Source: Candidatus Poseidoniaceae archaeon (GTDB taxonomy: Archaea > Thermoplasmatota > Poseidoniia > Poseidoniales > Poseidoniaceae). Taken from it: a stretch of 32,000 nt of DNA. The stretch is from positions 480,001-512,000 of the forward strand of contig CALSTM010000003.1 in assembly GCA_943789275.1 (NCBI GenBank), given 5' to 3'. The position numbers were made by a program, and so were the translations under genes. Positions 1 to 32,000 of the stretch are shown here, in pieces. Position 1 is the stretch's first letter, and each line of letters opens with the position of its first letter. Under the pieces are notes generated by a model, which was not told where the DNA came from, ran no database searches, and saw only the letters and a program-made list of their open reading frames with translations.

Positions 1-11
1 AGAATCCTTAC

Positions 12-1232
12 ATGACTGAAATTACTGAGAACTATGTTCTCAACGGCGAAGGTTCCCGTAAAGAAACTCGTCACATTGTCTTCGCACTTGGTGACTCTGG
101 TCTTGATTACAAAGTCGGCGATGCTCTTGGAGTCATGTCGGAGAATCCACCGCACATCGTCGAAGAAATTCTTGAACTTCAAGGATGGGACCGTGACTAT
201 ACAGTGGAGACCCACAACGGAGAGCGTGACCTGTATACGGCTTTGAAGAAAGACTTTGAAGTCCACATGGCGAACAAGAAGTTTGTTCAATCGCTTGCAG
301 GCAAGGTCGTCTCCTCAGGAATGAAAATTTCTTTGAAGATCGTGGCCCGAAGCCGTTCAAGCGAGGACTGGGAATCTTCTGACTCCTCCGCTACGCCTCC
401 CGGACTTGCTGCCAGCAAGGCATCTGACGACCCAGCAGCAAAGGTCGAAGCGCTTCTTGGTGACGAAAAAGAGATTGAAAACTACCTTTGGACAAGGGAT
501 TACGTTGACATCATGCGAGAGTTCGGTGTTAAGTATTCTCCAGAGGAATTCCTTGATTTGGTCGCCCGACTCAAGCCGAGACTGTATTCCATCGCCTCTT
601 CCCATGATGCTCACCCAGGATTAGTGGAATTGACCGTCGGAATTGTTCGCTTTGAATACCACAACCGTGCCCGAGGTGGCCTTTGCACACAGTACATGGC
701 TGACGAAATTGAAGCAACTGGTAACCAAATCGGTGTCTTCATGTCTCCAACGAAATCGTTCATTCTTCCTGAAGATAAGGACACTGACATCATCATGGTT
801 GGCCCTGGAACCGGAATTGCTCCGTTTAGAGCGTTCATGGAACAGCGTGTCTTCGATGGCGGCAAAGGCCGGAACTGGTTGTTCTTTGGAGACCAATCTT
901 CCAAGACTGAGTTTTACTACAAGGAACAAATTGAAGGCTGGATGGACAGCGGGGACTTGTACAAATTCACAACAGCTTGGTCACGTGACCAAGAAGAAAA
1001 GATCTACGTCCAACATCGTCTCAAAGAACACGGTGCAGACATTTGGCAATGGTTTGAGGACGGTGCTTACTTCTACATTTGTGGTGATAAGACCTACATG
1101 GCCAAAGACGTGCATCGAGCACTCATTGAGATTGCAATGGAACACGGTGGAATGTCTGAAGACGATGCGACTCACTTCATTGGTACAACCATGATGAGAG
1201 AAGAAAAGCGATACTTACGAGACGTGTACTGA
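12..1232 (+). CDS. CysJ/cytochrome-P450-reductase-family flavoprotein, FAD/NADPH-binding (FNR-like) module; possibly 5'-truncated by the window edge
   Basis: 406-aa ORF. Motifs: TRHIVFALGDSGLDYKVGDALGV, RLYSIASS (FAD binding), MVGPGTGIAPFRAF (NADPH binding), and a C-terminus RYLRDVY as in CysJ-type reductases. No flavodoxin module lies inside the ORF. The frame stays open to nt 3, so the true start may lie upstream of the window. Confidence 0.8.
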   Translation: MTEITENYVLNGEGSRKETRHIVFALGDSGLDYKVGDALGVMSENPPHIVEEILELQGWDRDYTVETHNGERDLYTALKKDFEVHMANKKFVQSLAGKVVSSGMKISLKIVARSRSSEDWESSDSSATPPGLAASKASDDPAAKVEALLGDEKEIENYLWTRDYVDIMREFGVKYSPEEFLDLVARLKPRLYSIASSHDAHPGLVELTVGIVRFEYHNRARGGLCTQYMADEIEATGNQIGVFMSPTKSFILPEDKDTDIIMVGPGTGIAPFRAFMEQRVFDGGKGRNWLFFGDQSSKTEFYYKEQIEGWMDSGDLYKFTTAWSRDQEEKIYVQHRLKEHGADIWQWFEDGAYFYICGDKTYMAKDVHRALIEIAMEHGGMSEDDATHFIGTTMMREEKRYLRDVY

Positions 1233-1235
1233 TTC

Positions 1236-1724
1236 TCATTCGAGTCCATCTGTGGGCAAAGGGACACTTGTTACTGGGATGCCGCTCTCGATGGCGCGTT
1301 CTTCCATACGTTTTGTCCACACCGAATCCGGTCCGGGGAACGAAAGCATGTGCGTGGCTCGCCCAAGCATTGTCTTGGCCAGTGTTGCTACTGCTTCAGG
1401 TCGTCCGGAATCATGGGCAGAACTTGGTCGAGGAGCATTCCATGCTTCGCTAAACACAGCTAATCGGATGTTGTTGTTATCTGCCCATCGCTCAGCCAGA
1501 TAATCGACACCACTGGCTCCACCGAGGATGATTAAATCGGGGTAGGCATTTGCCTCAACCCACTGCTCCAATTTATCTTCAAGCCAGGCATAATCATAGA
1601 ATTTGGAGTTACCGCAAATGACTAAATTCACGATACGTCCATCTCTGTTCAAATCTTTTCCTGCTAACTGGTCGAGCGCCTCGGCTCCGGTTTGGGGTTT
1701 CTGCGACATGATTCCACATCGCAT
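1236..1724 (-). CDS. SLOG/DUF2493-like Rossmann-fold protein, function unknown
   Basis: 162-aa ORF. The core DLIILGGASGVDYLAERWA ... HMLSFPG ... ESGIPV fits my recollection of the DUF2493 pattern (hGGAxGxDxxAxxWA ... aFPg ... aGIPV). An alternative ATG lies at 1709. Its stop is 3 nt from the stop of the convergent upstream gene. Confidence 0.5.
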   Translation of the reverse strand: MRCGIMSQKPQTGAEALDQLAGKDLNRDGRIVNLVICGNSKFYDYAWLEDKLEQWVEANAYPDLIILGGASGVDYLAERWADNNNIRLAVFSEAWNAPRPSSAHDSGRPEAVATLAKTMLGRATHMLSFPGPDSVWTKRMEERAIESGIPVTSVPLPTDGLE

Positions 1725-1910
1725 TCATATCATATCAAATTTCCGCCACCTTTTCTTGAAAATGACTCCAAAAGAGAAACTATCTGCCGGAATTCGGTCA
1801 TTTACGACGGTTGGCGGTGAATTTGCCGATAAAAAGACCCTCCGAAAAAAGCCTCTTTTGTATCGTATTGAACCGTTGGCATCATAGAGTAATTGCTCTT
1901 CGAGTCGAAC

Positions 1911-3251
1911 ATGGCATTCAAGCGTGTACTCATTGCGAACCGTGGTGAAATTGCTCTTCGAATACTTCGAACTCTACGCGACATGGGCATCGAGGCAGCG
2001 ATCATTCACGGGCGAGAAGACCGTCTTTCACTGCCCGTTCGGTTCGCTGATGTGGCGTATGCCAATTACAAGTCCAATCCTTTGGACACCTATTTGGATA
2101 TTGAATCGGTGATTCATGCAGCTAAAGAGATGGGTTGTGACGCAGTTCACCCAGGATACGGCTTCCTCGCGGAGAACGCTCACTTTGTCCGTCGACTGCA
2201 AGAGGAAGGCATCACTTTCATCGGTCCATCCGCTGATGTTATCACGCTGCTTGGCGATAAAATTGAGGCACGTGCAGCAATGGAAGCAGCAGGACTTCCA
2301 ACGGCTAAGGGTTCTTCTGAACCCATTTCTGATGCTGCTGTGGCATCGACTTTGGCGGAACAAATTGGATATCCAGTCATCATTAAGGCTGCCGCAGGCG
2401 GCGGCGGTATCGGTATGCAAATTGTCGAAAAGTCTGACGAGTTTGAAAACGCTCTCAAACTGTGCCAATCACGAGCCCGCTCGGCTTTTGGCGATGAGCG
2501 AGTGTTTGTAGAGAAGTACATTCAAGGTGCGCAACACGTTGAATTCCAAGTCCTTGGAGACGGGAAGAAGGCGATTCATTTTGGAGAACGGTTTTGCTCC
2601 ATCCAACGGCGCCACCAAAAATTAGTCGAAGAAGGACCTTGGCTGGACGAGGCAAAACGCGAAGAGATTGGTGCTCTGGTTTGCAAAGGAGCAGAATCGG
2701 TAGGATACAAAGGTCTGGCGACCTTTGAGTTCTTGCGTGATGCAAACGGCGATTTTTACTTCCTCGAAGTCAACCCGCGTGTCCAAGTCGAACACACGGT
2801 TACCGAACTCATCACCGGTCACAATCTGGTGGAATTGGGTATTCGTGTAGCACAAGGCGAAGAGCTTCCATTGAACCAAGAGGATATTGTGTGGAACGGT
2901 CACGCCATTCAATGTCGATTGAACGCAGAAGACCCTCGCAAGTTCATTCCAAGTCCTGGCCGGCTTTGGGAATGCCACTTCCCTTCAGGTTACGGTGTTC
3001 GGGTTGACACACATGCTCATCCGGGCTACGAAATGCCTGGATGTTTCGACTCGTTACTGGCTAAACTCTTGGTCTGGGGCAGAGACCGCGATGACGCGGT
3101 TAAGCGTATGAGAACTGCACTTGATGAAACGGTTATTTCGGGCGTAGAACACTTGATTCCGCTTCATCGTCGAATCATGGATGAGAAGGATTTCCTGAAC
3201 CGTGACATCACCATTCAATACATTGAGATGCACGAAGAGTTGCTCGGTTGA
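1911..3251 (+). CDS. accC: Biotin carboxylase (acetyl/propionyl-CoA carboxylase biotin carboxylase subunit; a pyruvate carboxylase A subunit cannot be excluded)
   Basis: MAFKRVLIANRGEIALRILRT, HPGYGFLAENAHF, GDKIEARAAM, the glycine-rich KAAAGGGGIGM, and EVNPRVQVEHTVTE are canonical ATP-grasp biotin carboxylase motifs. About 446 aa from the ATG at 1911 (the ORF track starts at 1893). No BCCP or carboxyltransferase gene is adjacent. Confidence 0.9.
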   Translation: MAFKRVLIANRGEIALRILRTLRDMGIEAAIIHGREDRLSLPVRFADVAYANYKSNPLDTYLDIESVIHAAKEMGCDAVHPGYGFLAENAHFVRRLQEEGITFIGPSADVITLLGDKIEARAAMEAAGLPTAKGSSEPISDAAVASTLAEQIGYPVIIKAAAGGGGIGMQIVEKSDEFENALKLCQSRARSAFGDERVFVEKYIQGAQHVEFQVLGDGKKAIHFGERFCSIQRRHQKLVEEGPWLDEAKREEIGALVCKGAESVGYKGLATFEFLRDANGDFYFLEVNPRVQVEHTVTELITGHNLVELGIRVAQGEELPLNQEDIVWNGHAIQCRLNAEDPRKFIPSPGRLWECHFPSGYGVRVDTHAHPGYEMPGCFDSLLAKLLVWGRDRDDAVKRMRTALDETVISGVEHLIPLHRRIMDEKDFLNRDITIQYIEMHEELLG

Positions 3252-3301
3252 GCACTTGCTTGATGCGAAAGGGACAAGTATCGAGCGCTTGACGCCAAGA
3301 C

Positions 3302-4222
3302 ATGGATGTTCTCATCGTTGGAAGCGTCGCCTACGACAGTGTCGCCTCGCCTCTCGGTCACGTCAAAGATGCCTTAGGTGGCTCAGCAACTTACGCAGGT
3401 CTTGCGTGTTCGTTTCATTCCAAGCGCTTATCCCTGAACAGCGTTGGTTTGGTGGGTGTTGTCGGTGAAGACTTCTCTGAAGAGGACCGCCTTCTTTTGA
3501 CGAACAACGGATTGGACTTGACGGGCATCGAAACTGCTGCGGGTGAGACTTTCCGCTGGTCTGGTTCGTACCACGGGACGATGGCTGAGGCTCAAACTCA
3601 TGAAACACATCTCAATGTGTTTGAGCATTTTGAACCAAAAGTTCCAGAATCTCACCGCACCCCACAGATTACCTTCTGCGCCAACCTTCACCCTGCTTTG
3701 CAAGCCAGTGTTTTGCAGCAAGCCACTCCTCGGCGTTTGTCGATGCTTGATTCAATGAATCTATGGATTGAAATTGCCAAGGATTCACTGCTTGATGTCA
3801 TGCGTCGTGTCGATTTGATCATCATTAACGACGGCGAAGTTCGCATGTTGGCAGGCGATGAAAACCTCATCAGAGCGGCTCGAAAAGTGTTGAGTATGGT
3901 CGATGCAAAGACACTTGTCGTTAAGCGTGGCGAACACGGGGTTATCGCTTTCCATGGCGAAGACATCATCTCTCTGCCAGCATTCCCAACAGAACTTGTG
4001 GTTGATCCAACCGGATGCGGAGATACCTTCGCAGGTTCTCTTGCTGCTCACCTCGCTTCTGGAGAAGGTGAACTCTCCCGTGACGAATTGCGAAAGGCTT
4101 TGGTTTCAGCAACCGTAAGTGCGAGTTTTACCCTCGAATCGTTTGGTACTGAAGCACTGCATTCGATGAGTCTTGAGGCGTTTAATCAGCGTCTTTCTGA
4201 CTTTGAAAAGATGTTGAATTGA
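3302..4222 (+). CDS. PfkB/ribokinase-family carbohydrate or nucleoside kinase
   Basis: 306-aa ORF with an N-terminal GSVAYDSV...LGGSATYAG and the C-terminal PfkB signature DPTGCGDTFAGSLAAHL. The substrate cannot be assigned from sequence alone. Confidence 0.8.
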   Translation: MDVLIVGSVAYDSVASPLGHVKDALGGSATYAGLACSFHSKRLSLNSVGLVGVVGEDFSEEDRLLLTNNGLDLTGIETAAGETFRWSGSYHGTMAEAQTHETHLNVFEHFEPKVPESHRTPQITFCANLHPALQASVLQQATPRRLSMLDSMNLWIEIAKDSLLDVMRRVDLIIINDGEVRMLAGDENLIRAARKVLSMVDAKTLVVKRGEHGVIAFHGEDIISLPAFPTELVVDPTGCGDTFAGSLAAHLASGEGELSRDELRKALVSATVSASFTLESFGTEALHSMSLEAFNQRLSDFEKMLN

Positions 4223-4223
4223 T

Positions 4224-5894
4224 TCACAAATCCAAGCGGCGTAAGCCTGCTTTACCAGCGTGCTCTGCATGGTGAGTCTTGCTGTCCTTGAGTTCTTCAA
4301 AAGAAATATCATCGAGTTCTGGCAAGGGTGCAGCCTCTTGTTTTTCTTGCTCATCCTGTTCCATAATTGAATGCACGCGATGCATGTGTGCGAGCATCAA
4401 CTCGATTTGATCTTCTGGTAGGTTGCCGCCTCTGCTGATGGCAAGATTCCGTATCGATTCAACCGATTCTGATTGCAATGTTTCAGCGGAGCGCTGGCGC
4501 AATTCGCGCGTTGAAGAGGACTCCTCGTTGGAAGGTTGCTGGTTCCGAGAACTGAACAGGCGGTTCGCTATTCCTGTTGCGTTTCCAAGCATTTGTGCAG
4601 CAGCAGGTTTGACCATGTCTGAAAATCGACTCACCGATGTTGTTCGTGTTCGATTTTTAGGTCGCAATCGAGAGTCGGGACGGTTGGCACTTTTTGGTCT
4701 CAATCGGCTACCTCGGGCCCTTGCAGCAATCCGGGGTGTTGTCGGAGTTTGTGGAGCGGACGGTGTTTCTTTGCGAGCCCTATCGATCAGGGAGGTGGTT
4801 GGCTCAGGTTCGTTTTCGGGTAACAATGAGTCGGGGGAGCGGAACACGTCTGCGGTATCAAATACCTCCAAATTCGGTTCTTGTGCGGTAAGACCGGGCA
4901 CATGGGCACCGTTTGGTCCAACAAAGCTTGGAATGAAGGATTGCGGCAACTCAGTGGAATGAAGTTCATGATGTTCCCGTGGAAGCTCTGCGCTGGTTGA
5001 CTGCGCAATGTGTTGGAAGGAAGATACGGGTCGCTGTGTGACGGGTGCCGGGAATTGCGCTGTAGGATGATTGGCGTAATGCGGCACTGGCTCTTTTGTG
5101 GCTCTTGGAAGAGCACCTCTTCTGTCGTGAGCGTTAGCGACGCCTCTTGAGAGTAGACCATGCTCGGTTCTGGCCACGGTTCCAACATCGTCTTCACCGG
5201 TCATCCAACCGCTTGAAAGAGCATCGTGTTCTCCAAAGTCCAAGTCGATTTCATCGTCAAAGAGATTCAAGGAAGCAACGGAAGCGGGAACTTCATCCTT
5301 CGGTAGTGCATCGGCTAGGAAAGTTCCAATCGAGGTAGGTGCTTGGATTTGAACCGGTTGGACCGGTACTTCTTGCCATTCACGAATGGCTGTCCGTGGA
5401 TATTCAGTGTCTCGGTCGAGGATATCCAATCCGATTCGAGCGTCTTCAAGACTCATTCCACTTTCCAAGCGTTTGAGGAGTGTCGCCAATCGCATCAATG
5501 AAGCATCGTTACCGGTTATGGTGTGGCAATCTCCGGCTTCTGTATCGAGCGTAAGCGTCGGTTTTCGCGTACCCAACCAGCCCAGAATGAGCATGACCCC
5601 ACAGACTGTAGTAAGCATTTGAAGCGTGTCTTGAATCAGAATTCGCAGTCCAATGTGAACCAGGCCGGCACCAAGGAGAGCAAACGAGAACGGTATGAGA
5701 CGAGTGTGGTGGTGGTGGACCCGAGAAATGTTGGATAATCGCAAGTCCAAACCATGCCCTCTTCTTGTCTCTAAAGACAGCGTGCGCTCATCCACTGACG
5801 CTCGGACTCTCCCCGAGCCTGCCAAATGCAGTGCTTTGATGAGTTCAAAGTCTTCTGCATGTGCAGGACCTTCCTCCTGAACTTTAATGCGCAT
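4224..5894 (-). CDS. Hypothetical membrane protein with two TM helices and a long Pro/Ser/Thr/Arg-rich disordered C-terminal region
   Basis: Long uninterrupted ORF. The hydrophobic pair LIPFSFALLGAGLVHIGLRIL / LTTVCGVMLILGWLG is followed by about 400 aa of low complexity. I recognise no family. ATG at 5894 is preferred over the TTG at 5906 used by the ORF track. Confidence 0.55.
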   Translation of the reverse strand: MRIKVQEEGPAHAEDFELIKALHLAGSGRVRASVDERTLSLETRRGHGLDLRLSNISRVHHHHTRLIPFSFALLGAGLVHIGLRILIQDTLQMLTTVCGVMLILGWLGTRKPTLTLDTEAGDCHTITGNDASLMRLATLLKRLESGMSLEDARIGLDILDRDTEYPRTAIREWQEVPVQPVQIQAPTSIGTFLADALPKDEVPASVASLNLFDDEIDLDFGEHDALSSGWMTGEDDVGTVARTEHGLLSRGVANAHDRRGALPRATKEPVPHYANHPTAQFPAPVTQRPVSSFQHIAQSTSAELPREHHELHSTELPQSFIPSFVGPNGAHVPGLTAQEPNLEVFDTADVFRSPDSLLPENEPEPTTSLIDRARKETPSAPQTPTTPRIAARARGSRLRPKSANRPDSRLRPKNRTRTTSVSRFSDMVKPAAAQMLGNATGIANRLFSSRNQQPSNEESSSTRELRQRSAETLQSESVESIRNLAISRGGNLPEDQIELMLAHMHRVHSIMEQDEQEKQEAAPLPELDDISFEELKDSKTHHAEHAGKAGLRRLDL

Positions 5895-5991
5895 CCCAGC
5901 GCGCAAACCGCATGTGCTGGGTTATGAAACCACCGACCGTTGACCGTAATTTGGGGCCGATAATCCGACCGTCATTCCTTCGCCGAGTGGC

Positions 5992-7011
5992 TCACTTCAG
6001 CGTGAGTTCAGCATTCCCCATAATTCGAGGTTTTGAATCGAGTTGAGCAATGAGTGTTGCTTCAGGGTTTTCTCTTCGAATGTAGAGAGGCGATTCCCAA
6101 GTAACATCCATCTCATCACCGTTTACAGCGCTAATGCGGCCGACGACAAACTGTAAATCGACGCTTGCGTGAACGACATCGCCTTCAGACAAAACTCGCT
6201 TTTGGAATGGGGAGCGGCTGAGTTTCATTGTTGAGCGCTCATGAGCAACCACTGCCAAAGGGACACTCGTGTTGGTTTTCTTGTCTTCAACGGCAGGATG
6301 AACCAGTAAGGTTCCGCCACCGAGGTGTTCTTCTTTGGCATTTCGGAGTGCAAGTCCAACTCGGTCACCGGCTGATGCAGAGGGGACATCGTCGTCCATG
6401 ACTTGCAGTGATTTGGCACTGCCAGTGCCGTTTGCAGGCAGCAAGACGACCTCATCGTGGACATTGACGGTTCCCGATTGAACATATCCGATGGCAACCA
6501 ACCCGATACCTTTGACGTTGAAGTGTTGGTCGACTGGTATGACGAGAGGTGCTTTGGCATTTGCAGACAATTCGTCAGCGATGTCGTCCATGAATTGATA
6601 CAGTGTATTTCGTAGTCCTATGCCATCGGTCGAGCCAAAAGACCACTCGCCTAAACCTGCTTGTTTGAACAGCATTTTCACCTGTTCTTCGTCAACCCAT
6701 CCACCGTCTGGGGCATTGATGATTCCAATTCCTTTGGTGATGTTGGCGCTTGCAAAAGCGACAAGTGCTTCACCAAGTGTTGCATCGATACCTGAGATTT
6801 CGATGATTCCAACCCGTGCAGCGGAAAGAGCGTTGAGAAAAGGCCGCAAACGTTCAGGGTATTTTGCAGGTCGAATCAACGACAAAATTCGGGGACCGTC
6901 GCTTCCCGATTCCTTGTGGACATAGGTGTGAACGTCCCTTTGGTCGGTTGGTTTGGCAACTTCTCTGGCCAATTCATCGGAACCGATCATTGCAATGTTG
7001 AGGACAGGCAT
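5992..7011 (-). CDS. EF-Tu/EF-1alpha-like protein with a degenerate (probably non-GTP-binding) G domain and an intact domain II beta-barrel
   Basis: Domain II resembles EF-Tu: PLVIPVDQHFNVKGIGLVAIGYVQSGTVNVHDEVVLLP...AGDRVGLALR. G1 reads IGSDELAREVAK instead of GHVDHGKS/T. The DxxG region reads IRPAKYPE. NKxD reads INAPD. ATG at 7011 (GGTGGG lies 6-11 nt upstream); the ORF track uses the GTG at 7035. Confidence 0.6.
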   Translation of the reverse strand: MPVLNIAMIGSDELAREVAKPTDQRDVHTYVHKESGSDGPRILSLIRPAKYPERLRPFLNALSAARVGIIEISGIDATLGEALVAFASANITKGIGIINAPDGGWVDEEQVKMLFKQAGLGEWSFGSTDGIGLRNTLYQFMDDIADELSANAKAPLVIPVDQHFNVKGIGLVAIGYVQSGTVNVHDEVVLLPANGTGSAKSLQVMDDDVPSASAGDRVGLALRNAKEEHLGGGTLLVHPAVEDKKTNTSVPLAVVAHERSTMKLSRSPFQKRVLSEGDVVHASVDLQFVVGRISAVNGDEMDVTWESPLYIRRENPEATLIAQLDSKPRIMGNAELTLK

Positions 7012-7053
7012 GATTGGCCCACCGATGTGGGTCACATGAAGGTAGGGGTGGTT

Positions 7054-7515
7054 TCACTTCTTTCGATTCGCTAACATCTGCTCTCGAATGTTTTTGGCGT
7101 GGTCCCAGTCTTCTTGCTCTTCGTCTTGTTCAACAACAAATTGTGGGATTGGAATTGGACGCATCATTGAATCAATGGCAACAAAGAAGAAAAATCCTTC
7201 ACATATTTTCTTTTTCTCCCAAGTTGCCTTATTCACCGCCACAGCCGTCACTTTGGTGCAGGCAGTATGGCTGCTGGTAAAGACAACTTTTCCGGTAACT
7301 TCGAGCAAATCCCCTTGTCGGGCAGGGGCGATGAACGTCAGAGCGTCAATCGAGATGGTGACGAACTCTCTGTGGGCAAATTTAGCGCAAGCGATTCCTC
7401 CCGCTTTGTCCATCAGTGAAAGTAATTTGCCACCGAACAGGGTATCGTATGCGTTGGTATCGCCAGGGAATACATGCTCGATCAGCGTAGCGGGTTCCTT
7501 TGAGTACGGTTCCAT
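7054..7515 (-). CDS. Acyl-CoA thioesterase, hotdog fold (YciA/COG1607-like)
   Basis: 153-aa ORF. VFPGDTNAYDTLFGGKLLSLMDKAGGIACAKFA ... VTISIDALTFIAPARQGDLLEVTGKV is the typical acyl-CoA thioester hydrolase hotdog core. Confidence 0.8.
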   Translation of the reverse strand: MEPYSKEPATLIEHVFPGDTNAYDTLFGGKLLSLMDKAGGIACAKFAHREFVTISIDALTFIAPARQGDLLEVTGKVVFTSSHTACTKVTAVAVNKATWEKKKICEGFFFFVAIDSMMRPIPIPQFVVEQDEEQEDWDHAKNIREQMLANRKK

Positions 7516-7605
7516 ACCACCGCCAAGAAGTTCTCCCTCAAGAACTCATGCGGCGTTCAAATGCGCCTGAGGTGGTTTCTTGACCTTGAGCGATTGCCAT
7601 CGGCT

Positions 7606-8271
7606 ATGGTCGAGGAAAAAGTGTGCATCGCTTTGGTCTCGGGGGGCATTGATTCGCCGGTAGCCGTGGCTCGAATGCTGAGAGAAGGTTGGTTCATCCA
7701 TCCCGTTCATTGCACTCAAGAGCCGGTGACCGGTCCTGAAGCGGAACAGAAAACAATAGCTGCGCTTCGATACTTTCTGCACATGGAGGGCCCGATTGGC
7801 GATGCTGCACGGCGTCAACTGTCGACCACTTTGACGGTTGTTCCCGTCGCCAAACAGTTGGCCTTGTTCACAAAGAGATGGTGCCACACGGAGTATTTTA
7901 TTCACATGAAACGCCTGTACAGTTGCCTCGGAGATCTGGCGGGTAAAGAAGTCGGAGCAACGCATCTTTTGACCGGTGAAAACCTCGGTCAAGTTTCCTC
8001 ACAAACGCTCGGCAATTTAGGTGCCATTGAACAGGTTACTGCATTGCAAATGCTCCGACCTCTGCTGGGGTTTGATAAAACCGCCATCATGCACATGTCG
8101 CAAGGTCTCGGAACATTTGAGTTGAGTATAGGCCCGGAAGTTTGCGATGCATTGGGCCCATCTATGCCGACCACCATTGCGAACTTAGAATGGTTGGAAA
8201 AAAGCGAACTGAGGCTCGGCGGCCTCGATAAATATTACGCAAGAAGCGTGGAAGAATCGAAGAACCGTTGA
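7606..8271 (+). CDS. ThiI-like PP-loop ATP pyrophosphatase domain protein (tRNA/thiamine sulfurtransferase family) lacking the N-terminal ferredoxin-like and THUMP domains
   Basis: The PP-loop ALVSGGIDSPVA, LLTGENLGQVSSQTLGNL and RPLLGFDKTAI match ThiI catalytic-domain motifs. Only about 221 aa from the ATG at 7606; the ORF track start at 7561 adds 15 aa. Confidence 0.7.
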   Translation: MVEEKVCIALVSGGIDSPVAVARMLREGWFIHPVHCTQEPVTGPEAEQKTIAALRYFLHMEGPIGDAARRQLSTTLTVVPVAKQLALFTKRWCHTEYFIHMKRLYSCLGDLAGKEVGATHLLTGENLGQVSSQTLGNLGAIEQVTALQMLRPLLGFDKTAIMHMSQGLGTFELSIGPEVCDALGPSMPTTIANLEWLEKSELRLGGLDKYYARSVEESKNR

Positions 8272-8298
8272 ACTTTGAATTGAAACGTTTGTTTTGAT

Positions 8299-8313
8299 CC
8301 CTCCGTAGGAGGG
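8299..8313 (+). terminator. Small stem-loop (CCCTCC-GTA-GGAGGG) preceded by a T-rich tract, downstream of the ThiI-like gene
   Basis: Perfect 6-bp inverted repeat, 8299-8304 with 8308-8313. The T-rich GTTTGTTTTG lies at 8287-8296. The location is 28 nt after the stop at 8271. Function is not demonstrated. Confidence 0.25.
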
Positions 8314-8379
8314 GATTGGTGGGCAACAGTCCGTTGCGGTTATAGGTGAAGGAATCATCGGAAGAGAACAGGTGAGTCT

Positions 8380-11300
8380 TTGACGAACGATAATCAACAA
8401 CTTAAAACAGCATTCTTACTTGTTTTCATAATGCTTCTGGCACCGTTTGCAGCAGCCGCAAATGTAACGACATTTGGAGATGGAAACTCCACTGAAGAAA
8501 TCGAATTGAGGGACGGAAGCCCGTTTATCGAATCTGGAATGGTTCACCTTCCTTCTACTGAAACCGTGACCAGTGCATCTGTTGACCTTTCCACTTCGAT
8601 GCTCGAACACAGCGCACATTCTCGAATCGATTTGGATACGATGCCTCGTGTCTGGAATCCGATGTACAACAACCAGCTCACTCAATTCTCGAGCGTCGCC
8701 GACTTTGTCTATGAAGAAGGCTCAAATGCAGTTCCTGTTCAACTGAAGTCTGAAGGCTTCCTCACTGACTTTGAAGAAACGACTGCTGACTTCACAGACC
8801 TCCGAGGCTTGTCAGGTCAGTCCCATGGATGGGATCACGGCTCTATCGACCCAACCACAGTCACTCCAAACATCGACATCCCCGACTGCGCAAGTGGAAC
8901 GTACTGCTGGGGTACTGGCCTGTACGACGAAGATTACACCAGCAAGAGCACTGGATTCAACGGTCGAGATTACAAGATGGTTACCGATTCAATTTTCATT
9001 GATTCTTCGCTCAAGAACTCGTTGGGTTACTTCGATTCTTGGCACGAATTGGATATCCAAACCACCAGCGGAACGAACCCTCAAACCTATTTCCGTGACT
9101 GCGCTTACCTCGAAATACGATCTTCACAGAACGACGACCTCGATATCAGTGACCCGAACGGATTTGAATATCTTGAAATCAGTCTCAGTAATTCTTCGCT
9201 CAATTTTGGTGCAGGATATTACTCCGTCTCTTCCAATCAAAACACTGCAAGTCAAATTGATTCCCGATGCAACGGTGTTGCTGCAGGTGACGGGGCGTTG
9301 GGGGGCACCTCCACGAGTGCTTCGAATCCAACCGGTTGGGGACAAATCGCCTTTGATTTAGGACCTTACATGGGCCAATATGTTCAGATTCGCTTTGTAA
9401 TGGAAGATAACGATGCGACAGGTACAGACGGTGGAAAAGCCGGATGGTATGTCGATAACTTCCGAGTTGGAGACCCTCTCCCCGCATCTGCAAACTTAAC
9501 CATCAACGGGTTCTTGCCATCGATTTCCGGCGGTCCAAACCAACCGAACGGCTACGGAATTCTTACGCTTGAAACCAAAACCACCAGCACAGCCACGATT
9601 ACAGTGGATGTACTCGATTCGTCTTCAGGTTCTATCGTATACGACCGAAACGGTCACGCAATGACCAACCTTCAAGGAGATATTCTCGAATTGTGGGACA
9701 TTAACTCAACGCTCAACCCCTCAGTCGACTTCCGGTTCACTTTCAATTCTGGCCCTGACCGACTTTCATCTCCGGTGTTCCATGGATTCAGTATCGGAAC
9801 TCGTGTTGGAACGGGGTTGAATTCCAGCCAATACGATCAGATACCAAATATTGACCAAGGTGTGTGGTCGACAATCGGCGAACTTGAACCGCTGTTCTAC
9901 ACACCGATTCTTTCTGATGTATCGTATACACCAACCCTCGAACGAAGCAATTTCGACCGGCCGATTACGCGCATCAAACCGTACGTTCAAGCAGACTGTA
10001 CTGAAGTTCCACTGATCGACCTCTTCTCAAACGAAGGCGAGGCAATGTACCAATTGGCCAGTGACGTCGAATACATTTTGGATGAGCCGTGGTTTGGATT
10101 TGATTCTGTCATCGCTTTCGAGGACCCTTGTGATGTTGGTGGCGTTTGGTTTGACCTTACATTTGGCCACCATCCTGACGACATTCGATTGGACATTGCC
10201 AACGATGGCCACATTGATTGGGGCTTCGATGAAGAAGCGTTCGGAAGTTTCGGACGACAGACTCAATTCTTGAAGGCCAAGGTTGACGGTGTAAACTACG
10301 GAAAACCGTCCTCTGACCTCATCATTGACAACACAGGTGTTGCAGAAGGTGCAATGTTTATGCTTCCAAAAGGCGCTGAAGTTTCTTCGGTCGATTTGGT
10401 CTTTGACCAGATGGGTATCTATTCGAATACCGATGAGAATGAAGGATTCGAGTTGTCTCTTCTCTCCGGCACTCAAGAAGTGGCTTTGGGCAGCGTTGGT
10501 AACACGACCCTCCTCACGCTAGCGAACGCACCTGCACTTGATTTCAAGTCAGCCTTGAACTCTTTGCTGGGTAATGCTTTGGTTCCAACCAGTCATTACG
10601 ACGCTTACGGAAACGAGTGGCAAACCTTCCGTTTGAAAGCAGAATCGCCAAACGCTTCAACTGCATCACAAGCCACAGTTCGTGATCTCGACATTGTCTA
10701 CAATTACACCGTATCTTTAGGTACTGCTGACGGGCTTGATCGGGAACTCAACAAGGGAATTGCATTGTGGGAAGGTGGCGCTACTGCTGAAGTCCCCATG
10801 ACTTTTACAAGTTCGACCGGCGGAGGTGCTACGTTGTCAAATCTCATGGTTTCAACCTCCAGTGGATACGAGAACACAATCAGCTTGGCTGGAAACCCAG
10901 TTGGACTGTATCCAAACGGTGCAATCTACGAAATTACGACCTCTCACACGGTGAGTGCTCTTACTGGCTCCTCACTGGCTGAAGCCCGTTTGACGTTCGA
11001 GTCAGACACAGGTAATGTCGTTCTAGGATACAGTGACACCCTGCTGTTCTCCGAAGTCTCCGATGTTGGTGACTTAATCACATTGGAATCTTCGACAGCA
11101 ACAACCATCGCTGATGGAAAGCAAATTACATGGCGATTTGTTGTGAATTCAAACTGGGAAGATACCGACGAAGTTCGAATTTATTCCGGTTTGATCGCTT
11201 CAAACGGCGTCAACGGTCTTCCGGACGCTGTTCTTCTTGCTCCAATCAGCGGTAATGCTGTTGAGAACGATGCTGTGATTACTTCGTTCGAAGTTCTCAA

Positions 11301-14271
11301 CAACATCGGAATCGTTCAGGACCTCGATGACGGAACATCCGGTCAAACGGTCACTCTTAACGGCGCTATACGTCTCCAAGACTTGGCTATTGCACCAGAC
11401 CCAAGCGGGTACTTCATGGTCCTTGAACAGAAATACATCAATAACACCGATGGCAATATTTCCATCGAATGGATTTCAGTTGCAAACCGCTCTGGCTTGC
11501 CTGGTGGCGATTTCAACTGGGATGTTGACCTCGGTATGGCTGCGGGACAAGACACCTACAGATTCCGAATCGACGGTTATGAAGGTGGAGAAACGCTCTG
11601 CCCTGCAGCAGAATACCGGCCTGACAGTGCGTGTGCAATCCCGTTCAATCTCTCGATTGATACGCTGGACCCGAACCTGTTGGTTGTTGAAGTTCTGAAC
11701 GGTCAAGTTGACCCATCTTTGGACAGCAACTGGCGAGTCATGGTCGACGATACTTGGGTTGTGCCTTCGGCAACACAACAGATTCGAATGAATGCCAGTG
11801 ATTTACCGAACCCACCAGAAACACTTGACATCAAGATTTGGGTGGAGTACGACCACGATGCAAATTCCAATGGACTTGCAGATGCAACCGAATACATCAC
11901 CGTAACTGCATACAGTGACGGCGAGGCACCTTTTGCCAACTATACTGCAACCTATAACGACTACGCAAACGTGGGACAAGACCCGGTTGGTAAAGTTAGC
12001 ATTTGGATTGAAGGGTACGATAAGGCCGGAAATCCAATTGACGGCGGTGCACCCGGCTTTGATAACGACCACTTCACCTATGTTTCGATGAGTTCCAAGT
12101 CCCCAGTGATTCGCAACTTCTTCGTTGATGATTCTCAAGACAACCGTTTCCTCAAATCGAACCAACAGCAATACAACGGAAAGTGGAACCATACCATGTA
12201 TGCAGGTAACGTCTACCACCTCATCGTTGAAGCCAAGGACGACAACGGATGGCGAGACGTCGACTATTTCCGTATCGACATGGCCGATGACCGAGATGAT
12301 ATGACCGTCTACTACTATCCTCGGAACAACACGGCATGGACCAACAGCCCGTACATCGAGATTCTTGCTGAAGACGGCGACGTGGAAGGTCCACGTGTTC
12401 TGCGAATGGATGGCGGTGTCTTGATTGACCCGTTCGAGTCCGAATTTTACCTTGACCTTCCAATTCGAATGACTTGGGGTCTGCCTGGTGCAACAACCTC
12501 GCTCAATAACCCCGTTCTGTACATGCAGGACCTCGACAATCCACGGTACAGAATGCTACCAGCCTCTGGACGACACATCCAAGATTGGTACTACAGCGAC
12601 GGTATCCAAATTGACTTCCGTGCAGATTCTGCAAATGACTTGATGATTTCACCGATTTTCAGTGATTTGATGACGCCAATTACACAAGATGTTCGCAAGG
12701 GCTTTGTTTACCCTGGCGACATCATCTCGTTTGAAGGGCAATACGCATATCTTGACGGAATTCTCGATCAGGTATACATCACTCCTGAGATCGAATTGAC
12801 ACTCGAACTGACCCGTCAAGCAGCTGCTATGGACGGTTCAAAGGGTTACATCGCCTTCCCTGGCGAAGTGACGTACCACTCGTTTACCGGTGGTGTCTTT
12901 GACATCAACATCACTGCACCTCCTGTCACGAACGATTATACCTACACATTCCGATTGTGTCCTTACGATGCAACCGGCGGTGAAGGTGGAGTGAACGGTG
13001 AATGTGGTCTTGGAATCGAAGGCTTGCCAATGGGTGCAGTTGACACATCGTCAGCCATTTGCGTTTCAGCAGCATACGGATGCCAGACATTCAATTTGAG
13101 AGTCGACGCATCCGCTCCTCTGGTTGTCTCGAACACTTGGACTCTGAAAGACGGAAACCAAGAACCGTTGGCGAACGTTCTGCCGACCTCGACTTTCCAC
13201 TGCGTTGATGTAGAAGTCGTTATCCAAGAACAGGAAGCCTTGTTCCAAGGCGATGTCTCCGTTGCTTGGAGTTTCTTTTCTGACCCGACGAACAACATCA
13301 CATGGCCTGTTTACCGAGCAACCTTTGGTGATATGCCTATGACACAGGAATTGACGCTCAACCCGAGTGGAGGCTCGTACTTTGCTTCTGCAGAATGTGT
13401 CGACCTTTGGCCGATTACCGAAGGACAGACTGACCCTGACGAATCTCAAATCGACAGTGTTGAAGTCGTCTTCTGGATTGATGCAACCGATTCTGCTGGA
13501 ACTCAAGCCATGCTTGGAGGCGGGCCGACAGACGAAGGCGGTATTGGGCCAATCTTCTCCAGCGATCCAACGCACAAATCCAGTTACGAACTGATTTTCG
13601 AAGAAGCATCGTTCGATGTGAAGAACGTCCGAATGAATCCGGCCAAACCGGAAGTTGGTGAAGATATTGAACTTGAGATTGAAGTTCTGAACACCGGAAC
13701 GCTCGAAGGTTCGACTGTACTGAACGTTCGTTCAGTCATCAACGGTGGTGTTCCAGTGCTTGAAGCGAGCATTGACACCGGAGACATTGCTATTGGAACC
13801 TCTCAATGGGTGAAGGTTGATTTGCAACAATTCACTTTGGCAACGACTGGAATGTATTATCTCATCTCGGACAACACCACTGGAGAACTGTTGTACAACG
13901 GTTCTTCACAGGGCGAGTCGTTCAACGTCAAGGTTCAGAGCGAGTCGGGCAGTTCTGGTGGATTCTTGCTGATTTTGGCGATTATGGGTATCGCAGTTGC
14001 GGTCCTTGGTACACTGGTTGTGGTTTTGATTCGCCGTGGAGGTAACGATGACTTGTTCGAAGATTACGAGGAGGTCGAGGAGAAAACGTACGTTGATTTG
14101 CCTGGGCAATCGGCACCGGTTTCTGGACCGCCAGCTCCTGCAGCGAACGTCTCACCTGAGATGGCTCAAGCAATGGAACGGTTCCCACAATGGACTCAAG
14201 ACGAAATCCAAGGTTACTTCGACCAAGGATGGAGTATTGATGCTCTGCAAGACTGGGTTAACAGTCAGTGA
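8380..14271 (+). CDS. Giant (1963 aa) secreted surface protein with a C-terminal TM anchor and acidic cytoplasmic tail; putative adhesin or S-layer-associated protein
   Basis: TTG start; the next in-frame ATG would delete the signal h-region. The N-terminal signal-like segment is KTAFLLVFIMLLAPFAAAANV. A jelly-roll (MAM / choice-of-anchor-J-like) ending reads GWGQIAFDLGPYMGQYVQIRFVMED...GWYVDNFRVGD. A CARDB-like segment NVRMNPAKPEVGEDIELEIEVLNTGTLEGS lies near the C-terminus. The single TM FLLILAIMGIAVAVLGTLVVVLI (nt 13963-14031) is followed by a 75-aa acidic tail. Confidence 0.85.
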   Translation: MTNDNQQLKTAFLLVFIMLLAPFAAAANVTTFGDGNSTEEIELRDGSPFIESGMVHLPSTETVTSASVDLSTSMLEHSAHSRIDLDTMPRVWNPMYNNQLTQFSSVADFVYEEGSNAVPVQLKSEGFLTDFEETTADFTDLRGLSGQSHGWDHGSIDPTTVTPNIDIPDCASGTYCWGTGLYDEDYTSKSTGFNGRDYKMVTDSIFIDSSLKNSLGYFDSWHELDIQTTSGTNPQTYFRDCAYLEIRSSQNDDLDISDPNGFEYLEISLSNSSLNFGAGYYSVSSNQNTASQIDSRCNGVAAGDGALGGTSTSASNPTGWGQIAFDLGPYMGQYVQIRFVMEDNDATGTDGGKAGWYVDNFRVGDPLPASANLTINGFLPSISGGPNQPNGYGILTLETKTTSTATITVDVLDSSSGSIVYDRNGHAMTNLQGDILELWDINSTLNPSVDFRFTFNSGPDRLSSPVFHGFSIGTRVGTGLNSSQYDQIPNIDQGVWSTIGELEPLFYTPILSDVSYTPTLERSNFDRPITRIKPYVQADCTEVPLIDLFSNEGEAMYQLASDVEYILDEPWFGFDSVIAFEDPCDVGGVWFDLTFGHHPDDIRLDIANDGHIDWGFDEEAFGSFGRQTQFLKAKVDGVNYGKPSSDLIIDNTGVAEGAMFMLPKGAEVSSVDLVFDQMGIYSNTDENEGFELSLLSGTQEVALGSVGNTTLLTLANAPALDFKSALNSLLGNALVPTSHYDAYGNEWQTFRLKAESPNASTASQATVRDLDIVYNYTVSLGTADGLDRELNKGIALWEGGATAEVPMTFTSSTGGGATLSNLMVSTSSGYENTISLAGNPVGLYPNGAIYEITTSHTVSALTGSSLAEARLTFESDTGNVVLGYSDTLLFSEVSDVGDLITLESSTATTIADGKQITWRFVVNSNWEDTDEVRIYSGLIASNGVNGLPDAVLLAPISGNAVENDAVITSFEVLNNIGIVQDLDDGTSGQTVTLNGAIRLQDLAIAPDPSGYFMVLEQKYINNTDGNISIEWISVANRSGLPGGDFNWDVDLGMAAGQDTYRFRIDGYEGGETLCPAAEYRPDSACAIPFNLSIDTLDPNLLVVEVLNGQVDPSLDSNWRVMVDDTWVVPSATQQIRMNASDLPNPPETLDIKIWVEYDHDANSNGLADATEYITVTAYSDGEAPFANYTATYNDYANVGQDPVGKVSIWIEGYDKAGNPIDGGAPGFDNDHFTYVSMSSKSPVIRNFFVDDSQDNRFLKSNQQQYNGKWNHTMYAGNVYHLIVEAKDDNGWRDVDYFRIDMADDRDDMTVYYYPRNNTAWTNSPYIEILAEDGDVEGPRVLRMDGGVLIDPFESEFYLDLPIRMTWGLPGATTSLNNPVLYMQDLDNPRYRMLPASGRHIQDWYYSDGIQIDFRADSANDLMISPIFSDLMTPITQDVRKGFVYPGDIISFEGQYAYLDGILDQVYITPEIELTLELTRQAAAMDGSKGYIAFPGEVTYHSFTGGVFDINITAPPVTNDYTYTFRLCPYDATGGEGGVNGECGLGIEGLPMGAVDTSSAICVSAAYGCQTFNLRVDASAPLVVSNTWTLKDGNQEPLANVLPTSTFHCVDVEVVIQEQEALFQGDVSVAWSFFSDPTNNITWPVYRATFGDMPMTQELTLNPSGGSYFASAECVDLWPITEGQTDPDESQIDSVEVVFWIDATDSAGTQAMLGGGPTDEGGIGPIFSSDPTHKSSYELIFEEASFDVKNVRMNPAKPEVGEDIELEIEVLNTGTLEGSTVLNVRSVINGGVPVLEASIDTGDIAIGTSQWVKVDLQQFTLATTGMYYLISDNTTGELLYNGSSQGESFNVKVQSESGSSGGFLLILAIMGIAVAVLGTLVVVLIRRGGNDDLFEDYEEVEEKTYVDLPGQSAPVSGPPAPAANVSPEMAQAMERFPQWTQDEIQGYFDQGWSIDALQDWVNSQ

Positions 14272-15089
14272 GTGTGAACTTCGTGCCCGCTCGACTTGAA
14301 TGGGGCGATCACTTTTGGGAAGACCCGAATGGAGGGAAAATCCTCATTCATTCAGTCCTTCCAACGGTCGTTTATCCACGGGCAATGCGTACACGGGAAA
14401 CTTGGCATGCTTTGGCTTTGCTTGAATCTCCCGATGTCGTGGACTTGTGGGTTCAGGAAGAAAAAGACGAGGCAGAATCTCCTGGAGTGAACTTGTCTCA
14501 TGGCCTGATATCAGGGGGCTCTTTCGGGATTTTCTTGGATGAAATTTCGATGGTTGAAGATGTGACCAGCGGTCGTTTTCCTGACCCAGAACCTCGGCGA
14601 CTTCATCGAAATGCCGTTCGTCATGAACGCCCAGTGTACTTTATCGAACCAACAGCAGACGATGAGGAGTGGAACAAACACCTCACTCGTGAAGCCAAAG
14701 CAGCTTCTCATTGGCGGAAGTTACTCGGCATGATTTCGATTGGTGGGAAATGGCGAAAGCGAGTGAAGAAGAATATATTCGATGCACAAAAGCCTCCGAA
14801 GGGTGTTTCTCCAAATTTTGGTTCAGCAGCGGTTCTTTCCGCTACGTGGTGGGACTTGAGTGAATGGATTGTCTCGTCAGAAGTCGCTTCGGCCCGAGAC
14901 CAGCGTTATGCTGCTCGCCTACGCGGTGCTTTGGCATCTCTTCGTGATGCCCACGGCGATGATGCAACCCTCCTCGTGGTGACGTACTTGCCTCATCGCA
15001 ATGCTCTCTTGGAGGCGCTTGAATCTCTTCCAGACCAAGAGGAGATTAGTTTAATCACCACACCATCCGGTCAAACAGAGGAGGAATGA
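14268..15089 (+). CDS. Hypothetical cytoplasmic protein, translationally coupled to the giant surface protein gene
   Basis: 273-aa ORF. Its GTG start overlaps the upstream stop (GTGA, 4-nt overlap) and its own stop overlaps the next start (ATGA). No TM segment or motif I recognise. A basic patch KWRKRVKK is present. Confidence 0.6.
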   Translation: MSVNFVPARLEWGDHFWEDPNGGKILIHSVLPTVVYPRAMRTRETWHALALLESPDVVDLWVQEEKDEAESPGVNLSHGLISGGSFGIFLDEISMVEDVTSGRFPDPEPRRLHRNAVRHERPVYFIEPTADDEEWNKHLTREAKAASHWRKLLGMISIGGKWRKRVKKNIFDAQKPPKGVSPNFGSAAVLSATWWDLSEWIVSSEVASARDQRYAARLRGALASLRDAHGDDATLLVVTYLPHRNALLEALESLPDQEEISLITTPSGQTEEE

Positions 15090-15634
15090 GTATGACCGGT
15101 GCAGCCATTGAAGTCCGTATTGAAAATCAACTTGTCCGGTTTGTTCCACCGACGCCCATCGTTCAGCAAGATGTCGTCTCACAACTTGGCGGTCAAGAGA
15201 ACAGTGGAGTGGTCATCAAAGTCCTCGACCGGCCTCGTGCTACTCTCATCATCGATGCAGAAGGCCGAATCACCGTCCACGGAACACAACGTGTTGATGC
15301 AGCAAGAGCTGCAGCAAAGGAATTCATGCTTCGCTTGGGACTGAGCGATGTCGGATTGGAAACTGAACTCGGCCCCGTTATTGCTTCCTTTGATTTCGGA
15401 ATGCCGTTGAGTATTACCCAAATCGTTGGTGAAATCGGTGCGGGTACAGCAACCTACGATGAACGCCTCGGTTGCTGTCTGTTGGATGATTCTCGCCATA
15501 ACTTAACACTCAAAGTTTGGCCAAACGGTCGTTGCATTGTCACCAATGCTCGGCACAGCAACATGGTCGCTATGGCTGCGGTGTATTGGCGAGACAAATT
15601 TTCTGAGAACAATTTCTTTATTGAGCGAGTTTAA
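15086..15634 (+). CDS. Highly divergent TBP-fold (TATA-box-binding-protein-like, two-repeat) protein
   Basis: 182 aa, the size of archaeal TBP. Repeat 1 is VRIENQLVRF...ATLIIDAEGRITVHGTQRVDAARAAAKEFMLRL (compare TBP LRIENIVAS...ALLIFSSGKLVVTGAKS...A..K). Repeat 2 is PVIASFDFGMPLSITQIVGEIG..ATYDERLGCCLLDD..LTLKVWPNGRCIVTNARH. The canonical YEPEQFPG stirrup is absent or degenerate, especially in repeat 1. Confidence 0.45.
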   Translation: MSMTGAAIEVRIENQLVRFVPPTPIVQQDVVSQLGGQENSGVVIKVLDRPRATLIIDAEGRITVHGTQRVDAARAAAKEFMLRLGLSDVGLETELGPVIASFDFGMPLSITQIVGEIGAGTATYDERLGCCLLDDSRHNLTLKVWPNGRCIVTNARHSNMVAMAAVYWRDKFSENNFFIERV

Positions 15635-15658
15635 TCAACGAAACACTGTTTGTTCTCC

Positions 15659-15677
15659 CATGCGTTAAAATCGCATG
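15659..15677 (+). promoter_or_regulatory. Stem-loop CATGCG-TTAAAAT-CGCATG between the TBP-like gene and the TatD gene; the loop is TATA-like
   Basis: Perfect 6-bp inverted repeat, 15659-15664 with 15672-15677, and a 7-nt A/T loop. It lies 25 nt after the stop at 15634 and 17 nt before the ATG at 15694. It could be a terminator hairpin or a promoter TATA element; this is unresolved. Confidence 0.25.
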
Positions 15678-15680
15678 ATG

Positions 15681-15686
15681 AGGAGG
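15681..15686 (+). promoter_or_regulatory. Shine-Dalgarno AGGAGG for the TatD-like gene
   Basis: AGGAGG lies 7 nt upstream of the ATG at 15694. Confidence 0.6.
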
Positions 15687-15693
15687 AACAAAC

Positions 15694-16581
15694 ATGGAGG
15701 CGTCGAAACGATGGGATGGCCCTGTTCTCGACAATCATTTTCATTTGAATCGAAATGGGCGTTACTTGGATGCTGCTCATGATTTCAAAAAGGCTGGTGG
15801 TACGGACATTGTTTTGGTTCACTGTCCAGATTTCTCAGCACCACCTACCGAGAAAGTTGGGCACACTGAGACGTATGCTGACACGGTAAAAATGGCTGAA
15901 GAGGTTCGTAAAAAGGTCGGTCTTGGCGTTCGTGTGGTACTCGGTCCACACCCTGCTGCTTTTGCTCACCAGTTCGCAGCATGGATGGAGGAATCTGGGG
16001 AACAAGGTGCCCAGAGGGCCATGGAGAATTATCGCAACAGCATTGATGCTGCTTTGGAGTTTGTTCATGAGGGGAAGGCGCACGCCATTGGTGAAGTTGG
16101 AAGGCCTCATTGGCCGGTGGATGACACCATTTGGGATTTGTCCAACACCCTGCTTTTAGAAACCATGCATTTGGCAAAAAAAGAAGGTATTGCTCTGCAA
16201 CTCCACGTCGAAGGTGAACTTGAATCAACATACCGAGACCTTTCGAATATGGCTGAAAAAGCAGGCCTTTCCCCACGGCGCTTAGTTCGCCATTATGCCC
16301 CCGCAACAATTTCTAAAGAAGTCACGCAAGGTCTTACTCCAAGTGTTTTGATTGGAAAAGGGGCCATTCCTGAATTAATGCAATCGGTTGAATCCTGCTC
16401 ACACGGCTTCTTCCTTGAAACGGATTACATGGATGACGTACGCCGTCCAGGGGCTGTTTTGGGTCCCAAAACTGTGCCAAAAAGAACAAATCAACTTTTA
16501 GAGGCCGGATTAGACGAAGAATATCTTTGGAAAGCCCATCGTGACCTTGCGGATGAACTCTACGGGCCGAGCATAAGATGA
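15694..16581 (+). CDS. TatD-related metal-dependent hydrolase (amidohydrolase/TIM-barrel fold, COG1099-like)
   Basis: 295-aa ORF. It has an N-terminal metal-binding LDNHFHL (HxH), AIGEVGRPHW (Glu ligand region) and LQLHVEG (His ligand). This layout is typical of the archaeal TatD-related family. Confidence 0.7.
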   Translation: MEASKRWDGPVLDNHFHLNRNGRYLDAAHDFKKAGGTDIVLVHCPDFSAPPTEKVGHTETYADTVKMAEEVRKKVGLGVRVVLGPHPAAFAHQFAAWMEESGEQGAQRAMENYRNSIDAALEFVHEGKAHAIGEVGRPHWPVDDTIWDLSNTLLLETMHLAKKEGIALQLHVEGELESTYRDLSNMAEKAGLSPRRLVRHYAPATISKEVTQGLTPSVLIGKGAIPELMQSVESCSHGFFLETDYMDDVRRPGAVLGPKTVPKRTNQLLEAGLDEEYLWKAHRDLADELYGPSIR

Positions 16582-16657
16582 GTAGAGAGGCATTTTCCTA
16601 CGACAAAAAGCCATCACATTCATGAGTGGATGCATACACCGAGGGTTGGTGGCATCC

Positions 16658-17770
16658 ATGCGAAAGGGTCTGATTCTTTGTATTGTGTTCGGGCTTTTCC
16701 TTGCCCCTTGCCTCGTACCTTCTGCCTCGGCTCAAGGCTCTCCAATACCCGCAGTCGAACTGGATTGTGGCTCTTCCGACCCGGTTCTGGATGTTCGTCC
16801 AACCTCGGACGCTGAGGTCAAACTCCAGTGCACAGTCACCAACCCGACCTCGGCAAGTGAAGTTATCAGTATTGAAACTGTTGAATGGGACGGTACTTTG
16901 GTCGAAATGGCACTCAGTGAAGATTCGTTCACTCTCGCAGCAGGTGAAGAAGACACCTTTGACATCGTATTCACCGGCCAAACAAAAATTCCAGCATCAA
17001 CAGACTACTCCTTTGAAATTGGTGCAAAGGTCGAGTCGTGGAACAATCTTCCTTATGGACAACTTCCTGATGGTCCATGGGTCGCTAATACATCTCACAC
17101 TGGTGATTTGATTGTTGAATCCTATGGAATGGTCGAATTGCTTCTTTCCGATGTTTCAACCCGATACATGGATACAAGCGAAGAAGTTGAATTTTCTTTC
17201 CAAGTAACAAACAAGGGTAACGACGATGACACAATGGAAGTCATTTTTGTCAATGCAGCAGACCTTGAAGCAGCACAATTTAGCTTCCCAGGGGGTAAGT
17301 TGGTGAGCGAGAACGTAGCCTATCAGGGCACATCAAGCGTCAAAACGCTGTCGATTCGTGCACCATCTTCGGTGACTGAAGACTTACGAATGCCTCTCAT
17401 TATTCGTGCTCAAAGCGGTGACGATAACAACGCACCCTTCAGCGAAATCACCATCCAACTCGACATCACCGCTCCCTCAAAAAGCGCTGGTATTGATGGA
17501 CTTGACTCCTTGAACTCCGACAGTACGCTGCTGTACGCCTCGATCGGCGGTGGAGCCATTCTTCTTCTCTTGTTCTTGGTTGTCTTAATTCGAGTGGTGA
17601 CAAAGAAGAAACCAAAATCAAAATCCCAGCCTCAAATTCAGCAACCGCTTATTCTGCCAGATGAGCCAGTTCAAGAACAAGCATCGGATGATTTTGATGA
17701 CCTTTTCGACGAACTTGATGGAGCCCAGCCTCCAGAGGATGAATTCGATGATTTATTCGACGACCTGTAA
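16658..17770 (+). CDS. Secreted surface protein with CARDB/NEW3-like beta-sandwich repeats, a C-terminal TM anchor and an acidic DDLF-repeat tail
   Basis: The signal peptide is MRKGLILCIVFGLFLAPCLVPSASAQG (ATG at 16658; the ORF track starts at 16622). Beta-sandwich-like segments include LQCTVTNPTSASEVISIE and FSFQVTNKGNDDDTMEV. The TM is LLYASIGGGAILLLLFLVVLIRVV, followed by KKKPKSK. The tail is DDFDDLFDELDGAQPPEDEFDDLFDDL. Confidence 0.7.
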   Translation: MRKGLILCIVFGLFLAPCLVPSASAQGSPIPAVELDCGSSDPVLDVRPTSDAEVKLQCTVTNPTSASEVISIETVEWDGTLVEMALSEDSFTLAAGEEDTFDIVFTGQTKIPASTDYSFEIGAKVESWNNLPYGQLPDGPWVANTSHTGDLIVESYGMVELLLSDVSTRYMDTSEEVEFSFQVTNKGNDDDTMEVIFVNAADLEAAQFSFPGGKLVSENVAYQGTSSVKTLSIRAPSSVTEDLRMPLIIRAQSGDDNNAPFSEITIQLDITAPSKSAGIDGLDSLNSDSTLLYASIGGGAILLLLFLVVLIRVVTKKKPKSKSQPQIQQPLILPDEPVQEQASDDFDDLFDELDGAQPPEDEFDDLFDDL

Positions 17771-17807
17771 GGCCTTCGGCTTAGACATGAGGGTCTTAGA
17801 ACCTCCG

Positions 17808-17812
17808 TTTTT
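17808..17812 (+). terminator. Oligo-T tract (T5), a candidate archaeal-type termination signal for the upstream surface protein gene
   Basis: CCGTTTTTGG lies 38 nt after the stop at 17770. A weak 5-bp hairpin (17770-17782) directly follows the stop codon. Confidence 0.3.
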
Positions 17813-17842
17813 GGTCGCACAACATAGGGAACAGTCATAGGA

Positions 17843-17879
17843 TAGGTGTTACGGCCAACACCTACCCATTGGGTAGGTG
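17843..17879 (+). promoter_or_regulatory. Two mutually exclusive hairpins in the fabI leader, a candidate RNA switch or attenuator
   Basis: Hairpin A pairs TAGGTGTT (17843-17850) with AACACCTA (17857-17864): 8 bp, 6-nt loop. Hairpin B pairs CACCTACCC (17859-17867) with GGGTAGGTG (17871-17879): 9 bp, 3-nt loop, followed by CTTTT and the ATG at 17885. The arms overlap at 17859-17864. Hairpin B buries the SD-like GGTG at 17876-17879. Confidence 0.4.
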
Positions 17880-17884
17880 CTTTT

Positions 17885-18679
17885 ATGCTACAATTACAGG
17901 GAAAAACAGCCTTCGTCTTCGGTGTTGCGAGTGAAGACTCGATTGCATGGGCAATTTGCCAACAACTTGCAGCGGCTGGTGTGACGCTGTACCTCGGTTA
18001 TCAGAAGCGTTTCATGAGTCGTGTTTTCCAACTCAAGGATAAGCTCCCACAAATTGGTGGGTTCTATCCATTGGATGTTGCTGAAGATGCCACAACCCGT
18101 GAATTCTTTGAGGCGTTTGAGAAAGAACATCCAGGTAAGAAGGCTGACATTCTCATTCACGCTATTGGTTTTGCACCTCGTGCGTGCTTTGATCGCCCAA
18201 TATTGTTTGTCGAAGACAGCGATATTAACACCGCTATGACCATCTCGGCAAATTCACTTCAACGATGTTTGAAACACGCTCTGCCCTACCTCAATCCTGG
18301 CTCGTCTACAGTTACACTGACCTATGCTGCATCGAATCGCTTTGTTCCAAACTACGGAATCATGTCGATGGCCAAGGCTGCGCTTGAATGCTGGACTCGG
18401 GAACTTGCATGCCATCTTGGTCCAGAAGGTCATCGTGTGAATGCGATTTCTTCTGGCCCTATACGAACCATCGCTGCCAGCGGAGTCCCCGGCTTTGACA
18501 ATATTCTCGACCACGTCGAAGCGAACTCGCCGTTGCGTAGAAACGTCAGCCAAGAGGATGTGGCTGGTGCAACATTATGGTTGGCTAGCCCTCTTTCAAG
18601 CGGTGTGACGGGACAGTGCATCTATGTTGACGGTGGATATTCGATTACAATGGTGCCGCAGAGCATCATGAACAACTGA
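17885..18679 (+). CDS. fabI: Enoyl-[acyl-carrier-protein] reductase (NADH), FabI type
   Basis: LQGKTAFVFGVASEDSIAWAI (FabI-type Rossmann N-terminus), YGIMSMAKAALE (Tyr-x6-Lys catalytic pair) and RVNAISSGPIRTIAASGV closely parallel E. coli FabI motifs. ATG at 17885 is preferred to the GTG at 17846. Confidence 0.88.
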   Translation: MLQLQGKTAFVFGVASEDSIAWAICQQLAAAGVTLYLGYQKRFMSRVFQLKDKLPQIGGFYPLDVAEDATTREFFEAFEKEHPGKKADILIHAIGFAPRACFDRPILFVEDSDINTAMTISANSLQRCLKHALPYLNPGSSTVTLTYAASNRFVPNYGIMSMAKAALECWTRELACHLGPEGHRVNAISSGPIRTIAASGVPGFDNILDHVEANSPLRRNVSQEDVAGATLWLASPLSSGVTGQCIYVDGGYSITMVPQSIMNN

Positions 18680-18685
18680 GGTGAA
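18679..18685 (+). promoter_or_regulatory. Shine-Dalgarno GAGGTGA for the megasynthase gene
   Basis: GAGGTGA overlaps the fabI stop codon and lies 5 nt upstream of the ATG at 18691. The fabI-megasynthase gap is 11 nt. Confidence 0.55.
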
Positions 18686-18690
18686 ATGAT

Positions 18691-21600
18691 ATGGTCAAAG
18701 ATGCCAAAGGAAATGATGTTCCAGGACTTGAACAAGGACCGTTCGAACCCATTGCCGTAATTGGCGTATCTGCGCTGATGCCGGACGCACCAGACATCGA
18801 TTCGTTTTGGCAAAACATCCTTGATTCCAAGGTCAGTATCCGCCAAATCCCCGAAAATCGCTGGATTGGACCCGTTGACCATTTCTTCCGCGACGGTGGA
18901 CCTGGAAACATCGAAGAAGGCTACACTTATGCCCGAATCGGTGCTGTAGTCGAAGGCTATGAGTTCGATTGGCGCCGATGGAAGCAGCCTCCCGGCACAC
19001 TTACTCAAATCGACCTCGCTCAGCAATGGGCGGTTTCTGTTGCAGCAGCAGCGATAGAGCACGCAGGATACGATGGAGAAAGCAAAGACATCGACCGACT
19101 ACGAACAGGTGTAGCGTTTGCGAATGCACTTGGCGGTGAAAACAGAAACCTTTCCAACATTCGAATCTATTCCAACCACACCAAGGAATTGGCTAAGTCG
19201 TTTGGTATGCCAACCGCCAACGGCGATGCATTTGTCGACGCCATTAACACCGGTGCCCCACGGGTCAACGAGGATACAATGCCTGGTGAATTAGCCAACG
19301 TCGTTGCCGGCAGGGTTTCCAATCTCTTGGATTTACAAGGCCCTAACTTTGCAATGGATGCCGCTTGTGCATCCTCTTTAGCAACCCTCATGGATGCCTG
19401 CCGTCTTTTGCAGATGCGTCAAGTCGATGTCATGATCGCAGGTGCTACAGACCGAAGTATGGATGCACCAACTTTCGCTAAGTTCAGTGCTATTGGTGCG
19501 CTCTCTCCCACCCACTCGACGCCTTTTGATGCAGGTGCGAACGGATTCGTAATGGGTGAAGGTGCAGGTGCATTTGTCCTCAAACGCCTTTCTGATGCCA
19601 TTCGAGACGGTGACGAAGTTCACGCTGTCATTCGCGGTGTAGGCGGCTCCTCCGATGGACGCGGAAAAGGCATAACCGCTCCAAGTCAGCGCGGTCAGAT
19701 TCAGGCCATTGCTCGTGCGTATTCACAAGCGGAGTACGACACAACGACCGTAGAATTAATTGAGGCTCACGGAACATCAACCAAGGTCGGAGACGCTACC
19801 GAATTAGGAACGCTGTCGTTGCTTTGGGAAGGTTCTCCCTCCGGTAATCACGTCGCCGTTGGTTCCATCAAATCTCAAGTTGGCCACCTCAAGGCTGCTG
19901 CTGGAATTGCTGGCTTAATCAAAGCCGTAATGGCTCTTCATCACCGCACTATACCGCCTTCGGCTGGCTTCAAAACGCCCAACCCAACCGTGGATTGGGA
20001 CAACAACGCTTTCTTTGTTCCAACAGAAGCACGAGATTGGCCTCGGCCGGTCAACCACCCGCGCCGAGCAGGAGTGTCTGCATTCGGTTTCGGTGGAACC
20101 AATTATCACGTTGCATTGGAAGGTTTTGAACCGGAATATCACGCTGAACTCGCTCAGAAATGGGATGCTCGATGGTCCGCATATGCTCAAGACTCAACAG
20201 CATCATCAGCGCCATCAACTGCTGACTCCATCTTGGATGCAAGCGCACAACCATCGATGACGCATGAAGAGATGAAGGCTGTTGAAGGTGGCATTTTGTT
20301 GCTATCAGCATCAGACCTTACCGCACTGCAATTAAAGCTCGAAGCGGTTGATTTTGCAGGCACACATTTCGATGAGGACCCTCGCGGTCTACGGCTTTCA
20401 TCGGCATTGGATTCGGCTTCTTCTGAATATGCTGAATCGGATGCTTTCCGCATGTGCATCGTGGCTACTTCGTGGGCAGAGTTTCACAAGCGTACAGCAC
20501 TTGCTGGTAAAGCCATGAATGACCCCGAAAAGTGGGGCTTCCTCCAGGCTCAAGGGATTCTGTTGACCAACGACCCTGCTCTCCACCCCAAGGCGAAAGT
20601 CGCTCACATGTACCCCGGCCAGGGGAGCCAATACGTGGGCATGACGCACGATTTGCATCAACGCTACAGCGCCGTACAGAACGTCTGGAATCAAGCGGAT
20701 GAGACGATGGTTGAGGTCTTGGACGGCGAAACCCTGTCAAGTTTCGTATTGCGGTCAAATCTATCCAAAGAGGAGCGCATTGAAGCAGAACACAAACTGA
20801 AGCAGACTGAGTATACTCAGCCTGCAATGCTCACGGCTGATTTGGCCATTGAACGTGCACTGAACGACCACGGCCAGCACCCCGATATGGTTGCAGGCCA
20901 TTCCCTCGGCGAATATGCTGCCCTCATGTCTGCAGGTATTCTGGACATGGACGGCGCGTTGCGAGCATCGGCCGCTCGCGGCACTGAAATGGGATCTGTT
21001 GTTATCGAAGACAAAGGCTTGATGGCAAGCATCATGGCTCCTTACGATGAAGTTGCATCCGTGCTCGATTCGATTGAGGGCTACGTTATTGCAGCCAATA
21101 AGAACTCGCCAAAGATGACGGTGATTGCTGGAGAAACCGAACCTGTGAAGCAGGCTATGGCTCAGTTTGATGAGAAAGGATTCCAAGCAGTCCCTCTGGC
21201 CACATCTCACGCCTTCCACTCTCGTATCGTAGCGCCTGCAAACGAACCGTTGCGTCGATTCCTCGAAAGCCTGGAGATTCGCTGGCCCCGTATCCCGATT
21301 ACCGCGAATGTGGATGGATCGTTTTATCCGATGGAAGGTGCCGATTCGAAGGAAGGGGTGCTCGGAAAACTTGCACCACAAATGGCATCAGCTGTCGAAT
21401 GGACCACTCAAATTGAGACGATGTATGCCGCAGGTGCCCGTGCTTTTGTCGAAGTAGGGCCGAAGCGAGCCCTCACCATGTTTGCCGTTCAGATTCTTGA
21501 AGACAAACCGCATTTGCCGATTATGTGCAATCATCCAAAGCAAGGCGGCATCGCAACGTTCCTCAGCGCACTTGGAACACTTGCTCTTGCCGGTCGAAAA

Positions 21601-24600
21601 CCGCAATGGCCTGCTGCAGATTCTCACGTGCTCACCGAAGCATTCCGAGCAGGACCCATCGAAGCATACGGTGCCTCAAGCACCCCTTCGTTCAGTACTG
21701 CCCAAGTCGAGGATTTGCAAACACGGGCACGCCCACTGCCATCAAACGGCTCTCCAGCACCTGTGCAGAACATCGTTCAAGCGTCGGCTCCTGTAGCCCG
21801 AAGCCTGGACCCTGCTGTGGCTGCTGCCAAGGCTATGGATGCTTATTTGGGCGACCGCCTCGCTGCAGTGAGCGGCTATCCTGCACGATTCTGTAACGGC
21901 ATGGTTAATCTTCGCTTCGGACTTGGAATGACCGATGCGCAAGTTGCATCCGTACTTCATACGATTTCCAGCGAAGCATCCGTTGATGCTTCGACCGATA
22001 CAACGGCTATAACGACTGCTGCTGATGTGGCGAAATGGATTACTGCTCTTCCGTCTTCATGGAGTCCAAAGACTTCGATGTCGCATGCACCACCACTACA
22101 GACCACCCCACAAACGGTATCGGCACCAACACATGTTGACCGCCGCAAGGCAGATCCATACGTGGTGACCGGTGTCTCTCTCGGTCTTCCTGGTGGAGAG
22201 CGCGTGTTTGAGGAAGAGACCTTCGAGCGCTTGGTGCGAGGTGAAACCTGCATTTCTGAAGTGAGCGACGAATACAAGCAACGCTTGCTCGATAAGAACA
22301 TCGTTCGTCTCATCAAAGGCAGGGACGGCTCTGTTAACATGGAGCAAACCAAGGAGTTTGGTGACATACCTCAACTTGCTGGAATCAAATCAGCGTTCGA
22401 TATTGCAGAAGAGTTTGGCATCGATGCCAAGGTTGTTCTTGCATGGGACATCACGACTCAGTTGGCCGTTGCTTCCGGACTGTTGGCATTGCGAGATGCG
22501 GCGATTCCACTCACACCGGTTGAACAAATCGGTAAGGGCGGTCTTCGATTGATTCGCAACTGGCAAGTCCCACAGCACCAGCGTGAGAGAACCGGTATAG
22601 TGTTCGCTTCCTGTTTCCCTGGTTTACAAATGGCAATGAAACACGCCAAGAGCGACGGTGATGACGGTGAAGGACGATTTGACCGCCGCTATCTTTTCCA
22701 AACGCTCAACATGGGCCATTCACAGTTCGCTCAGTACACTGGTATCCGTGGACCAAACACGACCATCAATCTTGCTTGTGCCTCGACCACTGCTGCGTTT
22801 GGCGTAGCTGAAGACTGGTTGAACAGCGACCGGGTCGACCGAGTCGTCATCATTTCTGCTGACGATGTGACCGGTGAAGACTTGTGGGAATGGATTGGAG
22901 GTGGCTTTGCAGCCTCTGGTGCAGCAGCAACAAGCAACGTGGTTGAAGAAGCAGCCTTGCCATTCGACCGTCGAAGAAACGGCTTGGTTCTCGGAATGGG
23001 CGCTGCGGCTTTCGTTGTTGAGCGTCATTCAGAAGCCATACAACGTGGAGTCCAACCGATTGCTGAGTTGCTCGGCTCAACAACAGCGAACTCCGCTTTC
23101 CACGGAACTCGACTCGATGTTGAACATGTTGCCCAGACGGTTGACTCGTTCATGTCTTCAATGGAAACGCAATGGAGTCTTGACCGACATGCGATCGCTG
23201 CGAACACGGTGTTCTTTTCTCATGAAACATACACACCGGCTCGAGGAGGCTCAGCACAATCTGAAGTTCGTGCTCTGCGAGATACTTTTGGTGCCAGCAC
23301 AGACCGTTTGGTGATTGCTAATACCAAAGGATTCACTGGACACCCAATGGGTGTTGGTATCGAAGATGCAAGCATGTTCTACGGCATGAAGACGGGTAGA
23401 ATACCGCCAATTGCAAACCACAAGGAGACCGACCCAGAACTTGGAAACTTAAACCTCTCAAAAGGTGGAGATTATCCGGAACTTGAGTATGGTCTGCGCT
23501 TTGCAGCAGGCTTTGGCTCACAAATGGCCCTTTCATTGGTTCGTAAATGGCCGGTTGTCGGTGAGCGAATCGATGGGCAAAAGTTCCTTGCCTGGACTCG
23601 AAAACTGGCAGAGACTGACGATGTTGTTCTCCGAATTCTCGATAACAAACTCGTGGCTTATGTTAACGGGGACGAAAATCTCCATGGCGGCGTACAAGGC
23701 GAAGCATGGGATGTTACGGCGGCTTGGGAAGGTAAACCCTCTTTGGAAACGCCTGTTGCTGCTTCAGCGCCTATTGCACCGCCTGCACCTGCCGCACCAG
23801 AGCCAACCCCAGAACCTACGCCAACACCCGCAGCGGTTGCTGCTCCAGTGGCTTCAGATTTGACGGCAGTTGTCATTGAAGTGGTGGTAAGCCATACCGG
23901 CTATCCTGCAGATTTCGTTGAATTGGATCAAGACCTTGAAGGAGAATTGGGCATTGATACGGTAAAGCAAGCTGAAATCATGGCCGATATACGAGACCGT
24001 TTCACTTTACCAATCGATGAAGAGTTTGTTCTTTCTGACTATCCAACGCTGAACCACATGATTGGCTATATTCAGCAAATGACGACGGGTGTTGCAGCAG
24101 CGCCATTGGTCGTACCCGCTTCGGCACCTGTTGCTGCACCTGTCGCCGTAACTCCAGAGCCTGTTCCAGCGCCTGCAGTTGTCACGGATGAATCGCTCAC
24201 TGAAACGGTGATTAGCGTTGTCGTTCGTCATACTGGCTACCCCGCTGATTTCGTTGAATTGGATCAAGACCTTGAAGGAGAATTGGGTATTGATACGGTA
24301 AAACAAGCCGAAATCATGGCCGAGATTCGAGATCTGTTTTCACTTCCGCTGGATGAAGACTTCGTCCTCTCGGACTACCCTACGCTGAATCACATGATTG
24401 GTTACATCCAAAGAATGCAAGGCGGTGTTTCTGTGGCACAAGCTCCAGCAATTGCTGCACCAACCGTAGCAAAACCAACACCGGTTCCGGCTCCGACAAT
24501 GCCATCAAAGCCCGTATCCGTTGCAACCGCAGTGAGCGATACAGACCTCACTTCGATTGTTGTCGAAGTTGTCGTCCAGCACACCGGTTATCCGAGCGAT

Positions 24601-27600
24601 TTCATCGAGTTGGACCAAGACCTCGAGGGAGAACTTGGCATTGATACGGTGAAGCAAGCCGAAATCATGGCCGATATTCGGGACCGATTCTCATTGCCTT
24701 TGGATGAAGATTTCGTCCTCTCTGATTATCCTACCTTGAACCACATGATTGGCTATATCCAAAGAATGCAAGGTGGTTCAGCGGTTAAGCCGGTTGCATC
24801 GAGTCCCGTTCCAGCACCAGCCGTAGCTGCTCCTGTGCCGGTTTCTGTACCGTCTGCGCCGACGTTGCCTCCAGTTACCGATTCGACGATTCAATCGCGC
24901 CTGATTGAAGTGGTGGTTCGCCATACAGGATATCCTGATGATTTCATCGAGATGGACCAAGACCTTGAGGGTGAATTGGGCATTGATACGGTGAAGCAAG
25001 CCGAAATTATGGCTGATGTTCGTGATATCTTTGAATTACCAATCGATGAAGACTTCGTTCTTTCAGACCATCCAACACTGAATCACTTTACCGCATACAT
25101 TCAACGGATGACAGGCGGAAATGCGGTTGAAGCACCGGTTGTTGTTGAGGCGCCAGTTGTGGTACCTGCACCAGTTTCTTCACCGGCACCTCGACCTGTC
25201 GAACGGCAAGAAAACTGCCGACGATGGCAGGTTGAAGTCGAAGAGTGTCTTGGAAGCGATTCACCAATTTCTCTTGACGGCACATTGGTCGTCACCGATG
25301 ATGGATGGGGCATTGCTGAAGCCTTCTGTCAACTTGTTGAAGCCAAAGGAATGAAGGCGGTTCGAGTTGGCTTTGAAAGTGAAATCCGTGACATGTCGTC
25401 GCATGAAGAAGATGGCCGTACCGTTTTCCGTGCTGACCCAGCAAATCCAGAACACATGGTCGAAGTCAGTAAGGAACTGCAACAGATGAACGTTGCAGGT
25501 TTGGTTCACTTGGCTCCGCTTAAACTCGCAGGAGTCGCTTGGAACGATGACACACTTCCATCCTCACAAATCGCATTGGCTGCTCACGGATACTTCTCAC
25601 TCCTGCAAGGTCTTGATGCACAATTTGCTGGACGAGAGAACGGCCTGGTTGCTTCAGTAACCGCTCTTGATGGCCGACATGGCAATATTGGCGAACGGTT
25701 CAATTCCGTACAATGTGCTGCTTCTGGGGTTACGAAATCCTACTTCTTTGAGCAAACTCATCTGCGAATGCGTGCATTGGATATGCACCCTGAATTGATT
25801 CTTGATGCTGAGCAAGCAGCTCAAACCATCGCATCTGACCTGTTTGAAATCGGCGGAGAGGTCGAGGTCGGAATCGATCGAGACGGCCGTCGGTGGACAC
25901 TGGTTGCCTTCGCTGAAGACCTCGAAGCAGAAACCACACCGTTGCAGTCCGATGACACTTGGATTGTTTCGGGCGGTGGCTCTGGGGTAACAGCAGCATC
26001 CGTTATCGGCGTAGCATGCCACTCGCTCAATGCCGGTGCCCACTTTGCCTTACTCGGACGCTCGAAGTTGGTTGAGGAAACCAAGGAATGGGTTGAATGG
26101 TCGGATGCACAACTTACTGAACGAAAGAATTCCCTTCGTCAAGAGTTGATTGAAGCCAGTGAATCTGGTAAAGTTACAATGGTACAATGGAACACAGCAT
26201 GGCAGAAGTTCTCTCGAAGTCGAGATGTCTACATCACCATCAAGACGATTGAAGAGACCGGTAACGCTGCTTCATACCATTCCGTCGATGTCATGGACAC
26301 AGACGGGCTTCGTGCTTTGGGTACGTCATTAGGGCGCCCGATAACGGGAATCATTCACGGTGCAGGCTTAGAAGACTCGAAACTCGTAGCGGCCAAAGAT
26401 TACAACGTCTTTGACAAGGTCATTCGAGTCAAGGTTGACGGCTGGCAATCGTTGTTAGGCGCAGTTGAATCGTCGGGAGGCGAATTGCGCTTTGCTTCAT
26501 GTTTCACCAGTGTCTCAGGGCGGTTTGGAAACAACGGCCAAACGGATTATTCTGCAGCAAACAGCATTCTTGACGCTGAGATGGCTCGATTGACGGCAAG
26601 CGGTACATGCAGGGCAGTAGCAATCGCATGGACTGGATGGCGAGACGTAGGAATGGCAACTCGTGGCTCTTTCCAGGCTGTTTTTGATGCAGCTGGAATC
26701 GATACCATTTCGGTCGACAAGGGTGTTGAAATCTTTGTTGGAGAAGCCTTGCAAGGTGGAAAACGCCGAGTTCTCGGCTGTGGCAATCTTGGAACGATGG
26801 ATGCGTTTGACGCTTTCAGAGAAGCGCCTCTTCGCCTTCCGGCGGAAATGGCGAACATTATCGCGGACCCGTTCCGATTCCCGTTTGTCGACAAAGTTCT
26901 CTCGGTCGATGAACGGCAATCACTGGTCACACAGACCACGCTCTCTGTTGCTGATCATCCGTTCTTGACGGACCATTCCATCGAAGGAGTCCCCTACCAT
27001 CCGGGCGTCATGGCCATGGAGATGTTTGCTGAAAACGCTCTTCTGTTGAGGCCTTCTGCTTGTCTTGCCGGTTTCGAGGACGTTTCTTTCGGTCTACCCG
27101 TGAAGTTACTGAAAGGTGATTTGACGGTTCGAGTTCACGCTGATTTGATACGTGGCGATGGTGAAATGAGTTGGGTTGCATGTCGCTTGGTTTCGGATTT
27201 GAGTAACTCGAAGGGTGAAGTGTTTGGTGAACGAGAACATCACAAGGCAGTAGTCCGGGTTGTCGAAAGCCGTGATGACCTTGGACCGTTCCTGCAAAAG
27301 GAAGTCGAATCTCTGCCGCAACTTGGAACGCCTGCTCTTGGTGAGTTGGTTGAGTTGCCATCGTTCATCTATCGACGTTATTTCCACGGTCCTCGATTCC
27401 AATCGCATGGTGGCGTACTACGCGGTATTGGTGATGAGCAGATGCCAGGAGCGGACGGTATTGCCTTGATGCGTCATCAACTGCCGATGCTCGACCAGTT
27501 TGCTCTTGAATCAAAAGGAGAAACCGTCTTGCTTGAAGCCCTGCCGATGCTCATTGAAGCAGGATTCCAAAACGCTGGTCTAGTCGCCATGGAATCTGAA

Positions 27601-27834
27601 GGCTTCTCTTCACTTCCTGTTGGAATCGAATGGTCATCGATGCTCAGAGTTCCAGAGCGAGATGAAGTCTTGAGAATGCGAAGTCTGCGAATTGCCGTTG
27701 AGGACGCTGGTATCACTGTCCATGATGTTGTTGTTGTTGGCGATGATGATGCTCCAGTTCTTGCACTCAAGGGCCTTCGATTGAAGAGTATGGCTCCAGT
27801 GGCACAAGAAGATGCGTTCACGCTCGACCGGTGA
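18691..27834 (+). CDS. Type I multidomain fatty-acid/polyketide megasynthase, PfaA-like with an extra ketosynthase: KS-AT-(degenerate carrier)-KS-ACPx4-KR-DH
   Basis: Uninterrupted 3047-aa ORF. All domain signatures were read directly from the translation; see the domain features below. No ER, TE or FabA-type DH domain is present in cis. Confidence 0.95.
   Translation: [3047 protein letters not shown]
18745..20121 (+). other. Ketosynthase domain 1 (KS1)
   Basis: [15 protein letters not shown]. Active-site Cys in MDAACASSL (TGT 19366-19368). [14 protein letters not shown] and [12 protein letters not shown] supply the His-His pair. [17 protein letters not shown] is the C-terminal signature. 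Confidence 0.92.
20596..21495 (+). other. Malonyl-CoA:ACP acyltransferase domain (AT)
   Basis: [30 protein letters not shown] (active Ser, codon at 20902-20904) and SHAFHS (an HAFH-type motif associated with malonyl specificity). Confidence 0.9.
21823..22050 (+). other. Degenerate carrier-protein-like segment between AT and KS2
   Basis: [45 protein letters not shown]...[11 protein letters not shown] aligns by eye with the downstream ACP repeats ([37 protein letters not shown]...LNHMIGYIQ). The D-T dipeptide is replaced by T-D. Confidence 0.35.
22153..23550 (+). other. Ketosynthase domain 2 (KS2), divergent but retaining Cys-His-His
   Basis: [13 protein letters not shown]. Active-site Cys in [12 protein letters not shown] (TGT 22777-22779). 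[40 protein letters not shown] (first His). [16 protein letters not shown] (second His). [16 protein letters not shown] is the C-terminal signature. Confidence 0.8.
23854..25110 (+). repeat. Four tandem acyl-carrier-protein domains (coding tandem repeat, period about 336-351 nt) separated by Ala/Pro-rich linkers
   Basis: Repeat units lie at about 23854-24081, 24187-24417, 24538-24768 and 24880-25110. Each reads ..VV(S/R/Q)HTGYP(A/S/D)DF(V/I)E(L/M)[20 protein letters not shown](D/E)(I/V)RD...[13 protein letters not shown]. Linkers resemble [27 protein letters not shown]. Units 1 and 2 share a 41-nt identical run (23911-23951 = 24247-24287). Confidence 0.85.
25228..26760 (+). other. Ketoreductase domain (structural pseudo-KR plus catalytic KR subdomains)
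   Basis: The NADPH-binding site is [25 protein letters not shown] is present. The catalytic region is [23 protein letters not shown] (SDR Tyr in the YxxxN context typical of PKS/FAS KR domains). Confidence 0.78.
26863..27810 (+). other. PKS-type dehydratase domain (double hotdog)
   Basis: The HxxxGxxxxP motif sits in [26 protein letters not shown] (catalytic His codon at 26974-26976). The second half contains YFHGPRFQ and [13 protein letters not shown]. There is no FabA-like DH/isomerase signature. Confidence 0.72.
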
Positions 27835-27838
27835 TGAT

Positions 27839-28597
27839 ATGAATGGGTTCGAGGAGATTTTTCCTCCACACGCCTTACCGGTTCGAGTACAGTGTTTTCG
27901 ATGTCCCGTTGAGGCACGAGACCTCGGGCAGGTTACACTTGCATCCGTTGATGAAGTTGCAACGTTTGCTGTGGATAAGCGCCGTGATGAACACTTGACT
28001 GGTCGTTGGTTACTTGCACAAGCAGTTGCTCAGTGGGGATTGGAACCTTCGATGTTGGAAGTTCGACGAACTGAACATCGAGCACCCATACTTGCTTACC
28101 TCTCCGGTCTTTGGATGAATACGCCTTTGCCTTCGATCAGTATTGGCCATTCAGAAGGTTGGGCGTATGTTGCTGTTGTTGAACCGGGATGGTCCATTGG
28201 AATAGACGCTGAATCTGCTGAACGTGGCATAGCACCCAATGCATTTGACATGATGGCAAAAGGAGATGAATTGGAATGGCTGAATGCTCATCCAGAACAT
28301 GCCATTCGGTTGTGGACTTCGAAAGAATCTGTACAAAAAGCGATGCAACTGGGCATGCATTTGAACCCCCGTAAAATTGTAATTCCAATTGGAGAATCAA
28401 TTGTAGATATTTCAATTGATAATTCAAAAATCCAATTGCAAAACTGGACATTTCGTGGTGCGAATATCTCGTTGGCTTGGCGACCGGAATCAGTACGGTT
28501 GAGAACGGCAGAGGATGATTTACTGGACCTCACGAGAAAGGCTATGCAGGAACAAGAATGGGGTGTTGGTTGTAAAACGACACAAGGGCGCGCCTGA
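27839..28597 (+). CDS. 4'-phosphopantetheinyl transferase, Sfp/PfaE type
   Basis: SIGHSEGWAYVAV, SIGIDAESAE (Mg-binding D/E motif) and RLWTSKESVQKA (the WxxKE[SA]xxK motif). The ATG at 27839 is 4 nt after the megasynthase stop. The ORF-track start at 27812 would overlap the megasynthase by 23 nt. Confidence 0.85.
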   Translation: MNGFEEIFPPHALPVRVQCFRCPVEARDLGQVTLASVDEVATFAVDKRRDEHLTGRWLLAQAVAQWGLEPSMLEVRRTEHRAPILAYLSGLWMNTPLPSISIGHSEGWAYVAVVEPGWSIGIDAESAERGIAPNAFDMMAKGDELEWLNAHPEHAIRLWTSKESVQKAMQLGMHLNPRKIVIPIGESIVDISIDNSKIQLQNWTFRGANISLAWRPESVRLRTAEDDLLDLTRKAMQEQEWGVGCKTTQGRA

Positions 28598-29050
28598 CTA
28601 CTTCCAAAACATGTAGGAATCACGGCTTGATTCCCACGGTAGACCCACTGCGATACCGAGTTCTGTCAAGACCACATAGTTGAACAGCAGGTAAATCACG
28701 TAGGTTGAGGAAATGACAAGGAGTGAGGTGTTGATAATTTTGCGTCTTTCTCGCTTGGCTTGATCAAGTGTGCATATGCCTTGATTTCGGAAATAGAATA
28801 CGAGTCCAACAACGACGCAAAGCAGGGCAATGAGCATCATTGTTCCTCTAAACCACCCGTAACCATCTTCGCCCCAGTACAGTGTGTTCGAAAGAGCTGC
28901 ACCGGTTGAAACAGTCGCCAATCCGAACATGACCATGACCACAGAGGGTAGGCAACACAGCGACGCCACAAATGTTGAGCCAGCCACGTATTTCCACATG
29001 GCTCGCACGGGATTTTGCTGCGAAACTGACGCATCAACCACCCCGGACAT
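28598..29050 (-). CDS. Small integral membrane protein (3-4 TM) with a Cys-Cys-x-Pro motif in TM1; weak resemblance to MerT/MerF-type metal transporters
   Basis: 150-aa ORF. TM1 is STFVASLCCLPSVVMVMFGL. After TM2 comes FRNQGICTLDQAKRERRK (a single Cys, then a basic loop). Further TMs follow. Its stop codon directly abuts the PPTase stop (0-nt gap). The functional assignment is speculative. Confidence 0.45.
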   Translation of the reverse strand: MSGVVDASVSQQNPVRAMWKYVAGSTFVASLCCLPSVVMVMFGLATVSTGAALSNTLYWGEDGYGWFRGTMMLIALLCVVVGLVFYFRNQGICTLDQAKRERRKIINTSLLVISSTYVIYLLFNYVVLTELGIAVGLPWESSRDSYMFWK

Positions 29051-29093
29051 GACTCCAAATCCTTCGTTTGCCTTTTGAAAGAGTGTATGTCAC

Positions 29094-29555
29094 CTAAGAA
29101 GAATCGGTGTCGATGTTATCCCAAAAGTTTGAACTTTGTTCTTCAGGCTCTTGTTGAGTTAACTCCTTGAGTTTTTTATTCACTTCCGTTCTTTTTTCTG
29201 CCGGTGTTTTGGATGCATAGAAGTTGACGCTTTCACCTCGAGTGCTGGTCTTGGTCGAACTGAAAATTGTCCCGTTTTCAAACGCCTCTCGGGCTTTCTC
29301 ACTTTTTGGAAATATTGCGAATCGAACGGCGGTAAAGCCTGCGTATTGCACCGCTAAACCTGCCAGAAGAAACGGTATCGTGAAACACACCATAAACGCA
29401 CCAAAAAGAACGGAACCTGAGGAAATTGCTTCGGGAACGATGAAGGTAGGGACAAGCGTAAACGGCATTCCAAAACTCATCAAAAAGATACCCATGAGTA
29501 TTGCGCCAAGTCGCTGTCCTTCGCTGAATTTTTCCTCGTTTGAACCGCCTTCCAT
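29094..29555 (-). CDS. Hypothetical membrane protein (two TM helices, charged C-terminal tail)
   Basis: 153-aa ORF. TMs are LGAILMGIFLMSFGMPFTLVPTFIV and VLFGAFMVCFTIPFLLAGLAVQYAG. I recognise no family. Confidence 0.5.
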   Translation of the reverse strand: MEGGSNEEKFSEGQRLGAILMGIFLMSFGMPFTLVPTFIVPEAISSGSVLFGAFMVCFTIPFLLAGLAVQYAGFTAVRFAIFPKSEKAREAFENGTIFSSTKTSTRGESVNFYASKTPAEKRTEVNKKLKELTQQEPEEQSSNFWDNIDTDSS

Positions 29556-29595
29556 AGAAGTTCACGCTCAGGTTTTGATAAAAGGATAATGTCGG

Positions 29596-31002
29596 TCAAG
29601 CATCGACATTACGGATTTCGGGTGTTTGGTCTGCGATAAGGAACTCGAGCATTGCAGCCCACATGACAAATTCAATCGATTTTTCAAGTTCTTCTTGTCC
29701 TCCAACGACTTCGACCATGTTGTCAAGCGTGTCGCTTGGCGAGTGGTAAGCGCTGTAATCGTCATCGTAGGCGCCAAGATGGAAGATGGTTTGGGCACCA
29801 AGGTCACGGAAGGTGACGTGGTCCGAGCGTCCAAATGTGTCTTCGTGGACATCGAATACCCGGTCCTCATGTTCGTCCCAGTGTTGGTCACAACCTGCAC
29901 CGTAGGTTCCGTCAATGCTGAGGTTCATTGGAGCTTTGAGGATGTTGCGATGAACATGGTCCATGACAGCGGTAATTTCTACATCGTCAACTTCCGGGTC
30001 GAAATCGGGTCCTGACCATGCGTGGTACGGGAACGGCTCACCAGTTTCTTTCATAGCAGGCCAGGATATCCCCATCATATCCATATTGATATAGAATCGA
30101 AGTTCCTTGTCCTTTGGAAGGCAATAGTCGCAATCGTTGTTCGCAAAGGCGTTTGATCCTCGCAATCCTTCTTCTTCTGATGACCACAGCGCGAGGAAGG
30201 TATCGCATTCGAATTGTATATCAACAAACGCCCGAGCAAAAAGCATCATCGAAACGGTTCCGGCATTGTTGTCGTAGGCTCCTTCGTATGTGCCACCGCC
30301 AGGTGGTCCACCAGGGGGTGCGATGTCCATGTGGGCGCCCATGCCTTGAACGCAGTCGTCATTTCGACCCTCTTTCCAAGCGATGATGTTGAGGGATTCA
30401 GGTTCGGCGGGATTGAGGTGGTCTGTCACTCGCATGATGTTGGCTTCATATCCCAATCCTTCGAAGTGCCCGTGGAAGTAGCTTGCGGCACGTTCAAACG
30501 CTGGATTTGGCGAGCCCATCCATCGGTTCACATATCCACCGCATTGACTTGAATCCGTACAAACGGAGAGGATGAAATCCATTTTCTGAAACCAGTCCTC
30601 GCCGTTGACAATAGGCGTTCCGTTCTCCACTTCAAGGTCGACAGCGGAGCCGGTTCCATCGGCGTACACCAAGGTGAGTGTGGTTGAGGTTACGTAAGGG
30701 GTTGTGAGGATTTTGCCGTTGAGTAATTCCCCACCTTGGACTTGTATGACGCCAAGTGGCACAATACTGTTGTCGACAAACAGCAAGACATCTTCAGGAA
30801 CAACCAGCCGAGTGCCTTCGCCTTCAAGGGTGAAGGTATGCCACTCACCGCTTCGAAGAGGTGTGTCTCCAGCCGGTGCAAAGTCAATGAAGAGGACTTC
30901 ACTGGCATCCAATGGTTCAGATTCGTTTTCGCCAAAGCAACCTGCTAACGGCGCCATGAGCATGAGTGCGATGAGTGAAAAAGCATAGATTGAGCGAGAC
31001 AT
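29596..31002 (-). CDS. M28-family metallo-aminopeptidase, probable lipoprotein
   Basis: M28 zinc-ligand blocks: GAHMDIA...GAYDNNAGTVSMMLFARAF, LWSSEEEGLRGSNAF, INMDMMG and RSDHVTFRDLGAQTIF. The N-terminus from the ATG at 31002 is MSRSIYAFSLIALMLMAPLAGC, a lipobox-like LAGC. An alternative ATG lies at 31014; the ORF track extends to 31116. Confidence 0.8.
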   Translation of the reverse strand: MSRSIYAFSLIALMLMAPLAGCFGENESEPLDASEVLFIDFAPAGDTPLRSGEWHTFTLEGEGTRLVVPEDVLLFVDNSIVPLGVIQVQGGELLNGKILTTPYVTSTTLTLVYADGTGSAVDLEVENGTPIVNGEDWFQKMDFILSVCTDSSQCGGYVNRWMGSPNPAFERAASYFHGHFEGLGYEANIMRVTDHLNPAEPESLNIIAWKEGRNDDCVQGMGAHMDIAPPGGPPGGGTYEGAYDNNAGTVSMMLFARAFVDIQFECDTFLALWSSEEEGLRGSNAFANNDCDYCLPKDKELRFYINMDMMGISWPAMKETGEPFPYHAWSGPDFDPEVDDVEITAVMDHVHRNILKAPMNLSIDGTYGAGCDQHWDEHEDRVFDVHEDTFGRSDHVTFRDLGAQTIFHLGAYDDDYSAYHSPSDTLDNMVEVVGGQEELEKSIEFVMWAAMLEFLIADQTPEIRNVDA

Positions 31003-31146
31003 GGTGACCCTCATTTTCAGCCCACAGTTCGCTCTTCTTATGGCTTCGCCTTTCGTGGGCTCAACCAACGCAGTGGTGCAGTGCATTTCGTGACCTTCAT
31101 ATAGGGTGACTTTCACGGCAGTATGTAACCGATGGTTCAGTAGTCA

Positions 31147-31152
31147 AGGAGG
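31147..31152 (+). promoter_or_regulatory. Shine-Dalgarno AGGAGG for the sHSP-like gene
   Basis: AAGGAGGG, with AGGAGG 7 nt upstream of the ATG at 31160. This supports that start over the ATG at 31106. Confidence 0.6.
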
Positions 31153-31159
31153 GCATCCA

Positions 31160-32000
<841 letters not shown>

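What the first reader, a model, noticed from the sequence alone, without database searches (positions are those of the whole stretch)
17885..28597. Compact fabI - KS-AT-KS-ACP4-KR-DH megasynthase - PPTase operon in an apparently archaeal genomic context
Three same-strand genes are packed with gaps of 11 nt (containing GAGGTGA) and 4 nt. They encode FabI, a 3047-aa type I synthase and an Sfp-type PPTase. The synthase carries KS, malonyl-type AT (HAFH), four carrier domains, KR and a PKS-type DH, but no ER, no TE and no FabA-type DH/isomerase. FabI immediately upstream is the obvious trans-acting ER, so the three genes would supply a complete reductive elongation cycle. No PfaB/PfaC/PfaD equivalents are in the window, and the missing isomerising DH argues against a classical PUFA product. 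A saturated, hydroxy or mono-unsaturated acyl chain is the simplest prediction. The flanking genes look archaeal rather than bacterial: a TBP-fold protein, COG1099-type TatD, an EF-1alpha-like paralogue and giant C-terminally anchored acidic surface proteins. Archaea are generally held to lack ACP-dependent fatty acid synthases. A self-contained ACP-based megasynthase with its own PPTase would therefore bear on whether some planktonic archaea make fatty-acyl lipids.
Basis: partly seen in the sequence, partly recalled or inferred. Interest (0 to 1): 0.85.

Follow-up and report, generated by a model that had tools for sequence, protein, structure and literature searches.

The report
Archaeal type I fatty-acid synthase operon
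An abundant group of ocean archaea (Marine Group II) carries a conserved three-gene operon of bacterial type that looks able to build fatty-acyl chains on its own, and its carrier domains unexpectedly have threonine where every textbook carrier has serine.

Summary
Three co-oriented genes encode a FabI-type enoyl reductase (17885-18679), a 3047-aa KS-AT-KS-ACP4-KR-DH synthase (18691-27834) and an Sfp-type PPTase (27839 or 27812 to 28597). The gaps are 11 nt and 4 nt.

The host is archaeal. The same gene order, inside an archaeal neighbourhood, occurs in more than 70 Poseidoniales (Marine Group II) genomes from both families, including single-cell genomes. All three genes are under strong purifying selection (dN/dS 0.006-0.12). 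I found no genuine pseudogenes.

The architecture is not new. It matches the uncharacterised bacterial "Type R secondary lipid synthase" of Shulse and Allen (2011). Relatives occur in Acidobacteria, Chloroflexi, Elusimicrobia, Myxococcota, Heimdallarchaeota and other Thermoplasmatota. In relatives the upstream slot holds other reductase types, or the reductase is fused to the synthase. This supports FabI as the trans-acting reductase.

Every carrier domain here has GIDTVKQAE, with Thr at the phosphopantetheine-serine position; so do all 186 motifs found in the 77 related loci. The second KS keeps Cys-His-His.

Earlier papers had already suggested bacterial-like fatty-acid genes in this group. 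Product and threonine modification are inferred, not shown. Interest 0.7.

The parts
17859..17884 (+). Conserved 9-bp hairpin CACCTACCC/GGGTAGGTG containing the SD-like AGGTG, followed by a T-run, immediately before the fabI ATG. Candidate leader or attenuator.
   Evidence: Conserved across genera, with G.U wobbles in some. No Rfam hit. Covariation tests were weak or failed.
17885..18679 (+). fabI-type enoyl-ACP reductase, proposed trans-acting ER.
   Evidence: Pfam adh_short_C2 1e-70. All top NCBIfam hits are FabI but below equivalog cut-offs. Best PDB hits are FabI (1ulu, 8e-56) and Tyr-x6-Lys is present. 74-100% identical across the order; dN/dS 0.006-0.017.
18691..27834 (+). 3047-aa iterative type I synthase, KS-AT-KS-ACP4-KR-DH.
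   Evidence: TIGR02813 PfaA scores 935 bits, below its 1010 cut-off. dN/dS 0.035-0.051. 40 of 43 full-length orthologues are uninterrupted and the other 3 contain N runs.
18745..20142 (+). KS1 (PfaA-like): Cys in DAACASS, His in EAHGTST, His in GHLKAAAG.
20596..21594 (+). Malonyl-type acyltransferase: GHSLG and HAFH.
   Evidence: (FabD 1e-61).
21808..21990 (+). Degenerate ACP-like linker between AT and KS2 (GLGMTDAQVASVL). Some relatives have an intact extra Thr-ACP here.
   Evidence: Sequence read; relatives. Inference only.
22153..23565 (+). KS2, FabF-like, with a complete Cys (ACAST), His (SHETYTP), His (TGHPMG) triad. This is the domain labelled 'CLF' in the Type R description.
   Evidence: 33 of 33 and 115 of 118 family members keep the Cys.
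23848..25125 (+). Four tandem carrier domains, each with ELGIDTVKQAEIM. Thr codons (ACG) are at 23959, 24295, 24646 and 24988.
   Evidence: Pfam PP-binding x4. The Thr aligns on the Ppant Ser of solved ACPs. 186 of 186 motifs in the 77 related loci have Thr. Coordinates.
25243..26790 (+). Ketoreductase (structural plus catalytic subdomains): GGGSGVTAA, LED (B-type), Tyr in QTDYSAAN.
   Evidence: The B-type assignment comes from motif knowledge.
26881..27807 (+). PKS-type (double hot-dog) dehydratase: HPFLTDHSIEGVPYHPG. The putative acid residue lies in IEAGFQ.
   Evidence: Pfam PKS_DH_N 8e-8 and PS-DH 9e-4. Motifs conserved at 95% or more.
27839..28597 (+). Sfp-type 4'-phosphopantetheinyl transferase (alternative start 27812).
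   Evidence: Pfam ACPS and 4PPT_N. Catalytic motifs G.D.E and W..KE..QK are conserved in 66 orthologues. dN/dS 0.07-0.12. Present downstream in every locus that reaches that far.
1893..3251 (+). Biotin carboxylase (AccC-like). Candidate subunit for malonyl-CoA supply, not adjacent to the operon.
   Evidence: ACC genes directly flank the synthase in relatives L080, L082 and L086. The link here is inference.
7054..7515 (-). 4HBT/YciA-like hot-dog thioesterase. Possible release enzyme; weak candidate.
   Evidence: Synteny is kept in Thalassarchaeaceae locus L026.

Best explanation
This is a chromosomal operon of a Marine Group II archaeon (Poseidoniaceae). It encodes a self-sufficient, iterative type I fatty-acid/'secondary lipid' synthase of the bacterial PfaA-related 'Type R' kind. 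It was probably acquired from bacteria before the two Poseidoniales families diverged and has been kept since.

Proposed mechanism:
1. The PPTase transfers phosphopantetheine from CoA onto the hydroxyl of the conserved threonine in each of the four carrier domains (inferred).
2. The malonyl-specific AT loads malonyl units (inferred from motifs).
3. KS1 and KS2, both with complete catalytic triads, condense. They probably split the work by chain length (inferred by analogy with the two KS of PUFA synthases).
4. The B-type KR and the PKS-type DH give a trans-2-enoyl thioester.
5. The separately encoded FabI reduces it in trans.
6. Repeated cycles give a saturated or largely reduced acyl chain.
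7. There is no thioesterase domain. The chain is probably handed directly to a lipid acyltransferase or released by a discrete hot-dog thioesterase (speculative).

Shown here: the parts, their intact motifs, the archaeal host, order-wide conservation and purifying selection. Inferred: every catalytic step, threonine modification, the product and its fate.
For: Domain content and active-site motifs are intact and at least 95% conserved in 46 full-length orthologues.

The host is archaeal. 73 related loci are almost all from Poseidoniales genomes, SAGs included. They share conserved archaeal synteny in both Poseidoniaceae and Thalassarchaeaceae. The exact protein occurs on contigs of up to more than 1 Mb, with thermosome and HMG-CoA synthase nearby.

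The operon is tightly packed. fabI-synthase gaps are about 3-15 nt as read from the printed sequences, with GAGGTG in most loci.

Selection is strong: dN/dS is 0.006-0.017 for FabI, 0.035-0.051 for the synthase and 0.07-0.12 for the PPTase. The housekeeping neighbours give 0.034-0.05. There are no real frame disruptions.

The case for FabI as ER rests on relatives. They carry OYE-type genes (L079), an acyl-CoA dehydrogenase (L083) or an N-terminally fused NMO/PfaD-type ER (L080) at the equivalent upstream position.

The fatty-acid role is supported by ACC and biotin genes that directly flank the synthase in L080, L082 and L086 and in Koribacter (PMC3098273). A PlsC-type acyltransferase follows it in the P0178 context.

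The PPTase catalytic motifs are conserved.

Ser and Thr interchange within the family. P0122 is the sister of the archaeal clade. P0152 and P0261 use Ser, and P0228 mixes both. This implies that the hydroxyl is the functional feature.

Bacterial sister groups in the KS2 tree have bacterial gene contexts.
Against: There is no biochemical, lipid or expression evidence.

Threonine is not a known phosphopantetheine acceptor. I found no report of one, although most subscription literature was not searchable.

FabI scores below NCBIfam equivalog cut-offs (228 vs 391 bits for the best model).

There is no release enzyme or complete ACC in the operon. The AccC 15 kb away could belong to another carboxylase.

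The reference Type R systems have no known product, so 'fatty acid' is itself an inference.

Field studies have not reported distinctive ester-bound fatty-acyl lipids assigned to MGII. PMC6962369 discusses only the possibility.

The KS2 tree is a neighbour-joining tree without support values, and most of its leaves are unlabelled.
Confidence: 0.62

Rival explanations
1. Same machinery, different role. The operon makes a specialised 'secondary lipid' rather than the cell's general fatty acids. Candidates are a very long, hydroxylated or partly unsaturated chain for an envelope or protective lipid, or a precursor of a hydrocarbon. FabI would act only in some cycles.
For: The family was defined as secondary-lipid synthases with diverse, unknown products (PMC3098273). 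Multiple tandem ACPs and two KS domains are typical of PUFA, heterocyst-glycolipid and phenolic-lipid systems. Many bacterial hosts of relatives also have FAS II, so the system is not generally the core FAS (taxa). ACP number varies from 1 to 4 among Poseidoniales.
Against: ACC and biotin genes are adjacent in several relatives. Shulse and Allen suggest that related Types M and S are the only complete fatty-acid pathway in some hosts. The operon is universally retained and FabI is extremely constrained across an order for which, in the sources I could read, fatty-acid genes are mentioned only generically (no FAS II gene set is described). No tailoring genes are present in the operon.
Confidence: 0.28
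2. FabI is not the synthase's partner. The synthase alone makes a beta-hydroxy, enoyl or polyene chain without enoyl reduction, and FabI serves another pathway.
For: FabI is a separate polypeptide. Some relatives (L081, L085) show no reductase next to the synthase.
Against: fabI sits about 3-15 nt upstream of the synthase in every locus that reaches that far, across both families. It is the most constrained gene of the neighbourhood. Other reductase types occupy the same slot, or are fused, in relatives. No FAS II genes lie within 10 kb in any locus, and the sources I could read describe MGII fatty-acid genes only generically, so FabI would otherwise have no evident substrate.
Confidence: 0.07
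3. The threonine carrier domains cannot be phosphopantetheinylated. The synthase is then either inactive or works on CoA-bound or otherwise non-tethered substrates, and the PPTase serves another target.
For: Ser is regarded as the universal acceptor. To my knowledge Ser-to-Thr ACP mutants are poor AcpS substrates (memory, not checked). Archaea are known for ACP-independent fatty-acid chemistry (bioRxiv 10.1101/2024.07.05.601840).
Against: ELGIDTVKQAEI is invariant in all but one of the 186 motifs (one copy reads QLGIDT...) despite up to about 50% divergence elsewhere. The PPTase is always adjacent or fused, with intact catalytic residues. Ser and Thr interchange among close relatives and within one protein. 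Tandem duplication of a useless domain would not be maintained.
Confidence: 0.06
4. The contig is bacterial or chimeric, and the archaeal context is a binning or assembly artefact.
For: Two of the 73 related loci come from bins labelled Rhodobiaceae and Salipiger (L030, L034).
Against: Those two loci carry the same TBP-TatD-fabI-synthase synteny as the archaeal ones, so they are misbinned. The same arrangement occurs in single-cell genomes and on contigs of 100 kb to more than 1 Mb. GC content shows no sharp break.
Confidence: 0.01

Closest known systems
Type R secondary lipid synthase cluster (Shulse and Allen 2011; Koribacter, Solibacter, Elusimicrobium, Roseiflexus)
   Same: A single pfaA homologue with KS-MAT-(second KS-like domain)-ACP(3-6)-KR, followed by a PPTase gene. 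The PPTase has the hShxH (P1b') motif. There are occasional ACC neighbours. Homologues of the window protein come from the same phyla.
   Different: The host is an archaeon. A fabI gene is fused into the operon upstream. The domain called CLF keeps its catalytic Cys. A C-terminal PKS-type DH is present, which the published domain string does not list. Thr carriers are not mentioned in that paper. The product of Type R is unknown, so this comparison gives no function.
PfaA of bacterial PUFA synthases (pfaABCDE)
   Same: The N-terminal KS-MAT, tandem ACPs, KR and PKS-type DH are in the same order. TIGR02813 is the best NCBIfam hit (935 bits). It is iterative and needs a dedicated Sfp-type PPTase.
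   Different: The score is below the family cut-off of 1010. An extra active KS is inserted between AT and the ACPs. There is no PfaB, no PfaC (KS-CLF plus FabA-type DH/isomerase) and no PfaD (NMO-type ER). ER is supplied by an SDR-type FabI. The ACP motif is GIDT, not GIDS. cis double bonds are therefore not expected.
ArsA/ArsD type I fatty acid synthase of Azotobacter vinelandii (Type P, phenolic-lipid alkyl chains)
   Same: A PfaA-related iterative type I FAS that makes saturated long chains. It belongs to the same M-T branch, with hShxH PPTases (PMC3098273).
   Different: It is a two-protein system with its own ER, coupled to type III PKSs. None of these is present here. No direct sequence comparison was done.
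Bacterial type II FAS (FabF/FabD/FabG/FabZ/FabI, ACP, AcpS)
   Same: The chemistry proposed for each cycle is the same. FabI here is a bona fide FabI-family SDR, and KS2 is FabF-like.
   Different: All activities except ER are fused into one polypeptide. The carrier is an integrated tandem domain with Thr. The PPTase is Sfp-type, not AcpS-type.
Archaeal ACP-independent fatty-acid synthase complex of Sulfolobus (ketothiolase/DUF35/ACR/MaoC; bioRxiv 10.1101/2024.07.05.601840)
   Same: It is also a proposed route to fatty acids in Archaea.
   Different: The proteins are unrelated, the substrates are CoA-bound, and there are no carrier domains and no PPTase. The system here is of bacterial type.

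Membership tests
Type R secondary lipid synthase (Shulse and Allen 2011) | One pfaA homologue with domain order KS-MAT-CLF(KS-like)-ACP(3-6)-KR | tested here: met
   KS1-AT-KS2-ACP4-KR(-DH). Orthologues have 1-4 ACPs.
Type R secondary lipid synthase (Shulse and Allen 2011) | PPTase gene immediately downstream | tested here: met
   27839-28597. Present in every orthologous locus that extends that far.
Type R secondary lipid synthase (Shulse and Allen 2011) | PPTase motifs of Types M-T: P1b' hShxH, and P1a x(G/D)xP | tested here: inconclusive
   ISIGH fits hShxH. The P1a position reads HRAP, with R instead of G/D.
Type R secondary lipid synthase (Shulse and Allen 2011) | Proximal KS groups with the Type R reference KS domains in phylogeny | not tested
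Indirect support: relatives at 39-52% identity come from Elusimicrobia, Acidobacteria and Chloroflexi.
Type R secondary lipid synthase (Shulse and Allen 2011) | Second KS-like domain is a chain-length factor (lacks the catalytic Cys) | tested here: not met
   Cys-His-His is intact here and in 33 of 33 and 115 of 118 relatives. The published label may simply be loose.
PUFA (Pfa) synthase | PfaA equivalog score (TIGR02813) | tested here: not met
   935 bits against a cut-off of 1010.
PUFA (Pfa) synthase | PfaC with KS-CLF and FabA-type DH/isomerase; PfaD NMO-type ER; PfaB AT | tested here: not met
   None in the window or within 10 kb in 73 related loci.
FabI enoyl-ACP reductase | SDR fold of the adh_short_C2 type with a Tyr-x6-Lys catalytic pair | tested here: met
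   Pfam 1e-70. PNYGIMSMAK aligns with solved FabI structures.
FabI enoyl-ACP reductase | NCBIfam equivalog cut-off | tested here: not met
   The best FabI model scores 228 bits against a cut-off of 391. The 12 top-ranked hits are all FabI models.
FabI enoyl-ACP reductase | Reduces trans-2-enoyl thioesters on a carrier protein | not testable with these tools
   Needs an enzyme assay.
Sfp-type PPTase | Two-lobed ACPS fold with the Mg-binding D/E/E and W..KE..K motifs | tested here: met
   Pfam ACPS and 4PPT_N. GIDAE and WTSKESVQK are conserved in 66 orthologues.
Acyl/peptidyl carrier domain (PP-binding) | Four-helix PP-binding domain | tested here: met
   Four Pfam stretches. Aligns to solved ACPs.
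Acyl/peptidyl carrier domain (PP-binding) | Conserved Ser in G-x-D-S-(L/I) as the phosphopantetheine attachment site | tested here: not met
   Thr in 4 of 4 here, 186 of 186 in the 77 related loci, and 356 of the 370 Ser-or-Thr motif hits in wider family representatives.
Poseidoniales (MGII) chromosomal locus | Synteny with archaeal genes in genomes classified as Poseidoniales | tested here: met

The most novel reading that the evidence does not exclude
The carrier domains of this synthase are phosphopantetheinylated on threonine by their dedicated Sfp-type PPTases. The same would hold for the whole large Type R-like family in bacteria, Poseidoniales, other Thermoplasmatota and some Asgard-affiliated contigs. 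This acceptor residue is not, as far as I could find, described for any carrier protein. It could insulate the system from other PPTases or ACP hydrolases. In Marine Group II this Thr-ACP megasynthase, with FabI, would be the cell's de novo source of fatty acyl chains. [quoted passage not shown]
Probability: 0.4. Interest if true: 0.88.

Novelty: new variant of a known kind. Interest (0 to 1): 0.7.

Why it matters
Archaea are still described as lacking type I and type II fatty-acid synthases, ACP and ACP synthase (bioRxiv 10.1101/2024.07.05.601840, 2024). Here an entire, globally abundant archaeal order carries a conserved, strongly constrained operon with carrier domains, a PPTase and all four elongation-cycle activities.

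Marine Group II also lack G1P dehydrogenase and have G3P dehydrogenase and PlsC-like genes (PMC6461757, PMC6962369). The operon is therefore the concrete, clonable candidate for the 'mixed membrane' hypothesis, and it makes that long-standing question directly testable by heterologous expression.

Separately, the family-wide threonine at the phosphopantetheine site, if modified, would extend basic carrier-protein biochemistry. It would also matter for annotation, because these proteins are currently named 'SDR family oxidoreductase' or 'beta-ketoacyl synthase N-terminal-like domain-containing protein'.

Tried and rejected
- Bacterial or chimeric origin: rejected by synteny, SAGs and long contigs. 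The two 'bacterial' bins are misbinned.
- Classical PUFA synthase: rejected. There is no PfaB/C/D and no FabA-type DH, and the protein scores below the PfaA cut-off.
- Second KS as a chain-length factor: rejected, because the triad is intact.
- Decaying cluster: rejected. dN/dS is far below 1, and the only frame breaks coincide with N runs.
- Hidden ER or TE domain: no unassigned region of adequate size.
- DNA-level tandem repeat of the ACP region: TRF found none.
- fabI leader as a known RNA: no credible Rfam hit. RNAalifold gave no consensus on my alignment. Counts for the upstream helix were only weakly better than controls. This is left as an open side observation.
- Literature: ten searches found no paper that describes this synthase in MGII, no follow-up of Type R, and no report of threonine phosphopantetheinylation.
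- Papers not held: Villanueva et al. 2017, Dibrova et al. 2014 and the Beld et al. PPTase review. I cannot say exactly which MGII genes Villanueva et al. meant.
- Solved structures: none of this family; the best hits are generic PKS KS-AT.
Full report
**Observation**

- fabI runs from ATG 17885 to TGA 18679. An in-frame GTG at 17846 exists, but an AGGTG sits 5 nt before the ATG.
- The synthase is a 3047-codon ORF, 18691-27834.
- The third ORF ends at 28597 and can start at ATG 27839 (4-nt gap) or ATG 27812 (23-nt overlap).
- The 11-nt gap between fabI and the synthase reads GGTGAAATGAT.

Pfam results:
- FabI: adh_short_C2, 1e-70.
- Synthase: ketoacyl-synt N and C, KAsynt_C_assoc, Acyl_transf_1, four PP-binding stretches, KR, PKS_DH_N and a weak PS-DH.
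- Third gene: ACPS and 4PPT_N.

No ER, TE or FabA-type domain is present, and no unassigned segment is large enough to hide one.

The flanks are as described. They hold a two-repeat TBP-fold protein, a TatD hydrolase and an EF-Tu domain-2 protein. They also hold a 1963-aa and a 382-aa protein with C-terminal membrane anchors and acidic tails.

**Host**

A scan of one genome per GTDB species with the synthase returned 73 loci. Nearly all are labelled Poseidoniales, Poseidoniaceae, Poseidonia, Thalassarchaeaceae, Euryarchaeota, Methanobacteriota or Thermoplasmatota. Several are single-cell genomes. Identity is 65-94% in Poseidoniaceae and 48-58% in Thalassarchaeaceae.

The exact protein occurs on at least 17 public contigs, the longest over 1 Mb. 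HSP70, thermosome and HMG-CoA synthase genes lie downstream.

tblastn of all window proteins against the loci shows a conserved order: giant protein, hyp273, TBP, TatD, surface protein, fabI, synthase, PPTase, 150-aa membrane protein. It holds throughout Poseidoniaceae. Apart from the surface-protein and 150-aa genes, it also holds in Thalassarchaeaceae (L026, L060).

Two loci from bins labelled Rhodobiaceae and Salipiger carry the same archaeal synteny, so they are misbinned.

GC content rises only slightly over the synthase, to 0.50-0.54 from 0.47-0.51.

The archaeal context is therefore confirmed, and the cluster predates the split of the two MGII families.

**Integrity and constraint**

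In 46 full-length orthologues every catalytic motif is at least 95% conserved (coordinates).
- KS1: DAACASS, EAHGTST, GHLKAAAG.
- AT: GHSLG, HAFH.
- KS2: ACAS, SHETxTP, TGHPM.
- KR: GGGSGVTAA, the Tyr in QTDYxAAN, and LED, which I read as B-type from motif knowledge.
- DH: HPFLxDHxIxGxPYHPG.

KS2 aligns to solved FabF structures with Cys, His and His in register.

FabI aligns to solved FabI structures (1ulu, 8e-56) and has the Tyr-x6-Lys pair. Its NCBIfam scores are all to FabI models but below their equivalog cut-offs.

The PPTase keeps the Sfp-type motifs in 66 orthologues, although overall identity is only 28-92%. These motifs are KR..H...R.LL, S..H, G.D.E and W..KE..QK.

Nei-Gojobori dN/dS against close orthologues:

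| Gene | dN/dS |
|---|---|
| FabI | 0.006-0.017 |
| Synthase | 0.035-0.051 |
| PPTase | 0.07-0.12 |
| TatD (neighbour) | 0.034 |
| TBP-fold gene (neighbour) | 0.05 |

Of 43 loci with a full-length match, 40 are uninterrupted. The three with in-frame stops all contain runs of N. There is no sign of decay.

All four carrier domains read ELGIDTVKQAEIM. Alignment to solved ACPs puts the Thr exactly on the phosphopantetheine Ser of GVDS, GIDS and GADS. The codon is ACG in all four, one base from TCG Ser.

- In the 77 related loci, all 186 carrier motifs found have Thr and none has Ser.
- An exhaustive HMMER search of 1.8 billion cluster representatives, using aa 1130-2329, found 1119 proteins at E below 1e-30. 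The top 150 are mostly 2000-4000-aa proteins with the KS2-like domain at about residues 1200-2300, that is, the same architecture.
- In those proteins, 356 of the 370 motif hits with Ser or Thr are GIDTVKQAE-like with Thr.
- A few lineages use Ser (P0122, P0152, P0261). One protein (P0228) mixes Ser and Thr.

The PPTase is always adjacent or fused and catalytically intact, and Ser and Thr interchange among close relatives. The simplest reading is that the hydroxyl is the functional feature and that Thr is modified. That remains an inference. I found no report of threonine phosphopantetheinylation, but much of the relevant literature was not searchable.

**What family it is**

Shulse and Allen (2011, PMC3098273) catalogued 20 types of pfa-like 'secondary lipid' clusters. 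Their text does not mention archaea.

[quoted passage not shown] It occurs in Koribacter, Solibacter, Elusimicrobium and Roseiflexus, sometimes with an ACC gene. Its product is unknown. Types M-T share the PPTase motif hShxH; the window PPTase has ISIGH.

The window synthase fits this description. Named relatives come from the same phyla as Type R and from others. These are Elusimicrobia, Acidobacteria, Chloroflexi, Myxococcota/Polyangiaceae, Actinobacteria, Gemmatimonadota and Gammaproteobacteria. Archaeal relatives are labelled 'Candidatus Heimdallarchaeota archaeon' and 'Candidatus Thermoplasmatota archaeon'.

The domain they called CLF keeps its Cys in 33 of 33 and 115 of 118 family members. 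It is therefore better described as a second KS.

TIGR02813 (PfaA) is the best NCBIfam hit, at 935 bits against a cut-off of 1010. No solved structure of this family exists. A search for follow-up work on Type R found none.

**Comparative context and mechanism**

| Locus (protein) | Host clue | Neighbours of the synthase |
|---|---|---|
| L078 (P0121, 48% id, 3.0-Mb contig) | archaeal synteny | TatD-fabI-synthase-PPTase-M28 |
| L079 (P0123) | none noted | two Oxidored_FMN genes upstream; PPTase downstream |
| L080 (P0132, 4019 aa) | none noted | N-terminal NMO (PfaD/FabK-type ER) fused; then biotin ligase, a 1941-aa multidomain ACC and BioY |
| L082 (P0136) | Arf-family GTPase nearby | AccC-BCCP-carboxyltransferase directly upstream; PPTase domain fused |
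| L083 (P0130) | Polyangiaceae | acyl-CoA dehydrogenase upstream; overlapping PPTase downstream |
| L086 (P0144) | Thermoplasmatota MAG | synthase-BioY-AccC-BCCP |
| P0178 context | none noted | PlsC-family acyltransferase downstream |

Three points follow.
- Different reductase families occupy the slot that fabI holds here. This is the best available evidence that FabI is the trans-acting ER.
- The repeated ACC and biotin association argues for malonyl-CoA-fed fatty-acid synthesis.
- The PlsC neighbour suggests direct hand-over of the acyl chain to lipid assembly, which would explain the missing TE.

In the window, an AccC-like biotin carboxylase lies at 1893-3251 and a YciA-like hot-dog thioesterase at 7054-7515. 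Their link to the operon is only positional.

**Origin**

In a neighbour-joining tree of 135 KS2 domains, the Poseidoniales sequences group with P0121 and P0122. This clade is sister to a group whose one examined member, P0150, has a bacterial context with SurA, PdxA and HtpG. The Heimdallarchaeota-labelled and other Thermoplasmatota sequences fall elsewhere in the tree.

This suggests several independent bacteria-to-archaea transfers, one of them into the MGII stem. The tree has no support values and few labelled leaves, so this is provisional.

**Prior knowledge**
- Rinke et al. (PMC6461757) report only fatty-acid degradation, the lack of G1P dehydrogenase and the presence of G3P dehydrogenase in 270 MGII MAGs.
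- Besseling et al. (PMC6962369) and Villanueva et al. 2021 (PMC7852524) cite Villanueva et al. [quoted passage not shown] I could not read the 2017 paper, so I cannot tell whether it identified this gene.
- A 2024 preprint still states that archaea encode neither FAS I nor FAS II and almost never ACP or ACP synthase.
- No paper I could search links the Shulse types to MGII.

**Verdict**

The architecture was already catalogued in bacteria, and the general idea was already raised for MGII.

Three things go beyond the papers I was able to search. None of them makes this explicit assignment of an order-wide, constrained fabI-synthase-PPTase operon to the Type R kind. None notes the intact second KS. 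None notes the family-wide threonine carriers.

Product, release route and threonine modification remain inferences that a small set of expression and mass-spectrometry experiments could settle.

Noticed in passing
window 23959-23961, 24295-24297, 24646-24648, 24988-24990: Thr (ACG) replaces the canonical phosphopantetheine Ser in all four carrier domains. The motif ELGIDTVKQAEI is invariant in all but one of the 186 carrier motifs in the 77 related loci (one copy reads QLGIDT...). It is typical of a large bacterial and archaeal family, and a few relatives use Ser instead.
   Followed up: yes
window 17825-17884: A conserved leader lies upstream of fabI: AACAGTCATAGG, then a GGTGTT/AACACC helix overlapping a 9-bp helix CACCTACCC/GGGTAGGTG. 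The second helix buries the SD-like AGGTG and is followed by CTTTT and the ATG, so it looks like a terminator. It is conserved across Poseidoniaceae genera, with G.U wobbles in some. There was no Rfam match, and the covariation tests were weak or failed.
   Followed up: partly
window 22153-23565: The second KS, labelled CLF in the published Type R description, keeps Cys-His-His here and in nearly all relatives. The synthase therefore has two potentially active condensing domains.
   Followed up: yes
window 21808-21990: The AT-KS2 linker contains a degenerate ACP-like stretch (GLGMTDAQVASVL). Some relatives have an intact extra Thr-ACP there or between KS1 and AT.
   Followed up: partly
window 1893-3251: A lone AccC-like biotin carboxylase lies 15 kb upstream of the operon. 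Complete ACC and biotin (BioY, biotin ligase) genes directly flank the homologous synthase in L080, L082 and L086.
   Followed up: partly
window 7054-7515 (-): A YciA/4HBT-type hot-dog thioesterase. Its position relative to ThiI and the giant protein is kept in Thalassarchaeaceae locus L026. It is a possible release enzyme for a synthase that has no TE.
   Followed up: no
window 28598-29050 (-): A 150-aa membrane protein with a CCLP motif abuts the PPTase stop with zero gap. It stays adjacent to the PPTase in almost all Poseidoniaceae loci but on either strand, depending on the genus. Function unknown.
   Followed up: no
L030 and L034: Public MAGs labelled Rhodobiaceae bacterium and Salipiger bermudensis contain contigs with the full archaeal TBP-TatD-fabI-synthase synteny. 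These are misbinned Poseidoniales contigs.
   Followed up: yes
L081 (P0152), L082 (P0136), L086 (P0144): Homologous megasynthases occur on contigs attributed to Heimdallarchaeota and to a non-Poseidoniales Thermoplasmatota MAG. The Heimdallarchaeota one has Ser-type ACPs and Arf/Ras GTPase neighbours. The Thermoplasmatota one forms a synthase-BioY-AccC-BCCP operon. They fall in different parts of the KS2 tree from the MGII clade.
   Followed up: partly
L001-L077: Carrier-domain copy number varies: 4 in the window's close relatives, 3 in most Poseidoniaceae and 1-2 in Thalassarchaeaceae. The core motif does not change.
   Followed up: partly

What the first reader, a model, noticed from the sequence alone, without database searches (positions are those of the whole stretch)
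21823..23550. Extra Cys-His-His ketosynthase, preceded by a decayed carrier-like segment, inserted between AT and the ACP array
PfaA-type proteins are KS-AT-ACPn-KR-DH. Here a second full-length KS (22153-23550) follows the AT. It keeps the catalytic Cys (INLACAST, TGT 22777-22779) and both His positions (FSHETYTP, TGHPMGVG). It is therefore not a Cys-less chain-length-factor. Its other signature blocks are strongly diverged from KS1 (GFGSQMALSLV instead of FGFGGTNYHVAL; HETYTPARGG instead of HGTSTKVGD). Between AT and KS2, 21823-22050 encodes a segment that aligns with the downstream ACP units (SGYPARF versus TGYPADF; LRFGLGMTDAQVASV versus LEGELGIDTVKQAEI) but with the D-T dipeptide scrambled to T-D. 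This looks like a fossil module boundary: KS-AT-ACP fused to KS-ACP4-KR-DH. Two potentially active KS domains served by one AT suggest either a division of labour between priming and elongation or a cis-fused KS/KS heterodimer. To my knowledge this is not one of the standard pfa, hgl or ole architectures, but I cannot verify that without a database.
Basis: partly seen in the sequence, partly recalled or inferred. Interest (0 to 1): 0.7.

Follow-up and report, generated by a model that had tools for sequence, protein, structure and literature searches.

The report
Known two-ketosynthase lipid synthase, archaeal copy
The extra ketosynthase and the worn-out carrier domain are real, but the overall design is a fatty-acid-synthase-like enzyme described in bacteria in 2011 (product still unknown), and this is the copy that marine group II archaea carry.

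Summary
ORF 18691-27834 (3047 aa) reads KS1-AT-[ACP-like]-KS2-ACPx4-KR-DH. KS2 (22153-23550) keeps Cys1363, His1511, Lys1546, His1551 and the gating Phe1608. All five are invariant in 77 related sequences from archaea and bacteria. By sequence and predicted fold KS2 is FabF-like, not a Cys-less chain-length factor.

The segment 21811-22047 is a degenerate ACP. Profile-profile probability is 95%, AlphaFold pLDDT is about 88-92, and every top PDB fold match is an ACP or PCP. It lacks a conserved attachment residue.

The novelty claim fails. KS-MAT-"CLF"-ACP(3-6)-KR with a downstream PPTase is "Type R" of Shulse & Allen 2011. At least 596 species genomes encode a KS2 relative, and all 80 loci examined show the same domain order.

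The window is from a Poseidoniales (MGII) archaeon, where FabI-synthase-PPTase is a conserved cluster. The ACP-like domain was found in every Poseidoniales locus but not in the sampled bacteria. One deltaproteobacterial MAG has an intact ACP at that position. The "fossil module boundary" reading therefore stays unresolved.

Most likely this is an iterative fatty-acyl synthase with two active KS domains. The product is unknown.

In passing: nearly all ACPs of this family (203/208) have Thr instead of Ser at the phosphopantetheine site.

The parts
17846..18679 (+). FabI-type enoyl-ACP reductase gene, the probable trans-acting ER of the system
   Evidence: Pfam adh_short_C2 E 1e-70. Top NCBIfam hits are all FabI, though below the equivalog cutoffs. 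It lies directly upstream of the synthase in 47 of 53 Poseidoniales loci.
18691..27834 (+). Single 3047-aa megasynthase ORF: KS1-AT-pseudoACP-KS2-ACPx4-KR-DH
   Evidence: The same single-ORF order occurs in archaeal and bacterial loci.
18745..20142 (+). KS1, a PfaA/PKS-type ketosynthase (Cys226, His360, Lys394, His399)
   Evidence: PF00109, PF02801 and PF16197. TIGR02813 PfaA covers aa 20-942. Motifs located and aligned.
20608..21594 (+). Acyltransferase (malonyl-CoA:ACP transacylase-type) domain
   Evidence: PF00698 E 6e-35 and TIGR00128 fabD E 1e-61.
21811..22047 (+). Degenerate ACP-fold domain (pseudo-ACP), aa 1041-1119. Asp1082 sits in the column of the attachment residue, with Thr1081 one position before it.
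   Evidence: No Pfam hit. HHalign versus the family ACP profile: 95.2%, E 2.7e-8. AF2 pLDDT 87-98 with helices at aa 1041-1061, 1082-1095 and 1110-1116. The top 50 Foldseek PDB matches are all ACP/PCP, TM-target about 0.53-0.77 for free-standing carrier proteins. Site census; dN/dS 0.087.
22153..23550 (+). KS2, a FabF-like Cys-His-His ketosynthase (Cys1363, His1511, Lys1546, His1551, Phe1608; family-specific Glu1512)
   Evidence: AF2 mean pLDDT 92. Foldseek ranks 1-49 are KAS II-type synthases, bacterial FabF plus the mitochondrial homologue, with TM-target 0.83-0.91. The catalytic residues are invariant in 77/77 sequences. dN/dS 0.019.
23854..25119 (+). Array of four ACP domains (23854-24090, 24190-24426, 24541-24777, 24883-25119), each with LGIDTVKQAE, i.e. 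Thr at the Ser36-equivalent site
   Evidence: PF00550, four stretches. Motif positions. Family census DT 203/208.
26221..26646 (+). Ketoreductase domain (Pfam core; the full domain starts further upstream)
   Evidence: PF08659 E 2e-23.
26881..27807 (+). PKS-type dehydratase domain
   Evidence: PF21089 and PF14765.
27812..28597 (+). Sfp-type 4'-phosphopantetheinyl transferase gene, overlapping the synthase stop by 23 nt
   Evidence: PF01648 and PF17837. Weak Npt/PptT-like NCBIfam hits. Found downstream in 36 Poseidoniales loci.

Best explanation
The gene encodes an archaeal (Poseidoniales/MGII) member of the 'Type R' Pfa-like secondary-lipid synthases. It is a self-contained, iterative, fatty-acid-synthase-like megasynthase. 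The AT loads malonyl units onto four tandem ACPs. KR and DH act in cis, the neighbouring FabI most likely supplies enoyl reduction in trans, and the overlapping PPTase gene activates the ACPs. KS2 is a catalytically competent FabF-like condensing domain, not a chain-length factor. Inferred, not shown: the PKS-type KS1 and the FabF-type KS2 share the elongation cycles, for example priming and short chains versus long chains. With only a PKS-type DH and no FabA-like isomerase, the product is probably a saturated or simply functionalised long acyl chain. The segment between AT and KS2 is a true ACP homologue that has lost its attachment motif. It persists in Poseidoniales as a folded, non-carrier spacer or docking domain.
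For: Domain order and catalytic motifs. KS2's Cys, His, Lys, His and Phe are invariant in 77/77 archaeal and bacterial sequences (motif census), and dN/dS is 0.019. Nearest relatives by sequence and fold are FabF-type synthases. KS2 forms its own clade apart from FabF, FabB and KS1. The same architecture occurs in the 80 loci examined, drawn from at least 596 species genomes that encode a KS2 relative. It matches the published Type R description, including the downstream PPTase and, in Acidobacteria, an ACC gene between synthase and PPTase. FabI and PPTase synteny is conserved across Poseidoniales. Pseudo-ACP: searches support homology and fold; searches show loss of the site; one search shows relaxed but non-neutral evolution. 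An archaeal host is indicated by a TBP gene in the window and by named Poseidoniales relatives.
Against: No biochemical data exist for any member, and the product of Type R clusters was unknown in 2011. I found no later characterisation in ten literature searches. KS2 deviates from canonical KS domains next to the first His (invariant HETYTPARGGS, loss of the FabF Asp311 equivalent, a 2-residue deletion after the second His), so its chemistry could differ from plain elongation. Division of labour between KS1 and KS2 is inference only. That FabI serves this synthase rests on synteny. Bacterial relatives use a different neighbour, an acyl-CoA-dehydrogenase-like gene. Direct sequence comparison with the six genomes named as Type R was not possible.
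Confidence: 0.6

Rival explanations
1. KS2 is a chain-length-factor-like, catalytically silent partner that heterodimerises with KS1 and only shapes the acyl pocket, as the 2011 'CLF' label implies.
For: Shulse & Allen annotate this position as CLF. PUFA synthases and type II PKSs do use KS-CLF pairs (general knowledge). KS2 carries unusual substitutions around the first His.
Against: CLFs are defined by loss of the active-site Cys. KS2 keeps Cys, both His, Lys and the gating Phe in 77/77 sequences spanning archaea and several bacterial phyla, with dN/dS 0.019. No CLF appears among the top 50 fold matches or the top 60 sequence matches in the PDB; FabF-type synthases dominate.
Confidence: 0.1
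2. Fossil module boundary: the family arose by fusing a KS-AT-ACP module to a KS-ACPn-KR-DH module. The pseudo-ACP is the relic of the first module's carrier, lost entirely in most bacteria.
For: An ACP homologue sits exactly at the AT/KS2 junction in all Poseidoniales loci with an intact junction. One deltaproteobacterial MAG (L057) has an intact ACP with LGIDTVKQAE there. It is only about 50% identical to its own downstream ACPs, so it is old rather than a recent duplicate.
Against: 26 of the 27 bacterial linkers extracted are 16-94 aa, and the conserved short helix motif most of them carry has no detectable similarity to ACP or to the pseudo-ACP. KS2 is FabF-like, not a copy of a PKS-module KS. 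The pseudo-ACP scores no better against archaeal than bacterial ACP profiles, so its origin cannot be polarised. The NJ tree splits archaea from bacteria without nesting.
Confidence: 0.25
3. Lineage-specific insertion: an ACP copy was inserted between AT and KS2 in the Poseidoniales ancestor, and independently in the L057 lineage. It then lost its attachment site and was kept as a spacer or docking domain.
For: Among 80 loci it is restricted to the monophyletic Poseidoniales clade plus one bacterium. Only 21 cluster representatives in 1.84 billion proteins match it. It is present in both MGIIa- and MGIIb-type loci, so there was one early event. Purifying selection persists.
Against: There is no sequence signal tying it to archaeal rather than bacterial ACPs. 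Only 27 bacterial loci out of several hundred were inspected.
Confidence: 0.4

Closest known systems
Type R secondary-lipid (Pfa-like) synthase clusters of Shulse & Allen 2011 (Koribacter, Solibacter, Elusimicrobium, Roseiflexus)
   Same: One pfaA-like gene with KS-MAT-second KS-like domain-ACP(3-6)-KR, followed by a PPTase gene. There are no PfaB, PfaC or PfaD genes. Relatives of the window protein occur in Acidobacteriota, Chloroflexota and other phyla, with an ACC gene between synthase and PPTase as described for Koribacter.
   Different: The host is an archaeon. An extra degenerate ACP-fold domain lies between AT and KS2. FabI, rather than an acyl-CoA-dehydrogenase-like gene, is the conserved upstream neighbour, and there is no adjacent multidomain ACC. 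The published label 'CLF' does not fit, because the catalytic Cys is retained.
Canonical PUFA synthase PfaA plus PfaC (KS-AT-ACPn-KR-DH plus KS-CLF-DH-DH)
   Same: KS1-AT and ACPn-KR-DH are PfaA-like (TIGR02813, 935 bits). Both use tandem ACPs, and a system with more than one KS-type domain serves one ACP array.
   Different: The score is below the PfaA cutoff of 1010 bits. The second KS sits in cis between AT and the ACPs, is FabF-like and keeps Cys. There are no FabA-like DH/isomerase domains and no PfaD-type ER.
FabF / KAS II elongating ketosynthases of type II FAS
   Same: Same fold (TM-target 0.89-0.90 to E. coli FabF). The Cys163, His303, Thr305, Thr307, Glu314, Lys335, His340 and Phe400 equivalents are kept.
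   Different: About 27% identity. It is embedded in a megasynthase. It has N-terminal insertions, an invariant HETYTPARGGS in place of HGTGTPxGD, and a 2-residue deletion after the second His.
Inactive or 'pseudo' carrier domains; also AT-ACP junctions as in enediyne PKS (KS-AT-ACP-KR-DH-PPTase). Both are recalled from general knowledge and were not tested here.
   Same: An ACP-fold domain directly after the AT.
   Different: Here the attachment motif is gone and a second KS follows. No sequence comparison with enediyne PKSs was made.

Membership tests
Type R Pfa-like secondary-lipid synthase (Shulse & Allen 2011) | Single pfaA homologue with the order KS-MAT-second KS-like ('CLF')-ACP(3-6)-KR | tested here: met
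   Pfam and NCBIfam domain maps. There are four ACPs. The same order is seen in 80 related loci.
Type R Pfa-like secondary-lipid synthase (Shulse & Allen 2011) | PPTase gene immediately downstream | tested here: met
   ACPS/4PPT_N gene at 27812-28597, overlapping the synthase stop. Conserved in 36 archaeal and 14 bacterial loci.
Type R Pfa-like secondary-lipid synthase (Shulse & Allen 2011) | No separate PfaB, PfaC (KS-CLF-DH2) or PfaD genes in the cluster | tested here: met
   None among the ORFs of at least 150 aa in the 32-kb window.
Type R Pfa-like secondary-lipid synthase (Shulse & Allen 2011) | KS phylogeny groups with the named Type R genomes (Koribacter, Solibacter, Roseiflexus, Elusimicrobium) | tested here: inconclusive
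   Those genomes were not among the 80 loci returned. Relatives at 47-52% identity come from the same orders or families (Terriglobales, Bryobacteraceae, Chloroflexales). They share the Koribacter-type ACC placement.
Chain-length factor (CLF / KS-beta) | KS fold that lacks the active-site Cys | tested here: not met
   Cys1363 aligns with FabF Cys163 and is invariant in 77/77 sequences.
Chain-length factor (CLF / KS-beta) | Obligate heterodimer with an active KS | not testable with these tools
   No multimer prediction was available.
Elongating Cys-His-His beta-ketoacyl-ACP synthase (FabF/FabB class) | Thiolase fold with Cys-His-His triad, Lys335 and gating Phe400 | tested here: met
Elongating Cys-His-His beta-ketoacyl-ACP synthase (FabF/FabB class) | Decarboxylative Claisen condensation activity | not testable with these tools
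   Needs an enzyme assay.
Acyl carrier protein domain (PF00550), applied to aa 1041-1119 | Four-helix carrier fold and sequence homology to ACPs | tested here: met
   HHalign 95.2%. AF2 pLDDT 88-92. All of the top 50 PDB fold hits are ACP/PCP. phmmer retrieves true ACP arrays.
Acyl carrier protein domain (PF00550), applied to aa 1041-1119 | Conserved Asp-Ser(/Thr) attachment site at the start of helix II | tested here: not met
   The window has Thr-Asp in place of Asp-Thr. Across 53 archaeal sequences the site column is D/E/A/G/P and the preceding column is S/T/N/D. There is no PF00550 hit even at E<=10.
Canonical PfaA (TIGR02813) | Score above the curated cutoff, and KS-AT-ACPn-KR-DH without a second KS | tested here: not met
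   935 bits against a cutoff of 1010, and KS2 is present.

The most novel reading that the evidence does not exclude
This synthase, with FabI and its own PPTase, could be the primary fatty-acid synthase of MGII archaea. It would represent a distinct, little-studied class of FAS with two active KS domains in one polypeptide and carriers that bear phosphopantetheine on Thr rather than Ser. That would supply the acyl chains for the mixed archaeal/bacterial membranes proposed for this group. The pseudo-ACP would be an archaeal-lineage adaptation that positions KS2 relative to KS1-AT.
Probability: 0.25. Interest if true: 0.75.

Novelty: new member of a known kind. Interest (0 to 1): 0.35.

Why it matters
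The architecture that made the finding look special has been in the literature since 2011 and is common in genomes, so it is not a discovery.

Three smaller points remain useful.

1. The 'CLF' label for the second KS of Type R synthases is wrong. The domain keeps a strictly conserved Cys-His-His-Lys set, so these enzymes have two potentially active condensing domains.

2. MGII archaea, abundant and uncultured, conserve a complete ACP-dependent synthase cluster (FabI-synthase-PPTase). This bears on the debate about whether they make fatty-acid-containing membranes. A 2024 preprint still states that archaea lack type I and type II FAS and nearly always lack ACP.

3. The archaeal lineage carries a folded ACP relic at the AT/KS2 junction. 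The whole family uses Thr at the carrier attachment site. Both are cheap to test by mass spectrometry.

Tried and rejected
- Pfam on the ACP-like segment alone found nothing. Homology appeared only with family-specific profiles.
- I tested whether the short helix motif conserved in most bacterial AT-KS2 linkers (DRYxELGxLFAxxLExG) is an ACP remnant. HHalign probability was below 1% against both the ACP and pseudo-ACP profiles, so this was rejected.
- I tested whether the pseudo-ACP resembles archaeal ACPs more than bacterial ones, which would favour a recent in-lineage duplication. There was no signal: the mean difference was -1.4 bits, with 22 of 52 favouring archaeal.
- I tested whether L057's junction ACP is a recent copy of its own array. 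It is only 48-50% identical, no closer than to other genomes' ACPs.
- TRF found no DNA-level tandem repeat in the ACP array.
- dS is saturated beyond the closest relative, so dN/dS is usable only against L041.
- Literature searches for MGII plus PKS/PfaA, 'KS-AT-KS', MGII plus ACP, and phosphopantetheinyl-threonine phrases returned nothing relevant. One BGC-mining paper listing T1PKS/HglE-KS clusters in Poseidoniaceae is retracted and was not relied on.
- The search for homologous proteins returned only fragments of 859 aa or less. Full-length context had to come from genome loci.
Full report
**What is in the sequence.** The finding lies inside one 9144-nt ORF, 18691-27834 on the + strand, encoding 3047 aa. 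Pfam and NCBIfam place these domains:
- a PfaA/PKS-type ketosynthase (KS1) at aa 19-484
- an acyltransferase at aa 640-968
- four PP-binding (ACP) domains between aa 1722 and 2143
- a KR
- a PKS-type DH

The N-terminal KS-AT matches the PfaA model TIGR02813, at 935 bits against a cutoff of 1010. Scanned alone, aa 988-1720 contains a second ketosynthase: PF00109 E 2.4e-14, TIGR03150 fabF E 9e-38, with FabF models as the best hits.

| Motif | Position |
|---|---|
| INLACAST | Cys1363, TGT at 22777-22779 |
| FSHETYTP | His1511 |
| TGHPMGVG | His1551 |
| GFGSQMALSLV | aa 1607-1617 |
| SGYPARF | aa 1061-1067 |
| LRFGLGMTDAQVASV | aa 1074-1088 |

**KS2 is a Cys-His-His ketosynthase of FabF type, not a CLF.** I aligned KS2 with E. 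coli FabF and FabB (fetched). KS2 residues fall in the columns of Cys163, His303, Thr305, Thr307, Glu314, Lys335, His340 and the gating Phe400.

The differences from FabF are:
- Glu instead of Gly after the first His
- an RGG insertion that removes the Asp311 equivalent
- a two-residue deletion after the second His
- N-terminal insertions

The best PDB sequence matches are FabF proteins (4ddo, E 4e-25), and no CLF chain appears in the top 60. An AlphaFold2 model of aa 1040-1630, built on 117 sequences, has mean pLDDT 92.3 and pTM 0.82. Its Foldseek PDB ranks 1-49 are all KAS II-type synthases: bacterial FabF (TM-target 0.85-0.91, E about 1e-31 to 1e-27) plus three chains of the human mitochondrial homologue. 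The first PKS entry is actinorhodin KS-alpha at rank 50, and no CLF appears.

Across 77 KS2 sequences from archaeal and bacterial loci, Cys1363, His1511, Lys1546, His1551 and Phe1608 are invariant. So is the family-specific Glu1512 (motif census over 120 database hits). Against the closest relative, dN/dS of KS2 is 0.019. In an NJ tree the KS2 family is its own clade, separate from FabF, FabB and KS1.

**The segment before KS2 is a degenerate ACP.** Pfam sees nothing in 21823-22152, even at E<=10. Other evidence shows homology and fold:
- A profile of the AT-KS2 linkers from 53 Poseidoniales sequences aligns to a profile of 208 ACP units of the same family. HHalign probability is 95.2%, E 2.7e-8, over 70 columns that span the whole ACP. 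This corresponds to window aa 1050-1119.
- The ACP HMM hits individual archaeal linkers down to E 4e-8.
- Conversely, the linker HMM hits true downstream ACPs.
- A single-sequence phmmer of aa 1040-1132 against 1.84 billion representatives returns only 21 proteins at E<=1e-3. Among them are true tandem ACP arrays: P0128, E 6e-10 in three stretches with LGVDSVQRAE, and P0132, a bacterial array with LGIDTVKQAE.
- AlphaFold2 predicts the segment confidently both in the KS2 context (pLDDT 87-98) and alone (mean 87.6). Helices fall at aa 1041-1061, 1082-1095 and 1110-1116, plus short turns.
- The top 50 Foldseek PDB matches of the isolated model are all acyl or peptidyl carrier proteins. For free-standing carrier proteins TM-target is about 0.53-0.77 and rmsd 1.4-3.5 Å; probability is 0.91-1.00 across all 50. 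E-values are weak (0.06-0.4), as expected for a 70-residue domain.

The carrier function, however, is very probably lost. In the HHalign register the attachment column holds Asp1082 in the window and D/E/A/G/P in relatives. The preceding column is S/T/N/D, so no hydroxyl residue is conserved.

The domain is not freely decaying. dN/dS against L041 is 0.087. This compares with 0.007 for a real ACP, 0.01-0.02 for KS1, AT and KS2, and 0.10-0.15 for the flanking spacers. It is best described as a relaxed but retained ACP-fold domain.

**The architecture is known and widespread.** Shulse & Allen 2011 (PMC3098273) define 'Type R' secondary-lipid synthase clusters. They describe one pfaA homologue with KS-MAT-CLF-ACP(3-6)-KR, followed by a PPTase gene, in Koribacter, Solibacter, Elusimicrobium and Roseiflexus. 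The product is unknown. In Koribacter an ACC gene separates the synthase from the PPTase.

I mapped the window's domains onto the 80 loci returned. In every locus long enough to span the gene, they follow the order KS1-AT-KS2-ACPn-KR-DH. It is a single ORF in nearly all; a few lower-quality assemblies are split by frameshifts:
- L003-L055 are Poseidoniales (MGIIa and MGIIb).
- L056-L082 are Acidobacteriota, Myxococcota and other deltaproteobacteria, Acidimicrobiia and other Actinomycetota, and Calditrichota.

Protein hits are also named from Chloroflexales, Terriglobales, Gemmatimonadota and cultured actinomycetes such as Kibdelosporangium and Nostocoides.

Bacterial clusters have three recurring neighbours:
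- an acyl-CoA-dehydrogenase-like gene directly upstream, in 24 loci at 56-86% identity across phyla
- a 1878-aa multidomain ACC downstream, in 16 loci
- a PPTase downstream, in 14 loci

This matches the Koribacter description.

One caveat applies. The six genomes named in the 2011 paper were not among the loci I could fetch. Membership rests on architecture, gene context and order- or family-level taxonomy, not on a direct alignment with those genomes.

**Host and context.** The window encodes a TATA-binding protein (15086-15634). Its closest relatives are Poseidoniales MAGs, with L041 at 96% identity over KS2. The block surface protein-unknown-TBP-TatD-anchor protein-FabI-synthase-PPTase is syntenic across more than 40 Poseidoniales loci. 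FabI lies directly upstream in 47 of 53 loci, and the PPTase lies downstream in 36. Poseidoniales KS2 sequences are monophyletic, which implies one early acquisition or inheritance.

[quoted passage not shown] 2017, as cited in PMC6962369) and potential mixed membranes (PMC6461757). A 2024 preprint still states that archaea lack type I and type II FAS and almost always lack ACP.

**Origin of the pseudo-ACP.** It is present in every Poseidoniales locus with an intact junction, in linkers of 145-184 aa. The 27 bacterial linkers extracted differ:
- 26 are 16-94 aa, and most contain a conserved short helix motif (DRYxELGxLFAxxLExG). This motif shows no similarity to ACP or to the pseudo-ACP.
- One deltaproteobacterial MAG (L057) has an intact ACP with LGIDTVKQAE at this position. 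It is only 48-50% identical to its own downstream ACPs.

The pseudo-ACP is no closer to archaeal than to bacterial ACP profiles. The tree does not nest archaea within bacteria. The data therefore cannot decide between an ancestral KS-AT-ACP | KS-ACPn-KR-DH fusion with later loss, and lineage-specific ACP insertion followed by loss of the site. KS2 is FabF-like rather than a copy of KS1, and most sampled bacteria lack any remnant. For those reasons I weight insertion (0.4) somewhat above the fossil boundary (0.25).

**Mechanism (inferred).** The cluster holds every activity of an iterative ACP-dependent synthase: AT, four ACPs, KR and DH in cis, FabI adjacent, a dedicated PPTase, and two KS domains with complete catalytic sets. 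No FabA-type dehydratase/isomerase or PfaD-type ER is present in the window. A saturated or simply functionalised chain is therefore more likely than a PUFA.

I infer that KS1 and KS2 handle different cycles. This is by analogy with FabH/FabB/FabF and with the KS_A versus KS_C specialisation reported for PUFA synthases (general knowledge; see also the remark in PMC13291983). This step is not shown.

**Verdict.** The architecture itself is already known. This gene is a new (archaeal) member of a known kind, with a lineage-specific pseudo-ACP. Interest is modest at 0.35. The most unusual feature seen is incidental to the finding: 203 of 208 ACP units across the family, including all four here, carry Thr instead of Ser at the phosphopantetheine attachment position.

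Noticed in passing
window 23947-23967, 24283-24303, 24634-24654, 24976-24996 (Thr1757, Thr1869, Thr1986, Thr2100); ACP units in L001-L082: All four ACPs read LGIDTVKQAE, with Thr where carrier proteins normally have the phosphopantetheinylated Ser (E. coli ACP Ser36 column). Across 208 ACP units of the family, archaeal and bacterial, 203 have Asp-Thr and only 2 have Asp-Ser. A related non-Type-R protein (P0128) has Asp-Ser. The ACPs are under very strong purifying selection (dN/dS 0.007). No paper in the searchable library uses phosphopantetheinyl-threonine phrases.
   Followed up: partly
L001, L002, L056-L082 (bacterial relatives): Bacterial versions of the cluster have an acyl-CoA-dehydrogenase-like gene immediately upstream (24 loci, 56-86% identity across phyla). 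A roughly 1900-aa eukaryote-like multidomain acetyl-CoA carboxylase and a PPTase lie downstream. Acidobacteria also have ETF alpha/beta genes. Poseidoniales have FabI instead, though four MGIIb-type loci (L047, L048, L053, L055) also show an ACAD hit. The enoyl-reduction partner seems to have been swapped between lineages.
   Followed up: partly
window 23218-23220 (Glu1512), within HETYTPARGGS at 23215-23250: The KS2 family has an invariant Glu (77/77) directly after the first catalytic His, where FabF, FabB and KS1 have Gly. There is also an RGG insertion that removes the FabF Asp311 equivalent. The consequence for chemistry is unknown.
   Followed up: no
window 8380-14271 (+): A 1963-aa ORF with no Pfam hit, an N-terminal hydrophobic segment and a C-terminal transmembrane stretch. 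It is conserved in 41 Poseidoniales loci and is probably a large surface protein.
   Followed up: no
window 16622-17770 (+): The ORF between TatD and FabI is a 'choice-of-anchor T' family surface protein (NF041740, E 2e-29). It is not a lipid enzyme, despite its position next to the cluster.
   Followed up: yes
window 1893-3251 (+) and 7054-7515 (-): A stand-alone biotin carboxylase (ACC subunit-like) and a 4HBT-fold thioesterase lie 10-17 kb upstream of the synthase. They could supply malonyl-CoA or release product, but they are not within the 10-kb flanks held for the related loci.
   Followed up: no
KS2 region of bacterial relatives (e.g. P0032, P0029) versus window 22600-22700: Most bacterial KS2 domains carry an extra helical insertion of roughly 35-60 aa, rich in Arg, Glu and Leu, before the DRRFLF motif. 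It is absent from Poseidoniales and from a small deltaproteobacterial/myxococcal subgroup (L057, L060, L073, L075). That subgroup also contains the bacterial sequences most similar to the archaeal ones, at about 52% identity.
   Followed up: no
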